Below are positions 1-64,000 of a stretch of DNA of 64,000 nucleotides, piece by piece. Positions within the stretch are counted from its first letter, which is position 1, and every line of letters begins with the position of its first letter. The notes under the pieces were generated by a model that made no database searches, was not told where the DNA came from, and worked only from the letters and a program-made list of their open reading frames with translations. This stretch comes from Alphaproteobacteria bacterium (GTDB taxonomy: Bacteria > Pseudomonadota > Alphaproteobacteria > SHVV01): NCBI GenBank assembly GCA_965261735.1, contig OZ253470.1, positions 4,448,001 to 4,512,000 on the forward strand, in the 5' to 3' direction. The position numbers and the translations under genes are program-made.

Positions 1-27
1 GGTGGTATGAACGACTGAGGTAAGACT

Positions 28-673
28 GTGGCTCACAAGAGGGTAACCGTAACCAAGAGTGAAACTGCAACATGCCAGTTGGAGACGGCCATAAAGCTGT
101 TTCTCGAGAATCGCGATTTGATCTCTGCTTACACACTATGCTGTGCCGCAGATGGCATTCTCGAGGGGATTTATAGAAACGAGCGCGACCAAATTCTCAA
201 GAAGCAACTTGATCAATCAATAGCCCCGGGCGGCTTGCGCTTCTCGTGGGGGGGAAGAAGTGGAGATCCGGATCAAACCGGAACATCAGAAAGAGATGTT
301 TCGAGTGCTAAATTCCGCGCAAAACTTTTTCAAGCATGCTGACAAGGATCACGACAGTTCCTACCAATTTCCAGATTGGGAGCTGACTGGAGTGCGGCTC
401 ATTACGACGGTTATGAACTACAATTTAGTGTTTCGAGAAATCACCCCGGCAATGAACTTGTATTTCACTCTGTATGCGATCGTAAACCCCGGTCTGTTGG
501 CGGAAGGGAATCCGCTACTGGATGTAATGGCATCCATGCCCGATATCAAAGCAATGTCGAAATGCCTGTCGCGTGAAGATATAGCCGCAATAGGGTATTC
601 CACTCTCAAGTCCATCTGCCCAAAGCTGTTCGAGCAACCTGCCATCGTTAGCGGCAATTGGCCGCAACTATAG
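28..673 (+). pseudogene. Conserved hypothetical protein (possibly HEPN-like), split by a one-base frameshift in a G7 run
   Basis: ORFs 28-342 and 260-673 join into one frame (FSWGEEVEIRIK) if one G of 248-254 is removed; QLETAIKLF and LNSAQNFFKHAD motifs. Confidence 0.6.
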
Positions 674-779
674 AGTTGGACAAATTTTAAGGCTTATCCC
701 TTTGCTTCCGGTCTAGCGAAAAATGCATAAACGGAAGCGACAGGTGGGCGCGGTTGCCAGTTATAGCTGCCGACGAGCC

Positions 780-891
780 CGTCGCAATTCCAGAGCATGA
801 AGAACTCGGTGGCGGCGGGGGTGCACGTTGCGGTGGTGACGACGAGACGATCGCCACCGCGCATCTCGGGCTCCATGGACTTACCGCGCAC
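780..891 (-). pseudogene. S24 (LexA/CI-type) peptidase domain remnant
   Basis: RGKSMEPEMRGGDRLVV resembles the S24 GxSMxP motif; short and degenerate. Confidence 0.5.
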
Positions 892-1493
892 CTTGAGATT
901 GCATAGCGCCTCGGGGTAGCCGTCATCCTTGTGGCGGGATTCTGCCTTCGAAGATGCTCCGACGGGCCTTGGCCTTGCGCGAGATTAGGGAAGGGGAACG
1001 GTTCGCGGGTAGCGCAAGGTACCGTATGAAAGACTGCGAGATGGCTGGGATTGCGATTTGCGCCCAATTGAAGGGAGGTCGCCGGAGAGCACCCTGCCAG
1101 AGACTTTCTCAAGCCGCGGCACCGGCTCAATCCGAATCGGTCCGTCGTCAATTCATAGCGGCTCCGGATAGAACCCGAACGCCTTCTTGGTCTTGCTCAG
1201 GAATTTCACCGCGTCTCGCAATAACTCAGTGGCCTGCGCCGACGCCACTCGTTTCAGAATGAAGACGTACCCGCGGGCAGGGCATTCCGGTTTCTTACTC
1301 TTCGTCAGCGCTTCCCCGACGAGAAGGCCCAACGGAATTTCTCCAGTCGGGGAGACACGTCGTCCGCGCCGGCTCCCTCAATGACTCAACACTCTGAAAC
1401 GGCGCAATCCCGCCGCGCTCCTTTCACTGTTCAAGTGCACAACGACGTGACACAATGTCGGAAGATCCAACCTAATGACCGGCGTTTAGTCAC

Positions 1494-2120
1494 ATGATGC
1501 CCGCAGCCACGACATCGCAGAGGAATCGTGCCATCACTCTTCTCAAGGCGCGCGGCCCCATGCGTCGCATCGAGCTCAGCGACGCCGGGGTCCACCCGGA
1601 AACGCTCGCGCGCATGCTTGAGGACCGCATCCTGACCCGCGTCACCCGCGGGCTCTACCAGCTCGCCGATGCCGAAGTCACGGCACCGCATGATCTCGCC
1701 GAGGTTGCCAAGCTTGTACCTAAAGGAGTCATCTGCCTCGTCTCCGCCCTTCAGTTCCACGACCTTATGCTCCAGACACCGGGCCGCGTATGGCTCGCCA
1801 TAGGTCCGAAAGCGCGAAAGCCCAAGATCGACTATCCCCCAACCCGAATAGTGCGGTTCGGACCGCGATCGCTTTCCCTCGGCGTGCAAACCCACACTGT
1901 AGACGGCGTCTCGGTGCCTATTTTCGATCCAGCCAAGACAGTCGTCGATTGCTTTCGATTCAGGCAGCACGTCGGTCTCGATATCGCGCTCGAAGGTCTC
2001 CACAATGTCATGAGGTCCGGCAAGGTCAAACCGGCGCAGATCGTTGACTACGCCCGCGATATCCGCATCTGGTCCGTTTTGCGGCCCTATCTGGAAACCG
2101 TGGTCGCCAATGGTGCGTGA
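1494..2120 (+). CDS. abiEi: Type IV toxin-antitoxin AbiEi-family antitoxin / transcriptional regulator
   Basis: N-terminal wHTH (RVTRGLYQL), GVICLVSALQFHDL, KTVVDCFRFR; overlaps the start of an AbiEii-like gene. Confidence 0.88.
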   Translation: MMPAATTSQRNRAITLLKARGPMRRIELSDAGVHPETLARMLEDRILTRVTRGLYQLADAEVTAPHDLAEVAKLVPKGVICLVSALQFHDLMLQTPGRVWLAIGPKARKPKIDYPPTRIVRFGPRSLSLGVQTHTVDGVSVPIFDPAKTVVDCFRFRQHVGLDIALEGLHNVMRSGKVKPAQIVDYARDIRIWSVLRPYLETVVANGA

Positions 2121-2250
2121 ACCGAGGAATGTCGCCGCTTCTGTGCGTGCGCGGCTGCAAAACCTCGCCAGGGAGCAACAGGCCAATTTCCAGCGCGTGC
2201 TTACCCGATATGCCCTTGAGCGGCTTCTCTTCCGACTGAGCGTCTCGCGG
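2110..2250 (+). pseudogene. abiEii: AbiEii nucleotidyltransferase toxin, N-terminal ~46 codons only, cut off by IS1595 sequence
   Basis: MVREPRNVAASVRARLQNLAREQQANFQRVLTRYALERLLFRLS is a typical AbiEii start; the LKG catalytic motif is absent. Confidence 0.85.
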
Positions 2251-2690
2251 CAGGTATTGCTCGGCAACCTCTGGATCACCACACTCGGCAACAGCGAAGT
2301 GCTCATAGCCGCGCTTACCGAGGCCAGCATAGCCGCTCCAATCGTCAGTAACGATCAGCGATCGCGGCGCGACGGTGCTCTCGACGAACCCACAGAGCGA
2401 CTCGGCGCTACGGTCGAGCACGACGGCGAGCCGAACGCGTCCGGCATAGCGTCCGTCTTTCCGGTTGTCGAGCTTGGTGCCCGGCTTTCGATGACGCACC
2501 TCGATGGCACAGGAGACGGGAACCTTGTGGTGAACACCACGGCCTTCCCCACGCGTTCGCCCGCCAACCCAGGTTTCGTCCACCTCAACATGGTTCTTGG
2601 GCTGTCCACCGATCCTGTCTTGGTTGGGCCGCACCATGCCCGAGCGGAGCTTGTGGAGAATTTGAAAGGCCGTCTCGTAGCGCGAAAGAC

Positions 2691-4084
2691 GGCTGTGTCT
2701 CGAAAGTGGTGGAAATTTGAGGATGGCGTAATCTCCGGGTGACAAGACAACCACCCAATCGGCGGCTAGCACCGCCAAGGAGATCACGCCATGAAGAACA
2801 CTACCGAGACTTCCGCGCTTTCGCTACTGGCCAATGACGCCGGCTATGATCCGCTCGAGGACCGGCTGCGGGAGAACATCAGATCCACGATCGAGGCCGT
2901 TTTTGAGGAGGAACTTGCGCAGTTTCTCGGGCGCTGCCGATACGGTCGAGAGGACGCGCTTCGGCAAGGGTATCGGAACGGGCACCGGGAGCGGCAACTG
3001 ACGGGGACATTCGGGACCGAGAGGGTGAGCGTGCCGCGTGCGCGGATCGTTGAGGAAGACGGTCGGGCGTCGGAATGGCGTTCGCGGGCGCTGCCGCGCT
3101 ACCAGCGGCTGACCAGAAAGGCCGAGGCGCTGATCGCTTCGGTGTATCTGTCCGGAACCAACACGCGGCGGGTGAAACGCGCGCTGTTCGGGCTCTTCCG
3201 GGGTGCTGTGAGCAAGGACGTTGTGAGCCGGGCGTGGCGCAAGGTGAAGGTCGATTGGGACGCCTGGTGCAGCCGTGGCCTCGCGGATGAGGATATCGTT
3301 CGGCTGATCCTTGACGGCACTGTGATCAAGACCCGACTGGACCGCAAGGCCACCAACATCTCGGTTCTCGCGGCTATAGGGGTGCGCCGGGATGGCCAGA
3401 AGGTCTTGCTTTCGATCGGGAATATGGGCGGAGAAAGCCAGGCGGCGTGGCGCCAGTTCCTCGACGACCTTGATGCGCGTGGACTGAAACGGCCCGGGTT
3501 TGTCATCGTCGATGGCGCGCCGGGACTGGAGGCGGCTCTGTCGGCGCTTTGGGGCGATGACCTTCCCGTTCAACGCTGCACCGTGCACAAGCACCGCAAC
3601 CTTCTGGGTCATGCTCCCAAACACATGCATGACGAGCTGAGCGAAGATTACCGCGATATGATCTATGCCGACACTGCCTCCGAGGTGGAAACCCGCCGCA
3701 AGGCGTTTGTCCGCAAGTGGCGGCTGAAATGCAGGGCCGTCGCGGACAGCCTCGCAGAAGCGGGCGACAAGCTCTTTACCTTCACGCGCCTGTCCAAGAG
3801 CCAATGGAAATCAGCCCGAACGACCAACGCCATTGAGCGTCTCAACGAGGAGTTCAAGCGCCGGATCAAAACACAGACCGTGCTGCCGTGTCCCGAAACA
3901 GTGCCGATGCTCCTCTGGGCACTCCTCGCTTCCGGCCAAATCCAGATGCGCAAAGTCGATGGATGGGAAACCCTCGATCAGCTAATCGCCGACGAAACCC
4001 TTGACCGCGCAGCCTGACCGCCGCAAAACTCAACCCGCTCGGAGAGGCGCCAAAACCAATTTCCACCACTTTCGAGACACAACC
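2691..4084 (+). mobile_element. Complete IS256-family element
   Basis: Terminal inverted repeats GG(C/T)TGTGTCTCGAAAGTGGTGGAAATT; 8-bp target duplication CGAAAGAC at 2683-2690 and 4085-4092. Confidence 0.95.
2791..4017 (+). CDS. IS256 (Mutator-type) transposase
   Basis: GYRNGHRER, LILDG, VIVDGAPGL, QRCTVHK, TTNAIERLNEE; RBS AGGAG upstream. Confidence 0.95.
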   Translation: MKNTTETSALSLLANDAGYDPLEDRLRENIRSTIEAVFEEELAQFLGRCRYGREDALRQGYRNGHRERQLTGTFGTERVSVPRARIVEEDGRASEWRSRALPRYQRLTRKAEALIASVYLSGTNTRRVKRALFGLFRGAVSKDVVSRAWRKVKVDWDAWCSRGLADEDIVRLILDGTVIKTRLDRKATNISVLAAIGVRRDGQKVLLSIGNMGGESQAAWRQFLDDLDARGLKRPGFVIVDGAPGLEAALSALWGDDLPVQRCTVHKHRNLLGHAPKHMHDELSEDYRDMIYADTASEVETRRKAFVRKWRLKCRAVADSLAEAGDKLFTFTRLSKSQWKSARTTNAIERLNEEFKRRIKTQTVLPCPETVPMLLWALLASGQIQMRKVDGWETLDQLIADETLDRAA

Positions 4085-4502
4085 CGAAAGACCAAGTTGC
4101 CGCTGAAACTGCACGGCGGACATGCCGGGCGTCTGACTGGCGACCAGATAAGCGGCCCAGAACCAGACGTTCAGCGGAGTGTGGCTACGCTCCATCACTG
4201 TTCCCACCGTCAGCCCGGTGTTCTGGCGGCACTTGCGGCAGCGCAGGACGCCAGGGCGGTTTTCAAAGTGGAACGGCTCTCCCGCCGTGCCGCAGTGCGG
4301 GCAGGCAAAGCCGTCTCCCCAGCGGGCTTTCTCCAGGTAGGCGGCGCAGGCCGCATCATCGGGGAAAAGTCGCTGGAACTCGGGTAGCGAATGCGGGAAT
4401 GGGAGATCGGCGCGGTCGAGAACATCCATGGCGCGCTCCCCTACATCCGGGTTGCGCCCATTCTAGCCCTAGTGGGTGTGGGTGTAAACAGGATAGGCAA
4501 GG

Positions 4503-4948
4503 TCCGTTGGTCCGTTGTTTGGCGGCGAGATCAAGCGGCGGCGGGTCGACCTGCGCAACTGGTCGAACTGGCGCTGGCATCTTGATGAGGTGTCCGTCCG
4601 CATCAACGGCGAGCCACATTATCTATGGCGCTCGGTTGATCACGAAGGAGAGGTGCTCGAGGTCTTGCCACGAAACGGCGGGATCGCAGGGCTGCGCACA
4701 AGTTCCTGAGGCGCGCCATGAAACGTTATGGCCGGCTACAGTCCATCGTCACGGACAGGCTTCGGTTATATCGGGCGGCGTTGAAGGTGATCGGCAACGA
4801 GGTTTGTCAAGAGACCGGGCGTTGGCTCAACAATCGGGCCGAGAACTCGCACCAGCCGTTCAGACGACGAGAACGCGCAACGGCCAAATTCAGGGACGCA
4901 AAGACCCTGCAGAAATTCATTGCTGTCCATACCTCGATCCACAACCAA
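4503..4948 (+). pseudogene. IS6-family transposase internal fragment (frameshifted)
   Basis: RWHLDEV, LWRSVDHEGEVLE, IVTDRL, NNRAENSHQPFRRRER. Confidence 0.9.
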
Positions 4949-6274
4949 GACCGCCTGACCCGGTCCTTGGCCGACTTCGCACGCATGATCGAGATCTTCG
5001 ATCGCCGCCGGGTCAGCTTCGTCAGCGTCACCCAGGCCTTCAACACCACGACCAGCATGGGCCGCCTGACACTGAACGTGCTCTTGTCCTTCGCCCAGTT
5101 CGAGCGCGAGGTGACGGGCGAGCGCATCCGCGACAAGATCGCGGCCTCCAAGGCCAAGGGCATGTGGATGGGCGGCACTGTGCCGCTTGGCTACGACCCG
5201 CCTGGGGATGGCACGCGCGCCCTGGCGGTCAACCAGGAGGAGGCCGAGATCGTGCGCACCATCTTCCGAGCCTATATCGACCTCGGCTCGGTGCACGCGC
5301 TGCAGCGATGGCTTGAGGACCGGGGCATCCGTTCGAAGCGGCGGGTGACGCGGGCGGGTCGACTATCCGGCGGCCGACCGTTCAGCCGCGGCGCGCTCTT
5401 TCAACTGCTGCGCAACAGAGTCTATCGCGGCCTGATCGTCCACAAGGGGAGGGTGCATCCGGGCCGGCACCAGGCCATCATCGATGCCGATCTCTTCGAG
5501 GCTGTCCAGGCGCGCCTCGATGCGAACACTCGCCGTCGCGCATCGAAGCTGGAGCAGAAGTTGAATGCCCCTCTGGCCGGGCGCCTCTTCGATGCGGATG
5601 GTCGGCCGATGTCGCCGACCTTCTCCCACGGGAGAGGCGGCAAGCTCTATCGCTACTACGTCTCGGCACCGCTTCAGCAAGGTGCAAGGCGCGATCCGTC
5701 CGACACAGCCATCCGGCGTATCTCCGCACCATCGCTCGAAGTCGCCCTCGCGGCTGCGCTGCGTCGCGTGATCCCGGGATGTCCGGTTGATCCCATCACG
5801 CTTGTTGTCCGCGCCGAGCTCCACGATCAGTCGCTGCACTGCTTGCTGCCGATCGACCGGGTCGTCGCGATGCGCGAGCGCCTCGAGCCCCACGAACGGG
5901 TCGAGCCGGATCCAGTGGATGCGCGCCTCGCCAGGCTGCATCTGCCCCTGGTCCGGCGTCGCGGTCAGACCTGGGTTCTTAAGGGCCAAAGTCCGGGACA
6001 CATGCCGGACCCGGTTCTGGTCAGGGCGCTCCGCTCCGCTCACGCCATGCTGCACTATGACGATGACGGGCTGCCGGCACTCACTGCAGTACCCGATACG
6101 CCCCATCGACGCCGGCTCGTCCGCCTGGCCTTTCTGGCGCCAGAGATCCAGCGGGCGATCGTTGAAGGTCGCCAATCCGCAGGCCTGACACTGTCACGGC
6201 TCCTCAAGGGCCCGATGCCGCTCGACTGGTCGCAGCAAGCCGCCCGCTTCCCGTTTGCGGCATCGCCGGAATAG
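4949..6274 (+). pseudogene. Large serine recombinase lacking its catalytic N-terminus, fused in frame to the IS6 fragment (ORF 4718-6274)
   Basis: DRLTRSL..SFVSVTQAFNTTTSMGRLTLNVLLSFAQFEREVTGERIRDK; paralog of 48031-49776. Confidence 0.9.
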
Positions 6275-6464
6275 GGATCGGCACGGGAAAGTTTGTAAGG
6301 CATTGATATTACGGGAGGCTCTCGGTTTATTGGTTGGAAAACCCGCAATATTCTCCCTGTTTTGAGGCCGAAATCGCAAAAATTCCCTGTTTCCGCCAAA
6401 CTCACCCTTGCATCGCGCTCGCGGAGACCGCACACCGCGAAGCCCGGTAATTGCCGGAAATGCT

Positions 6465-6782
6465 CCCGCGTTCAGGAGCTGCGAATTCCGATTGACCGCG
6501 AAACAGGCCCTGTTTTCCGTGGGTTGGCCGCGCCATGCGATGAAGAGACTGCCTCGCCGGGGTGGCTGGCTGTGCAGGCAGTCTCCCGCGAACTCGTCTC
6601 TGAGGCCAATTCCCTGCTTAACAGGGAAAATACAGGGAAATTTTCTCTTTTGCAGGGATTCAGAAGCTTTCCTGTGTTTAAAACATGGCAGAAACGCTAG
6701 TGTTTTCGGTCCAATTCCCTAAACCATGTAACAGGGAATTTATTTGAACGAACAGGGATTTTGTTCGGGAGAACAGGGAATT
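6465..6782. repeat. Recombinase-associated att-like site with phased ACAGGGA repeats (copy 1)
   Basis: 6465-6570 matches 46826-46931; 6567-6640 matches 49892-49964; ACAGGGA at 6621, 6632, 6731, 6752, 6773. Confidence 0.8.
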
Positions 6783-6992
6783 CTACTGGTCCACGGCGGC
6801 AGCCGAAACATGACCGCGCCCGGCGCCGGCGCCGGGTCGATGTGGTTCATGAGTTGGCGGGAGCCTGAGGCCGCTTGGTTGTGGGTCTTGCAGGTCCGAC
6901 CCAGTTAGTCTGATGGTATGGACGCCCCCTACGGCTTCACGATGAGCCATACTGGAGTGTGTTGAACAACCCAGACAGAGGGAGCGTCCACG

Positions 6993-8012
6993 ATGGATAT
7001 TACGACAATTGGGTTTGATCTGGCAAAGACGGTGTTCCAGGTTCACGGTGCTGATGGTGAGGGACGACCGGTACTACGGCGGAAGCTGCGCCGCGGGAAG
7101 GTGCTGGCGTTCTTCGCCGGATTGCCATCCTGTCTTGTCGGTATGGAAGCCTGTGCCTCTGCGCACTATTGGGCTCGGGAACTGCAAGCACACGGGCACA
7201 AAGTTCAGCTGATTCCGCCTCAATACGTTCGTCCCTTCGTCAAAACGAATAAGAACGACGCAGCGGATGCGGAAGCGATCTGTGAGGCAGTGACGCGTCC
7301 GACGATGCGCTTTGCACCGGCGAAAAGCGCCGAGCAGCAGTCGGTTCTGATGCTGCACCGGGCCCGAGAGCTGTTGGTCCGTCAACGCACGATGGTGATC
7401 AATGCGCTGCGCGGCCACTGTGCGGAGTTCGGACTGATCGTCGCTCAGGGGGCGTCGAAGGTGGAGGAACTGGTTGCCATTATCGAAGATCCCGGCGATG
7501 TGCGACTGCCGCCTCTGGCACGCGAGGCGCTTGGCTCTCTGGTTGAGCAGCTCCGCTCTGCTCAGGCCCGGATCAAGCAGCTGGAAGTGACGCTTTTGGC
7601 ATGGCACCGCTCCAACGAGGCGAACCGCCGTCTTGCGACGATCCCCGGCGTCGGTGTCATCACCGCGACGGCGCTGGTCGCGACGATCGGAGATGGCGCG
7701 CAGTTTCGCTCGGGCCGGCAGCTCTCGGCCTGGCTCGGTCTCGTGCCCCGACAACACTCGAGTGGCGGCAAGGACAGGCTGGGGCGGATCTCGAAGCGCG
7801 GGGATGGCTATATCAGGCGCTTGCTCGTGCATGGTGCGCGAAGCGTGCTGCGCTGGCGCCGCGCCAAGCCGGGCACGGGGCCTGGCTGGACCGACCGGCT
7901 CCTGGCGCGGCGGCCGACAAACGTCGTGCTGGTCGCCATGGCCAATAAGACAGCCCGCGTCGCCTGGGCACTGCTCAGATACGAGCGTATCTACCGACCG
8001 ACGCCCGCCTGA
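6993..8012 (+). CDS. IS110-family DEDD recombinase/transposase
   Basis: IGFDLAK, GMEAC, KNDAADA, WLGLVPRQHSSGGK. Confidence 0.95.
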   Translation: MDITTIGFDLAKTVFQVHGADGEGRPVLRRKLRRGKVLAFFAGLPSCLVGMEACASAHYWARELQAHGHKVQLIPPQYVRPFVKTNKNDAADAEAICEAVTRPTMRFAPAKSAEQQSVLMLHRARELLVRQRTMVINALRGHCAEFGLIVAQGASKVEELVAIIEDPGDVRLPPLAREALGSLVEQLRSAQARIKQLEVTLLAWHRSNEANRRLATIPGVGVITATALVATIGDGAQFRSGRQLSAWLGLVPRQHSSGGKDRLGRISKRGDGYIRRLLVHGARSVLRWRRAKPGTGPGWTDRLLARRPTNVVLVAMANKTARVAWALLRYERIYRPTPA

Positions 8013-8180
8013 CCAGCTGGAAAGCGGATACAAACTTAAGAAGGTAACGACGATTTGATGGCGAAACAGGGCTCCACCCGAGATCGGCCAAACCCGAGGC
8101 ATTGTCAGAGCTTTGAGCTCGTTAATCTGACTGGGCGTCGATCTTTCGGATTCCATCAAGGCCAGCGGTCAGCGTACCGC
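8013..8180 (+). ncRNA. Putative bridge/seek RNA of the IS1111-type element (3'-truncated)
   Basis: Stem GATCGGC/GTCGATC enclosing hairpin GAGCT-TTG-AGCTC; adjacent GTTAATCTGA (8121-8130) matches the left flank GTTAGTCTGA (6904-6913). Confidence 0.65.
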
Positions 8181-8384
8181 AGAGAGCGGAACCTTGTGGC
8201 TGGTTATGGTGCCGTTTACGGTTTCCTTGCTCATCTATGAGGGCTTCTTGCTGATCCGCGGAGCCAAATAAGGACTTGTCTAGTCATGTATATAAGCCCC
8301 AAATTAAATACCGACCTGGAGGGGAGAGATGACAGAGCCGACGAGGCGGCGATTTTCGCCGGAATATAAGGAACAGTCGTTGCT

Positions 8385-8545
8385 CGGCTGTCGAAGCCGG
8401 GTGCGACGCATGGCAGTGTGGCTGCCGAGCTCGGCGTCACACCAACGCAGTTGAAGGCTCGAGCTTGAGGCCGCGGGCTCGGCCGCGGCGACCGCGGCGC
8501 AGAAAGCCGAGGCCGCTGAACTGGTGCAGCTTCGCCGGGATAATT
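8385..8545 (+). pseudogene. IS3-type OrfA remnant
   Basis: KPGATHGSVAAELGVTPTQLK...AEAAELVQLRRDN across frameshifts. Confidence 0.5.
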
Positions 8546-8687
8546 TCGCGGATGCGGTGCGCCAAATGCCATGCCGTTTTCTGAGTGGTACTCACCTCGC
8601 GGTCAAGATCCTGCTGATTATCATGGATCAGCAGAAATATTTTTGATACCGATTCAAGCCCCGGTCAGCTGATTACGAGGACAACCG

Positions 8688-9254
8688 ATGCTTCTCCGTT
8701 CGAATTTCGTCAGTGAGCCTAGAATAAGTATCGTAGCCGCCGCGATCATAATTGCGTTTATGGCCGCAGCCTTTTCGACAGCCAGCCAAGCGGCCGATTT
8801 GAAGGTTTCTTTCGCCGATGCAGCCTGGGACGGCAAAAAAGTTCCAAAGGGGCAACAATGCAGCAAGTTCGGGGGAAACGGCGCGACACCAGCGCTCAAC
8901 GTTGAGAACATCCCGGCCGGCGCCAATGCGATCATCGTGGAATTCAATGACCGAAGCTATCAGCCGCTTTCCTACGATGGGGGCCACGGCAAGATCGGCT
9001 ATTGGATCGAGGAAGGCTCGACCAGTGCCATGTTGCCTTCAGTTCCAGGCGAGGCGAAGGATTTGCCTGAAGGTTCCTTTGTCGAGAAGCGCAACCGGGC
9101 GACCGGTGACTACGCAAGGCCGGGCTACCTGCCTCCTTGCTCTGGTGGCCGCGGGAACAAGTACTTTGCCGAGGTGAAGGCAGTACAGAAGATCGAAGGC
9201 AAGAAAAAGCCCGAGGTGCTAGCCAAGACGAAGATCCAACTCGGCAGGTACTAG
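8688..9254 (+). CDS. Secreted PEBP-like (YbhB/YbcL-type) protein
   Basis: Signal peptide ending ASQA-A; TPALNVENIPAGANAIIV, YLPPCSGG..Y; start uncertain. Confidence 0.65.
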   Translation: MLLRSNFVSEPRISIVAAAIIIAFMAAAFSTASQAADLKVSFADAAWDGKKVPKGQQCSKFGGNGATPALNVENIPAGANAIIVEFNDRSYQPLSYDGGHGKIGYWIEEGSTSAMLPSVPGEAKDLPEGSFVEKRNRATGDYARPGYLPPCSGGRGNKYFAEVKAVQKIEGKKKPEVLAKTKIQLGRY

Positions 9255-9519
9255 GCGGTTCTCCGCGCCCGGATTGCCGCACTTCAACCACCCGGACCCC
9301 CATGTGAGGGCGCCTCGACCGTCCGCCGGACTGCACCCGCCGGATCGTGTTTCCACGCGGTCATCGGTATGGGGTGCAGGCGCTGACTACGGTTTATGAG
9401 CGGCGAACGAACACTTCACCGCGCGGTCCGTCCGCTTTGCATCCATCGCGCACTCGGCGATGGAGGAGCCGTAGTTGTCCCAGATGTGGCGGCTCCAGCC
9501 GCCGCTCGGGTGGTGGGTC

Positions 9520-9640
9520 GCAGCGCCCAAGCATGACGCGCTTGTTGGGGGCCTTCCTGCCACCGTCGCCGGCGCGGTAGTTGACGATGTAGGACTTACG
9601 GCCCGAGGGATAAACACGGACGCCAAAGCCAGTATGCTCC
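9520..9640 (-). pseudogene. Tyrosine integrase arm-binding domain fragment
   Basis: GFGVRVYPSGRKSYIVNYRAG...KRVMLGR. Confidence 0.75.
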
Positions 9641-9649
9641 GCTCCCGAC

Positions 9650-9812
9650 GTGCTACGGCCCAAGGTCGTAATCGCCGCCTCGTAGGCCGCAAAGTAGCGC
9701 TCGGCATCATTCGCCGTGTGCGCGGCCTCCCCGAGCATGTCGAACGACGCGGCCGCGCGCGCCTGCTTGGCGCGGCCAAGGGCTTCCTCGATCGTGTGGC
9801 CGGAGACGATCC
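9650..9812 (-). pseudogene. putA: PutA proline dehydrogenase internal fragment
   Basis: GHTIEEALGRA...SFDMLGEAAHTANDAERYFAAYEAAI. Confidence 0.75.
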
Positions 9813-10003
9813 GCGAGAAATGTGCGGGGATCACGCCGTCCCGCTCTCCGCCGTCACCCTGGAGCTCGACTGGAAGATCGCGGTCCGGCTCGAAATGGTC
9901 GAGCGCGCAAGGGACATTATCGCGAGTGCGTACATGCTGGACTCCCTGGATCCCGCTCTGCCGACCGTATTGGCCGCCGTCATAGAAGGAAGAGGACTCT
10001 TCG

Positions 10004-10281
10004 AGCGGCACTTGCGGCAGCGCAGGACGCCAGGGCGGTTTTCAAAGTGGAACGGCTCTCCCGCCGTGCCGCAGTGCGGGCAGGCAAAGCCGTCTCCCCA
10101 GCGGGCTTTCTCCAGGTAGGCGGCGCAGGCCGCATCATCGGGGAAAAGTCGCTGGAACTCGGGTAGCGAATGCGGGAATGGGAGATCGGCGCGGTCGAGA
10201 ACATCCATGGCGCGCTCCCCTATATCCGGTTTGCGCCCATTCTAGCCCTAGTGGGTGTGGGTGTAAACCGGATAGGCAAGG
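10004..10281 (-). mobile_element. IS1595-family 5' fragment
   Basis: Near-identical to 4225-4502. Confidence 0.9.
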
Positions 10282-10323
10282 ATGGAACAAGTATCATGAA
10301 CCGAGAGCGGCAGGGACAAATGG

Positions 10324-10415
10324 ATGGCAGATCAGCAACCTGACCTCAAATGGAGCGTCGAACGCCGCTTCGAATTCATCAAGTTCCGGCTCTGTTGGGA
10401 AGGCCGCGTGAACCG
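10324..10415 (+). pseudogene. WYL-domain (CapW/BrxR-like) regulator, N-terminal ~31 codons only
   Basis: MADQQPDLKWSVERRFEFIKFRLCWEGRVNR resembles the CapW-type wHTH start. Confidence 0.7.
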
Positions 10416-10421
10416 TGGAGT

Positions 10422-11531
10422 TCAGTCGCGCGCAGCGACAAGCCAGCCGAAAAGAGCTGAGACAACAACAACGCTGAGACCGGCGATCAGTAAACTCAGT
10501 CGGAGAGACTCGCCACTGCGGTTCAGCTCCTCCACATCGAGTTCGGCGACCACGGCCCATTTGACGCCTATCCAGTCGAACGGCTGGTATGCGGACAGAA
10601 CCGGAACACCTCGGTAGTCAACGACAATCCCGAATCCGGTTGCGCCGGCCAGAGCTCCCTCGACAGAGGGAGTGGCGACCTCCCGGGTGAGAACGGTTTC
10701 GTCCAGGAATCTTGATTGGGAGACCATCAGGCGATCACCGTTCACAAGGTAGGATTCGAAAGAGTCCCCCAGGCTGTGTGCACCTTGCATGATGCTGTTG
10801 AACGGATCCAACCGCAGTTGCAGGATGAGCGCACCCGCAAAGCGTCCGTCGTGGTGAAGGGGAGTCCCGATGAACGCCGCCGGGATATTCTTGCTGGGGG
10901 CGTAGCGGGCGAAGCCGGTGCCGACGACGCTTCCCGGCGGGCTCTCGACGGCCTCCTGGTAGGCGTCGGCGATGGGCGCTCCATTGAGCGTTCCGGTCAG
11001 CAGGTTTGTGCCAAGGTCGTCTTCCTTGAATACCGTGTAGACGATATTCCCGTCGGGATCGACCAGGAAGAGATCGTAGTAGTCCCGCGCGCTGACCAGG
11101 CCGCTGAGCCAAGCGTGATAGACACTGTGGAGGTCGCTGTACTCGGAGCCGTCATCCGCTTTGAGGAGCTTGTGCCGGGAAGTTACTCCGTGGGGGTTCT
11201 CCTCGATGTACACACGCTGGAGCTCCGTCATCGGATCGGGGCCGAGATCATGAAAAGCACGCGAGAAGTCTCCCACGGCTGCTTGTACCAGGGACAGGGA
11301 TCCGACGATCTTCAGATCGTTCTCCACCGACCTGGCGTAGCTTCCCAATTCCTGCACGCGTGACTGCAAGGAGGTTTCGAGCACAGCACGGAAGTGGCCG
11401 CGCAAATCATCGTCGAAAATCCGGATCGCCAGAGCAGATGCAAGGGCGAAGGCGACCGCGGAGACGGCGGCCAGCGTGATCGACAACCTCAATCGGTTGG
11501 ATCCAGGCCGCCTGGCCACCGGTTCAGTCAT
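10422..11531 (-). CDS. Membrane-anchored Cache-domain sensor without a cytoplasmic output domain
   Basis: TM, then YYDLFLVDPDGNIVYTVFKEDD, YAPS..PAAF, DYRGVPVLSAY, then TM and stop. Confidence 0.8.
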   Translation of the reverse strand: MTEPVARRPGSNRLRLSITLAAVSAVAFALASALAIRIFDDDLRGHFRAVLETSLQSRVQELGSYARSVENDLKIVGSLSLVQAAVGDFSRAFHDLGPDPMTELQRVYIEENPHGVTSRHKLLKADDGSEYSDLHSVYHAWLSGLVSARDYYDLFLVDPDGNIVYTVFKEDDLGTNLLTGTLNGAPIADAYQEAVESPPGSVVGTGFARYAPSKNIPAAFIGTPLHHDGRFAGALILQLRLDPFNSIMQGAHSLGDSFESYLVNGDRLMVSQSRFLDETVLTREVATPSVEGALAGATGFGIVVDYRGVPVLSAYQPFDWIGVKWAVVAELDVEELNRSGESLRLSLLIAGLSVVVVSALFGWLVAARD

Positions 11532-13693
11532 TTTGTCCGCGCCTCGTAGACGCCATCCCAGTCATCCGGCGGCGGCGACCGATCAAAATCAACCGCGCGT
11601 GCGCGAAAGATGTGGGCCGCGGCGTCATCCGGGTAATCCCGGACGTGGCGGTCGAACTCGGCGATCGCCTCCGTCCACCGACGTTCGGTGTAAGCGTCGT
11701 AGCATATGCCCCAGCTTTGCATATGTGCTCGGGCGCCGGCGTGATCTCGCGCGTATTGACCGGGCGCGAGGAGTTCGAATACGGGCACCGGCCGGGTAGT
11801 ACCCTTGGGCAAGACCACGTCCACGGCGCGAACGGGAAAATCCGTCTCCAGGGCATCAACCGCAGACTCGGAGAGGAGAATTCGCGTTCCGAGCTGCTTG
11901 TTGAGACCCTCGAGCCGAGCCGCAAGGTTCACGGACTCGCCAAGAGCGGTGTAGTTGAGCCGCTCATCGGAGCCGACGTTGCCGACCACGGCATCGCCCT
12001 TGTGAAGACCAAAGCGTGTATGGAATGGGGGCTTTCCCTCCGCGACCCGCCGAGTATTGAGATCGTCGATCGCGGCTGCAGTATCGAGCACCCCCCGGCA
12101 CGCCAAATCGACGTGCCCGTCCTGACGCACCGGCGCGTTCCAGATGGCCATGATCGCGTCGCCCATGTACTTGTCGATCGTTGCCCCGTTCCGAATCAAT
12201 CTCCGGCTCGCCACGGCGAAGTACTCCGACACCTCGCGCATCAGCACCGTAGGCTCCATGCTCTCGGAAATCGACGTGAAGTCGGCGATGTCGGTGAACA
12301 GCAGCGTCACCTCGCAACGATCGCCACCAACATCCGCCGTCACGTCGCCAGCCACCAGGCGTCTGACCAACTGTGCCGGGACGTATCGCGCGAAATCTCT
12401 GAGCGAGCGCCTCAGGGTCTGAACCGCCTGTGACAGTTGATCAACCTCGACTATCCGGGACCTCACGGGCGCACGTTCGTCCAGATCAAAGTTGCGCATC
12501 TGGTACGCCTCGCCGGTGAGCGTCCGGATAGGTCTCGAAATCGCACCGGCGACGATCCAGGCAATCAGGAGACCGATGCCAACACCGAACGCGGCGATCC
12601 AGAGGCTGAGGCGCATTCGCTCCGAGACCTCCGCGAACACCTCGTCGGAAGGCGCGACGATGCCCATGGTCGCGCTGCGGTCCCCTCCCAGGTCAAGTGG
12701 CGAGATCCAGACGACCCACTTCTTCCCATCCGCCTCCACCTCGTGCACACCTTCGCGCTGTCCCGAAGCGTTGAGGCGACTGAGGGCTCGATAAGGGGCA
12801 AATTCGGTGCTGGCAAGCGTTTGCTGGATGACAAGTGGGCGCTCGTCATGGCGAACTACCTGCAGCACGTGATCGATGTCGGATGCCGCGAGGACGGATG
12901 TCTTCGCATCGAAAACCACCGTGTGCGAGTTCGCAGTTGCACGCTTTGCGCCGAGCATCTGGGACAAGGTCCGAAGGGTCAGGTCGCCGCCCACGACGCC
13001 GTGCCCGTCCCGTGTACGGGCCGCAACCGTGATACCGATGTCATTGGACTCGAAGTAGACGTAGGGCGGGGTCTGAACGGTCCGGTCGGCAACCATCGCC
13101 CCGTGGAACCACGGGCGGGTGCGCGGATCGTAACCGTTGTGCTGCCGATGATCCGTCGAAACGATCCCGTAGTCGCCGTCCAGCATGATCACCGTTTGAT
13201 CAAACTCGCTCGGGCTCGGGCGCTGGATTATCCAGGACCGATAGGCTGGCCCCGCCCCCGGCGTCGCAACGGCGAGGTTGAACACAATGGCGAAGTTCCC
13301 TTGCCTATCCCCGTAATAGAGAGCGTCAAGCCCGTCGGTCTCGGATAATCGCTGGGCAAATAGACGCACGGTGTCTATCGAAAAGATGCCATCCGCCGGT
13401 AGCAACGAAACGGTGGCAACAGTAGCTTCAACCGCTGTCTCGACGGGACCCCGCCGCGCTTGAAGCTCAATTCGAACGATTTCGCCCAGGTTCTGAAACG
13501 ATTCCTTGGCGTACGCGAGAGCGGCGCGACGTCCAGCAATTTGGTCGTTCGCCACTATCATACCCGCTACCAAAACCAGAAGCACAGAAACGATGCTCGC
13601 AATACTTACGTGAAGCGGGATAAGCGTTCTTAGGAACGCGCCGATATCGGGGCGAAGGCGGAGGCCCAACATGGTTCGATCAGTGTTATCCAA
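11528..13693 (-). CDS. Class III adenylate/guanylate cyclase with Cache and HAMP domains
   Basis: YDPRTRPWF, HAMP, LLFTDIADFT, DKYMGDAIMA, GNVGS..RLNYTALGESVNLAARLE. Confidence 0.93.
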   Translation of the reverse strand: MDNTDRTMLGLRLRPDIGAFLRTLIPLHVSIASIVSVLLVLVAGMIVANDQIAGRRAALAYAKESFQNLGEIVRIELQARRGPVETAVEATVATVSLLPADGIFSIDTVRLFAQRLSETDGLDALYYGDRQGNFAIVFNLAVATPGAGPAYRSWIIQRPSPSEFDQTVIMLDGDYGIVSTDHRQHNGYDPRTRPWFHGAMVADRTVQTPPYVYFESNDIGITVAARTRDGHGVVGGDLTLRTLSQMLGAKRATANSHTVVFDAKTSVLAASDIDHVLQVVRHDERPLVIQQTLASTEFAPYRALSRLNASGQREGVHEVEADGKKWVVWISPLDLGGDRSATMGIVAPSDEVFAEVSERMRLSLWIAAFGVGIGLLIAWIVAGAISRPIRTLTGEAYQMRNFDLDERAPVRSRIVEVDQLSQAVQTLRRSLRDFARYVPAQLVRRLVAGDVTADVGGDRCEVTLLFTDIADFTSISESMEPTVLMREVSEYFAVASRRLIRNGATIDKYMGDAIMAIWNAPVRQDGHVDLACRGVLDTAAAIDDLNTRRVAEGKPPFHTRFGLHKGDAVVGNVGSDERLNYTALGESVNLAARLEGLNKQLGTRILLSESAVDALETDFPVRAVDVVLPKGTTRPVPVFELLAPGQYARDHAGARAHMQSWGICYDAYTERRWTEAIAEFDRHVRDYPDDAAAHIFRARAVDFDRSPPPDDWDGVYEARTK

Positions 13694-13879
13694 CCGGAGC
13701 TACGTAAAATGCATGCCCCGATTCGTAAATCACCGCAAGCGCTCTGGCGAGAGAACGTAGTAACCCAGTGCCACTGTCGCGGCACGTCATTGCGTCATCA
13801 CTTTTGCTGTGGACCGAGAGGTCATCCACAATCCTCGCGCATGTAACTCGCTAGGTTGTTCGGCATCAATCGGCAGCTC

Positions 13880-14078
13880 TGCTCATCGCAGCACGGTATG
13901 ACCGAAGCCGGTCAGTGACGATAGAAGCCGGCCGGCCGTAGCGTTTCATCGTAGACTTCAGTAACTTCAGCGCGGCTCTTCGATTCCGCCATTTCGTTGC
14001 AAAAGCCTCGAGCACTTCGCCTTCGTGGTCAACGGCCCGCCACAAAACAAATAGTACGTCTTTCCGTTGATCCGCACT
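13880..14078 (-). pseudogene. IS6-family transposase remnant
   Basis: VRINGKTYYL..WRAVDHEGEVLE..MKRYGRPASIVTDRLRSY across frameshifts. Confidence 0.75.
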
Positions 14079-14411
14079 TTCGGACCATGTAGGTGTTGGA
14101 CTCCAGGGTCCGGGCTTGACGTCCGAGGAACTTGTCCGCGAGTTCGGTCATCGGGTACCCCGGCGTCCTGGGGCCGTTGCCCCTCTTCACCGGCTCGACG
14201 TACGTTCACGATTCGACCTGCTCCACTATCAGGTCGAGCCGCAGGATACGGGTGTCCTCGCCACCTGCCAGCTCAGCGACCGCTCACGCCCTCACGCCGC
14301 CCGCGTCGGCGTCTCCACCCCGGATGCTCCCGCCAGCCGCCGCCTCATGACGGCGACCTGGGCACATCCCCTATGGGATCGCGTGACACGAGCGTAGTGG
14401 ATACGCTCCCG

Positions 14412-15464
14412 CTAAAACCTGAAGGTGAAGATCCTGAGACCCTGTACGGGTCTGCTGAAGCCCGGGTCCTTGTACCGCTCGGGCACGGTCGACCAGTTTT
14501 CGTAGACGTCGCCGCCGAAGTAGAAGCGCCGCGTCCTGTTGGACTCGGTGGTCGAGCTGCCCGTCACGAAGAGCTCATAGGAATGCTCCGGCGGGCGCGG
14601 GCCGGTTCGATCAACGTGAGGCACGTACTCCTTGCGACCGTCGCCGTCGAGGTCCACTCGAATCCATTCGAGTTGGAGCAGGCGATGGTAACTGCGGTCG
14701 GCGATCATGCCGCGCAGCTCCGCGTTGAACCGCGGGATGATCCACCAGGCGTCCGGATGCGACCGGCGGACGGCGAGGTGAAGGGAGCGTGTAAGCAGCG
14801 GCGTCGAGCCGAACGCCAGTCTCGTTCGAGCTGCTTCTGCGTGATTGCGAATGAGGTATTGGATGACAAGCTCGTCCATCAGCGTGTAGTCCACCTCACC
14901 GTTGAGGAGTCTTGCGACGCTGTCCTCTTCGCTGTTCGAGCCGACGAAGATCGGACCGCCCGTTGTCTCGACTGCCTCGCCATACGCGTATCCGGCGACC
15001 AGGGCGATCCGCTTGCCGGCGAGGTCGGCCAGCGAGGTCGCGGACACGTCGCCGCCTTGCCGCCCGACGAGGATCAACCGGTTCTCGAGATACGGCTGCG
15101 AGTAAATCAGCGCGCGTTCGCGTTCCGTATCCTTCCAGAGGGCCGCGCTTCCGTCGAATTCGCCGCTCAGCAGTGAGGGCGTCAATCTGGCCTCATCCAC
15201 GATGACCGTTTCGGCGAAGATCCCGATGCGTTCGAGAGCCTCTTCGACCAGATCGAGGGCGAACCGCGGCTGTCCTGGCGCGTTGGTGAACGGCGACCAC
15301 GCCGTCGACACGAGCTGCAACTGCCGATCCTGCGCTGTCGCCATGACCGGAATTGCGATGATCAGGAGTAGCAGCGCTCCCGTCGCCCACCGAGCCCAAC
15401 GAAGAAGCCGTGGCTGGCGCATGGGTCGTGAACTGTCTAGTTTCCGTCCGTCGTTCGCTGGCAC
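14412..15464 (-). CDS. Family 3 (amino-acid-type) solute-binding protein with C-terminal extension
   Basis: Signal peptide; WSPF, GFALDLV-like, YSQPY, LADLAGKRIALVAGYAY, LLNGEVDY. Confidence 0.8.
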   Translation of the reverse strand: MPANDGRKLDSSRPMRQPRLLRWARWATGALLLLIIAIPVMATAQDRQLQLVSTAWSPFTNAPGQPRFALDLVEEALERIGIFAETVIVDEARLTPSLLSGEFDGSAALWKDTERERALIYSQPYLENRLILVGRQGGDVSATSLADLAGKRIALVAGYAYGEAVETTGGPIFVGSNSEEDSVARLLNGEVDYTLMDELVIQYLIRNHAEAARTRLAFGSTPLLTRSLHLAVRRSHPDAWWIIPRFNAELRGMIADRSYHRLLQLEWIRVDLDGDGRKEYVPHVDRTGPRPPEHSYELFVTGSSTTESNRTRRFYFGGDVYENWSTVPERYKDPGFSRPVQGLRIFTFRF

Positions 15465-15637
15465 GTCGTTTCTCCTTTGCCCATCCCATAATTATTCGAC
15501 AGGCAACTCTTGGGCACCATTCTCCTGACAAATTGCAGTCGAGTGCATCAGGGTACGTCGGGCCGCGGCCGCGGCCATCGGGTCATGACGCTTCCCGCCT
15601 CCGCGTGAGCGCGCGCAGGTTGCATCGCGGAAGCGCT

Positions 15638-16906
15638 TCAGGCCCTGACACAGCGGATGGGAAGGGAATCGAGGCCACGTAGCACGATGCTGTTGCGGAA
15701 GCGCGGGTTCTCGTCGAGCAGGCTGATTTGGGAGAAACGCTCGAGCAGCATCTCAAGGACGATGCGCCCTTCCAGGTGTGCGAGCGGAGCGCCGAGGCAG
15801 TGATGGATCCCGCGCCCGAACGACAGGTGAGAGCGGTCGCCCCGGCCGACATCGAGCCGGTCGGGGTCGTCGAACACGTCCGGGTCCCGGTTGGCCGCGC
15901 CGAGAAGGACGACGATGTTGTCGCGTCGCCGCACGGCAAAGCCGTTCACCTCGCAGTCCTCGAGCACGCGCCGGAAATCGGTCTGCACCGGCGAATCGAA
16001 GCGCAGTAGCTCGTCCACCGCCGCCGGGATCAGGCTCGGATCGTCTCTCAACCGCTGCAGCTGATCCGGATGGCGCAGCAGGGCCAGGATGCCGTTGCCG
16101 ATCAGGTTGGTGGTGGTCTCGTTGCCGGCAATGAGCAGCAGGCGCAGCATGTTCAGCATCTCGCGCTCGGTCAGCCGGTCGCCTTCCTCTTCCGCCTGCG
16201 CAAGCGCGCTCACGATGTCGTCCTGGGGCGCCGCCCGCCGTTCCTGGATAATCGGCCGGAAGTAGGCGTCGAGCGCCTTCGCGGCGGCATCGGAGGCCGC
16301 GCGTTCCCGGGCGTCGATCACCGGCTCCAGCGTGCGTGCGCGCTGGTCGGACCAGATCTTGAATTGCGCTCTGTCTTTCGGCGGCACGCCCAGCATCTCG
16401 GCAATCACGATCACGGGCAGCGGCTGGGCCACCGCCTGCATCAGGTCGAAGCCGGCCGGGTCGTCGATCTCGTCCAGCAGGACCCCGAGCAGGTTGCGAA
16501 TGTGGGGCTCGAGCGCGTTCACCGCCTTGGGCGTAAAGGCCTTGTTGACGAGCGCCCTGAGCCGCTTGTGGTCCGGCGGATCGAGAAACAGCATGGTGAA
16601 CTCGTCGTCCGGCGGCAGGTTGGCGCGCTGCCGACGATTGAGCTCGCCCTTGCGGGGGTCGTTGCCGAAGTGCCGATGGTCGCGCAGGATCGTGTCGATG
16701 TCCACATGCCGGGTAAACAGCCAGGCATTCATCAACCGGCTCCGGTGCACCGGGTCCCTTTCCCGCAGGACCGCGTAGACTGGATAGGGGTCTTGGGCGG
16801 TCTGCCTCGACAGCGGGTTGTAAGCGACGCCGCTCTGCCAGCGTTCCCGCGCGAGCACCGCACCCACGACGATGGACCGTATCGCCTGCTGCATCGAGAA
16901 CATCAC
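15638..16906 (-). CDS. Cytochrome P450
   Basis: DPPDHKRLR, AGNETT, ELLR, heme motif FGRGIHHCLG. Confidence 0.96.
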   Translation of the reverse strand: MMFSMQQAIRSIVVGAVLARERWQSGVAYNPLSRQTAQDPYPVYAVLRERDPVHRSRLMNAWLFTRHVDIDTILRDHRHFGNDPRKGELNRRQRANLPPDDEFTMLFLDPPDHKRLRALVNKAFTPKAVNALEPHIRNLLGVLLDEIDDPAGFDLMQAVAQPLPVIVIAEMLGVPPKDRAQFKIWSDQRARTLEPVIDARERAASDAAAKALDAYFRPIIQERRAAPQDDIVSALAQAEEEGDRLTEREMLNMLRLLLIAGNETTTNLIGNGILALLRHPDQLQRLRDDPSLIPAAVDELLRFDSPVQTDFRRVLEDCEVNGFAVRRRDNIVVLLGAANRDPDVFDDPDRLDVGRGDRSHLSFGRGIHHCLGAPLAHLEGRIVLEMLLERFSQISLLDENPRFRNSIVLRGLDSLPIRCVRA

Positions 16907-17109
16907 CGCCTCCTCGCTGCCGCGCGTCTCGCGGCGCCGTCAGGCACACGAGAGAATAGCGCGACAACCAGAGCACGCGCCAACCGAGAACGCTTTTCCA
17001 CGGCGCCAGCCAGCGAAGCGCCGAACAAAACGTCCTGTCTGAAGAGCCGCCGTGCCACGGCGTCGGCGCATTCGCCCTCCGCCGTTGCTGCCTCGGGCAC
17101 CTCTTGGGC

Positions 17110-18060
17110 GCGCATTCCGACGAAAGCAGCCACTGATTCCGATCCAAAACGGCCACTTTCCCGGATATCTCACGAGGCCATTTTGTATCGCTGGATTTGC
17201 GATCTACTGGGCGGGTCTGAGTGGCGGTGTGTCGATGTTGTGTTTTCTGTTGGTCCAAAGTGGGCAGGGCCGCGTAGCTGGGTTCGGAAAGGGATTGGAA
17301 GCTTCGCCTGCTGGGACGTCTTGGCCTTTTTCGGTTGTCGCAGAGGGGTTGGGACTATGGGGGCGCCAGAGCGGCGTGAGCCTTGAAGAACAGGGTTTTG
17401 CCGGGACAGGCGTCGGGCAGGGAGAGCTTGATGTCATTTTCGTTCGGCGTGGTCAACGTCGTTGGCGTTGAAGTTCTCGGCGATGGTCTTTCGCATGGAG
17501 GGCCCGTCGAAGTTGATTCTGTGGGAGTTGTGGACGATACGGTCGAGGATGGCGTCGGCGTAATCGACGAACAGCTTGTCGCCGGCGACATGGGTCTGGC
17601 GCATGGTCGGGGCGAGCCGGCCGCGCCAATCCCGGTAGAGATCGCAGAACCGGCTGTAGCCGTAACCGTCGCGATGAACGGCGCGGTATTCCTCCCACAA
17701 GAGCGACAGGGTCACGCCGGGCCGCTTCAACTCGCGATGCATCAGCGGCCAGTCGGGAAGCGGCCGGCGATCGGGCGAAACCGCCGGCAGCGGCGCGAAC
17801 AGCAGCCGTTCCAGCGCCTCGTCCGAAAGCCCCTCGGGCAGCGGCCAAGCCAGACCCGCGCGGCGCGCCCGGCGGAGATAATCGCCGACCGCCTGGCGGC
17901 CGATGTTCAAACCGACGGCAATCCGCCGCTTCGACAATCCGCCGGCATGCAGCCGTAGAACGTCGTGTATTTTACGCATGGGCAATCTCTCCCTGGGCAT
18001 CCTCGCTCCTGGAAGCCGGTCTCTCGTAGTCGGCCAGCTGCTTGCGAAGCGACGGCACCG
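17110..18060 (-). mobile_element. Internally deleted IS21-family element
   Basis: End repeats ATTCCGACGAAAGCAGCCACT / ATTCCGATCCAAAACGGCCACT at ~17114-17157; IstA-IstB fusion; other end uncertain. Confidence 0.8.
17434..18000 (-). pseudogene. IstA N-terminus fused in frame to IstB C-terminus
   Basis: MPRERLPMRKIHDVLRL...HVAGDKLFVDY followed by ADAILDRIVHNSHRINFDGPSMRK. Confidence 0.88.
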
Positions 18061-18664
18061 GAGAACCGCCGCATACGCCCAGTTGGCGACGGGCACTCGT
18101 CGAGGCGGTGGAAGGGGTCGGCAAGTTCACTGCGAAGGCTATGATCGTCGGCTCCAGCGATCGTCCATCGCGCCGCCTTGACATCAACACTGACAGCCTG
18201 TTCCTCGCGAGGCCGAATGGGGAATGCGGGGGAGGCTAGGGAGGTTCTGATGCAACCGATTTCGGGGCCGCGGCCCAAGTCCTGGTTAATTGTGTTGAGC
18301 CTGATGACCGTCCCACTGTTCGCGATGGTCTGCGCTTCCGATGCGCGCGCCGACACGCCAGTAGAGGTCGAGCAGGAAGTCGCCGAGGAAGCGGAGGTCG
18401 AGGTCGGGCCATCGGCCAGTGCTACGACCACACCGCTTATCCCCCGCAAGCTCCTGTTCGGCAACCCGGACAAGATAAACGTTCAGATCAGCCCGGACGG
18501 GCGTTTCCTGAGCTACGCCGCCCCGGTGGACGGGGTGCTCAACGTCTGGGTGGGGCCGGTGGACGACCCGGCGGCGGCCCGGCCCGTCACCCGGGACACG
18601 TTCGGGGGAATCGGCAACTACTTCTGGGCCGACGCCAGCGATCACATCGTGTGTGGACGCCCCC

Positions 18665-18916
18665 GTTGATGCAAGCAGTTTTTGGTCGGCTCGGTGCATG
18701 CGGTCAGGTGCTGTCGTGTGTCCGGCCTCTCTATGCGGCAGATGACACGCCGCGGGCCCGTATGGAGATACGCGGATTGGGTCCAAATCGGTTACGCGAG
18801 CTTGAAAGCTCTCCGTTCGGATGCTGGTTTTCCCAACCCGGTCTCGTTGACCTTTGCCCTTACCTGTCCTCCGTCGTGCCCACATCCCCGACGGCTTCCC
18901 GCACTTCGCCGTTCTC
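18665..18916 (-). ncRNA. Putative bridge/seek RNA
   Basis: ATCGGTTAC (18787-18795) equals the target junction; TCGTGTGT (18714-18721) equals the donor junction; both lie in stem-enclosed loops. Confidence 0.75.
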
Positions 18917-19939
18917 TCAGGCGGTGGCGGGAGCCCGGTAGCTCTCCTTCTTCGTCAGTAGCGCCCAGACGATGCGCGCCATCCTGTTGGCCAGCGCCAC
19001 CGCGACGAGCATCCTCGGCTTGCGCGCCAGCATCCCGGCCAGCCAGGGGTCCGTCGTCACGCCGCGCCGAACCGCCCAGCGGACCACAGTCATCGCGCCT
19101 GTGATCAGCAGCCGTCTCAGATCGCGCTGGCCCATCTTCGATATCTTGCCCAGCTTCGGCTTGCCGCCGGTCGTGTGCTGGCGCGGCACGAGGCCGAGCC
19201 AAGCGGAGAAGTCGCGGCCGCGCCGGAAACTCTCCATCGGCGGTGCGAAGGCCTGGATTGCCATCGCGCTGATCGGCCCGATCCCCGGCACGCTCATCAG
19301 GCGCCTCGCCTCCTCATCCTGCCGTGCTCTCACGTGGACCTCCCTCTCCAGGCCCGCAATCTTCGCATCGAGGCCGGCGATCTGCTCAAGCAGAAGGCCG
19401 GCCAGCTCGCGGACCGCTTCCGGCAACCTCGAAGCCGGTCCCTCAAGCGCCGAGGCCAGCCGGCCGACATGAGCCGGCCCCTGCGGGGCAATGACACCGA
19501 ACTCCGCTAGATGGCCGCGCAGCGCATTAATCGTCTGGGTGCGCTGGCGCACCAGAAGATCGCGCGTCCGGAACAGCATGCCCCGAGCCTGCTGTTCCTC
19601 CGTCTTCACAGCCACAAAGCGCATGGTCGGCCGCGACGACGCCTCGCAGATCGCCTCCGCATCCGACGCGTCGTTCTTTTGCCGCTTGACGTACGCTTTG
19701 ACGTAGATCGGTGGGACCAGTCGCACCGCATGGCCGAGACTGCCGATCTCCCGGCCCCAATGGTGCGCGCCGCCGCACGCCTCCATCGCCACCGTGCAGC
19801 GTGGCTGCGCAGCCACAAAGTCCAACAGCTTCGCCCGGCTCAGCTTCTTGCGGAACGCAACCGACCCATCCGCCCGCGCACCGTGCAGCTGAAAGCTGTT
19901 CTTCGCCAGATCGATCCCGATCATGTGAACCTGTTCCAT
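18917..19939 (-). CDS. IS110-family DEDD recombinase/transposase
   Basis: IGIDLAK, AMEAC, KNDASDA, WLGLVPRQHTTGGK. Confidence 0.95.
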   Translation of the reverse strand: MEQVHMIGIDLAKNSFQLHGARADGSVAFRKKLSRAKLLDFVAAQPRCTVAMEACGGAHHWGREIGSLGHAVRLVPPIYVKAYVKRQKNDASDAEAICEASSRPTMRFVAVKTEEQQARGMLFRTRDLLVRQRTQTINALRGHLAEFGVIAPQGPAHVGRLASALEGPASRLPEAVRELAGLLLEQIAGLDAKIAGLEREVHVRARQDEEARRLMSVPGIGPISAMAIQAFAPPMESFRRGRDFSAWLGLVPRQHTTGGKPKLGKISKMGQRDLRRLLITGAMTVVRWAVRRGVTTDPWLAGMLARKPRMLVAVALANRMARIVWALLTKKESYRAPATA

Positions 19940-21889
19940 GGACGCCCCCTTCCTCGCTTGGCGTTAACAACACCGCCAACCTGGCACATCGCGATGCCGT
20001 CGGGAGGGGCGTCCACCCCATCGGTTACCTCATGGACTGGCAAGGCGACGAGAACGCGCATCTCTATTCCGTCGAATTGGATACCGGCGCGATCTGGGAC
20101 TTGACCCCAATGGTCGGCGCGCGTGCGGTCATCGTGGGGAGCAGCCCCAAGTTCCCCAACGAGCTGCTTGTGGGTCTGAACGGCCGCGACCCCCGATACA
20201 ACGATATCTATCGGATCAACGTCAGAACCGGGGAAAGGCGGCTGGTGCAGGTGAACGACCAGTTCGCCGGCTTCCTCATCGATGACGATTTCAACATTCG
20301 CTTCGCCAGCCGTCCCACCAAGGACGGGGGCAGCGAACTGCTGCGCTCCACCGCTGGCGGCGGCTGGGAGTCGTTTATCAAATTCCCGCTGGAAGATATC
20401 GAGACCAGCAAGATCTTCGGGTTCGACCGGACGGGGCGGGTCCTGTATCTGGCGGACAACCGGGGGCGGGATACCTCCGCCCTTACCGCCTTCAACCTGG
20501 ACACCGGGGAACAGACCGTCATCGCTGCCGACGCCAGGGCCGATGTGCACGGCGTGATGGCGCACCCTACCGAAAGGACCCTCCAGGCCGTCGACTTCAT
20601 CTATGAACGCAGGGAGTACCGCATTTTGGACGACTCCATCGCCCCCGAAATGGAGTACTTGCGAACGGTGGCCGTTGGCGACTTTCAGGTTATCAGCCGC
20701 ACCCTGGACGACAGCCGCTGGATCGTGGTCTACCCGGTGGATGACGGGCCGGCGCGCTACTACAGCTATGACCGGGCCAGGAAAGAGGCGACGTTCCTGT
20801 TCACGCACGCGAAAGAGTTGGAGGGGCTACCGCTGGCCAAATTGCACTCGGTCGTTATCAAGTCGCGCGACGGGCTGGACCTGGTGGGTTACTACATGCT
20901 GCCGGTGGAGAGCGACAAGGATGGCTCGGGGCGTCCGGACCATCCCTTACCGATGGTATTGCATGTGCATGGCGGCCCCCATGAGCGGGTAGAGTGGAAC
21001 TATTGTCCGTTGTGCCAACTCCTGGCCAACCGGGACTACGCCGTGTTGACCGTAAACTTCCGGGGCTCTACCGGGTTCGGCAAGGCGTTCGTCAACGCCG
21101 CCAACCTGGAGTGGGGCGGCAAGATGCACGACGACCTGATCGACGCCGTGCAGTGGGCCATCGAGCAGGGGATCGCCGACCCGCAACGGGTGGCGATTTA
21201 TGGGGCCAGCTACGGCGGCTACGCCACTCTGGTGGGCCTGACCCTTACCCCGGACACCTTCGCCTGCGGCGTGGACATCGTCGGCCCTTCGAACCTGGTT
21301 ACCCTGCTCAGCAGCATTCCACCGTACTGGGAGCCGGCGATCGAGCGGATGGTCCGTCAGATCGGCGACCACCGCACCGAGGCGGGCCGGGCCTTCCTGA
21401 CCGAGCGTTCCCCGCTTACGCACGTCGAACGCATCAGCAAGCCCCTGCTCATCGGCCACGGCGCCCATGATCCTCGGGTCAAGCAAGCCGAGGCGGAGCA
21501 AATCGTCCGGGCCATGCTGGACAGGAACCTCCCGGTCACTGCCGTCCTCTATCCCGACGAAGGGCACGGCTTCAATCGGCCCGAAAACACACTCTCCTTC
21601 CTGGCAGTAGCGGAAGCCTTCCTGGCCGAGTGTTTGGGAGGACGGCACGAACCGGTGGGGGACGACTTCGCGGGCTCGTCCATCATCGTGCCGGTCGGGG
21701 CGGAGCATATTCCAGGCCTCGTGGAAGCCCTCGAATAGCGACCGGTGGCAAGACGTGATTGGGCGAGAAACGCGGCGCTTGCCCCACGGCTTCGCAATGG
21801 AAGACGGGTCGGTCTCCGTTGCGCGGCAGCTCACCGCTTGTGCCGTCCTGCCCGGTGTCATAATCCGGAGGCCAGGGCTCTCGCGTCTA

Positions 21890-22088
21890 CGCGTGGATCG
21901 GATTGATACCGCGCTCGAATAGCAGATCTTCGACCTGTCTCACCGACAACGGGTAGCGGACATAACATCATCACCGCGAGGCGGATGACCTCGGGCGAGC
22001 TGTTGAAGTAGCGGAAGGGATTTCGCATCCGGCAAAACTATGGATGCCCCATCCTGCGCATCAATCCATTCTTGTCTGACACCGCCCC
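21890..22088 (-). mobile_element. IS6-family 5' remnant
   Basis: MRNPFRYFNSSPEVIRLAVMM..RQVEDLLFERGI; end GGCGGTGTCAGACAAG. Confidence 0.75.
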
Positions 22089-22126
22089 CATTACTTTTTC
22101 CTTGGCGAGGATTTATTCGTCCGTTG

Positions 22127-22929
22127 GGCATTGACACGTTAAGTCGGTGGCCGGATCGGGCAGGGGCCGCTACCGTCGGCGTATGACGCCAATTTCTTTC
22201 AAGCGACATCGTTTTTCGCCAGAGATCATCCAGCATGCGGTCTGGCTCTATGCTCGGTTCACGCTGTCATTTCGCGATGTCGAGGACCTGCTGGCCGAGC
22301 GCGGTATCGATGTCTCGAACGAGACGGTGCGACGCTGGTTTCTGAAATTCGGGCGCCTGATCTCAGGCAATCTTCGCCGCAGCCGTCCACGTGCCAGTGC
22401 TCGTTGGCACCTTGACGAAATGGTCATCAGGATCCGCGGCCGAAGACATTGGCTGTGGCGGGCGGTCGACGACGAAGGTGAAGTTCTCGACTTCCTGGTC
22501 CAGCCACGACGCTGCGCCCGATCGGCGCAGAGGTTGCTGCGGAAGCTGCTGAAGAAGCAGGGCTTTGCGCCGAAGCGCATTACCACGGACAAGCTCAAAT
22601 CCTACGCTGTTGCGATCCGCAAAGAGCGACTTACCGCTATTCACGATCAGGGATTGCGGGCGAACAATCGAGCCGAGAATTCACACCAGCCGGTACGTCG
22701 ACGCGAACGAAAACAACAGCGGTTCAATTCACCGGGATCCGCCCAACGGTTCCTTTCAATCCACGCCGCCGTCTACAACGCTTTCTACGTCCAGCGCCAT
22801 CTTTTACCCCGCCGCATTTTCAAGGCGTTTCGAGCCGAGACGTTCGCTGTCTGGAACCAAGGCTGGTGTGCTGCCTGATCCAGATCACGATCCAATTGTG
22901 CCGAACGCGGCAGTTAACGTGTCAATGCC
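22127..22929 (+). mobile_element. IS6-family element with intact transposase 22183-22878
   Basis: IRs GGCATTGACACGTTAA at both ends; FKRHRF, WHLDEM, NNRAENSHQP; no target duplication seen. Confidence 0.95.
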
Positions 22930-23056
22930 GGGGGACGGGATGCGGCCGCACACCCGAGGCCATTGTCCGGCGCGCAAACTCGATTCCTTGGATTCCAATC
23001 AGATCAATTGCTTGGCGTGCCGATCGGCGTCGAACCTGCGCGCCGCCCCGCAGCTA

Positions 23057-23977
23057 TCAGGAGGGGGTCACGCCAATGCAGGCGGACAAAACCTCTTCCA
23101 CCGGAGTAGGGCGAATGCCCAGGTCTTCCAGGGTCAACGCCTGCCGCCCGACGACATTGTGCCGTGACATCAATTTCACCTGATCGCGGGTCAGCGGCGG
23201 ATCGGGGTGAAATGCCGTCACGGCCGCGAGGATGTCCCACACGAGGAAGGGGACCGGGATCATGACCGTACGCCTGCCGATCCCTTCGAGCACCAACTGT
23301 ACGAGTTCCTTGTAGGCGTATACCCGCGGCCCACCGAGTTCGTAGACGCGGCATCGAGTGGAGGGATTGGCTAGAACCCTCACGCAGGCTTCCGCGACGT
23401 TTTCCACGAACACGGGTTGCAGTCTCGTGCCTCCAATTCCGAACAGCGGCAGCACCGGGCTTTGCCGTGCCAACATGGCAAGTCTGTTCAGGAAGGAATC
23501 ATCCGGACCGAATATCACGCCGGGGCGCAGGATCGTGACGCCATCGAAGGCCTCCTTGACGAGGCTTTCTCCGGTCCCCCGGGCACGGACGTAAGGCGAG
23601 TCCGACCCGGGATCGGCGCCCAGGCCTGAGATATGGATCAGTCGCAGGACCCCCGCCTGCTTCGTCTGCCTGGCGACGTGCAGGGCTCCTTCGCCGTGGA
23701 TCCTATCGAATGTCGTGCCTCCTTTCTCGACATAGTGGCCGACGGTGTTGATGACCGAAGTCGCGCCGTTCACCGCCCGTGTGACCGTCGCCTCGTCCCA
23801 TACATCTGCGTGCACCAGCTCGATCCGGCCGTCCGCGTCGAGCCGCCGCAGGAAGGCGGCGCGGTCGGGATGGCGCACGCCCACACGCACGTCGTGCCCC
23901 GCTGCGGCCAGGTGTTCCACGATCCGGTGGCCGAGGAATCCCGATCCCCCGAAAACCGTCACTAATTTGGACGCCAT
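23057..23977 (-). CDS. NAD(P)-dependent oxidoreductase, NDUFA9-like atypical SDR
   Basis: VTVFGGSGFLG, HISGLGA, ILRPGVIFG, QPVFVENVA. Confidence 0.9.
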   Translation of the reverse strand: MASKLVTVFGGSGFLGHRIVEHLAAAGHDVRVGVRHPDRAAFLRRLDADGRIELVHADVWDEATVTRAVNGATSVINTVGHYVEKGGTTFDRIHGEGALHVARQTKQAGVLRLIHISGLGADPGSDSPYVRARGTGESLVKEAFDGVTILRPGVIFGPDDSFLNRLAMLARQSPVLPLFGIGGTRLQPVFVENVAEACVRVLANPSTRCRVYELGGPRVYAYKELVQLVLEGIGRRTVMIPVPFLVWDILAAVTAFHPDPPLTRDQVKLMSRHNVVGRQALTLEDLGIRPTPVEEVLSACIGVTPS

Positions 23978-24000
23978 CGGCTCGACACCAGATACCCCGC

Positions 24001-25530
24001 TCAGGAAACGGCGTAAGGCCGGCCCGGCCGGCCCACGGCCGCGAGGAACATGACCGATTTGTCGGCCGCGTGGGGCGAGAAGAATGCGGTCACGTCGTCA
24101 TCGAGGAAGGTCAGCCCCGTGGCCTCCAGTCCCAGCGCATAGGCGGCGAGATAGACCCTGCCGCCCCGTATCCCCCCTTCGAGCTCGGCCGCGCGATAGC
24201 CGCGATCGCCGAAGCGCGCCGTCACGCGTTGCAGGTTGGCGAGGAAGTAGAGGTTGACGCTGGCCTCGCCCGCCAGGTCCTGCCCCAGCGCCAAGGCCGT
24301 CGCTTCCTCCCGAAACGTTCCCTCGCGGAGCGGCTCCAGCCCGCCGTGCGCGGGCCTGTATGCGTAGGTTCCTGCGGGGAGCCCGTCGACGGCGTTGACG
24401 ATCAGATAGAGGTCGCAGAGGGACGCTCCGGAGGGGGCCAGAAAGTCCGCGGCAATGGCGCGGTCGGTCCGGTCCAGGATCGTCGAGAGCGCGGTGAAGG
24501 AGATGCTTTTGCCGGTAAACCGGCGGCTCGATCCGCGACGCCGGATCACGGCCTCCAGCGGTTCGGCCGGAACCGCATCGTCCGCCGCTGGTTGCAGGGG
24601 GACGAGCCGGTCTGGAGAGGCTTCGGTGCCTTCGTCCATGGCCCCGCGCCACGCGGCCGCCTCGGCTCCAGTGTTCAGGCAGGAAGCGGCGTGGACCGCT
24701 GGAATGTTCGGGTACGCCACCTCGTGATGCGAGAGCGGCTCCGTCGACAGTCCGAGCGGGGCAAGCCGGGGCGGATGCGCCGCGTGAGCCGGACCGCCGC
24801 GCCCGATCGGCATCAGCATCAGGGACGCCTCCTTCTCAGGATCGACGTCGAGCAGCCGGTTGACGGGGTCGTCGGCATAACCGGCCACCAAGGCGGCCGG
24901 GAGCTCCAGGGCCGCCGCCTGCGCCAGGAGGTTGGCCGCCATGCAGCCCGAATCCCACCAAGCGTGGCGATAGGCACGCGCCTGATACTTCCAGGCGTTG
25001 CGCCACCACGTGCTCGTCAGGACCAGCACCACCGGCGCGTCGGCCACGGCGGCGTGCGCGCCGCTCGCGTCGATGAGGACCTGCCGGCAATCGCCCGGCC
25101 GTAGCAGGCACACTGAGGAATCCTTCGGCTGGAACTGATAGACGCCGGCCGGCAGGTCTTTCAGGTCGGTGCAGATCACGTAGACCTCGATGTGGTAGAG
25201 CGCGCCGGTGCAAGGCGCACCGCGGAACAGCATCTCGCCGCCCGGATAGCGCCGCCGCTTGGTGATGCCGACAGCCGACAGCAGGTGCGCCAGCTCATTC
25301 CGGCCCGCGACCCGGTCGCCGCCGGCGTCTACTCCCGGTTCTGCCAGCGCGGCCAGCGCCGGAACCGCCGAGTCCGGCAAATCGGTCGAGAGCGGCTGGC
25401 GCGCCAAGTCGATATAGATCTTGAAGGGGTGCGGCATGTTCGCAAAGTCGAGGGAGTGGGGATTGGCGCGAATGCGCTCCCACGAATGCTTGGTGGACTC
25501 GTGGTAGTCCAAGGCCCTCATGATCCACAC
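24001..25530 (-). CDS. SagB/ThcOx-family dehydrogenase (tandem nitroreductase domains)
   Basis: YHESTKH, RGAPCTGALY, WKYQARAYR, IRRRGSSRRF, GDRGYR; start may be the ATG at 25522. Confidence 0.88.
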   Translation of the reverse strand: MWIMRALDYHESTKHSWERIRANPHSLDFANMPHPFKIYIDLARQPLSTDLPDSAVPALAALAEPGVDAGGDRVAGRNELAHLLSAVGITKRRRYPGGEMLFRGAPCTGALYHIEVYVICTDLKDLPAGVYQFQPKDSSVCLLRPGDCRQVLIDASGAHAAVADAPVVLVLTSTWWRNAWKYQARAYRHAWWDSGCMAANLLAQAAALELPAALVAGYADDPVNRLLDVDPEKEASLMLMPIGRGGPAHAAHPPRLAPLGLSTEPLSHHEVAYPNIPAVHAASCLNTGAEAAAWRGAMDEGTEASPDRLVPLQPAADDAVPAEPLEAVIRRRGSSRRFTGKSISFTALSTILDRTDRAIAADFLAPSGASLCDLYLIVNAVDGLPAGTYAYRPAHGGLEPLREGTFREEATALALGQDLAGEASVNLYFLANLQRVTARFGDRGYRAAELEGGIRGGRVYLAAYALGLEATGLTFLDDDVTAFFSPHAADKSVMFLAAVGRPGRPYAVS

Positions 25531-25531
25531 G

Positions 25532-26191
25532 TCAGTGGTGCTCGCCCTGCCATAGCGGCTTGCTCAGCTCCGCCGCGTAGCCGGACAGCATGACGTTGAA
25601 GCTCACGCTGATCCGGTCTCGATCGCCGCGGTTGGCGTCCACCGAATGCGGCAGCCACGCCGGGAACAGCAGGACCGTGCCCTCGGCCCACCCGCACGAC
25701 CACCTGGTCGGTATTATCGGCGGTGAGCTCGACGACGGGCGGCCGCAGAATCTCCGTCTGGATGCGCGGATCGTGAAAATTGATGGTGTCCCGCCATTCG
25801 GCACCCGCACATAGTAGACGCCGCTCAGGAAGTTGTTGGGATGGCTGTGGAGCCCGTGTGCGGCGCCCGGCGCATTCATGTTGGCCCAGCAGCCGGACAT
25901 CTCCAACGCCACTTCGCCGACACGCAGATAGTCGAGGACGTCCCTCACGGTCACGCCGATGCTTTCGGTCAGTTCGCGAAACTCATGCAGCTCGTGCAAA
26001 TCGTGCCCCGACTGCCATCCGCGGCCTGCGGCGGGGTTGGCCGTTCCGCGTCGCAGCGCGGCGAGCTTGGTAACGATCGCCTCGTTGATGCGACGGCAGG
26101 CATCGGGCCTGATCTCGGCCCTCCACACGACGGTCGGGAAGAGCCGCATCGCACCGGCTTCCATGATCGGGGACTGTTGCGGTCCCTCCAC
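25532..26191 (-). CDS. TIGR02466-like putative 2OG-Fe(II) oxygenase with two compensating frameshifts
   Basis: WANM..PG..HGLHSHPNNFLSGVYY, LLFPAWLPHSV, RISVSFN; the conserved-looking INFHDPR lies in another frame at ~25690-25795. Confidence 0.8.
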   Translation of the reverse strand: MEGPQQSPIMEAGAMRLFPTVVWRAEIRPDACRRINEAIVTKLAALRRGTANPAAGRGWQSGHDLHELHEFRELTESIGVTVRDVLDYLRVGEVALEMSGCWANMNAPGAAHGLHSHPNNFLSGVYYVRVPNGGTPSIFTIRASRRRFCGRPSSSSPPIIPTRWSCGWAEGTVLLFPAWLPHSVDANRGDRDRISVSFNVMLSGYAAELSKPLWQGEHH

Positions 26192-26256
26192 CGGCCCCTC
26201 CGCCGCCGCTCCGCTTCAACCGAGGCCATGCCGCCAACGCCAGGAAGGCGCCCGAC

Positions 26257-27062
26257 GGCATTGTCACGTTAACAGCGTGGCTTCGGCACGGCCGGTGCTT
26301 TAGCATCTCTGGATGTGCAAGATATCCTACCGTCGTCACCGCTTTCCACCGGTCATCATCCAGCATGCCGTCTGGCTCTATTGCCGTTTCACGCTGAGCT
26401 ATCGGGACGTTGATGACCTGCTTGCCGAGCGTGGTCTCGACATCTCGTATGAGACAGTTCGAAGATGGGTCTTGAAATTCGGTCGGGCCTATGCGCGGCG
26501 GATTCAACGTCGGCGGCCACGACCGACCGAACGCTGGCACCTGGACGAGATGGTCGTCGTAATTCGAGGGAGGCAGTTCTATCTCTGGCGTGCCGTGGAC
26601 AGTGAGGGCGAAGTCCTGGATTTCCTGGTTCAATCCCGCAGGAACGCTCGGGCGGCAATTCGGCTGATGCGGAAACTCTTGAAGAAGCAGGGCTTCGCGC
26701 CGGCGACGATTGTAACCGATAAACTCCGCTCCTACGGCACCGCGATCCGTTTGCTTGCCCTCTCGGCTCAGCATGAGCAAGGCCTGCGAAAGAACAATCG
26801 GGCAGAAAATTCACATCAGCCGGTGCGACGACGAGAGCGAAAGATGCAGCGGTTCAAATCGCCCGCGTCCGCGCAGCGGTTCCTCGCCGTCCATGCGACC
26901 GTCTACAACCTCTTCAACGTCCAACGCCATCTGGTCTCCCGCCGAACACTCCGCCAATTCCGCGGCGACGCGATGAGACAGTGGCGGCAAGTGACGACCG
27001 TTGCATAATCTCCGGCGTCGGCGCCCACAAGCTGGTTACACGGTGGTTAACGTGACAACGCC
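26257..27062 (+). mobile_element. IS6-family element with intact transposase 26313-27008
   Basis: IRs GGCATTGTCACGTTAAC / GTTAACGTGACAACGCC; DDE motifs. Confidence 0.95.
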
Positions 27063-27127
27063 CTGCCGACGGTTCGCAGCCGGCTGCAGGCGCGGCCGGG
27101 CCCCCAGGCCGGGGCCCCTGTCCGTCG

Positions 27128-28186
27128 TCAATCGGCGCTGAGGCACCTTTCAAACGCGTTGCCGAGGCCGCGCACGATCTCGAACCAGGCATCCGGGCCG
27201 GGCCGGGCGGCGACGCCGATCGGATCAAGGGCCCCGGTGCGGACCTTTGTCCCCTCGACGACGGTCCGCACGAGATCCGGCTCGAATTGCGGTTCGGTGA
27301 ACACGCACAGGACGTTGCGCGTGACGAGCGCCCTGCGCAATTCGGCGAGCCGCCTGGCGCCCGGCGGCCGGGCGGGGTCGACGGCAACCGCCCCGACACC
27401 GGTGAGCCCGAACGCATGCTCGAAATACCGGTAGCCGTCGTGAAACACGATGAAGGCGCGCTTGCGCACGGGCGCCAGTTGCTTGCGCAGAGCCGCCACC
27501 TGCGCATCGATCCGCTTGCGCATCGCGGCTTCGTTGCGGCGGTAGGCTCCGGCATTGGCGGGATCGACCCGGATCAGCGCATCCGCGACGACGGAGACGA
27601 TCCGGCCGGCATTGCCGGGATCGAGCCAGATGTGCATGTCGAACTCGTCATGCTCGTGGCCGTGGTCGTCCTTTTCGTCCTTATGGACTTCCGCGGCCTC
27701 TTCTTCCTTCCAGACCCCGCCCTCGCGATTGGGCAGCAGACGCATCCCGGCCGCTTCATGCAACGTCACGACCGTGGCGCCGCTGCCGAGATTGGAGATC
27801 GGACGGTCGAGGAACGTCTCCAGATTTTCGCCGACCCAGACGATGAGATCGGCATTGTGCAGCTTCTTCGCTTCGGACGGCCGCATCAGGTACATGTGAG
27901 GTGACGCCGCACCGGGCACCATCAACCAGGGCTCGCCCACCCCGCGCATCACGCCGGCGACGAGGGAATGGACCGGCTTGATGCTGACGACGACCTCGGG
28001 CGCGGCATTGGCGCCAGGCGTGTGCATGCCGGCGACCAGAAAAGTCGCCGCGCATATCAACTTTTTGGGGCTTATATACCGGGGTTGACGCAACGAGGGA
28101 GGGTCGAGGCATGTGGTGTCCTCGGCATTTGCGCTATTCATCCTCAAGAAACCGCCATTGGTTTTTCGAAGACCTCCCGATTGCAC
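27128..28186 (-). CDS. znuA: Zinc ABC transporter substrate-binding protein (start uncertain)
   Basis: VVVSIKPVHSLV, GAASPH, His/acidic loop, DMHIWLDP, FHDGYRYFE, EPQF. Confidence 0.9.
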   Translation of the reverse strand: MQSGGLRKTNGGFLRMNSANAEDTTCLDPPSLRQPRYISPKKLICAATFLVAGMHTPGANAAPEVVVSIKPVHSLVAGVMRGVGEPWLMVPGAASPHMYLMRPSEAKKLHNADLIVWVGENLETFLDRPISNLGSGATVVTLHEAAGMRLLPNREGGVWKEEEAAEVHKDEKDDHGHEHDEFDMHIWLDPGNAGRIVSVVADALIRVDPANAGAYRRNEAAMRKRIDAQVAALRKQLAPVRKRAFIVFHDGYRYFEHAFGLTGVGAVAVDPARPPGARRLAELRRALVTRNVLCVFTEPQFEPDLVRTVVEGTKVRTGALDPIGVAARPGPDAWFEIVRGLGNAFERCLSAD

Positions 28187-28234
28187 TCCATGACCGATAA
28201 CCTCTGGGCGATTTCCAGTTTATCTTCATCTTTC

Positions 28235-28756
28235 CGCAAGCTGGCCCCGAAGTGAATTGATCGTCTGCGTGCGTTGGCGGACAAGCAGCGCGCGGGTGCG
28301 GAACAGCATTGCATCCGCCTGCGCTTCTTCCGACTTCACTGCCACGAACCGCATGGTGGGGCGCTGTGCCGCCTCGACGATCGCGGCCGCGTCGTTACTG
28401 TCATTCTTCTGCCGTTTCAGGAATGGCTTGACATAGATCGGCGGGATCAGCTTGCACGTGTGGCCAAGAGCGAGAATCTGTCGACCCCAGTAATGCGCGC
28501 CGCCGCAGGCCTCCATCACAACCAGGCACGGCGGCGCTTCGGAGAGGAATACAAGGAACTTTTCTCGCGAAAGCTTTTTGCCGAACACCGGCTTGCCTTC
28601 CGCCGTTGCCCCATGGAGTTGGAAACTCCTCTTTGATATATCGATGCCAATGATGTTAATCCGGTCCACGGACGCCTCCTTCGTTGATCGAACGCACCCC
28701 ACGTGCGTTCCTTCCTGGCGCTTATGACGCCGTCAGATGGGGGCGTTCACCCCATC
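28235..28756 (-). mobile_element. IS110-family element, 3'-truncated
   Basis: IGIDISK, MEACG, KNDSNDA; sub-terminal IR GTGAACGCCCC; abuts IS1380 transposase sequence. Confidence 0.88.
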
Positions 28757-29668
28757 GCTTCAGGAGATGAGCGATGCTCTCTTGCAACACCTTGTTGGCG
28801 GGCAGCCGGATGGCGTAGGGCATTCCTTCGGCTTCGAGGTAGTCGTAGATCTCCGGTGAGGCGAAGGCCGCATCGCCGCGGAAGTAGGGGCGGATGGCTC
28901 GTTCCTTGTAACGTTCGACCACCGGTACCAGGCATCACGCCATCCGTGGGCGCTGTGCACGTTGCCGGGGCGCAGCGCGCAACGCTCCAGGTCGCCGAAC
29001 TGGTTGAAAACGAACAGCGGGTGATAACAGGTGCAGCCGAAGTGGCCGTTATAGGCCGTGCTCTCCTGCTCACCGAATGTCGGGCTGACGGAGCTGTCCA
29101 TGTCGAGCACCACGCGCCTCGGCGGATCGTGGTCGTGAACCCGGTCGATCCACATCCCCGACAGGTCCGCAAGGGCCGCGAGGTTCTCGTTGTTCGCCAG
29201 CAGCTCGGTCTCGAACCGCCCCATCTGGCTGGTCGATGCCCCGCCGCGCTCGACCGCCTTGCCGCCGACGATCCAGCGCATCGCGGGATCACGCCCGAGC
29301 CGGTCGGCGTCGTTGACATCCTCGTAGCCGGCGAGACGCCCATAGACGGACTGGCGAAGGAGGCTGACGATGCCGTGCCAGCTGTTCCTGCCCGTGCGGC
29401 TATCCGCGAGCACGCCGCCCGCCAGTGCGGTCAGCCCGAGTGCGTCGTCCAGTTCGCGATAAGCGAGCAACCCCGCATCGGAGGTCACCCGCGATCCGTG
29501 GAACTCCAGTTTCAGGCGGCGGTCGAAAAGGGGCCGGAGTGGCCCATGATCCGATTCACCCTCCGGGTTCCGCATCCGGGCCGCCCTCCGACACCCTCAA
29601 GCCAGTGATTCTTATAGCAGAATCGTGCCAATCCGGCATCAGGCGAAGCGGTCACTTGAGAAATGCGG
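28757..29668 (-). mobile_element. IS1380-family element, frameshifted and truncated
   Basis: [36 protein letters not shown]. Confidence 0.9.
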
Positions 29669-29671
29669 CGT

Positions 29672-29805
29672 TAGTCACCGGTTCGCTTGAGCAGCTGGTG
29701 CCCGGGGATCACGTCCTGGCCCGTGTGGACCGTGTTCTCGATCTGGGCTGGCTGCACGAGGAAGTAGCGGACTGCTATTGTCCGGGCAACGGTCGCCCGG
29801 GTATC
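29672..29805 (+). pseudogene. IS5/IS1182-type transposase N-terminal fragment
   Basis: SLEQLVPGDHVLARVDRVLDL..YCPGNGRPGI. Confidence 0.7.
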
Positions 29806-29813
29806 GGACTAGT

Positions 29814-31124
29814 CTACCTTTGAGTGAGCTTGAACTCGATGCGACGGTTTCGGCGATAAGCTATTTCGTCGCCGCGATCATCGATCGGTTGGAATTCACC
29901 AAAGCCGGTCGCAGCTAATCGGGTGGGCGCGATACCTAGGCCCACCAGGAACTCAACAACCGATACCGCGCGGGCGGTTGACAACTCCCAATTCGATGAA
30001 AAATGCTCGGTAACGATGGGAACTCGGTCAGTGTGGCCATCAACGCGCAGTATCCAATCGACATCTGCAGGAATAAGCGCCGCTAACTGCTTGATCACGA
30101 GGGCGAGTTGGGCGAGTTTTCGCGTTCCGGATTGGCCGATCCGCGCCGAGCCCGACGCAAATAGTATTTCGGACTGGAGCACGAAACGATCGCCTACCAC
30201 GCGTACATCGCTTTGGTCACCGAGCACGTCCTGAAGACGACCGAAGAACTCTGACCGATACTTTTCGAGTTCCCGCACCCTTCCGGCAAGTGCTGCGTTC
30301 AACCGCCGGCCAAGCTCATCGTTATTTTCTTTCTGGGCAGCCTCGCGAATCCGCGCCTGTGCAAGCGCGGCCTTGAATTCCTTAAGGTCGGCGCGGAGCG
30401 CCGCAACTTGATTGCTGAGGGTCACAATCTCGGCTTGCCGCCGACCGATCTCGCTGGTGCCCAGGTCAATCGCAGCGTGTGCGGATTTTAGATCGGCATT
30501 GAGGGCGGAGCGTTCTCGACGGAGCGCGGACACGGTCTCGGTTAGGGTGTTGCCCTGCCGAGCGAGAGCGTCGCGGACAGCGCGTTCGCTCTCCATCTCA
30601 ACCGTCAACGCCGCGAGTTGAAGCTGAAGGTCGTTCAATTGTTGTTTGGTCCGTTGCTCGGCGGATTTGAATTCGTTCTCAAGCGTCGTTCGAGCGCTGG
30701 TCATTTTATTGAGCTGTTGCTTGAGCGCACTGGCCTTGACCACGAGTGCCCCACTGACTCCCCGCTCACTTTTTAGTTCTTCAGTTACTGCAGCGAGTTG
30801 CTGCTGCATTTCACGTGTGGCGGCAAGGGAGGATTTTTCTAGTGCGCGGTGCGCATCGCTGATTTCGCCAAGTTGCCATTGGAGCATAGCGTTCTTTGCT
30901 CGTAGCGCTTCGTTTTGCGCTTCGATCTCGGTAAGGCGGACGATGGCCCGCTGGACTTGGCTCATTAAATATTCCAGCTCCCCCCGCCTCGCGGTTGTGT
31001 TTTCGACAACGGCTCTAGCGCGTTCGATTGGTTCTGAAGCCGTGGGTTCCCCGGCCGTGGGAGAGCCGATGGTGGCCAATAGAACTATGGCAAAGAATTT
31101 GAATGCATGCCGGGTTTGCATCAT
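29814..31124 (-). CDS. Coiled-coil protein with C-terminal OmpA/MotB peptidoglycan-binding domain
   Basis: Signal peptide, long heptad region, YRSEFFGRL, ILFASGSA, VDGHTD, NWELSTARA, NRRIE. Confidence 0.9.
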   Translation of the reverse strand: MMQTRHAFKFFAIVLLATIGSPTAGEPTASEPIERARAVVENTTARRGELEYLMSQVQRAIVRLTEIEAQNEALRAKNAMLQWQLGEISDAHRALEKSSLAATREMQQQLAAVTEELKSERGVSGALVVKASALKQQLNKMTSARTTLENEFKSAEQRTKQQLNDLQLQLAALTVEMESERAVRDALARQGNTLTETVSALRRERSALNADLKSAHAAIDLGTSEIGRRQAEIVTLSNQVAALRADLKEFKAALAQARIREAAQKENNDELGRRLNAALAGRVRELEKYRSEFFGRLQDVLGDQSDVRVVGDRFVLQSEILFASGSARIGQSGTRKLAQLALVIKQLAALIPADVDWILRVDGHTDRVPIVTEHFSSNWELSTARAVSVVEFLVGLGIAPTRLAATGFGEFQPIDDRGDEIAYRRNRRIEFKLTQR

Positions 31125-31469
31125 CTGGAATCCACCCCATTCTCTCCGGTTCCTCGAGGGGTCTTGAGATCCTCCCGCTCCTAATTTTCTTGGCTGGGAT
31201 TTCCCATATAGAACCCTCCAGACCAGTAGAATGTCAGGGGAATCGGATAGATGAATTTATCCTGCGATGAGGCTTTGGGGGAAGTCGTCGCCCCATGTTG
31301 CCAGGCTTCGTCTGACACGGAGATTGTCTTTACCGGTAGCGCTGGTCTGCCCCCGTTGAGTAGTCCAGTCCGATTGTCTGTTGTTAAGCGCGCCTTGTTG
31401 ACCCCTCGCAATCCAGCGAGATCAATGGATTACCGCGCCGATCGGCACCGAACCCATGCGCCGATCAAC

Positions 31470-31718
31470 ACCAGTGCGGCCAGCCCGAGCGCGTCGTCCA
31501 GTTCGCGATAAGCGAGCAACCCCGCATCGGAGGTCACCCGCGATCCGTGGAACTCCAGTTTCAGGCGCCGGTCGAAAAGGGGCCGGAGTGGCCCATGATC
31601 CGATTCACCCTCCGGGTTCCGCATCCGAGCCACCTTCCGACACCCTCAAGCCGGCGATTCTTATAGCAGAATCGTGCCAATCATGCATCAGGCGAAGCGG
31701 TCACTTGGGAAATGCGGG
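31470..31718 (-). mobile_element. IS1380-family 5' fragment (copy of 29422-29668)
   Basis: Near-identical DNA. Confidence 0.88.
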
Positions 31719-31924
31719 TATAGTCTTTCCGGCTAGGTAGACCATCCCGAGGACCGGTGAGACGGCATCGACCGCCGTGCGGGCCGCCGGATTGGCGAAG
31801 TTGATGTGTTTTGAGCGTTGTTTACGGATGGCCGTGTCCCGTCCGTTTGAAAGCTCACAGCCACCGTCAGCGGGCAGGTCTAAACTCAGACAGTGTTAAA
31901 TCCCTAAATATGTCCCAATTACCT

Positions 31925-31999
31925 TTGCACCGTATTCGCAGCCGTGCCGGGATCAGGGACGTGCAACTCCACGACCTGAGGCACACTTGTGCAGCATGA
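31925..31999 (+). pseudogene. Tyrosine recombinase catalytic fragment
   Basis: IRSRAGIRDVQLHDLRHT. Confidence 0.65.
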
Positions 32000-32329
32000 T
32001 GACCTACTGCACTATAATCATTGCGTTTTCTTTCCCCTAGTCTCAATCCGGAATCAAATAGTCATCGGATTCAATCTATATCCTGACGCGACATGTCGCG
32101 TCAGGCGTCAACATCGCCCGATTTCCTCGAATCGCACCCAAAGCATCCACGCTGAACAACAAGCGTAGGCTGCTACGCCTTCGCGAAGCAAATTCATCCT
32201 CATTTCACTCAGCCTCCACCGCCGGCCACGGCGCGCAAGGTGCTCGACGCGAAATCGGCGGGACAGCGGCATCTGGCTGTTGATCCCTTCACGCATTGCG
32301 TAACGAACCGCGCGCGGCTATCGGTGCGG

Positions 32330-32546
32330 CCATGACATCATCGTCGTGCTCGCGACGATCAGTGATGATCATCGGCCGGGCCGTCGCCGGCGAGCTTGCA
32401 CGTTCCGCGAGGCCCGTTTCATCGATGCCTTCGTGGATGGTTTGGACCTGGCGGCCGCTGGTTTCGAGCGCGCCGCGCCGAAGGCGACGGGTCGTCCCGG
32501 CTACGATCCGGCGGACCTGCTGAAGCGTTACATATACGGCTGTTAA
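32330..32546 (+). pseudogene. IS1182-family transposase 5' fragment
   Basis: RFIDAFVDGLDL..GRPGYDPADLLK.YIYG. Confidence 0.8.
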
Positions 32547-32740
32547 TCGGCGCGCAGGTTCGACGCCGATCGGCGCGCTGACCCGTTGAGATCCCTTGAT
32601 TCTGGGGGGGTCAAGTTTCTGCGCCGAATAACAAGCCGGGGCCGCCACGTGGATATTGTCAAGCCAGCCACTACGGGTTCCTGCCCGAGGCTGGCGGCAA
32701 GGTGGGCAAGGACAGGCCGACCAAGGTCGGCCGCACCCTA

Positions 32741-34389
32741 GGAGCGTGCGCCGCAGAAAGGTCCGCGCGGCAAAGTTGATAGCGGACGGGTTGTGGGTGG
32801 ATTTGCGCAGGGGGAAGTATGATCCGATACGCCAGTTGCGTGTGGGAACTCCCGATGCCGACCACGTTTCGTGCCTACCAGCCGGACCAACCCTTGCTTT
32901 TGCCGCCGGACTTGCAGGAGTGGGTTTCCCCAGGGCACCTGGCTCATCACGTCAGCGATGTGGTCGATGCACTGGACTTGACGGCGTTCTATGCGCCCTA
33001 CGAGGGGGACGGTCGACGCAACGCCCCCTACGAGCCGTCGATGATGGTCAAGGTGCTGATCTATGCCTACGCGACGGGCACATTCTCCTCGCGCGCGGTG
33101 GCGAGGAAGCTGGAGGAGGATGTAGCGTTTAGGATGCTCGCGGCGGGCAACTTCCCGCAACATCGCACGGTATGTGAGTTCCGACGCCGACATCTGGCGG
33201 AGTTCAGCGAGCTGTTTGTGGGGGTGGTGCAGGTGGCGCGCGAGATGGGACTGGCGCGGTTCGGCAAGCTCTCGGTCGACGGGACGAAGGTGCGAGCGAA
33301 CGCGAGCAAGCGCAAGGCGATGAGCTATGAGCGGATGGGCAAAGAGGCGGCTCGCTTGCAGGCGGAGATCGAGGCGCTGCTGACGACGGCGGGGATGGTG
33401 GACGCCGAAGAAGACGAGCGTTGGGGCGAGGATTTCCGGGGCGACGAGTTGCCCGAGGAGTTGCAACGCAGGGAGAAGCGCCTGGCGGCGATCCAGGCAG
33501 CCAAAGCGCGTTTGGAGGCGGCGCAACGCGGGCGCGACGATGAGCGCGGGCGCGAGCCGGGGCAGGACCGCAATCCCCGGGGCGGGCGGCCTTACAAGCG
33601 GGCCTACGGCGAGCCCGAGCCGAAGGCGCAGAGCAATTTCACCGATCCCGAGAGCCAGATCATGAAGACCAGCAGCGAGGGGTTCCAGCAGTGCTACAAC
33701 GCGCAGATGGCGGTCGATGGGGAGCACCAGATCATCGTCGCGACTCAGGTGGGGCCACAGGCCAGCGACCAGGGTCAGCTGGTGGGGATGCTCGACGAGA
33801 TCAACGAGACGTTTGGGGTCGAGCCTGCGGTGGTACTGGCCGATGCGGGCTACTGCAACGAGCCGGATCTGTTGGAGCTGGAAGATCGCGGCATCGACGC
33901 GCACGTAGCGCTGGGGCGTGAAGGCAAGTCCCAGGTGGCGGTCGACCCGGCCCGGCTCCCTGCCACGCACCGCATGGGTGAGAAACTGGCGAGCCCCGCG
34001 GGCAAAGCCCGGTACGCGCAACGCAAGTGGCTCTCGGAGGCGCCGAACGGGTGGATCAAGGAGGTGCTCGGATTCCGACGATTCAGCCTGCGAGGCTTGG
34101 CGAAGGTGCGCGGCGAGTGGGACCTCGTGTGCTTGGCGTTGAACATCAAGCGGATGGGGACGGTGGCCACGTGCTGAGGCAGGTGCTGGCCTGCCAACGC
34201 ACTTGATCCGGGGCGCGCAGTGCCCATCGACCGCGTATGAAACGCGAATCTCTTCCCTTCCGGCCTTCCGGTCTGGGATTTCCATCCCAGAGTCGGGCGG
34301 GCCAGATATCCACACTCGGGCCAAAATCCCACCTCTCCGGCGGCCGCGCGCCAATCGCCCAACATCAAAACTTCTACGGCGCACGCTCC
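32741..34389 (+). mobile_element. IS1182-family element with intact transposase 32855-34177
   Basis: IRs GGAGCGTGCGCCGCAGAA / TTCTACGGCGCACGCTCC; VDGTKVRANAS, NFTDPES, YNAQ, LADAGY. Confidence 0.93.
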
Positions 34390-34619
34390 TTGGCCGCGGT
34401 CTTATGCGACGGTGGTGTCGGTTCGGACTTTAGTTCAGCGGCTGGCTTCTTTGCAGAAAATGGCTTTTTCAGCATCTTCATCAATGCCTTAGCCAGTTTT
34501 TCCGGGGTCGCACCCTTAAAATCCAGGTTTTCGCCCATCGTTTCTCTCCGTTGTGATGACACACCCTAGAGCCGACCGATTCGCCGCGTCAACCATTTGA
34601 CTCCCCGTCCGGGCGGACA

Positions 34620-34989
34620 CACCTGTTCACCACCACCACCGGCTTTGCCACCCTCGACCGGTTGCTCGCAAGGCTCCACGCCAACAAGATCGAGTTGCTC
34701 CGCGCCCTCGAACGGCCGGATATCCCGCTTCACACCAACGGCTCGGAGAATGACATCCGCTGCCAGGTGACAAGGCGCAAAATCAGCGGTGGCACCCGCT
34801 CGGAGACCGGCCGCAACTGCCGCGACGCCTTCCTCGGCTTGATGAAGACCTGCGACAAGCTCGGCGTCTCGTTCTGGGACTACCTCGGCAGCCGGCTCGA
34901 CACCCCCGGCGCGCCGCCCATCCTCCCCCTGCCAGACCTCATCCGCCAGCGCGCCGCCGCCTGACCGCCCGGCCTTTTGCCCCTGTTAC
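34620..34989 (+). mobile_element. IS66-family 3' fragment
   Basis: PLHTNGSENDIR..RKISGGTRS; ends in TTAC. Confidence 0.82.
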
Positions 34990-35409
34990 TCATGAGGGTG
35001 CTAACCCATTGATATTCCGTGATCTGACCCCCAAGGGTCGGCACTACAGGGTGCCGAACGGAGGGGCGGCGCGTGCGCCGTCAGGCGGAGATCCTCGGTT
35101 CAATGGAGATTCAGAAGGAACTGGCGGGAATTCATTCCCTTTCATCACGACATGGTTATCCCATGTTTCTGGGTTTATGAAATGATCGTCGAGGCTAAGA
35201 CTCGTCGTGGGGGTGACTACGGTGAACATCAGGCAATACCTGTAAATTTCCCTTGTCGGCGCCGGCGGCGATTAACTTGGTTTGGCGGTAGAATACATCC
35301 AGCACGTCGGTTCAAGTAGAACGTCGTGGAAAGGGAAACGGCAAGCTGGCGTGTAACAAGGGCAATCAGTTGCACCAGCCGGGCCACGCGGCAGTATAAG
35401 ATCGCATTA

Positions 35410-35598
35410 ACGAAGTCGACTGATGCTCACCGCGTCGAACCAGGCAAAGACGCGGGCGTGGTCGATGGTGTCGAGGCTGAGCGTCCCGAAGTAAGGCATC
35501 AGGCATTTGCGCAGGTAGACGTCGAAGGTCTCCAAAGAGAACGGCTTCCATCTGTGCCTGCGCCGCTCGCGGTAGCGGGCGGCGAAGTCGCCGCCCAT
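35410..35598 (-). pseudogene. Tyrosine integrase core-binding domain fragment
   Basis: WKP.SLET...LMPYFG.LSLDTI....V.AWFD. Confidence 0.6.
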
Positions 35599-35599
35599 C

Positions 35600-35862
35600 T
35601 TGATGCTGCACCGGACGCGACCTCTTCATACGCCAGCGCACCATGATGCCTAACGCCGTCCGCGCCCATCTAGCGCCGTTCGGTATCATCACGGCCCAGG
35701 GACCGCACAAAATTCCGGCCTTGATCAGGGAGATACAGGCCGGGGAAGTGACGGGATTGCCGCGGATCGCCCTTGCCGTTGTCGAATGCCTGGCCGCACA
35801 GCTGAACAATCTCGAACGCCAACCCTTGCTCTGGCACCGCGTGGATGAGACCAGTCGGCGTC
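35600..35862 (+). pseudogene. IS110 transposase internal remnant
   Basis: LMLHRTR..QRTMMPNAVRAHLA.FGI...WHRVDETSRRLA. Confidence 0.75.
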
Positions 35863-35865
35863 TAG

Positions 35866-36288
35866 CCCGCTTTATTCACGCCGGGTCTGATGTTGGGGAG
35901 GCGGCCGTGGCGTAAGTCGTTGGTATTGGGTAGAAAGTCGTTGTCCAGCGTCCTTCTCCCCAGGCAACGAAAGCGCCACGTCCACCATGACCGAAGATAG
36001 CCTGCTCCCGTTCGATCTGCCAGCCGTCAGACGCAAGAAGGTGACCGCCGATTTCGGCGGCGGGCTGATCTCGTCGGACGGCGGCGTGGTCCTTTTACGC
36101 GAGGCTGAGCGCCGGCTCGGCCTGGCCGAGACGCTGGCGGGCTGCATCCGGGAGTGGCGCGATCCGGCGACGGTGGTCCACACGCTGCCGGCGATGCTGC
36201 GCTTCCGCATGTTCGCGATCGCCTGCGGGTACGAGGATGCCGACGACTGCGACGCCCTGCGCACCGATCCGCTGTTCAAGCTGGCCGC
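35866..36288 (+). mobile_element. IS1380-family 5' fragment
   Basis: End CCCGCTTTATTC after CTAG; MTEDSLLPFDLP..ISSDGG..GYEDADDCD; similar to 38655-39074. Confidence 0.88.
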
Positions 36289-36487
36289 GCGCTGGCCGAT
36301 TACCAAAATCATGTCATCGGATGGCTGCAATGGGAACAGAGTTCCCTTGGAGATGGGGTCGTGGTACGATTTCCGCGAATTTGGATGCCATCTGGAGAAT
36401 GTCGGCTTAGCTGTGCGAGCATCGCTCCATGCGGTAGACGCTCGATCTCCGCCGCCAAGCCGACAAGCAACCAGTCGGAGGATAACC

Positions 36488-37540
36488 ATGCGTACCCACT
36501 CCTCGACCGCACTATCGGTCGTTGCTGCCGCCATTGTGGCGGCATCCAGCGTTGCCGCGGCCCCGTACGATGCGGAGCTGAAGCAGCGCTACGAGGCAGC
36601 CAAGGCCGAAGGCAAGGTCGTCATGTACAGCGTCGAATCGATCGAGCTCATCCAAGAGCTCGCCGATGCCTTCAAGGCCCGCTTCCCGGGAATCGATTTC
36701 GACTTCTTCCGCGGCGACAGTACGCAGATCGCCCAGCGCTTCGAAGCCGAGACGGCGGCGGGTCGGCACCTGTCGGACGTGCTCATGCTCACGGCCACCG
36801 ACAGCGAAAACATGACCAGGGACGGGCTGCTGCTGGACACCAACTCGCCGGTTGCCAAGAGCTATCCCGCCGGCACCCAGCCAACCAACGGCTATTGGTA
36901 CAACTACGGCCTGAACACGGTCGGCTTCGCCTACAACACCGACCTCGTGAAGCCGAGCGAGGCGCCCAAGACCTGGGAGGACCTGCTCGATCCCAAGTGG
37001 AAGGGCAAGATCGGCATGCAGGACCCGAAGTCCGGCGGCGGCGGCGCCCACGCCTGGGTGGCGCGGATGTACCAGGTCTACGGCGAGGAGAGGTGGTTCG
37101 AGTTCATGGACAGAATGGGCGGCCAGATCGGCAAGTTCGGCCGCTATTTCCCGATCCGCGAATCGCTCGCCTCGGGTGAGATCGCGATCCAGCTCGCCGC
37201 CTATCCCGACTACACCGAGCCCCTGAAGATCAAGGGCGCGCCGATCGACTGGGGTACGCCGACGCCGATGTTCTTCGTCGGCCTCACCGTTCAGGCGAAC
37301 AAGTCGGCACCGCACCCGAACGCGGCTCGCCTCGTCGTCGACTTCATCCTGACACCGGAGGCGCAGAAGATTATTGGCGGCACCGGCAAGATCCCCGCGG
37401 ATCCTGCCAACCGCCCGGGCGGCTTCGCCCGCCTCAACGACGCGATGATGGAGCCGATGGACGCGAACCGGCTATGGAGCATCCATTCCAAGGACTGGTT
37501 CAACGAACGCATCCGCAAGTACTTCGCGGCGGGACGCTAG
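36488..37540 (+). CDS. ABC transporter substrate-binding protein (Fe3+/thiamine-like family)
   Basis: RBS GGAGG then ATG at 36488; signal peptide; AKAEGKVVMY, YNTDLV, PKTWEDLLDPKWKGKI, APHPNAARL. Confidence 0.9.
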   Translation: MRTHSSTALSVVAAAIVAASSVAAAPYDAELKQRYEAAKAEGKVVMYSVESIELIQELADAFKARFPGIDFDFFRGDSTQIAQRFEAETAAGRHLSDVLMLTATDSENMTRDGLLLDTNSPVAKSYPAGTQPTNGYWYNYGLNTVGFAYNTDLVKPSEAPKTWEDLLDPKWKGKIGMQDPKSGGGGAHAWVARMYQVYGEERWFEFMDRMGGQIGKFGRYFPIRESLASGEIAIQLAAYPDYTEPLKIKGAPIDWGTPTPMFFVGLTVQANKSAPHPNAARLVVDFILTPEAQKIIGGTGKIPADPANRPGGFARLNDAMMEPMDANRLWSIHSKDWFNERIRKYFAAGR

Positions 37541-39074
37541 CCTGACTTATTCATCGGAGGCAGAGTTTATCGGTTGATTTTGAGCGCGCGAAGGTTTGTG
37601 TTCGGCGCCTTGCGGTGCCGGGATTTGAGGTTGGCGGTGTCGGGGTTTGGGGTTGAATGGGCTCGGGTTGGCGGGGCACGGCGCCCCGGCGATCAGGGGC
37701 CCGCGGCGGCGAGGCGCCCGGCCAGCAGGCGGAACAGGGCGGCATCCGGACAGGCCGAAGCGAAGTGGATGCGGATGCGGGCGGCCTTTTCGACGACGCG
37801 GGCGCCGATCTTGAGCAGGCTTTTCCTGAGGGTCGCGAACTCGGCCCAGGCAAGCGGCATCCGGCGGGGCACGGCATCGCGCAGGGCGAGCATGAGCCAG
37901 TAGGCCGCGGTGTGCAGGACGAGGCGGAACTGGTTGGCGAGCGGGCTCTGGCAGGAGGTCCGGTCGGAGGCGAGCTGGCCCTTGTGCAGCTTGATGAGGT
38001 TCTCGGCCTGGCCGCGGGCGCAGTAGATACCTTCATAGAGATGTCGGGGCTCGCCACCGAGCGAGGTGACGATGTAGCGGGCGGCGAAGCCCCGCATCCT
38101 GTCCGCGCCGGCCTCGGCGCGGCGCACCCTGAGGTCGTCGGCCACCTCGTATGAGAGGCGGTGCAACACGCTGTTACCGGCCAGGCCGAAGATGTAGTCG
38201 ACGCCGTTGTCCTCGCACCACGCCATGGCCTCGGTCCGTCCGTAATGGGAATCTCCCCGGAAGGTGAGCCGGGTGCGCGGCCAGTGCCGGCGGATGCGGC
38301 GCACCAGGTGCTTGAGGAGGATGCGGACCTCGACCCCCGACGGTGTCTTGCCCGGACGCAGGAGCACCGCCACCGGCTTGCCGCTCTTGAGACATGGTAG
38401 ACGTGGACCGGCAGGAAGCAGCGGGTGTCGTAATGGGCGTGGAACAGCGACAGCTGCTGGCGGCCGTGCACCGGATCGCAGGTGTCGTCGATGTCCAGCG
38501 TGATCGCCGTCGGCGGGGCGGGGAAGGAACGGCAGAAGATGTCGACCAGGGCGGCCGTCATGCGCCCCACCTCGATGCGGGACGGCGCGTTCTCCAGACG
38601 GCTCATGGTCGGCTGAGAACACAGGGCGCGGCCGCTCTCCGGCGCCCGGCCGACGGCCAGCTTGAACAAGGGATCGCCACGTAGCGCGTCGCAGTCGTCG
38701 GCATCCTCGTACCCGCAGGCGATCGCGAACATGCGAAAGCGCAGCATCCCCGGCAGCACATGGACCACCCGCTCCGGGTCGCGCCACTCCCGGATGCAAC
38801 CCGCCAGCGTCTCGGACAGGCCGAGCCGGCGTTCCGCCTCGCGCAACAGAACGAGGCCGCCGTCCGACGAGATCAGCCCGCCCCCGAAATCGGCGGTCAC
38901 CTTCTTGCGACTTACGGCTCGAAGATCGAACGGGAGCAGGATATCTTCGGTCATGGCGGGCGTGGCGCTTTCGTTGCCTGGGGAGAAGGACGCTGGACAA
39001 CGACTTTCTACCCAATACCAACGGCTTACGCCATGTCCGCCATCACATCGTCGCACCGCAAAGAATAAAGCGGG
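37541..39074 (-). mobile_element. IS1380-family element with both ends; transposase (37693-38954) frameshifted and internally deleted
   Basis: Ends CCTGACTTATTC and CCCGCTTTATTC, CTAG on both sides; LDIDDT, FRGDSHY, RGQAENLIK. Confidence 0.92.
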
Positions 39075-39118
39075 CTAGCGTCCCGCCGCGAAGTACTTGC
39101 GGATGCGTTCGTTGAACC
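39075..39118 (-). repeat. 44-bp inverted copy of 37497-37540 (3' end of the SBP gene)
   Basis: Exact reverse complement by eye. Confidence 0.9.
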
Positions 39119-40070
39119 TTGCCTATCCGGTTTACACCCACACCCACTAGGGCTAGAATGGGCGCAACCCGGATATAGGGGAGCGCGCCATGGATGTTCT
39201 CGACCGCGCCGATCTCCCATTCCCGCATTCGCTACCCGAGTTCCAGCGACTTTTCCCCGATGATGCGGCCTGCGCCGCCTACCTGGAGAAAGCCCGCTGG
39301 GGAGACGGCTTTGCCTGCCCGCACTGCGGCACGGCGGGAGAGCCGTTCCACTTTGAAAACCGCCCTGGCGTCCTGCGCTGCCGCAAGTGCCGCCAAGAAC
39401 ACCGGGCTGACGGTGGGAACAGTGATGGAGCGTAGCCACACTCCGCTGAACGTCTGGTTCTGGGCCGCTTATCTGGTCGCCAGTCAGACGCCCGGCATGT
39501 CCGCCGTGCAGTTTCAGCGGCAACTTGGTCTTTCGCGCTACGAGACGGCCTTTCAAATTCTCCACAAGCTCCGCTCGGGCATGGTGCGGCCCAACCAAGA
39601 CAGGATCGGTGGACAGCCCAAGAACCATGTTGAGGTGGACGAAACCTGGGTTGGCGGGCGAACGCGTGGGGAAGGCCGTGGTGTTCACCACAAGGTTCCC
39701 GTCTCCTGTGCCATCGACGTCGTGCTCGACCGTAGCGCCGAGTCGCTCTGTGGGTTCGTCGAGAGCACCGTCGCGCCGCGATCGCTGATCGTTACTGACG
39801 ATTGGAGCGGCTATGCTGGCCTCGGGAAGCGCGGCTATGAGCACTTCGCTGTTGCCGAGTGTGGTGATCCAGAGGTTGCCGAGCAATACCTGCCGATCAT
39901 CCATCTGGTTTTCGCCAACCTGAAGACGTGGCTGATCGGTATCCACCACGGCGTTAGCCACCAGCACCTACAAGCCTACCTCAACGAGTTCACCTTCCGC
40001 TTCAACAGGCGGTTCTACCCGTTCAACGCCTTCCGCTCATTGCTCGGCATCGCGGGCGACACCTCTGCTC
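39117..40070 (+). mobile_element. IS1595-family element; +1 frameshift near 39395, internal deletion, 3' end lost
   Basis: Comparison with the 2248-4502 copy; HGVSHQHLQAYLNEFTFRFNRR. Confidence 0.9.
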
Positions 40071-40359
40071 CAATCCCAATACCGGCAACGCAGGGGCGAT
40101 TACGCCAACCCACACCTACAGATCGCCCGGCGGAATCTACCGCAGGGAATAACAGTTCACCGTGACCGCCGGCGGGCGCACCGAGCAAGCCCACGGCAGC
40201 GCCTGCCGCCAGCCCGACGGCTCGTGGCGGGTATCGAACCAGCACCGCACCCTCCCATGGTGACTTGCCTAGCGCAGTAACAGCGGCGATCGATTCAACT
40301 GTCCTTGCACGGTCCAGCCGTTCCGGCCCCATCCGGTTCCGTTACGCCGGCGAGAGCCA

Positions 40360-40447
40360 GAGCTTGAGCCGAAGGCGGGCGAGGGCGGATGCCGAAGAGG
40401 GTGTCCCCGCCCGGTTCCGCATTCACGCAATCCCGGAGACCGATATG
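40360..40447 (+). promoter_or_regulatory. Structured leader shared with 51558-51646
   Basis: GAGCTT..GGCGGGCG..GGATG..GAGGG..CCCCGCC..GGAGAC..ATG with 85-86 bp spacing in both. Confidence 0.45.
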
Positions 40448-42070
40448 CATGACCCCGAACGCGAAATCCGCGACATCCCGCTGTCCCAACTCGAACTCTC
40501 GCCCGGCAATGTGCGCAAGACGCCGGCCGATGATTCGGCCTTCACCGAGCTCAAGGCCTCGATCGCAGCCCACGGGTTGCTCGAGAACCTGATTGCCCGT
40601 TCCGTGAGACCCGGCGCGGATTGCGTCGCGCGCTACGCGGTGATCGCCGGCGGGAGGCGGCTTGCCGCGATGCAGGCGCTGGCCGCCGAAGGCGCGCTGG
40701 AAGAGGACCACCCCGTGCCGTGCCGAATGATCGGGGATATCGTGGCGGCCGAAGAAGTTTCGCTGGCCGAGAACAGTGTCCGCGCCGCGATGCACCCGGC
40801 CGATCAGGTCGAGGCGTTCCGCCGCCTGGCCGATGCGGGCAGCACGGCGGGCGCCATCGCGGCGCGCTTCGGGGTCTCGGAACGCACCGTGGAGAAACGC
40901 TTGCGGCTCGGCAACGCCGCACCGGTGCTGCTCGAGGCCTACCGAGCAGGCGAAATCGATCTGGACACATTGATGGCCTTCGCCGTCACCACAAATCAGG
41001 CACGCCAGAGCGCGGTCTGGGAGACGGTGAGCCAACAGGGCTACCGGCCTGGCGCCAGGCAGGTCAAGCGCCTGCTGACCGAGGACCGGGTTCCGGCCAC
41101 CTCCGCAATCGTGCGTTTCGTCGGCATCGAGGCTTACGAGGCGGCGGGCGGCAGGATCGACCGCGACCTGTTCGCCGAGGAGGACGAGCGAGGGATCTGG
41201 TTCGACGATCCTAACCTCTTGAACAAGCTCGCCATGGACAGCCTCCAGGTGGCGGCGAGGGAACTGGAGACGCGCTGGAAATGGGCCGAGGCGCGGCTCG
41301 ACGTGGACTGGAGCGCCACCGCGAGCTTTGGGCGGGTGCGTCCGCAACCGGCCGAGCCGACGGACGAGGAGAAGGCCGAGATCGAACGCTTGAGGACCCG
41401 CAACGACGGACTCGCCAACATGGACGACGACGGCTGGACCGAAGAATTGGTCGAGGAAGCCGATGCCAACGAGACGCGCCTGGACGAGATCGAAGCCACG
41501 ATCGAGGCCCGCGCGGTCTACCGTCGCGAGGATATCGCCATCGCCGGGTGCATCGCCACCGTCGGCAACGACGGCGAACTCAAACTGATCCAGGGCCTGG
41601 TCAGGCCCGAGGACATGCCCGCGCGCGAAGCAGGCGATGCGGCCGCGGCCGGGCACGCCGATACTGCCGATGGAGAGGAAAACACCATCTCCGGCATTGA
41701 TGCGCCCACATTCGTGGCTCCCCTCGCTTCTCCCGGCGATACGGAAGCCGAGGCGCGCAAGGAAGTGGGTGTAGGCATCGGTCTTGCCGACGATCTGCGG
41801 GCCATCCGCACGGCCATCGTCAAGAGTCAGCTCGCCTGCGACTTCGAGGTAGCCTTCGATCTGCTGCTGTTCCAGCTTGCCCGCAGCGTGTTCACCAACG
41901 GCTACCATGATGCCGCACTCGATATCAGGGCGGCCGAAACACCGGACCGTCCCGCCATGCGGGTCAACGACGATGCTTTCGGCACCATCAATGTCGGTGA
42001 GAAGCACCTCGAGATCGACCGTGCCGCGCAAAAGCTCGATTGGACCGGCCTGCCCGAAGTCGAGGCCTTC
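40445..42070 (+). pseudogene. Plasmid/ICE-type ParB/Spo0J-family protein, C-terminally truncated (ORF runs on to 42271)
   Basis: NVRKT, ASIAAHGLLENL, VIAGGRRLAA, SLAEN..R..MHPADQ, HTH; reads as unrelated sequence after VEAFAA. Confidence 0.82.
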
Positions 42071-42218
42071 GCCGCGGCGTCGCCGGGATGCAATTTCGGA
42101 AGACTCCTGACGCGGGTCGCGGGCGCACTTCTGCGACGACGCAGTAGGGTCCAGGACAATGCGCGGCGGGTCGACGGAATCGGTTGTCGTCCCCGGGCCG
42201 CGATCGTCTCGAGAGGGA

Positions 42219-43838
42219 TCAAATCCTCCCGTCGTAGGATCGCGGACCGATCTCGGCGGCGAGTATCGTGAAAGTGTCCCGGACCAGCGCCGCCGCCATC
42301 TCCCGTGCAAGGGTTTCGCGGTCGCGAACCCAAACGCCCTCGCCGCCGAGCGCTTCAGCGACGGCCGGAAAATCGGTAGCGCCGAAGTTCACGGCGAGAG
42401 CGGGAAGTTGCGAGCTGCGCTGCTTCATCTCGATCAGGCCAAGCTGGGTGTCGACGAAGACGACAATGGGGATGGCCAGCTTCAGGTCGCGGACCGTGGC
42501 AAGTTCGCCCAGGAACATCTCCAGGCCGGCATCGCCCACGGTCGCGACGACCGCGCGTTCGGGCTCCGCCAGCTTGCGGCCGATGGCGAGCGGAACCGCG
42601 CATCCCATCGTGCAGAGCGCGGAAGACTGCAGGAGGCCCCGGGGACGGTAGCATTCGTAGAGTTGGCTGAGGACGATCCGGTGGGCGCCGCTGTCGGTCG
42701 TGACCACGGCGTCGCGGGGCAGCGACCTGCGCAGCACGTCGACGACCGCCGCCGGGCCCCAGTCCTCGTCGATGCGGCTTTCCGCCCGAAGCGCCGACCT
42801 GACCGAAGCCGGCTCTTTCGACGGCCAGGTCTCGCGCGGCGTTACACCCCTGCCCAGCGCTTCGAGGCCGGCGCCGGCGTCGCCCGGGAACACGAGGGAA
42901 GCCCTGTGCATTCCATGACGATCGACGACCGCCGGAAGATCGATCGCACGGGCCCCTTCCGGCCAGGGGTCGCGCCAGCCGCTTCGCATCTCGATCGGAT
43001 CGTATCCGGCAAGGACGATACAGTCCGATGCTGCCACCAGAGGCAGAAGCCGCGTGTCGACCCGTGGGCTCAGCCCGGCGGCGCCGAGGGCGAGAGGATC
43101 GTCTTCGGACAACACGCCCTTCGCCTTGTAGGTTGTGATCAGGGGCACGCGGAATCGGTGGCAGAACGCCGCGACGGCTGCCTCCGCGCGCTGGGTCAGA
43201 ACATCGAGACCGGCGATCATGAGCGGGCGGCCCGCTTCCGCGAGCCACGCGCGGGCCGTATCCAGCGCTGCGCCGCGGGCCGGGGCCGTCGGCGCGGCGG
43301 CAGCGCCCGGGACCGGCAGCGCCGCGGGCTGTTCGCGGGTCTGCACGTCGATCGGGATGTCGAGGAGCACCGGGCCCGGCCGCCCTTCCGTCGCAATGGC
43401 AACTGCCTTGTCGGCGAGGATGGCGGCCATCCCGTCCTCGACGCGATACGCCGCCTTGGCGATCGGCTCCACCAGCTTGACGTGGTCGAACACCTGGTGG
43501 GTGTAGCTGTGCCGTTCGCCCGGGGAAACGCAACCCGTCAGGACCACCATCGGCACGCGGTCCTGGAAGGCGTTGGCGATGACGTTCACGGCGTTGGCGA
43601 TGCCCGGGCCGATAGTGGCCAGCAGGATTGCCGGGGCGAGATCGCGGTGATGGACGCCTTCGCCCATGAAGCCGGCGCAATTCTCGTGCTTAGCGAGCAC
43701 CACCCCGATGCCGGCCCGTTCGAGTGCGTCCATGATGGCGAGCACTTCTCCGCCGGGAATGCCGAATGCGTAGCGGCAGCCGGCCGCGGCGAGGCGTCGG
43801 GCGATCAGGTCTGCGGAACTGGGCAGGGCAATGCTCAC
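42219..43838 (-). CDS. Thiamine-pyrophosphate-binding enzyme (acetolactate synthase-like)
   Basis: FGIPGGE, KHENCAGFM, TIGPG, GRPGPV, TMGCAVP, GDAG; probable GTG start at 43838. Confidence 0.92.
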   Translation of the reverse strand: MSIALPSSADLIARRLAAAGCRYAFGIPGGEVLAIMDALERAGIGVVLAKHENCAGFMGEGVHHRDLAPAILLATIGPGIANAVNVIANAFQDRVPMVVLTGCVSPGERHSYTHQVFDHVKLVEPIAKAAYRVEDGMAAILADKAVAIATEGRPGPVLLDIPIDVQTREQPAALPVPGAAAAPTAPARGAALDTARAWLAEAGRPLMIAGLDVLTQRAEAAVAAFCHRFRVPLITTYKAKGVLSEDDPLALGAAGLSPRVDTRLLPLVAASDCIVLAGYDPIEMRSGWRDPWPEGARAIDLPAVVDRHGMHRASLVFPGDAGAGLEALGRGVTPRETWPSKEPASVRSALRAESRIDEDWGPAAVVDVLRRSLPRDAVVTTDSGAHRIVLSQLYECYRPRGLLQSSALCTMGCAVPLAIGRKLAEPERAVVATVGDAGLEMFLGELATVRDLKLAIPIVVFVDTQLGLIEMKQRSSQLPALAVNFGATDFPAVAEALGGEGVWVRDRETLAREMAAALVRDTFTILAAEIGPRSYDGRI

Positions 43839-44359
43839 GATCCCGGCCTGTCGCCGGCCTGCGAAGCGCTGACGGCGCTCACGGCGTCCACGGTCGATAC
43901 GTCGCCGTCCGGGCCTAGCCGCCTCCCGCTGCGCCGAGCATCGCCGCCCAGCCGGCGCCCGCTGGCGCCGGCGCTCGCACGACGACTCGCATCGGCTGCC
44001 GTCTTCCCCGGTTCGCGCCATGGTCCCGGCGCGAAACGATACATGGTGAAGGATGTCCGGCGGAACGCCCCGAGGGGTGACGGCCGCGGGACGGGCTTCC
44101 GGACGCGCCGGGTTCGATTTTCCGGTGTTCGGAGCGGCGTGTTGCCGACCGGTACGCCAAGCGGAATGAACCTTCGCTCCAATTCGGCAATGCGCTGTCC
44201 CCGTCCTGTTCGAGCGGCCCTCGTGCCCGCGGCCGGAATGCGCGCTCCCCGTCGCCGGGGGGCCTGTCACAGGGGTTCCCGAAGACGCCCGGCGCACGAT
44301 TCGTGGCGGCCCACTTGATATTTGCTTTTACCAGGCTATACGCTCTTTTGTGCCTTTAG

Positions 44360-45330
44360 CCTGACTTATTCATCGGAGGCGGAGTTTATCGGTTGATTTT
44401 ATATTCGTGTGGCTTTGTGTTCGGCGCCTTGCGGTGCCGGGATTTGAGGTTGGCGGTGTCTGGGTCTGGGGTTGAACGGGCTCGGGTTCTCGGGACACGG
44501 CGCCCCGGCGATCAGGGGCCCGCGGCGGCCAGGCGCCCGGCCAGCAGGCGGAACAGGGCGGCGTCTGGACAGGGCGAGGCGAAGTGGATGCGGATGCTGG
44601 CGGCCCTCTCGACGACGCGGGCGCCGATCTTGAGCAAGTTCTTCCTGAGGGTCGCGAACTCGGCCCAGGCAAGCGGCATCCGGCGGGGCACGGCATCGCG
44701 GAGGGCGAGCATCAGCCAGTAGGCTGCGGTGTGCAGGACGAGGCGGAACTGGTTGGCGATCGGGTTCTGGCAGGAGGTCCGGTCGGAGGCGAGCTGGCCC
44801 TTGTGCAGCTTGATGAGGTTCTCGGCCTGGCTGCGAGCGCAATAGACAGCTTCGTAGAGATGGCGGGCGTCTCCGCCGAGCGAGGTGACGATGTAGCGGG
44901 CGTCGAAGCCGCGCGCGGTCGCCTCCAGCCGGGCGATGACCCGGCGTTCGCGGCCCCAGGACCGGGCGGCGTAGGCGAAGGCGGCGAAGCCCCGCATCCT
45001 GTCCGCGCCGGCCTCGGCGCGGCGCACCCTGAGGTCGTCGGCGACATCGTATGCGAGGGGCGGTGCAGCGCGCGATTGCCCGACAGGCCGAAGATGTAGT
45101 CGACGCCGTTGTCCTCGCACCACGCCATGGCCTCCGCGCGGCCGTAGTGGCTGTCTCCCCGGAAGGTGAGCCGGGTGCGCGGCCAGTGTCGGCGGATGCG
45201 GCGGACCAGGTACTTGAGGAGAGTGCGGACCTCGGCACCGGACGGTGTCTCGCCGGGGCGTAGGAGCACCGCCACCGGCTTGCCGCTCGCCACATGGTAG
45301 ACGTGGACTGGCGGGAAGCAGCGGGTGTGT
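44360..45330 (-). mobile_element. IS1380-family 3' part (relative of 37541-39074), frameshifted
   Basis: End CCTGACTTATTCATCGGAGG; retains the segment deleted in the other copy. Confidence 0.9.
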
Positions 45331-45338
45331 GCGCCAGG

Positions 45339-45941
45339 CTAACCCCCATCCCGATTCCATGGGGTTGGAAGCCCAACGGGGCCGGCAGCATCCGCAGTTG
45401 CCCGGCGACCAGGCCGCGCAGCTTCATCAGCGACCAGGCCGCGCAGCTTCATCAACGCGCTGTCGCTCTTGAGGCGCTCGCGTACCGCCCCCATGGTGGC
45501 GGCGCAGCCCGCGAGCCGGTCGGGGATCAGGCCGATGACCCGGGCAAGCACGTTATGAACGAGACGCACTCGGGGGCGGACCCAACGCATGGCGCCGGGA
45601 AGCTCGACGGCGTCGCGGCGCAGCTCGTTCGCCGCCTCCTCCTGGCTCCTCGCGCCCTCGGCCGCAACCACAACCGCTTCCAGCGCGTCCAGCGTGCCCG
45701 GCAGCCGCGCCGCCAGACAGTCCGGCAGAAGGCTGAAGGTCGTATGGCTCTCGGGGCAATACCAGCGAGCGATCCGCGTACCCGGCGGCGTCTTGCGCTC
45801 ATAGGTCCCGTGCCGGGCCAGAGAACAGCCGCCCCGCGGATGGTTCGGGTACCGCTCAAGCCTTGCCCTGCGCCATGCCCCGCCGGTAACGTACCGCTCG
45901 CCGGTAAGCCCCGTCTCATAACGAAGCTGCACACCGGCCAT
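45339..45941 (-). pseudogene. Transposon-associated hypothetical protein (DUF6431-like), frameshifted by a 25-bp tandem duplication
   Basis: RHGTYERK..IARWYCPESHTTFSLLPDCLA; GCGACCAGGCCGCGCAGCTTCATCA twice at 45405-45454. Confidence 0.55.
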
Positions 45942-46069
45942 GGCCCGGCGGGGGATCGGCCCGCGCGGGCCTCTTTCTTGTTCATCGCCAGCCCGAGACT
46001 ACGGCCCCACCCCGGCACCGCCAAGCGGCCAAGCCGTCAACGCCGGCCAATCCCATCGCGCAGTCGGCC

Positions 46070-46402
46070 ACCGCAAGCATCGCCATCGCATGCGCTACCA
46101 CGCCCTGAAGGAAGAGGGCATCGCCATCGGCTCAGGCGTGGTCGAGGCTGCCAACAAGACCCTGGTGACACAGCGCATGAAGCGCTCCGGCATGCGCTGG
46201 CGGATCGTCGGCGGACAGGCTGTTCTGACCTTCCGCGCCCTGATCAAATCCGGCCGCTTCGAGCGCGCATGGAAGGCCCTGATCAGCGCAACCGACACAC
46301 CGGCCAACGACAACATCAGTCCACGTGCAGCAGCCATGGCAATCGCTGCCTGAACTCAACGAACCAAGCCGCAGACATCACTGCCATGCGAGACTCGCAC
46401 CC
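46070..46402 (+). mobile_element. ISKra4-type transposase 3' fragment
   Basis: RMRY....G.AIGSGVVEAANKTLV.QRMKRSGMRW. Confidence 0.8.
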
Positions 46403-46587
46403 ATCCGTTGGCGTAGACAACCCGCCCGGACGGCACGGCTTCCTGGACAAAAGGATGCAGGCTGTCCGCGGACCCGTCCTTAACGCGCCGAAAACGAATT
46501 CGGCCTGCGCTGCACCCTCTTTGTCAGCTGCACCCTATCGCACGTCCTTCCAGGATCGGCAGAGCAAAATGTAGCTGCTTGCCAGCT

Positions 46588-46824
46588 TCAGCCGCCGGAC
46601 CGTGTCTCCGCGACAATTTCCTTCATCCGGGCGCCGTCGATGGCGCCCGGAACCAGGGTGTCTCCGATCACGAATGCAGGTGTCCCCCGGATGCCGAGTG
46701 TCTTGGCCAACCGCACTGTTTCTTGCAGATATTTCTCTATGGCCGGATCCTTCATGTCCCGGCGAAGTTGCTCGATGTTCAACCCGAGTTTCTCAGCAAC
46801 GCCTATCACACCGGCTTCGGTCAA
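46588..46824 (-). pseudogene. DsbA-family protein C-terminal fragment
   Basis: LAKTLGIRGTPAFVIGD..VPGA; CxxC half absent. Confidence 0.78.
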
Positions 46825-46927
46825 TCCCGCGTTCGGGAGCTCCGGATTGAGATTGACCGCGAAACAGGCCCTGTTTTCCGTGGCTTGGCCGCGCCATGCG
46901 ATGAAGAGACAGCTGCGCCGGGGTGGC

Positions 46928-46952
46928 TGGCGGAGTGGATGGGATTCGAACC
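46928..46952 (-). other. tRNA 3'-end-like sequence GGTTCGAATCCCATCCACTCCGCCA (att-like; not an intact tRNA)
   Basis: T-arm plus acceptor strand ending GCCA; no 5' half seen. Confidence 0.7.
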
Positions 46953-47198
46953 AACGCTATGCTTTGCGTACCGCCTTGTTTTTTCGGAGTGTTTTCAGCA
47001 CTTTAGGCTCTGAGAAATCCGCGCCAAACGAGCTCTTTGTACTGGATTTCTGCGCGCAAGGAAGCGGTACTGTCGTCAGGTCGAGGAACGGGACAGGCCC
47101 CGCTCTCCACCCGCCCGGACCGGGGTTCATAATCCCTACCGGGCTTGGGGTGGTGGGAGGCCGCGCAAGGGGCGCGGCCGGAGACGGAGGACCGCCCT

Positions 47199-47495
47199 AT
47201 GACCAAACGAACCCCGAACAAAACGCGCCCGCGCACCCGTGCGGAGAAGAAGAGCGCCGCGACGAGCGCTCAGGAATCGGATGCGGCCAGACGCCCCAGC
47301 GGCAAGCTCGGCCTGATCGTGGACCGGCTCGAACGAACGGCCGGAGCGACGATCGACGAACTTGTCGATGCGACGGGCTGGCAGAAACATTCGGTCCACG
47401 GCGCTCTGAGCCGGCTCAGGTCAGCGGGCTTCGCCATTCGTCTGGAATTGACGGTGGGACGGAAGGCCTATCGGCTCGCACCGGCCGAGGCGTAA
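47199..47495 (+). CDS. DUF3489-family small (HTH-like) protein
   Basis: GATIDELVDATGWQKHSVHGALS..YRL; RBS GGAGG. Confidence 0.85.
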   Translation: MTKRTPNKTRPRTRAEKKSAATSAQESDAARRPSGKLGLIVDRLERTAGATIDELVDATGWQKHSVHGALSRLRSAGFAIRLELTVGRKAYRLAPAEA

Positions 47496-47498
47496 GCC

Positions 47499-48038
47499 AT
47501 GTCAGTTACGGAAATCCACACTATAGAAAGCCCGACGCGCGTAGACGGCGCGCCAGGTGACGCGGGCTGCGAAGACGCAGTGGCTGCCAAGCTTCGGGCT
47601 CTCGAGGGTATGACCTACGACGGATTGCGCGTCGAATGGCGGCGGCTTTACCGCGCCCAACCGCCGAAGCGGGTGGCGCGCGGTCTGCTCGTGCTTGGTG
47701 TCGCCTGGAAGATTCAGGAGCAGGCCTATGGCGGCCTTGGCGCAGCCACCAAGCGGCGCCTCGCCGATCTGGCGAAGACCATGGAACAGGACGGCGACCT
47801 CGCCCGGAGTCGTGTTGCGCGGCTGAAACCCGGGGCGAGGCTGGTGCGTGAATGGCGCGGCCAAACCCACACGGTGATCGTTCTCGAAGACGGGTTCGAA
47901 TGGCAGGGCAAACGATGGCGATCGCTGTCGGTGATCGCCCGCGAGATCACCGACGCTCACTGGTCCGGCCCGCGCTTTTTTGGTCTGAACGGGAAAGCGG
48001 AGGCAGGCGTCGCGATCGGGGAGGCGGGCGATGGGTAA
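47499..48038 (+). CDS. DUF2924-family protein
   Basis: AWKIQEQAYGGL, LKPGARLVREWRG..H.V, SLSVIAREIT..HWSGPRFFGL. Confidence 0.9.
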   Translation: MSVTEIHTIESPTRVDGAPGDAGCEDAVAAKLRALEGMTYDGLRVEWRRLYRAQPPKRVARGLLVLGVAWKIQEQAYGGLGAATKRRLADLAKTMEQDGDLARSRVARLKPGARLVREWRGQTHTVIVLEDGFEWQGKRWRSLSVIAREITDAHWSGPRFFGLNGKAEAGVAIGEAGDG

Positions 48039-49776
48039 ATCCACGACTCGCAAGGGGACGAACGGCAAGGCATTAATCCGCTGCGCCATCTACACTCGGA
48101 AATCATCGGAGGACGGCCTCGAGCAGGACTTCAACTCGCTCGATGCCCAGCGGGAATCCTGCGAAGCCTTTATCCTCAGTCAGAAGCACGAGGGCTGGAC
48201 CGCGCTGCCCGAGATGTACGATGACGGCGGCCTCTCCGGCGGCACCCTTGAGAGACCCGCCCTGAAACGGATTCTTGCGGATATCGAGGCCCACCGGATC
48301 GACACTGTGGTCGTCTACAAGGTGGATCGACTGACACGCTCGCTCGGTGACTTCGCCAAGATCGTGGAAATCTTCGACAAGCGGAACGTGTCCTTCGTCT
48401 CGGTGACCCAGCAGTTTAACACCACGACATCGATGGGGAGGTTGACCCTCAACATGCTGCTCTCCTTCGCCCAGTTCGAGCGCGAGGTCACCGGCGAACG
48501 CATCCGCGACAAGATCGCGGCTTCGAAGAAGAAGGGCATGTGGATGGGCGGCAACGTGTCCCTCGGCTATGTGGTGAAGGACCGGAAACTTCTGATCGAC
48601 GAGGCGGAGGCCAAGACGGTCCGACATATCTACCGGCGATACGCCACGCTCGGCTCGGTCTGGACCCTCAAGGAGGAGCTTGACCGCGATGGCGTGGTCA
48701 GCAAAGTGCGGGTCGACAGGTGCGGGCGTGCGACCGGCGGAAACCCGCTTGCCCGTGGTGCGCTCTATACGATGCTGCAGAACCGCATCTACCGTGGCCG
48801 GATCGTCCACAAGGACAAGCACTATCCGGGCGAGCATGAGGCGATCGTCGACGAGGCGCTCTGGGACGAGGTGCAGCGGCAACTGGCGGCCAACCAAATC
48901 GACCGCGCGACCGGCACTCATGCCGCGGAGCCGAGCCTTCTAGCGGGGTTGATTTACGACGACAGCGGCCAGCGCATGACGCCGAGCCACGCCAACAAGA
49001 AGGGGACGCGCTACCGCTATTACGTGTCGCAAGCCCTGGTCAGCGAAATCCGGCGTTCCGCGCCGAGAGCTCGACGGGTCCCGGCAAGTGATGTCGAGCG
49101 GTTGGGACAAGAACGGCTTACGGTCTTCTTAAAAAGCCAGGGTGAAATCTTCGACGCTGTCGAACCGCTTTTTGATGATGTGAACAGAAGGCAGGAGGTT
49201 GTCGACCTGGCCGCGGACCTTGCCGCCCGCTGGCCGGACCTGGAGCCGGCGACGAAACGCCAGATATTCGAACGTCTCGTCAGTCGGATCAACCTTACGC
49301 AGGAAACACTTGAAATCCGGATTGCACCGAGCCGGTTGCTGGAGATTCTTTGGGAAGAGGACAACCCAAAAACCTTCGAGCCAGCTTTGTGGGACAACGA
49401 GCTGACCGTAACCTTCACGGTTCCGGCGCATCTTAAGCGCGCCGGAATGGAGACCAGACTTCTGATCGAAGGCGCGGACGGCAGCGCACGAAAATCCCCG
49501 GATCGCAGTCTGCTCAGACTTTTGAGCCAGGCGCAGCGCTTCCACGAAATGGTGCTGCACAACCGGGGCAGGACGATGACGGAGCTTGCCATCGAGGCGA
49601 GCGTCGGTGGGTCTTACTTCACCCGGATCCTGCGGCTCAGCTTCCTCGCGCCGGAGGTCGTGAAGACCATCCTCCGGGACCGCCATCCGCTCGAGCTGAC
49701 CGCGAACAAGCTTGCAGGCGACACGCGCCTGCCAATCGCATGGGAAGAACAGCGCGCCCGGTTCGGGATCGCCTGA
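48031..49776 (+). CDS. Large serine recombinase (intact)
   Basis: CAIYTRKSS catalytic motif, SLDAQ, DDGGLSG, RPAL, VDRLTRS, recombinase domain, YRYYVS. Confidence 0.95.
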   Translation: MGKSTTRKGTNGKALIRCAIYTRKSSEDGLEQDFNSLDAQRESCEAFILSQKHEGWTALPEMYDDGGLSGGTLERPALKRILADIEAHRIDTVVVYKVDRLTRSLGDFAKIVEIFDKRNVSFVSVTQQFNTTTSMGRLTLNMLLSFAQFEREVTGERIRDKIAASKKKGMWMGGNVSLGYVVKDRKLLIDEAEAKTVRHIYRRYATLGSVWTLKEELDRDGVVSKVRVDRCGRATGGNPLARGALYTMLQNRIYRGRIVHKDKHYPGEHEAIVDEALWDEVQRQLAANQIDRATGTHAAEPSLLAGLIYDDSGQRMTPSHANKKGTRYRYYVSQALVSEIRRSAPRARRVPASDVERLGQERLTVFLKSQGEIFDAVEPLFDDVNRRQEVVDLAADLAARWPDLEPATKRQIFERLVSRINLTQETLEIRIAPSRLLEILWEEDNPKTFEPALWDNELTVTFTVPAHLKRAGMETRLLIEGADGSARKSPDRSLLRLLSQAQRFHEMVLHNRGRTMTELAIEASVGGSYFTRILRLSFLAPEVVKTILRDRHPLELTANKLAGDTRLPIAWEEQRARFGIA

Positions 49777-49891
49777 GCCAGGGTCTCGGCCACGACGGAA
49801 AGGCGTATCGGGCGCAACCCCCGGAAGTTTCGGGACAAGTTCGAATCCATCCAGCGTCCTGAATAAACATTATATAACAATGACTTAAGTG

Positions 49892-50125
49892 TGGCGGAGG
49901 ACGCAGTCTGCTGCGAACCTGTCTCTGCGCCAATTCCCTGTTAAACAGGGAAAATACAGGGAATTATTGCAGATTCGACCTTAAATCGGCGGGAGTGGGC
50001 CGTCTAAGGCGTTGATATCATAGGGAATCGAGACCCAATTCCCTACGCCACGGAACAGGGAATTATTATTGGCCTAACAGGGAATTTTCCAGGGTGAACA
50101 GGGAAATTCACTCGCCGAACAGGGA
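49892..50125. repeat. Recombinase-associated att-like site with phased ACAGGGA repeats (copy 2)
   Basis: ACAGGGA at 49945, 49956, 50055, 50077, 50098, 50119; inverted AATTCCCT copies at ~49932 and ~50037. Confidence 0.8.
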
Positions 50126-50158
50126 GCCGTCAACCTTGAACATCTATTCCTCCTTTGC

Positions 50159-50892
50159 TCAGCAGCCACGCGGCACCACGCTTTGCGATCCGCGCAGGCC
50201 GAGATCCGTATAACGCCAAGCGAGTTCGAGCGTCGTGTCGTCGTCCAGAGATGTCGCGATCCCAGCCGTCAGCATCCAGGCGAGGTTGACCCGACGCCCG
50301 CCCGGAACGATGGTCGTCGTCCTCGGAAACGCCATGCGGGTTTCTCCAATCTCGACCCGGACGGCTCCAGCGCCACCTCCGAGAAACGGGCTGAAACGGC
50401 CCAGCCTCGGCACGCCCAGTTCCGGCAAGTCCACGTAAGCGGCCAGCATGCCCGACAAGGAGGAGAGGTTCGCCGAGACCGACTGCTGGCGCGCGGGCTC
50501 CAGGAAATTGGCGCGTCCGAAGGCGAAGCGCGGCCGGTATTCGACCAGGGCTTCGACCCGCGCGGCGCGCGTGAGTATATGGCCGATCCCGAACTCAACG
50601 CCGGCCACCGTCCCGAAATCGCCTAGCGAACGCAGGGCCGCACCGTCGCCGCCCGTGCCGCAGCCATACAGCGCCGCCGGAGAAACGCTCGAACAATCCT
50701 TGTCCATGAACCGGGTCTCGGCGGGGCGGTCGAAACCGATCCCGGCTCGCAGATAGACGTCGTCCGCGATCCCGACCCCCGGGACCATGGTTGCCGCGAT
50801 ACCGATCAGGGCCGCAGCCAAGTGGAGCCATTTCACCCGCGACGGCACCGTGCATGCCGGCATGGCAACTGGAGAGCCGGTACCGTCTTTCA
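50159..50892 (-). pseudogene. Outer-membrane beta-barrel (opacity/Omp-type) protein, last strand missing
   Basis: Signal peptide; YLRAGIG, YVDL, PFLGGGAG, AWMLTAG, LAWRYTDLG, then unrelated tail without terminal Phe. Confidence 0.7.
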
Positions 50893-51945
50893 TGTTCGAC
50901 CGGGAATCGCGACCGCCATATCGCATCGATCCGCTTTGCATCGTCGTGGTGGTGGGTGCCTGCGTCATTCGCCTGTGGCGCAATTCAGGCAATTCCGGGT
51001 GATTGTTCAAATTGGCTCGGTGCACGGCCATCCCTTCCAGTCAGCTGACCTCTTCCGATTTGCGCCCGCCAAGCTTTGTCGATTCCTACCGGCGCAGTTC
51101 CGCGACACGGCCTCGATCTGGCGCGGCGGATCATCGCGGGGATATAGAGAATATTGTTCGGTTCGTCACGGCTAACGGCGTCGTCGGGGCCGAAGACAGA
51201 ATTCTGGCCCGTGACACCCTCATCGTCGACCGCTTGCGCACGCCTGTCGCGGGCTCCATCATTCCCGCCACAATCGAGACGCTCGCAACGAGCCGACCGC
51301 CACCCGAGCCAAGTGTAACGGCCTCTTGAACGCGCCCGCCGATAGCGCCGACGGCGGTGCAATCCGCCCGTTCGGCGTCCTATCGAAAAGTTCGTCACTA
51401 CTTCACCCGAGCCCCGGCCACCGTTTGAAAAATCCGTCCCGCGCGCCCTCTGCGTCAAGGCGCCGATCCTTCCAAACCCGAAACCCGTGCCGCAGCCCAC
51501 CGCGACGACACTCTTCGTCGCGGTTTCCCTTTGCGAACAGCGCGCCGCAAAGAGTCCGAGCTTGGCCGGGAGGCGGGCGGCGGATGGACACTCGAGAGGG
51601 CGCCCCCGCCGTTCGCAACCACGGACCCACGGGAGACGGCACAATGCAGATGGCCACAACGCTTCGCCGCAGCACGCACACTTTCCTCACTCATTTGTTC
51701 CGCCCGGGCCTCGATGACGACCGTTACGTGATTGAGCGGTTCCAGTCGAAAGCCGACGGCGAGATCCGCCCCCGGCGCCGCAATGGGTCGTCGAAGATGT
51801 TGTTCGGCTCCGAACATTGCCCCTGACAAATGAACGGAATCAACAACTTGCTGAGCCGATCGGCGTCAAACGGGCGCGCCGATCAACACCTAAACTGTGA
51901 ATCCCGAGGCCGCCCTGTCGGATGCCGGCGCCATCCAGGGCGCGG

Positions 51946-52407
51946 CTACGCCCGATGCCGTCCACGGGGGGCAAGTGGGCCGCCGCTGGCGCTCGGCTCC
52001 ACTGCGTCGCACCCCGCGGCGAATTCGTCCAGAAGCGTCCGGGCACCTGCAACCTCCGCGCCCAGTGCGTGCACCCGGGCACGAAGCCCCGCATCGGAGG
52101 TGTAGACCAAAACCGCTTTGCGGTCTGGAAGTGCATCGACCAGCTCCACGATGCGGTCGTCCGCGCCATTGCGCCGTCGATGCCCGGTATGAACCACGGC
52201 AAGGCACTCGCGCGGCGGCGCCATGCCGGGCGGGCCGGGTCCATCGAACACGATTGTCCATGCGGCTTCGCTGTCGCGCGCCAGTGGAGCGATCTCGGCG
52301 ACAAGCCGCTCCGCGGCCTCGGCACGGTTGCGCCACCAGCCATCCGCACGCGACCCCATCACGTTGTTGCCGTCCACGAACACCGCGGGCTGCTTGGCCT
52401 CGGTCAT
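51946..52407 (-). CDS. NYN/PIN-domain (YacP-like) ribonuclease
   Basis: FVDGNNVMG, IVFDG, ADDRIV, YTSDAGL. Confidence 0.82.
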   Translation of the reverse strand: MTEAKQPAVFVDGNNVMGSRADGWWRNRAEAAERLVAEIAPLARDSEAAWTIVFDGPGPPGMAPPRECLAVVHTGHRRRNGADDRIVELVDALPDRKAVLVYTSDAGLRARVHALGAEVAGARTLLDEFAAGCDAVEPSASGGPLAPRGRHRA

Positions 52408-52429
52408 GCCGCCTTGCCGTTGCCCTCGT

Positions 52430-52662
52430 GTACGGTGCACGACTTCGACCAGCCCTGGAGGAGAGACACGATCCCCGCCCTCGAAATCGCCGACTGCATC
52501 AACGAAACCCGCCCCTGGTCGGGGAAGCCGGTGCAGCCGAACTCGCTGACCGAGTATAACGGCGAGGTCGTGGGGTTCTGCAATAGCGGGTACCGCGACA
52601 CGTTAGAGACGGGGCTCCGCCACTTCGAGAAGGCGAGGGCGTCTCGAAGGGCTCACGAATGA
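52430..52662 (+). pseudogene. YHS-like C-terminal fragment
   Basis: INET.PWSGKPV...SLTEYNG.VVGFCN.G.RD. Confidence 0.5.
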
Positions 52663-53504
52663 CCTGCCGGTCAGCTGAGCGCGGCACGCGGCGGAGCTCG
52701 TCGCGGATCCTTGCCTTCTCGGTCATGCTCCCCGCCCTCACGTTCGCCGGCTCCGCATCCGCCGAGACCTGGCGCGGCCTCACCGTGACGCCCGAGCACC
52801 GCTGTTCGCCCTACGAGAGGAAGCGGGACTACCCCTATTCGCAGTCGGTGGAGCAGGACATCGTCCGGCAACTCGGGGTGATCTACGGTCCCTACACGGG
52901 GAAGTGCTTCTCCTCCACCACTGAGACCGACATCGAGCACATCGTCGCGACGAGCGAGGCACACGACTCGGGACTCTGCGCCGCGGATCGGGCCACACGA
53001 AAGCAGTTCGCCCAGGACCTTCGCAACCTCACGCTCGCCTCCCCGGAGGTGAACCGCCGGCAGAAGAGCGGCAACGACGCCGGTGAATGGGTCCCGGGCA
53101 GGAACCGGTGCTGGTTCGCCGGAAGGGTGCTCCAGGTGAAGCGCGCCTACGGGCTCACCGTGGATCGGCGAGAGGCCGCGGCGCTCGAACGCATCCTTCA
53201 GGGCTGCGCGAGCACCGCGATGGAGCCCATGGTGTGCCGGGCGGCGCCGACACCGGCAGGAGATACCGGACGGGGCGCTGGTGGGGACGACGTGCTCGCT
53301 CGCTACGACAACAACCGGAACGGCAGGATCACGTGCAAGGAGGCGCGCCGGCACGGGATCGCACCCGTCCACCGGTCGCACCCCGCGTACCGGTACATGC
53401 GCGATGGTGACGGGGACGGGGTCGTATGCGGCAGATCCCTCCTCAACGCGCGTTCGGGGGACTCCCGAACTCGCTGCTATTGGTTGGTTGCAAAAGGTAG
53501 CTAA
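52659..53504 (+). CDS. Secreted HNH (DUF1524-like) nuclease with EF-hand/Excalibur Ca-binding tail
   Basis: Signal peptide; DIEHIVA..EAHDSG, NLTLA...NR.QKS, DNNRNGRITC, DGDGDGVVC. Confidence 0.75.
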   Translation: MTCRSAERGTRRSSSRILAFSVMLPALTFAGSASAETWRGLTVTPEHRCSPYERKRDYPYSQSVEQDIVRQLGVIYGPYTGKCFSSTTETDIEHIVATSEAHDSGLCAADRATRKQFAQDLRNLTLASPEVNRRQKSGNDAGEWVPGRNRCWFAGRVLQVKRAYGLTVDRREAAALERILQGCASTAMEPMVCRAAPTPAGDTGRGAGGDDVLARYDNNRNGRITCKEARRHGIAPVHRSHPAYRYMRDGDGDGVVCGRSLLNARSGDSRTRCYWLVAKGS

Positions 53505-56500
53505 CCGAACAGGCCTACGCCTGATGAATCCCCTCGCGCGCGGGTACCTTAATACGGCCGGATGCGAATTGCCTCGGGAGACACGGATGCGCGCGGATGC
53601 GCGCGTCAAATACTGGAACTGTTGCCCAGGCGCTTACGGCCACCGTCGTTCGAGCGCCGGAACACCGCGCTCGTACGTCGAGGATCAGGCGCGCGGCGAC
53701 CGGTGCTGGCCGTTACGCGAAGATACGTGACGCGAAGGATGCGAAGTGAGGTAATCAACGGGCGAGGTGCCCCTGTTTCGGTTGCGCCGGCGCAGCTCGA
53801 GGGCCTGGGGGCTTGGTACAGGAGAGTCGGGGGTATCCCACATGCAGTTTGTGCGGGGAGGTCCAGATGTTTCCGAGCGCCTGTTGCAGGCGCACGAAGA
53901 AGGCCGTGTCGTCTTCTTCTGTGGCGCTGGAATCTCCTATCCGGCTCGCTTGCCAGGATTTGCCGGGCTGGTGGACGAACTTTATTCCCGCTTGGAGATC
54001 ATCCCGGATCCGGTGCAAGCGGCAGCCATCAAATCCAAGCGTTATGACACGGCCGTGGGTTTGCTGGAGGCGAACTTCGTGGGAGGTCGCCAAGCCGTGC
54101 GCCAGAAGATCGCGGAGATCCTCGATCCGGACATTTCTGCCCCCATTGCGACTGCCACGCACGACGCACTGCTGACTCTGGCGGAATGCCGCGAGCGTCG
54201 CACCCGGCTGATCACGACCAACTTCGACCGGCTATTCGAGCATGTCATCGCGAACGGTCGACCTGCTGCGGAACGATTCGAAGCCCCGTTGCTGCCCGTC
54301 CCAAAGCAACGCTGGGATGGATTGGTGTACCTCCACGGCCTGCTTCCTGAAGACCCCGCCGACAACAACCTGGACAATCTGGTGGTCTCAAGCGGCGATT
54401 TCGGCCTTGCCTACCTCACGGAGCGTTGGGCGGCGCGCTTCGTCAGCGAGCTGCTTCGGAACTTCGTCGTGTGCTTTGTCGGCTATAGTATCGACGACCC
54501 CGTTTTGCGCTACATGATGGATGCCTTGGCGGCGGACCGTCTGCTCGGCGAATGGCCGCCCGAAATGTTTGCGTTCGGGAGCTTTTCCAAGCGCGAGGAG
54601 GAGGCGCGTGCGAACGAATGGCGCGCCAAGAACGTCACGCCCATCCTTTATCGGGAACATCGGCGTCACGCCTACCTGCACAGAACCCTCCGCACCTGGG
54701 CCGACACCTACCGCGATGGTGCACGTGGAAAGGAGCGGATCGTCGTCGAATACGCCATGGCGCGCCCGGACACGGCCACCAGTCAGGATGACTTTGTCAG
54801 CCGCATGTTATGGGCCCTGAGCGATTCAAAGGGCCTTCCCGCTATGCGGTTCGCGGACCTGAATCCGGTGCCTGGCCTCGATTGGCTCGAACCGCTCGGT
54901 GAGGACCGTTTCGGGCACGCCGACCTGGTCCGCTTCGGCGTTCCGCCCAAGGCGAGTGCGGACGAGAAACTCGCGTTCAGCCTGATTCGCAGACCCTCAC
55001 CCTACGACTTGGCTCCGCAGATGGCACTCGCGAATTGGGGTGCGCAGGAGGGCCGCCTTGACAGGGTGATGTGGCAGCTGACTCGCTGGTTGAACCGCCA
55101 TCTTGGCAACCCTGCGCTGCTCCTCTGGCTGGTCAAGCAAGGAGGGAAGCTACACGCAGAATTTGCGGACCGGATAGCCTATCGTTTGGATGAGCTGGCC
55201 CGGCTCGAGGATCGCGAATGCGGCGAGGAATTGGACCGCATCCGCAAGGATTCGCCTGACGCGATCCCAGACAAGCGGATGCGCACGCTTTGGGGCCTTG
55301 TGCTAGCTGATCGAGTGAAGAGGCTCGGACCAGACCTCGATCTTCATCGATGGCGGGGCCGCTTCGAGAGAGACGGCCTGACAACGACCTTGCGGCTGGA
55401 ACTGCGTGACTTGCTCAGCCCGCGCGTGTCATTGCGGGCGCCCTTCCGATGGCCCTTTGACGAGGATGAGGATTACGAAGAACAAGGGCGGATGCGACAG
55501 CTCGTTGACTGGGAGATCATGCTCTCGGCAAGCCACGTGCATGGGGATCTGCGCGAGCTGGCGGGTAACGAGAATTGGGCGACCGCCTTGCCGACGCTGC
55601 TCACTGAGTTCACCAGATTGCTTCAGGATGCGCTGGATCTCATGCACGAGCTTGGCGGGGCGGAGGACAAGAGCGATTTGTCATACGTGAGCCAACCATC
55701 AATCGGTGAGCACGCTCAGAATTCGTCTTTCCGAGATTGGACCGCCTTGATCGAGCTGAACCGTGACGCTTGGAGGGCCGCGGCTGCCGTGTCGCCAGAC
55801 CAGGCGCGACTCGTGGCGGGAGCCTGGTCGCTGCTACCCTACCCTCTGTTCCGCCGACTGGCATTTTTTGCAGCCGCGCAGCTCGACATCGTTCCTCGAA
55901 GTCAGGGACTCGGGTGGCTGCTGGCCGACGACAATTGGTGGCTTTGGTCGGTGGAGACCCAGCGAGAAACCATGCGGCTGCTGGTCGCCCTGGCTCCGGA
56001 ACTCGCTGAAGACGAGCTGGCCACACTCGAGGGTGCGATTCTCGCGGGTCCGCCCGCGACATGTACAGGCCCGATATCGAAGAAGAACGCTGGACGCGGA
56101 TGCAGGAAAGCAGTGTCTGGCTGCGGCTGGCCAAGGTCAGCCGGAGCGGGTCGGAACTGAGTGCCGCCGCCCGGGGCCGGCTGGACGAGATTTCGGCCAA
56201 GTACCCGGATTGGCGGCTGGCTGCGAATGAACGCGACGAGTTTCCGACCTGGACCGGCGACCCGGGAGAGTTGCGCGTTCACGTCGCCTCGCCCCGCGAC
56301 CAAAATGGACTAATCCAATGGCTGCGCGACAATCCCGAGCCGGACGATTGGCGGCCCGACGACTGGCACGAGCGCTGCCGCGACGATTTCGATGAGGCTG
56401 CGTCGGCACTGGCTGCATTGGCAGCGGACGGAACATGGCCGAGCGGTCGGTGGCGCGAAGCACTTCAGCGGTGGTCGGAGGACGAGCTGCGGGAACGCTC

Positions 56501-57677
56501 CTGGCGCGTAATGGCTCCGGTATTGGTCGATGTGCCGGGGGAGAAGCTGCAGGAGCTTTCCCATGGGGTGAGCTGGTGGTTGGAGAAGCAGGCCAGGACC
56601 TTCGAAGGACAAGAGGCGACTTTCTTCTCGTTGTGCGATCGCGTGCTGGCGCTCGACTACGAGGTCGAGGAGGAGGAGTGAGGTGGCCCCGGAAAATCGG
56701 ACAGGTTTTTAAGGTGTATTCCGCCGACTGAGGAGGGATACGCGATGAGTAAGAGACGCAGGTTTTCCGGGGAGCTGAAGGCGAAGATCGCGCTTGAGGC
56801 GCTTCGTGGCGACCGGACGCTTCAGGAGATCGCCTCGCAGCACCAGGTTCATCCGAACCAAGTGAGCACATGGAAGCGGCAGGCGATCGATGGTCTTGGC
56901 GAAGTGTTTTCGAACGGGGGCGAGCGCCGCCGTCGGGACCATGAGAGCGAGATCCGTGATCTTCACGCGAAGATCGGCGAGTTGACGGTGGAGCGGGATT
57001 TTTTGTCTCGAGGGTCCGGTCGATGAGCCGGGCCGAGAGGCGAACGATGGTGATACGCGCTCACCCGGCGCTGAGCTTGAGCCGTCAATGCCGTTTGCTG
57101 TCGATCGGACGCTCCTCGCTCTATTACACGCCCAAGGGCGAGAGCCCGGAGACCCTGGCGCTGATGCGGCGCATTGATGAGTTGTTCCTGAAGTATCCGT
57201 TCTACGGCGCCCGTCAGATGGTCCGTCATCTACGCCGCGAGGGCGTGCGCGTCGGTCGTCGCCGGGCCGGTCGTCTGATGCGCCTGATGGGGCTTCAGGC
57301 GATCTATCGGGCGCCGCGCACCAGCGATCCGCATCCCGAGCACCGGGTCTACCCCTATCTGCTCAGAGGCTTGACGATCGAGCGGGCGAACCATGTCTGG
57401 TGCGCCGACATCACCTACATCCCGGTGCGGCGCGGCTTTCTTTACCTGGTGGCGATCATGGTGTCAATTGCGACTGAAAATTTCCCACTTTTGTCGATCG
57501 AAATATTTCTCACTTTGAGCGTTCGGTCGTACCCCCAGACGCGGTGTTTGGGGTGTCGGACTTGGTCGAGCTGTAGGTAACCGGGTTGGCGCAGCGACCG
57601 CCAAGAGTCTGGCGGCGACAACCCGGTTATCCACAGCGGGCGGGTGTCACCGCTCCTGTCTCCGTTTGAGCCGGCGA

Positions 57678-58475
57678 TCACGCGGCGGCTCTTTTCCTGC
57701 GTCGATCCGAGCCGGACTGCAGCAGGTTCTGATGCTCCTTCATCCGGTAGCTGTTGCCCCGGATGTTGACGATGTGGCAGTGGTGCACAAGGCGGTCGAT
57801 GAGAGCCGCCGCCATGACCTCGTCGCCGAGCACGCCACCCCAGTCCTCGAAACCCTTGTTCGACGTCAGCACAGTCGACGCCCTCTCGTGCCGGGCGTTG
57901 ATGAGCTGGAAGAAGAGCACGGCGCCGTCCTGGTTGACCGGCAGGTAGCCGATCTCGTCGACCACCAGCAGGGCCGGATGGGTGAGCACGCGCAGCCGCC
58001 GGGTCAGATTGCCGGCGGCCTTGGCCTCGGTGAGGGACTCGATCAGCGCCGCGAGCGTGCCGTAGTAGACGCGCCGGCCGGCCTCGGCCGCCGCGATCGC
58101 GAGGCTGATCGCCAAGTGCGTTTTCCCGACGCCTGGTGGGCCGAGCAGGATCACGTTCTCGCCGCGGTCCAGGAAGCCGAGCTCGTGCAAGCTCTCGATC
58201 TGCTCGCGCTTGATGCTGGGCTGGAAGGCGAAGTCGAACTGATCGAGCGTCTTCACAGCCGGCAGCCGCGAAGAGCGCATGGCGGTCTGGAGACGGCGGT
58301 TGTTGCGCAGCACGATCTGGGCGTTCAGCAACTGCTCGATGGCCTCGGCCGCCGAGATCGTGCCGCCGTCGGCGTCCGAGAGGATGCCGTCGACGGCCTC
58401 CAGCGCGCCCGGCATCTTGAGGTCCGCCAGCATTGCCCGCAGCCGGTCGCGCCGGGCCGGCGCCGGAGCGTTCAT
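57678..58475 (-). CDS. istB: IS21 helper ATPase IstB
   Basis: GPPGVGKTH, LLVVDEIGY, LTSN, DRLVHH. Confidence 0.95.
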   Translation of the reverse strand: MNAPAPARRDRLRAMLADLKMPGALEAVDGILSDADGGTISAAEAIEQLLNAQIVLRNNRRLQTAMRSSRLPAVKTLDQFDFAFQPSIKREQIESLHELGFLDRGENVILLGPPGVGKTHLAISLAIAAAEAGRRVYYGTLAALIESLTEAKAAGNLTRRLRVLTHPALLVVDEIGYLPVNQDGAVLFFQLINARHERASTVLTSNKGFEDWGGVLGDEVMAAALIDRLVHHCHIVNIRGNSYRMKEHQNLLQSGSDRRRKRAAA

Positions 58476-59494
58476 TGCAGCGCCTCCGCATAGACACTAA
58501 GCGGTCGCTGCTCGACCTTCACGGTTGCCGGCAGTCGCCGCGGCGCGGGCTCCGGAGCATGCCGGACGCCGAGACGTCGATAGGGATGGTTCGCCAAGGG
58601 GAGAAGCACCGCTCGCTCGTCGCGCTCGAAGCGGTCGACAGGACGCTCCCCGGTCGTGGCATGCCGGCGGACGTTGGCTGTGCCCTCCAGCCAGCGCACG
58701 GCCTGCTCGTTGAGATCGTTGTCATTCGCAAACGAGCGGCCGTAGAAGAAGCTCTCGCGGATGTAGCGGATCGGGCGCTCCACTTTGCCCTTGGTCTGGG
58801 CCCGATAGGGTCGGCACGAGCGCGGCATGAACCCCCAGTGCGCGGCGAACCGCAGAAACTCCTCGTTCAGCACCAGGCCGCCGCCGGCCCCGCGGTCGTC
58901 GGACAGCACCACGGCGCGCATCTGGTCGAACAGCAGCTCCTCCGGAACCCCGCCGAACCGGTCGAAGGCGCTCTCCAGACCTTCCATCAGGACCGGCATG
59001 GTCTGCCGAGTATAGAAGTGCAGCCACAGCAGCCGGGAGTAGCCGAGGACGATCACCAGGGCATGGCGCCGGCCCCAGGGCAGCGTGAACGTACCGAAGT
59101 CCACCTGGCCCTGACGCCCCGCCGGCGTCTCGAACCGGACCAGCGATTCAACCGGTTCGCGCGGTCGCGTCGCCCGCACGTAGTCGTTCACGCGAGAGTA
59201 GCAGCCCGGGTAGTCCGCAGCGCGGACCTCATCGAAAAGCCGCTTCGCCGACAGCTTCGGGAACGCCTCAAGACGGGCGTCGATGATCGCCTTGTAGGGG
59301 TCCAGCTTGTGGGCCACCGGCGGACGGGGCGAATACCCTCGCGCACCGGCCGCCAGATCCCGGTCCAGTTGGCCGGTATCGACCCAATTGTGGATCGTCC
59401 GACGGTTCACCCCGAACCGCCTCGACAGCTCCGCCTTCGAGACACCCCGGTCCAGATAGTGCTTCAACAACATCCTGGTCTCCCATTTGTACAT
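58472..59494 (-). CDS. istA: IS21 transposase IstA
   Basis: RFETPAG.Q.QVDFG, LFDQM, TKGKVER. Confidence 0.95.
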   Translation of the reverse strand: MYKWETRMLLKHYLDRGVSKAELSRRFGVNRRTIHNWVDTGQLDRDLAAGARGYSPRPPVAHKLDPYKAIIDARLEAFPKLSAKRLFDEVRAADYPGCYSRVNDYVRATRPREPVESLVRFETPAGRQGQVDFGTFTLPWGRRHALVIVLGYSRLLWLHFYTRQTMPVLMEGLESAFDRFGGVPEELLFDQMRAVVLSDDRGAGGGLVLNEEFLRFAAHWGFMPRSCRPYRAQTKGKVERPIRYIRESFFYGRSFANDNDLNEQAVRWLEGTANVRRHATTGERPVDRFERDERAVLLPLANHPYRRLGVRHAPEPAPRRLPATVKVEQRPLSVYAEALQ

Positions 59495-61514
59495 CCGCGC
59501 ACCGATCCCGCTCTGTTGGCAAAGCCAACAGAGCGGCCCGGGACGCCTTCAGCGACAAGCCCAAAGTGAGAAATTTTGGGTCGTTACAAATGGGAAATTT
59601 ACGGTCGCTACCAACACATGGACTGGGCCAACCGGCATGTGCTGGCTTGGCGTCTGTCGAACACCCTGGATGCGGGCTTCTGCACAGACGCGCTCGACGA
59701 GGCGCTGGCCCGCCATGGCACGCCGGAGATCTTCAATACCGACCAGGGCAGCCAGTTCACCGGCTTCGCCTTCACCGGGCGCTTGCGGGAGACCGGCATC
59801 CGGATCTCGATGGACGGCAGGGGCCGGTGCCTGGACAACATCTTCATTGAGCGGCTGTGGCGCTCGCTCAAATACGAGGCCGTCTATCTGCGCGAGCTCG
59901 CCGACGGCTTCGAGGCCCGGCGCGTCATCGGCGAGTGGATCGACTTCTACAACACCGAGAGGCCGCACTCGGCGCTCGGGGGGGAAACGCCGGCCGAGGC
60001 CTACCGCGGCGCCCCGCCTGTGGATATGATGGACAAGCCGCTACGCGCCTTGCCCACATCCCCACAGGCGCAACAACAACGGCAAGGAGATCGATGCAAA
60101 GGGATTCTGGCGGCATGAACGACAACTGGAATACACCTTAATCAAGCCGCCAAGCTGTCCGACAAACCGAGGCCACCTCAGAGGACGATTTCGTCGGCCG
60201 TGCGATCAACCATCCCGTGGGACATGTTACGGAGGGGCTGATTCACTGGTGGTACCGAAGCGACCTTGAGGACCGACGAGGTCTGGCAGACGAGCCAAGG
60301 CGCGTGTTTACCCAGCTCTGTGACACGGGGGTTCCGAAGTTCCGCCATAGCCGCGTGTTGCTGGCAACTCACGCGATTTCGTTGTTCCGAGTAGACCGCG
60401 AATGGACGGTCCGATTCTTGCTTCCACTCTTCGAGTGGGAAAACTCCGAGGTGGAAGCACGCTCGGCATGGGAAGGGTTCCTTTGGTCGCCGAGGCTCTA
60501 TCCACCCTTGATGGAGTTGCTCAAGCCGGCGTTCCTGAATACGGCAAACCACTACGGTCAGCTTGGCCGACACCGTGAACAGTACGCGTCATTGCTGACG
60601 TTCGCCGGGCTCGATCCAGGAGACATCCTCGGAAAGCGCGAATTGGCACTCGCCATGCGAGCGCTGCCCCAGGACGCGCTTGACCATGCGGCTGAGACAT
60701 TCTTCCGCGCCGTCGACAGTGCCGGCGATCAGAGAGCCGACTACTGGAGGAACAGGGGGGCGCCCTACGTGAGGGCGATCTGGCCAAACACGCCTGATGC
60801 TATTTCTGAATCGGTTTCGGAGAGCTTCGCCGAAGCGTGCATTGCGGCGGGGGATGGGTTTCCCGAGGCATTAGCACAAGTCTCGTCTTGGCTGCGGCCG
60901 CTGCAGTACCCGGATCGAATTGCGCATTCCGTTCATAAAGCGCAATTGGATGCGCGGCTACCGGAGTCAGCACTGGAGCTTCTGAACCGAGTCGTTGGCG
61001 ACGCGGCTCGAGGGTACTTCCCCGATCTGGCAAGGTGCCTAAGTGCCGTACGGGCCGCCCAGCCTGACCTCGAACATGACGATCGTTTTCAGAGACTGCT
61101 GGAAATCGTGCGAGCGAATGGCGGGGATCTGGACTGAACGGTTTCCGCATTGCGGACCGATCCCTGCTGACGCTGCCAAACCCGGCACAATCTGCCCGTT
61201 GCGGTTTGCGGCGGCTGCGCCCCCTCTGAACGAACTGCGCCGGACTCCGGGACGACGCCGATCGGGACCGCCTCGTGAACCGGGGCGCCCGAAATGCTGT
61301 GGGAATCCCGGGCATTCGAACAAGCGGCGCCTGCAGGCGGCAGACAGCTGGCATTGGGGCGCTCACGATCGAGCGACGCTGGTGGCACTTCACGAACCCG
61401 TTCCGCGAGGGTTGCGGCTTCGCAGCGCGAGTCGAAGCGCCGCCACGAGACGTCGCCGACCGCAATTCGGTCCTGTCGCTCGACCACGTCGACCGTGGCA
61501 TCCGATACGTCCCG

Positions 61515-61775
61515 GCCGCGGGATAGCCAAAGGGGAAATCAAATCCGACAAGCACACGCCGGCCTGCGTCGAGTTCGTCCGCGATCAAGCGGACGAGGCA
61601 CCGCAGAGCGTCGTCGCGGGTACGCGCATACTTGGGTTTGAGTACCCGACGCGCTGCCGCCGTCGACGCGGGCGACAGCCCACCAAATTGCGTCCTTGGT
61701 GGGCTTCGCAGGACTCGGCTTAGACCGCGCCGACCAGTCGACGATGATGTGGGTGTCGAAGAGAGGTCGCCCCTT
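61515..61775 (-). pseudogene. RNase H-like (DUF429-type) protein 5' fragment
   Basis: FDTHIIVDWSARSKP...DAIW and RVLVGFDFPFGYP in different frames. Confidence 0.5.
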
Positions 61776-62264
61776 CGTACTCAGGCTTCTCCAGTTCGCC
61801 CTGGGCTTCGTCCTTGACCGCCGCCGCTGGAAACATGACCGCCCCATGTCCCGCGCCGCCTTCGAGGCGCGCTTTCCCGATGATTTTTCCGGATTGCTCT
61901 CAGAATATCAATTCGTTCTTGAATAGAACAGCCTGATACCCGGCGCGGGGTAGCTCCCCGAGCCAACGGCCCGGCCGCTGCAGACTTTGCTGGGTTTCCT
62001 CCAGCTTTTCCGCAGATAGGACAGAGGCTCACCATGTGATCCGCTCGCTCTCCGGAACCTTGACGCCGAGCGCGATCCGCCTTTCGCTTGGCCAGCCGTA
62101 CACCCCAATCATGTACTCGTAGACACCCTTGCCAACCCGCTTGGATGGGCTGGGTCCGGGGCCTAGCGCCTTGACCATGCGCACGAAGCTGTCGCCCATC
62201 TGGCGGCGCGGCTTCTGCTTGTGCCGTCTGTGACCATCAAAAGGGCAACCGAAAAGCCGTCCTC

Positions 62265-62879
62265 GCTGGCCTTTCACGGCATGGGCGGCCCATCCAATAC
62301 GCGCACGTTCCGGCACCGCTGGCCTTGTGGGATGTCTGGACGAGCCTAGCCGCCAACCCGGTTGCGTTCGAGCCGCCATCAGCCGGATTTGCCCTCGACT
62401 GGCGTATGGTAGCGGCATGGCGACGGCGCGGCATCAACCTTGCCACGCTCACGCATGCGGCCGGAATCTCGTCGACCGGAGATCCGATGCTCGACCTGCG
62501 GCTGCCTTTCGACGAACCGTATGTCATTTCAGAGAGGACAGCAGCGGTCATCAACCAGGCGAAGGCTGACGGTGCGCGCATCATCGCGATCGGCACCACA
62601 GTGGTGCGCGCGCTTGAGTCCGCGGCGAATGCCGACGGCCTCGTGCGGGCTGGGGACGGGTTTGCGCGTAACCGCATCGGGTGCGAGACCCGGCTGTGCC
62701 TCGTCGGTGCAATCCTCACCGGCATACACCAGCCTGGCGAGAGCCACTTCGAGCTCCTACGGGCCTTCGCCGACGAGCCGATGTTGAACCGGATCACAGC
62801 GGCCGCAGTTGATCGCGGCTACCGTGCGCACGAGTTTGGTGACTCCATGCTGATCGAACGCCCCTGCCCGAAAGGCTAG
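62265..62879 (+). pseudogene. queA: QueA-like SAM:tRNA ribosyltransferase-isomerase, 5'-truncated
   Basis: GRPIQY.H, EPPSAG, IAIGTTVVRALES, HEFGDSMLI. Confidence 0.8.
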
Positions 62880-62904
62880 CTGAGGAATGGACTGACCCCC
62901 GAAG

Positions 62905-63090
62905 CTTGTCGATGGTCCGCTTGTGGCTAAGAGGCGAAGTCCGGACCAAGCCACTGGTAGGACCGATCTACCCGTGAAAGCCGACCTTCGAGCGGCAACG
63001 TCTGCTTTTCAACCCGTTCCTTCCGCTTCACCCCAAGGAGCGGACCTGACTGGCGGTGCCGACATAGGCCCGGTTTTGACCCAAAGCCGA
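62905..63090. repeat. Cluster of degenerate REP-like short palindromes
   Basis: TCCGCT..AGCGGA hairpin at ~63023-63044 plus variants GTCCGCTT, GTCTGCTT, CCGGTTTTGACCCAAAGCCG. Confidence 0.4.
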
Positions 63091-63109
63091 GATTGGAGGA
63101 AGCCCAAAA

Positions 63110-63480
63110 CTTAGCGACTTGCGCGGTGGCACATGAGGCCTTGGGATCGATCATGGGGGGTGGCGAGAAAACGCTAATCAGCGGCGCTTTACCGTCATAG
63201 CTTTCGATGTCCACCAGCGCCGTCAGCGCGCTCGGGCCCTGCGCGAGTTTTGAAGTCCCCTTGTCTAGGGTGAGGACATTGGCGTTGCCGTGACGCTCAA
63301 GACTGCCCATCGTGCCGAGTTCGACCGGATCATACCAAGCTTCGTTCGAAAGTTGGACGACGCCCGGGCACACGCCCTCTGTCACCACCGCGCCCGCGGG
63401 ACAGGCGTCTCGATCGTTGAAGACACGCACGATGTCTCCGTCATGGATATGGCGCAGTGCGGCATCGGCGGGGTTGATCC
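63110..63480 (-). pseudogene. Molybdopterin oxidoreductase (BisC/TorA-like) C-terminal fragment
   Basis: INPADAA.R.I.DGD.VRVFNDR, EAWYDP, HGNANVLTLDKGTSKLAQG. Confidence 0.82.
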
Positions 63481-63591
63481 ATCGTCGACATAGCAGTTAA
63501 AAAAAGGCGGGAGGCGAGCGAACATCGGGCCTTCCATGTTTGCTTCAGTCAATCTACATCGCCTCGCGCCGGCACGCGATCAAGCGCTTCG

Positions 63592-64000
63592 TTATTGGAG
63601 TACGGACATTCCGCCGTCGATCGTGAGGATGCTACCGTTCACGTAGGAGGCCGCGTCCGAGGCGAGGAACACCGCGATTCCGGCGATCTCGCTGGGGTCG
63701 CCCCAACGCCCGAGCGGCGTGTGCTCGCTCACCTTGTCGTAGAACGGCCGTACCGGCTCGGGCGGCGGCTCGCCCTCCGTCAAGGCGCCGCCCAACTCGG
63801 TGTGAAAATAACCGGGTGCGATGCAGTTACAGGTCACGCCCTGGGGCCCGAGTTCGACCGCGAGCGCCCGCGTGAGGCCGGTCAGGCCGGCCTTGGCCGC
63901 GGCGTAGGCCGGCATGGTCGGCAGCGCGATCGCAGGTCCGGCAACCGAAGAGATATTGATGATGGTGCCCCTTCCCTGGGCCACCATCTGGCGCCCGCTC
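63592..64000 (-). CDS. SDR-family oxidoreductase (partial; runs off the window)
   Basis: IINISS, YAAAK, NCIAPG, PLGRWG, IDGG. Confidence 0.92.
   Translation of the reverse strand, partial: SGRQMVAQGRGTIINISSVAGPAIALPTMPAYAAAKAGLTGLTRALAVELGPQGVTCNCIAPGYFHTELGGALTEGEPPPEPVRPFYDKVSEHTPLGRWGDPSEIAGIAVFLASDAASYVNGSILTIDGGMSVLQ

Follow-up and report, generated by a model that had tools for sequence, protein, structure and literature searches.

The window, that is, the whole stretch of 64,000 nucleotides analysed here, harbors a discrete, cargo-free, repeat-bounded three-gene element (46928-49899). This unit is very probably a complete large serine recombinase (LSR) element directed to the 3' end of tRNA-Ser genes, which in the window forms part of a tandem-array fragment. 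It has 2,964 bp, contains DUF3489, DUF2924 and recombinase genes and is flanked by TGGCGGAG repeats starting at 46928 and 49892. It stands between two arms of related elements, X' and Y', whose homologs X and Y are contiguous at another locus of the window, site 1.

Unit, arms and site 1

The features of the two loci are the following.

4718-6274, + strand: LSR-A ("recombinase 1"), the sister recombinase at site 1, whose N-terminal part is cut off by an IS6/IS240 fragment
6275-6570, + strand: P arm of the sister unit, with TCCCTGTT repeats, then X (6464-6570), ending in TGGC
6567-6912, + strand: Y of site 1, with a Gln-like core TGGCTGTGCAG, then 5-6 copies of ACAGGGAA
46588-46824, - strand: truncated dsbA fragment abutting the left edge of X' (DSBA Pfam match on a 78-aa ORF)
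46825-46931, + strand: X', 107 bp left over from a sister LSR unit, namely from its recombinase-proximal (P) arm; the last bases are ...GGTGGC-TGGC
46928-46935, + strand: left core TGGCGGAG; its reverse complement, CTCCGCCA, is the 3' end of tRNA-Ser
46928-47198, + strand: P' arm of the unit, whose first 25 nt are TGGCGGAGTGGATGGGATTCGAACC
47199-47495, + strand: DUF3489 gene, 98 aa from ATG, with the ORF opening at TTG 47145 (Pfam E 3.5e-12)
47499-48038, + strand: DUF2924 gene, 179 aa (Pfam DUF2924 E 2.1e-48)
48031-49776, + strand: large serine recombinase gene, 581 aa, intact (Pfam Resolvase, residues 19-171, E 5e-38; Pfam Recombinase, residues 191-287, E 1.5e-12)
49777-49899, + strand: P arm of the unit, ending in ...TATAACAATGACTTAAGTG-TGGCGGAG, with the right core at 49892-49899
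49892-50189, + strand: Y', the distal-type (P') arm of a sister-type element; homology to other copies stops near 50189

The octamer by itself shows no enrichment: the window has 6 matches where 4.5 are expected, a number equalled or exceeded in 28 of 100 shuffles. Its significance comes solely from its position exactly on both homology breakpoints. The DUF3489 and DUF2924 genes are separated by 3 nt, the start/stop overlap of DUF2924 and the recombinase is ATGGGTAA, and the three genes form a single operon. The P arm lacks 184 bp after position 49789 that are present in copies B and C of the unit; contigs of runs X2, X7 and X10, which come from other strains, also contain this segment, as loose ends at 49788/49789. 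In Y', a Ser-like core TGGCGGAGGAC is followed by 6-7 copies of ACAGGGAA.

The original prediction had described homologous X/X' and Y/Y' segments with a three-gene unit of about 3 kb between direct repeats, a recombinase 1 and a cargo-free integrative element, and these points were borne out. X and X' (6464-6570 and 46825-46931) are 92% alike over 107 nt in a repeat search (BLAST E 1.9e-36). Y and Y' are 84-90% alike, with 90% for a repeat family at 6605-6644 and 49929-49968 and 84% by BLAST between 49892-49963 and 6567-6639. The first 77 residues of LSR-A match an IS240/IS6 transposase fragment and positions 70-145 alone remain of the Resolvase profile. The gene has 92% nucleotide identity to an intact sister (genome 4399777-4401112). 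Four further copies or fragments of the unit were found in the host genome.

The proposal that X-Y is a plain conserved empty site did not hold. X belongs to a sister DUF3489-DUF2924-LSR unit, of which it forms the arm next to the recombinase; another copy of X in the host genome, and one in a genome of another genus, are joined at TGGC to an intact tRNA-Gln(CTG). X' itself is 97% identical to X copies at genome 4401417 and 4361545. Y is a tRNA-mimicking arm of the distal type, with a tRNA-like core and ACAGGGAA arrays. At site 1, Y is cut about 345 bp in by an IS110-family element (transposase at 6993-8012).

tRNA genes as targets

Two copies of the unit abut intact tRNA-Ser genes. Copy B (genome 1883168-1880007, minus strand, 98%) adjoins the 3' end of tRNA-Ser(CGA) through the junction ...CTTAAGTG-TGGCGGAG, and copy C (genome 482242-484946, 98%) has the same ending at tRNA-Ser(GCT). 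The octamer is the start of both tRNA genes as they adjoin these copies. The distal end carries a repeat of the tRNA 3' segment, and the P' arm begins with 25 nt of which 23 agree with the tRNA-Ser(CGA) 3' end in reverse complement. The P' arm is no tRNA gene, and the window copy, unlike copies B and C, has none beside it (ARAGORN, 0 genes across the window); with Rfam nothing reached the gathering score, the sole weak match to this arm being sX4 (15 bits, E 0.6). The first 29 nt of tRNA-Ser(GGA) equal those of tRNA-Ser(CGA), yet this gene is unoccupied. The recombinase frame is open and stop-free in copies A, B and C.

TGGC is common to all junctions in the host genome, and their sequences part directly behind it. 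Across it, X is joined to tRNA-Gln, to one of two Y types or to the unit's own P' arm, while the unit's P arm is joined to two tRNA-Ser genes or to Y'; the informative right junctions are all at TGGCGG. Junction comparison bounds the crossover to TGGC or TGGCGG, and the TGGC(GGAG) region proposed originally is supported. The position was right; the identity of the core with the tRNA-Ser 3' end, and tRNA genes as the native targets, had been missed. Copy A differs from copies B and D in the left-junction core (TGTCAGAG in B, ATGCTGAG in D) and in the next 9 nt, after which 100 nt or more are again 97-98% identical. One simple attP would not explain these differences among copies A, B and D. The att half-sites, as read from the sequence, have almost no dyad symmetry, which is unusual among large serine recombinases. 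Neither a circular junction nor an unambiguous empty site was seen among the contigs examined.

The association with tRNA genes extends to the family. At least 595 relatives from several phyla were found among the 600 matched stretches listed. Of the best 80 loci, the 66 whose sequence continues for 600 bp or more past the recombinase stop were counted. At 40 of these 66, a convergent tRNA gene has its 3' end no more than 500 bp from the stop (24 Ser, 13 Gln, 2 Ala and 1 Met; median distance 261.5 bp); one locus has a same-strand tRNA in this interval, and 26 had no tRNA gene within 500 bp. Among the relatives' genomes, 6 of 10 loci had a tRNA on the recombinase 3' side. In a quick maximum-likelihood tree of 41 recombinases, the other four members of the clade of the window recombinase (SH-aLRT 100) all adjoin tRNA-Ser, and all five tRNA-Gln-adjacent recombinases fall in one clade (SH-aLRT 100) with no Ser-adjacent member inside. 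The clades of the recombinase follow the identity of the tRNA.

Minimal units of 2.7-3.4 kb between a tRNA gene and a tRNA-like repeat were found in other genomes. The distal repeat matched at 22-28 of 32 positions, against a background of 16-19, in 6 of 45 tRNA/locus pairs with a 4-kb flank searched (L031, L051, L073, L076, L079 and L089). A P arm followed by a tRNA-like stub is present in 11 of the 27 loci without a nearby tRNA, and several loci (L040, L044, L076 and L081) have two same-strand recombinase matches about 3 kb apart. DUF2924 lies directly upstream of the recombinase at 67 of 69 loci with enough flank and DUF3489 is detectable by tblastn at 38 of 69; both are near-obligate, co-transcribed neighbours of the recombinase.

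Serine integrases are prized as simple, cofactor-free tools for genome engineering, and their natural targets are idiosyncratic. Here, the apparent targets of a recombinase clade that is widespread, judging from the at least 595 relatives among the matches listed, are the 3' ends of tRNA genes, which are universally conserved. Such a clade would supply ready-made landing sites in many bacteria, and it would show how a serine recombinase can reach a class of targets otherwise used mainly by tyrosine integrases. It would also account, in annotation, for the tRNA-like stubs and the repeated 3-kb "recombinase family protein" triplets of IS-rich genomes.

Origin of the arrangement in the window

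In the explanation that we prefer, the recombinase would act at the TGG(C) that encodes the CCA end of tRNA-Ser genes, and the attP of the circular form would be ...TATAACAATGACTTAAGTG - TGGCGGAG - TGGATGGGATTCGAACC... Its right (P') half would imitate the acceptor/T-arm DNA of tRNA-Ser, and integration would therefore keep the tRNA gene whole beside the recombinase end and leave a tRNA-like stub at the far end. Because each inserted unit would bring such a stub, units of the family may come to stand head to tail, and the tRNA-mimicking end would be a concrete mechanism for the growth of tandem island arrays. The window unit would lie between the P arm of a tRNA-Gln-type sister (X') and the tRNA-mimicking distal arm of another sister-type element (Y'), and its junctions on both sides are at TGGC. 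The window would therefore hold a fragment of a tandem array that was later cut up by IS elements, and its copy would be one member of a decayed, IS-riddled array. The tandem islands that had been predicted, built by members of the family inserting into each other's ends, agree with the related units found end to end in other genomes, but direct insertion into X'-Y' and stepwise accretion beside tRNA-Ser give the same structure.

One history, to which we give a little less than an even chance, places a contiguous X'-Y' first, as a sister attP-like site or a tandem junction, and has the recombinase use it as a pseudo-attB in which Y' replaced the tRNA-Ser half-site. Five contiguous X-Y junctions are present in the genome, and X'-Y' rebuilt from the flanks of the unit has the same length as these, differing solely in the 7 nt after TGGC (TGTGCAG at site 1, GGAGGAC in the rebuilt site). 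However, the five loci represent at most two or three independent events, since S2 and site 1 share one IS110 insertion. No uninterrupted X-Y' or X'-Y' with a Ser-type core was found in the host genome, and all three Y' copies, including those at genome 1973545-1973175 and 459436-459235 (98% identical), follow the ends of other, non-X elements. Y' starts with TGGCGGAGG as in tRNA-Ser and has CGAACC further on, but past 9 nt it resembles tRNA-Ser poorly and CGAACC is offset by 3 nt. A contig of run X1 joins 46927 to 49892 and skips the 2,964 bp, at a depth of 16 and with 74 nt on its shorter side and 4 ambiguous nt, but it matched at 90% likeness and may equally be a paralogous X-Y junction of the S1/S5 type (97% and 92% alike).

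Stepwise accretion beside a real tRNA-Ser, whose probability we likewise place somewhat short of one half, would have brought a sister unit, then the unit and then a Y'-type element, each newcomer pushing the earlier ones outward, before IS elements removed the tRNA and most neighbours. It agrees with tRNA genes as native targets, and with the P arm-stub junctions and tandem recombinases of other genomes. The P arms in front of Y-type arms are of at least four kinds, namely X, that of the unit, the arm at genome 459 kb and that of a tRNA-Met-type recombinase (genome G002), and IS elements or MITEs cut X', Y' and all neighbours. Against it, more events are required, the tRNA-Gln-type sister (X') would have to integrate at a tRNA-Ser site, and a tRNA-Ser remnant is absent from the window.

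That the unit is instead a serine-recombinase transposon of the IS607 or TnpX type, with loose target choice rather than a site-specific integrase module, is improbable. It is cargo-free, has 3 kb and at least four copies in one genome, and its left-junction cores vary among copies. However, the right junctions all fall at TGGCGG where they are informative, the targets in the 66-locus survey are tRNA 3' ends of few isotypes that follow recombinase phylogeny, and the NCBIfam IS607 transposase model gives 24.9 bits against a cut-off of 110. Least probable of all is a patchwork produced by IS-mediated or homologous rearrangement, or an assembly chimera, with no site-specific recombination: the window has many transposase genes and fragments (Pfam), the unit, X and Y are all multi-copy and, among the contigs examined, none was shown to span the junction of X' and the unit, but both breakpoints lie on the one octamer at which other copies are joined exactly to two tRNA-Ser genes, every X copy has its junction at TGGC, and the assembly is a single 5.03-Mb contig without N.

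Proteins of the unit and related systems

The Resolvase match corresponds to a conserved-serine catalytic domain with the motif YTRKSS, in which R23, K24 and S25 are invariant or nearly so in 41 sequences. The recombinase matches the phrog_95 integrase (E 3e-95), and among its PDB relatives is the catalytic domain of TP901-1 integrase (E 1.6e-23); phiC31 integrase, YokA/SprA and CcrB are further PDB or NCBIfam relatives. No Pfam zinc-ribbon match was found at E <= 0.001 and no CxxC pairs are visible in the translation. There is a clade-specific C-terminal domain at about residues 459-580, where phrog_14161 "recombinase" matches (459-580).

DUF3489 has a basic disordered tail followed by a winged helix-turn-helix (AF2 pLDDT 77; H-H-H-beta hairpin topology), with Foldseek matches to winged-helix proteins of the ArsR/SmtB, MarR and IclR types (probability about 1, E 0.01-0.07). 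It may be a winged-helix DNA binder acting as regulator or directionality factor. DUF2924 has an N-terminal helical domain and a C-terminal RAMA-like beta domain (AF2 pLDDT 76.8). VIA-align matches MPND (7ydt, Z 6.1, 61 aligned, 25% identity) and the CcrM C-terminal domain (6pbd_B, Z 6.0), a Z of about 6 being a level that, according to the tool, can be common. Its assignment to the DUF2924 proteins follows from the Pfam match and the RAMA-like fold, the RAMA part on weak matches: Pfam RAMA hits, obtained for 15 of the 39 members of the family (best E 0.0021), are below the Pfam cut-off. A passage in PMC11342252 likewise reports that DUF2924 partly matches the RAMA DNA-binding domain. DUF2924 is rarely mentioned in the full-text literature searched, where no mechanistic account was found, and its near-obligate partnership would give this domain of unknown function a testable role.

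A complex of the recombinase with DUF2924 is predicted with a score of 0.74, against 0.00 for the best of three controls. Of 80 solved complexes, 58 scored this high, as did 2 of 110 mismatched pairs; these counts are only rough because the alignments were self-made. Between runs, at least 67% of contacts are shared, with a partner pLDDT of 66 or more. The predicted interface joins recombinase 495-572 to DUF2924 25-96 and includes the family-invariant L539, P541 and W571 of the recombinase and Q73 of DUF2924. These models suggest that DUF2924 docks by its helical N-domain on the recombinase C-terminal domain and adds a RAMA-type DNA-binding domain. The original suggestion that the two small proteins are accessory factors is plausible on these predictions.

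A bolder reading, which we consider doubtful, sees a separate class of serine integrases in which DUF2924 is a second, obligate subunit; the RAMA domain of DUF2924, alone or together with the DUF3489 winged helix, would read tRNA acceptor/T-arm DNA. Docked on the extra C-terminal domain, DUF2924 would permit crossover at the CCA triplet despite almost asymmetric att sites. Because the distal arm imitates a tRNA, every inserted unit would provide a new landing pad, so 3-kb cargo-free units would spread as self-extending arrays. In the sister lineage, inverted ACAGGGAA arrays flanking the core would be arm-type sites of a lambda-like complex attP.

Well-studied serine integrases use short, quasi-symmetric sites at non-tRNA loci. 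The unit shares resolvase catalytic and recombinase domains and short-repeat boundaries with TP901-1, phiC31, Bxb1, SPbeta SprA and SCCmec Ccr. In contrast to the TP901-1/phiC31 type, its target is a tRNA gene 3' end that one attP half imitates, its recombinase has an extra C-terminal domain (about 459-580) predicted to hold DUF2924 and no Pfam-detected zinc ribbon, and two small co-transcribed proteins are near-obligate companions.

The Acidithiobacillus caldus prophage AcaML1 (Gp5-Gp2) has the same gene order, with 46% identity in the recombinase (residues 13-431) and 38% in DUF2924. We take its attB gene to be the tmRNA gene, with a tRNA-like 3' end. AcaML1 is a 59-kb phage, whereas the window unit has 3 kb and no cargo, and its recombinase is annotated as "large" and "small" subunits, the small one apparently being the C-terminal domain of the window recombinase. 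Table 2 of PMC3826726 lists this attB as 'srrA', with 10-bp direct repeats; the literature passages on AcaML1 describe no mechanism for its integration module. The Wolbachia phage WO recombinase has 33% identity across nearly the whole length and a DUF2924 gene directly upstream, as a passage in PMC10299305 also notes, but belongs to a large phage, and tRNA targeting was not found in the literature passages on it. Paracoccus phage vB_PamS_Pami6, from an alphaproteobacterium, is described in part of PMC6536676 as having a serine recombinase and a predicted integration in a tRNA-Met gene; it is a full phage. AcaML1 and Pami6, as single published cases, fit the tRNA-end pattern.

Tyrosine-integrase islands (tycheposons, tandem arrays) share with the unit the tRNA 3' target, the tRNA-fragment repeat at the far end and tandem accretion, and a passage in bioRxiv 10.1101/2020.12.28.424599 reports large serine recombinases in a minority of tycheposon-like elements. 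The unit is far smaller and its enzyme is of the serine and not the tyrosine type. With crossover at the CCA end, no part of the tRNA would need restoring, unlike in tyrosine-integrase islands.

The unit and the 3' end of tRNA-Ser

The repeat positions given in the original prediction were borne out. Arm X of site 1 and its counterpart X', which flanks the unit, are 92% identical over 107 nt (6464-6570 versus 46825-46931), and the alignment of arm Y with its counterpart Y' starts at 6567 and 49892. The octamer TGGCGGAG was found at 46928 and at 49892. It has six matches in the window against 4.5 expected, a chance frequency, and its weight comes from lying exactly on both homology breakpoints. 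Between the two octamers there are 2,964 bp with three tightly packed genes, all in the same orientation:

47199-47495, DUF3489 gene
47499-48038, DUF2924 gene
48031-49776, large serine recombinase gene (581 aa)

TGGCGGAG is the reverse complement of CTCCGCCA, the tRNA-Ser 3' end. The genome is a single contig of 5.03 Mb, which harbors four further occurrences of the unit, whole or fragmentary, that are 97-98% identical to the window copy (copy A). Copy B ends with ...CTTAAGTG|TGGCGGAG, precisely where an intact tRNA-Ser(CGA) has its 3' end, and copy C has the same ending at tRNA-Ser(GCT). Copy D is cut on its 3' side, and at locus F only the last 74 bp of the unit are left, joined to a Y' copy. 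Between the left end of the unit (TGGCGGAGTGGATGGGATTCGAACC) and the tRNA-Ser(CGA) 3' end, 23 of 25 nt are the same; therefore the right half of the reconstructed attP imitates the target. About 17 nt beside the left core differ among copies A, B and D, the remainder being 97-98% identical. Three unoccupied tRNA genes are candidates for a natural empty attB:

genome 1783138-1783228, tRNA-Ser(GGA)
genome 4839683-4839772, tRNA-Ser(TGA)
genome 2797610-2797685, tRNA-Gln(TTG)

The first 29 nt of the unoccupied tRNA-Ser(GGA) are those of the occupied tRNA-Ser(CGA).

Copies A, B and C all have an uninterrupted recombinase reading frame. From the recombinase-proximal arm of the window copy, 184 bp are missing (at 49789) that copies B and C retain, as do contigs of other strains; GGTCTC repeats flank this deletion. 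A search for repeated motifs in the arms of the unit found no 7-mer present three or more times. The idea that the left end of the unit contains a gene for a tRNA or another RNA was rejected, as ARAGORN detected no tRNA genes in the window and Rfam no families at gathering score, while a relaxed Rfam scan gave chance-level matches only.

Sister elements and the history of the window locus

Six loci of a related sister element carry DUF2924 and a recombinase 45% identical at the protein level to that of the unit, and the DUF3489 gene is present too. X is the final 107 bp of the recombinase-proximal arm of this sister. Recombinase 1, the sister recombinase of site 1 (4718-6274), is a chimeric ORF that has lost its catalytic N-terminus and whose residues 3-77 match an IS240/IS6 transposase. 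IS6-type transposase genes are also found at 22147-22878 and 26313-27008. At locus E (L119), an intact tRNA-Gln(CTG) abuts X, with ...GGTGGC|TGGC as the junction. The sister element of this locus (genome 228984-234607, 5.6 kb) is also present at the same tRNA in G002, a genome of another genus (L116), with 96.5% identity over 5,751 bp. The chromosomal flanks of the shared element differ between the two genomes, and therefore X is the end of an element and not chromosome. The feature itself is real, and its first interpretation was partly right: the repeats and their homology stand, but X|Y as a plain conserved site does not.

The two ends of the sister element at locus E differ in type, tRNA-Met on the left and tRNA-Gln on the right. 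The left end is a 45-nt 3' fragment of tRNA-Met(CAT) and has a hairpin resembling the flank of the genuine tRNA-Met at genome 3403231-3403307. The cargo shared by L119 and L116 comprises a ParB_N-N6_N4 DNA methylase gene and two DUF5681 genes.

The core of Y is Gln-like (TGGCTG...) and that of Y' is Ser-like (TGGCGGAGGAC, or TGGCGGTGGAC in two copies). Each is followed by 4-7 copies of ACAGGGAA, and the sister arm between the recombinase stop and X contains 2-6 copies of the motif in the opposite orientation, so that ACAGGGAA/TCCCTGTT arrays are inverted around the sister core. There are nine ACAGGGAA clusters in the 5-Mb genome, all at sister or Y sites and nowhere else:

window 6275-6912
window 49892-50130
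genome 229, 418, 459, 1973, 4294, 4362 and 4401 kb

These arrays look like putative arm-type binding sites. Our reading is that Y forms the tRNA-mimicking distal arm of sister-type elements, with X|Y being a junction of attP-like or tandem kind. X and Y are contiguous at five loci, which do not represent five independent events because site 1 and the 0.42-Mb locus share the same IS110 insertion. In both this genome and G002, each Y copy runs for only about 230-345 bp before it is interrupted by an IS110 element, a MITE-like repeat or an IS630 element. The IS load of the genome is extreme, with more than 35 near-identical copies of one 1.1-kb element and about a dozen of a 1.06-kb element.

In the window, the unit is flanked by the proximal arm of a sister and the distal arm of a sister-type element, and it meets both of them at TGGC. 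This arrangement may have arisen in two ways, which are about equally likely. One, put forward in the original prediction, is that the unit inserted into an X'|Y' junction that already existed; no contiguous X'|Y' with a Ser-type core occurs in the genome, and all three Y' copies come after non-X arms. The other is that successive integrations took place beside a tRNA-Ser gene, which was then lost through IS activity. Under either history, the junctions would be products of the recombinase family acting on tRNA-like sites. The left neighbor of X' is a C-terminal DsbA fragment (78 aa, 46588-46824, minus strand) that ends exactly at the start of X', so X' is a stub left by further rearrangement.

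Circle junctions and empty sites were sought in the Logan contigs of four public runs. No back-joining contig was reported among them, and since contigs drop rare forms, this absence is silent on activity. One skip joint in run X1, from 46927 to 49892, is indistinguishable from the paralogous X|Y loci S1 and S5, and the joints in runs X7 and X10 are of the site-1 X|Y type. Among 40 genomes of relatives searched for an empty site, all from outside the genus, near-identical sister elements were found in G002 only. Several public runs have contigs that contain 50-60% of the words of the unit, so related strains have been sequenced repeatedly.

tRNA ends across the recombinase family

A scan of one genome per species gave at least 595 relatives among the 600 matched stretches listed, and the best 80 loci were examined. 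Among these, 66 have at least 600 bp after the recombinase stop, and in 40 of the 66 a convergent tRNA gene has its 3' end within 500 bp (median distance 261.5 bp); a tRNA gene on the same strand occupies this interval at just one. The isotypes at the 40 loci are Ser (24), Gln (13), Ala (2) and Met (1). At 11 of the 27 loci without a nearby tRNA gene, the conserved arm is followed by a tRNA-like stub, that is, the end of another unit. At six loci there is a minimal unit of 2.7-3.4 kb, with a tRNA gene at one end and a tRNA-like repeat (score 22-28 of 32) at the other, and at several loci a second recombinase lies on the same strand at a distance of about 3 kb. DUF2924 lies directly upstream of the recombinase at 67 of 69 loci. 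DUF3489 was detected by tblastn at 38 of 69, a lower bound because the protein is short and divergent.

In a quick maximum-likelihood tree of the recombinases, the window enzyme groups with four tRNA-Ser-adjacent enzymes (SH-aLRT 100), and all five tRNA-Gln-adjacent enzymes form one clade (SH-aLRT 100). The recombinase-proximal arms have in common the motif TAT(A/C)AA..(C/T)TTA...|TGG at a fixed distance from the core. The shared part of the core is TGG, the CCA end, extended to TGGC for Ser and Gln and to TGGT for Met and Ala.

Phages with a serine recombinase at tRNA-like sites are known as single cases. Prophage AcaML1 has its attB listed as 'srrA' with 10-bp repeats (PMC3826726), integration of Pami6 is predicted at tRNA-Met (PMC6536676), and a minority of tycheposon-like elements carry a serine recombinase (preprint, bioRxiv 10.1101/2020.12.28.424599). 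We found no description of clade-wide tRNA-end targeting in the main texts of the full-text literature; island databases may list such islands. Nor was a tRNA-mimicking arm, a cargo-free 3-kb unit or a role for DUF2924 found described in these main texts.

Proteins of the unit and neighboring genes

Like serine integrases, the recombinase has a catalytic and a recombinase domain; no zinc ribbon was detected with Pfam. Its C-terminal region (about residues 459-580) matches a separate phage family, phrog_14161, and the counterpart of this region in AcaML1 appears to be a separate 'small subunit' gene. DUF3489 consists of a basic tail and a winged helix-turn-helix. The DUF2924 model (pLDDT 76.8) has a helical N-domain and a small beta domain, which resembles MPND (Z 6.1, 25% identity) and the CcrM C-terminal DNA-binding domain (Z 6.0). 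Weak RAMA matches were found in 15 of 39 DUF2924 members, in agreement with a remark in one paper that RAMA partly matches DUF2924 (PMC11342252). Z values near 6 are within the range common for the fold-comparison tool, so this fold call rests on the agreement of three weak lines. Neither DUF2924 nor DUF3489 had a Foldseek match in the PDB at E <= 0.001, and when PDB sequences were searched with a DUF2924 profile, all E values exceeded 0.2. Full-text literature searches turned up three papers that mention DUF2924, each dealing with Wolbachia, and a single paper that mentions DUF3489; no mechanistic account is given in any of them.

The predicted complex of the recombinase with DUF2924 scored 0.74 versus 0.00 for the best of three controls. 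Of 80 solved complexes, 58 attained this mark, as did 2 of 110 mismatched pairs, a benchmark that is only rough because our own alignments were used. The runs have at least 67% of contacts in common, with a partner pLDDT of at least 66. The modelled interface places DUF2924 residues 25-96 on recombinase residues 495-572 through family-invariant residues. The modelling supports binding of DUF2924 to the recombinase.

Several other genes in the window are of note. Just right of the array, at 52659-56160, genes for a 281-aa GmrSD_C/Excalibur protein and, after it, a SIR2_2-domain protein of 797 aa form a possible defense gene pair. The protein encoded at 40265-42271 (668 aa), which has an N-terminal ParB domain and an HTH, lies amid IS fragments and may be a remnant of a larger mobile element. 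An ORF at 9394-10011 (minus strand) combines a proline-dehydrogenase fragment with a fragment of Arm-DNA-bind_3, the tyrosine-integrase N-terminus, and is probably a fusion of gene remnants.

Follow-up and report, generated by a model that had tools for sequence, protein, structure and literature searches.

Why should a large serine recombinase (LSR) be accompanied by a long, regularly spaced array of short repeats? Phage large serine integrases such as those of Bxb1, phiC31, TP901-1 and A118 use short attP and attB sites, with the integrase gene beside attP, and to our knowledge these sites are described as lacking accessory sites or host factors. Enzymes of this kind are prized for genome engineering, with their short sites, no cofactors thought to be needed and a direction of reaction set by protein-only factors. 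An array beside an LSR site is unusual because LSRs are thought to need just a short, simple site. In the window analysed here, meaning the whole stretch of 64,000 nucleotides, a preliminary description had found ACAGGGA repeats in the same layout at two places, each downstream of a recombinase gene. This raises the question of what structure the repeats belong to and which protein might read them.

The motif array and its conservation

ACAGGGA occurs 15 times in the window, compared with a shuffle mean of 5.6 (sd 2.2, maximum 11; 0 of 100 shuffles reached 15), and clusters at 6621–6779 (copy A) and 49935–50125 (copy B). Thirteen of the 15 copies belong to these two regions. Copy A contributes five on the + strand (6621, 6632, 6731, 6752 and 6773; distal spacing 21/21 bp) and two inverted ones upstream of the array (6354 and 6384, − strand), which are additional to the earlier list. 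Copy B contributes six direct copies (49945, 49956, 50055, 50077, 50098 and 50119, + strand; distal spacing 22/21/21 bp) and one inverted copy (49935, − strand). Positions and spacings as first described proved exact on recount, and alignment of the two copies confirmed their common layout, with motifs and spacing retained and spacers divergent, despite recombinases that are just 41% identical. Across the host genome (5.03 Mb, 65.7% G+C) the heptamer is found at 292 sites on both strands, fewer than the ~614 expected of a random 7-mer, and 45 of the 292 are grouped in eight clusters of identical layout. A BLAST search of the genome added a ninth, degenerate copy of the array.

The features of the two window loci, type B and type A, are as follows.

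47145..47495, + strand: DUF3489 protein, 116 aa, probably winged-helix, first gene of the LSR module (Pfam DUF3489 E 3.5e-12, weak MarR_2 match)
47499..48038, + strand: DUF2924 protein, 179 aa (Pfam DUF2924 E 2e-48); the ORF extends 8 bases into the LSR gene
48031..49776, + strand: type B LSR, 581 aa, intact (Pfam Resolvase + Recombinase)
49777..49891, + strand: type B att site P arm, common to the two tRNA-Ser junction copies up to ...cttaagtg TGGCGGAG, after which they continue into tRNA
49892..49902, + strand: type B crossover region TGGCGGAGGAC, placed by the breakpoints of P-O-P', P-O-B' and flank-O-P' junctions
49903..49927, + strand: 25-bp conserved block GCAGTCTGCTGCGAACCTGTCTCTG, interpreted as the P' half-site of the LSR (its pattern matched exactly at 27 viral and at least 120 metagenome loci)
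49931..49966, + strand: proximal cluster, palindrome AATTCCCTG-N5-CAGGGAA with a direct ACAGGGAA 11 bp beyond (most conserved columns of the 71-arm alignment)
50005..50017, − strand: IHF-consensus-like spacer sequence (TAAGGCGTTGATA on the + strand), read from sequence
50037..50125, + strand: distal cluster, inverted variant AATTCCCTA followed by four direct AACAGGGA at 22, 21 and 21 bp
4718..6274, + strand: truncated type A LSR, N-terminus replaced by an IS6/IS240-type DDE fragment (Pfam; 41% identical to the type B LSR)
6275..6562, + strand: type A P arm, carrying inverted TCCCTGT at 6354 and at 6384
6563..6602, + strand: type A crossover region TGGCTGGCTG, then block GCAGTCTCCCGCGAACTCGTCTCTG (6578–6602), placed by junction comparison with the tRNA-Gln copy
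6606..6779, + strand: type A array, proximal sites at 6621 and 6632, inverted AATTCCCTA at 6713–6721, distal sites at 6731, 6752 and 6773

The statement that both arrays follow recombinases thus holds in full for the intact type B LSR only, the gene upstream of copy A (4718–6274) being a truncated LSR whose N-terminus has been swapped for the DDE fragment. Both window copies are parts of decayed elements.

The block provided an anchor for comparison beyond this genome. Its pattern, GCAGTCNNNNGCGAACNNGYCTCTG, matched at least 120 metagenome stretches and 27 viral contigs, and in the 147 listed block-anchored loci CAGGGA/TCCCTG piled up at +34 (−), +45, +56, +137 (−), +153, +175, +196 and +217, with nothing comparable upstream. 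We analysed 75 arms, made up of 73 loci with enough flank and at least three sites plus the two window copies, of which 71 formed a non-redundant set below 90% identity (median pairwise identity 53%). When these 71 arms were aligned, the motif columns were near-invariant and of high information and the spacers carried almost none. The conserved module measures ~190 bp and comprises a palindrome and one direct site, a ~75-bp spacer, an inverted site and as many as four direct sites spaced two helical turns apart.

Spacing is conserved throughout the module. Intervals within the proximal cluster are 10–11 and 11–12 bp; successive distal direct sites lie 21 bp (n = 84) or 22 bp (n = 40) apart, together 124 of 142 intervals, and in 52 of 58 cases 16 bp separate the inverted site from the first distal direct site. 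Distances from the proximal to the distal cluster fall into three classes (97–99 bp in 47 of 61 arms, 108–110 bp in nine and 84–86 bp in two), which indicates that the spacer changes in length by whole helical turns. The array begins ~6–13 bp past the 25-bp block. Because the distance from block to first site varies (31–38 bp) while the internal spacing is fixed, the array does not appear to be strictly phased to the LSR site. The expectation that motif and spacing would be kept across homologous loci was therefore borne out, in >100 independent loci with divergent spacers, and this pattern of fixed motifs and drifting spacers supports the earlier proposal of protein sites on one helical face, which would form part of the LSR attachment region.

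An IHF-like core (TCAANNNNTTR) is present in 19 of the 71 arms, compared with 1.15 expected by shuffling, and 14 of the 19 lie at +110 to +119. The match to the IHF consensus at 50005..50017 in copy B is on the opposite strand and at another offset than in the related arms, and is a hint only.

The array is not a feature of every family member, as seen in a sister lineage (class II) with the same LSR block and no array, in which 38 of the loci with 260 bp or more of downstream sequence showed no more than one site, and at one locus (L129) where an array-less arm is followed by DUF2924; DUF2924 hence also exists without an array. Repeated A(N)GGA motifs are also known from CsrB/RsmZ-like small RNAs, in which they occupy conserved hairpin loops of a transcribed RNA. 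This reading was rejected, as RNAalifold on the 71 arms recovered no structure beyond the 6-bp palindrome (covariation term −0.04), and scans of the window for Rfam families, as for tRNAs, gave no match.

Comparison confirmed that the AACAGGGAA repeats are real and conserved, and as putative protein sites they stand beside the LSR crossover site of elements that insert at tRNA genes, as the following junctions suggest.

The array within the attachment site

The genomic clusters are each tied to a DUF3489-DUF2924-LSR module, with an LSR of type A or type B. Two further genomic copies of the type B LSR, 98–99% identical, abut tRNA-Ser genes. At three genomic LSR copies in all, the P arm runs into a tRNA sequence in reverse complement, that of tRNA-Ser(cga), tRNA-Ser(gct) or tRNA-Gln(ctg), the junction falling after ...TGGCGGAG (type B) or ...TGGCTGG (type A). 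At the six others, both window copies included, the P arm continues into the 25-bp block and array, and at the array at genome 459 kb the DNA to the left of TGGCGG is unrelated. These comparisons put the crossover in TGGCGG(A/T)GG for type B and in TGGCTGG for type A. Since the junctions with tRNA, with block and array, and with new DNA all break at TGGCGG, strand exchange is placed there, with the tRNA as the B' arm and the block plus array as the P' arm. The type B crossover region TGGCGGAGGAC includes the reverse complement of the tRNA-Ser 3' end, covering CCA, discriminator and the first part of the acceptor stem.

The same arrangement is seen in other genomes. A tRNA lies on the opposite strand 163–458 bp past the LSR stop in 38 of the 68 related loci with a complete 3' end, the genes beside related LSR loci being for Ser, Gln, Thr, Leu, Ala, Arg, Lys or Met. 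An element in another genome (loci L020/L354) has its attL, with block and sites, and its tRNA-Ser attR on a single contig, separated by 8.9 kb and with TGGCGG common to both. As judged from these junctions, an LSR that targets tRNA 3' ends has the array in the P' arm of its attachment site.

This placement qualifies the description of the array as downstream of the recombinase. The wording fits attP-like or tandem junctions, such as both in the window; in integrated elements the array is at the far attL end, at least 6–9 kb from the LSR. The array stands 3' of each window LSR because both junctions are attP-like (P-O-P'), and these most likely stem from tandem elements, the array being the left end of the next element along. 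Chains of P-O-P'-type junctions occur in the genome at 0.23–0.46 Mb and 4.29–4.50 Mb. It also bears on co-occurrence with the LSR family, which looked poor at first sight, exact ACAGGGA being nearly absent 3' of 79 homologous LSR loci. Integration places the array at the opposite end of the element, beside the block, so its scarcity 3' of the LSR is no evidence against co-occurrence. An LSR upstream of the block was seen at just 11 loci across both scans, metagenome and viral. Separately, a Sphingomonadales genome (G002; loci L353, L357 and L359–L370) holds 14 block copies, most of the printed ones with sites, and a single one of these has an LSR within 1.5 kb, so solo arms can far outnumber nearby recombinase genes.

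Crossover sites of LSRs span ~40–50 bp with an imperfect dyad about a central dinucleotide, and the sites of this family agree with that. A mirror half-site, GGTTCGC-N4-GACT, is present in 47 of the 145 loci tested and is at −29 in 45 of the 47, and both this symmetry, found in a third of related loci, and its position mark the 25-bp block as a probable LSR half-site. The type A and type B sites of the window are without a mirror half-site on the P side. At the mirror-symmetric loci conservation ends at ~−33, and all 40 upstream flanks examined differ and are host-like. These full mirror-symmetric sites with unrelated DNA to the left (47 of 145) are not accounted for by the integration model proposed here; a tRNA was sought upstream of them and found at one of 147 loci, on the other strand. 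As a further observation, the CGAA of the block is 22 nt from the shared TGG in the type A, type B and L354 arms, compared with 19 nt both in the T-loop of the tRNA and in the lineage with mirror symmetry. This difference of 3 bp is reminiscent of the differing motif spacing of attP and attB half-sites in LSR models.

In several respects the site resembles those of Bxb1, phiC31, TP901-1 and A118, with an LSR of Resolvase plus Recombinase architecture, a crossover site of ~50 bp and an integrase gene adjoining attP. It differs from them in the ~190-bp conserved, phased multi-site module that adjoins one half-site in array-bearing (class I) arms, and also in its tRNA 3' end target, its conserved partner DUF2924 and its family-specific LSR C-terminal extension.

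DUF2924 as candidate binder

Two known types of site offer a comparison. In the res sites of Tn3/gamma-delta (sites I–III) and Sin (site I, an Hbsu/IHF bend and site II), accessory sites bind further copies of the recombinase, whereas in lambda attP, where a tyrosine integrase acts together with IHF, Xis and Fis, one domain of Int itself reads the arm-type sites. The present site shares with res a symmetric crossover site, one-sided accessory sites in direct repeat and a possible bend site in the spacer, and differs in serving a large serine recombinase that integrates at tRNA genes. The motif AACAGGGAAtt is also unrelated to the LSR half-site GCAGTC-N4-GCGAACC, so that, unlike in res, a separate DNA-binding module would be needed. 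Like lambda attP, it has repeated sites outside the core whose orientation and phase are defined, may include an IHF site, and could plausibly serve to bring recombinase to a weak core half-site; the recombinase superfamily and chemistry are different, and here a separate protein would dock on the recombinase.

Of 557 candidate stretches encoding an LSR relative, 79 family loci were kept. DUF2924 adjoins the LSR in 72 of the 79, and 48 have a DUF3489-like ORF immediately before DUF2924. DUF3489 was rejected as a universal binder, as it is missing beside DUF2924 in L072, where array sites are present, and in other Acidobacteriota loci. Another locus (L287) keeps the array and is without the ParB/methylase and DUF5681 genes that accompany other arrays. 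Given these absences and the constancy of DUF2924 and the LSR, DUF2924 or the LSR itself is by elimination the constant candidate binder, an elimination that uses one locus per step (L072 and L287), either of which could be defective.

Structural modelling was consistent with a role in DNA binding for DUF2924. An AF2 model built from a 64-sequence alignment reached pLDDT 83.7 (36.9 for the single-sequence model) and is helical in its N-terminal part, with a beta/alpha domain at the C-terminus. This C-terminal domain aligned with the C-terminal domain of CcrM (6pbd_B 266–348; VIA Z 5.6, rmsd 3.9, 69 aligned) and with MPND (7ydt_A; VIA Z 5.6, rmsd 4.1, 69 aligned). Foldseek gave no match for DUF2924 at E ≤0.001, and its probabilities were 0.66 for an MPND-DNA complex (7ydw_B), 0.51 for MPND (7ydt_A) and 0.54 for CcrM (6pbd_A), with E of 0.5 or worse. 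A sequence search of solved structures returned no match for DUF2924 and chance-level matches only for DUF3489. Pfam RAMA was detected below threshold in 23 of the 64 DUF2924 members (best E 1.6e-4). The fold matches are middling (Z below 8), and these moderate but concordant signals suggest that the C-terminal domain is RAMA-like.

A model of the DUF2924-LSR complex scored 0.72 (runs 0.71–0.74), compared with 0.00 for the best of three controls. The score is the model's own confidence; 116 of 157 solved complexes attained this mark, as did 2 of 215 mismatched pairs, counts that are only rough with custom alignments. Runs shared at least 50% of contacts, with a partner pLDDT of at least 66. 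In the predicted interface, LSR residues 490–571 meet DUF2924 residues 29–95, touching LSR residues that neighbour the invariant L539, P541 and W571; the LSR side is the conserved C-terminal extension of the family. The model supports docking of DUF2924 on this extension, and DUF2924 is the most likely candidate for an array-binding accessory subunit.

In the mechanism that we propose, AACAGGGAAtt would be bound by a protein encoded by the element, DUF2924 being the likeliest. Its N-terminal helices would dock on the C-terminal extension specific to this LSR family, leaving the RAMA-like C-terminal domain free for DNA. The bound array could then form a bent or looped scaffold that keeps extra LSR beside the crossover site. 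Such a scaffold could aid the LSR at junctions with an arbitrary host-side half-site, in the way of lambda arm sites, or it could set direction or topology like the accessory sites of res. We put at about even the chance that the array consists of accessory recombination sites bound by DUF2924 and forming the outer part of the P' arm.

A broader claim is tentative and, in our judgement, somewhat doubtful. It holds that this would be the first LSR with arm-type or res-like accessory sites, in which DUF2924, carried on the C-terminal extension, reads seven to eight phased sites beside attP and so provides directional or topological control and the use of tRNA targets with an arbitrary outer half-site, and that the carriers are widespread, undescribed, minimal tRNA-integrating elements with their own terminase. 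If true, an accessory array within the site and a conserved partner of the enzyme would constitute a new control layer for LSRs and a testable route to targets with one weak half-site. The present analysis also offers a first concrete hypothesis for DUF2924, and it sketches a class of small integrative elements, terminase-bearing and so far undescribed, from soil Alphaproteobacteria and Acidobacteriota. Searches of the literature gave no account of this array, of its element family or of what DUF2924, DUF3489 and DUF5681 do.

Carrier elements and other readings of the array

The carriers, found in soil members of both groups, are small, ~6–9 kb where both ends or most genes could be seen, with the gene order array, ParB/methylase, DUF5681, large terminase, DUF3489, DUF2924 and LSR. 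The complete set fits within 6–7 kb in four loci (L263, L275, L317 and L258), and no capsid, tail or replication genes were seen within the 6–9 kb carriers. Small elements with packaging genes suggest a satellite lifestyle. Small phage satellites typically carry a tyrosine integrase and a replication module. Among them are PICI, cf-PICI, PICMI and P4-like elements. A paper on SatelliteFinder (PMC10085698) deals with such satellites. The present carriers resemble satellites as integrative elements with packaging genes and no capsid or tail genes within the 6–9 kb seen. They differ in having an LSR in place of the tyrosine integrase, a combination of DUF5681, large terminase and ParB/methylase fusion, and no recognisable replication module.

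The gene content invites a second reading, in which the array is a pac or cos-type packaging site. DUF5681 (small terminase-like), the large terminase and perhaps the ParB/methylase protein would bind the phased sites and direct the excised element into helper-phage capsids, adjacency to the att site being incidental. A ParB_N/N6_N4-methylase fusion follows 3' of the array in 41 of the 52 loci with at least 1.5 kb downstream, and in 28 of these 41 a T4-type large terminase follows as well. The small elements carry methylase, DUF5681 and large terminase directly after the array, and in most loci the array is upstream of the packaging module. The layout of three sites, a spacer with IHF-like sequence and four to five further sites also recalls the P1 pac site. 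Array-bearing arms moreover pair with DUF5681 and array-less arms with another small-terminase type (PHROG 309); the two classes of arm, however, are two separate clades in the methylase tree, so this match with terminase type provides no independent contrasts.

The position of the array speaks more for the attachment site. It stays with the LSR block where the packaging module is inverted or set apart by LSR genes, adjoining the block beside the methylase in most loci and also beside an inverted terminase (L299, L267, L240 and L154), beside the LSR 3' end (L090 and L072) and beside unrelated cargo (L135, L146 and L159), the last three with no packaging gene within 5 kb. The retention of the array in L287 tells against packaging as well, as does DUF5681 itself, the least conserved protein of the set (32–48% identity to the query) beside a motif that hardly varies. 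The array thus appears to be linked to the att site and not to the neighbouring genes, and we consider a packaging site unlikely.

The preliminary description had also suggested an iteron- or centromere-like site. An iteron-type origin or other maintenance site of the excised circle would suit the spacing; its binder would be an initiator from the helper phage or an unrecognised protein of the element. Direct repeats 21–22 bp apart, as in the array, are typical of iterons, and iteron origins have repeats of ~17–22 bp next to the cognate initiator gene. A scan of viral contigs for the array pattern produced many contigs of 35–50 kb with TCCCTGAAAACAGGGA-type repeats every 22 bp, which have a half-site in common with the array and resemble its proximal palindrome TCCCTG-N5-CAGGGA; those on L260, L261, L266, L270, L277, L282 and others we take to be lambdoid O-type origin iterons. 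The suggestion is weakened by the lack of a recognisable initiator, primase or partition ATPase among the ORFs checked against Pfam and PHROGs in four 6–7 kb elements. The distal sites are single half-sites and not palindromes, and a motif kept across phyla is better explained by an element-encoded binder than by varied helper-phage initiators. We regard an origin or maintenance site as very unlikely.

Least probable of all is an operator field through which a regulator such as the DUF3489 winged-helix protein, with its weak MarR-type match, would control transcription of the adjacent operon. In its favour, the distal sites of L263, L275 and L317 end ~100–300 bp before the first gene of a tight one-strand operon. 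Against it, the array of L090 and L072 faces the LSR 3' end, with no operon start nearby, and L072 has sites and lacks DUF3489. A simple operator would also need fewer than the seven to eight sites, spread over 190 bp and subject to indels of whole turns, that make up the array.

Several further observations concern the surroundings of the two window loci. Directly upstream of the type B DUF3489-DUF2924-LSR module, at 46830–46975, a type A P arm is fused to a ~50-nt tRNA 3' fragment (TGGCGGAGTGGATGGGATTCGAACC...), which looks like the attR scar of another element; according to tblastn coordinates, homology among the type B copies appears to begin at this fragment. A few kb past the type B array, at 52659–56160, are genes with GmrSD_C/Excalibur and SIR2_2 domains, possibly defence cargo.

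The type A locus is set among mobile elements. An IS110-family transposase gene (6993–8012; Pfam DEDD_Tnp_IS110 and Transposase_20) starts ~210 bp past the last type A array site, and the sequence of the region 6783–8012 recurs behind the array of at least two more type A copies, at genome 418 kb and 4294 kb, a recurrence that may reflect shared or targeted insertion. A Mutator-family transposase gene is located just upstream of the truncated type A LSR (region 2791–4017), and the window is dense with further insertion sequences (IS1595, IS21, IS3 and DDE_Tnp_1_4). The inverted P-arm sites of type A vary in number among copies. The copy at genome 229 kb, which ends at tRNA-Gln(CTG), has four more of them, 21–22 bp apart, and at genome 4293.4–4293.7 kb (locus L017) the type A P arm holds approximately eight tandem 21-bp units (cccctgttctgcagaaaagaa), an expanded and degenerate version of the inverted sites in the 229 kb copy.
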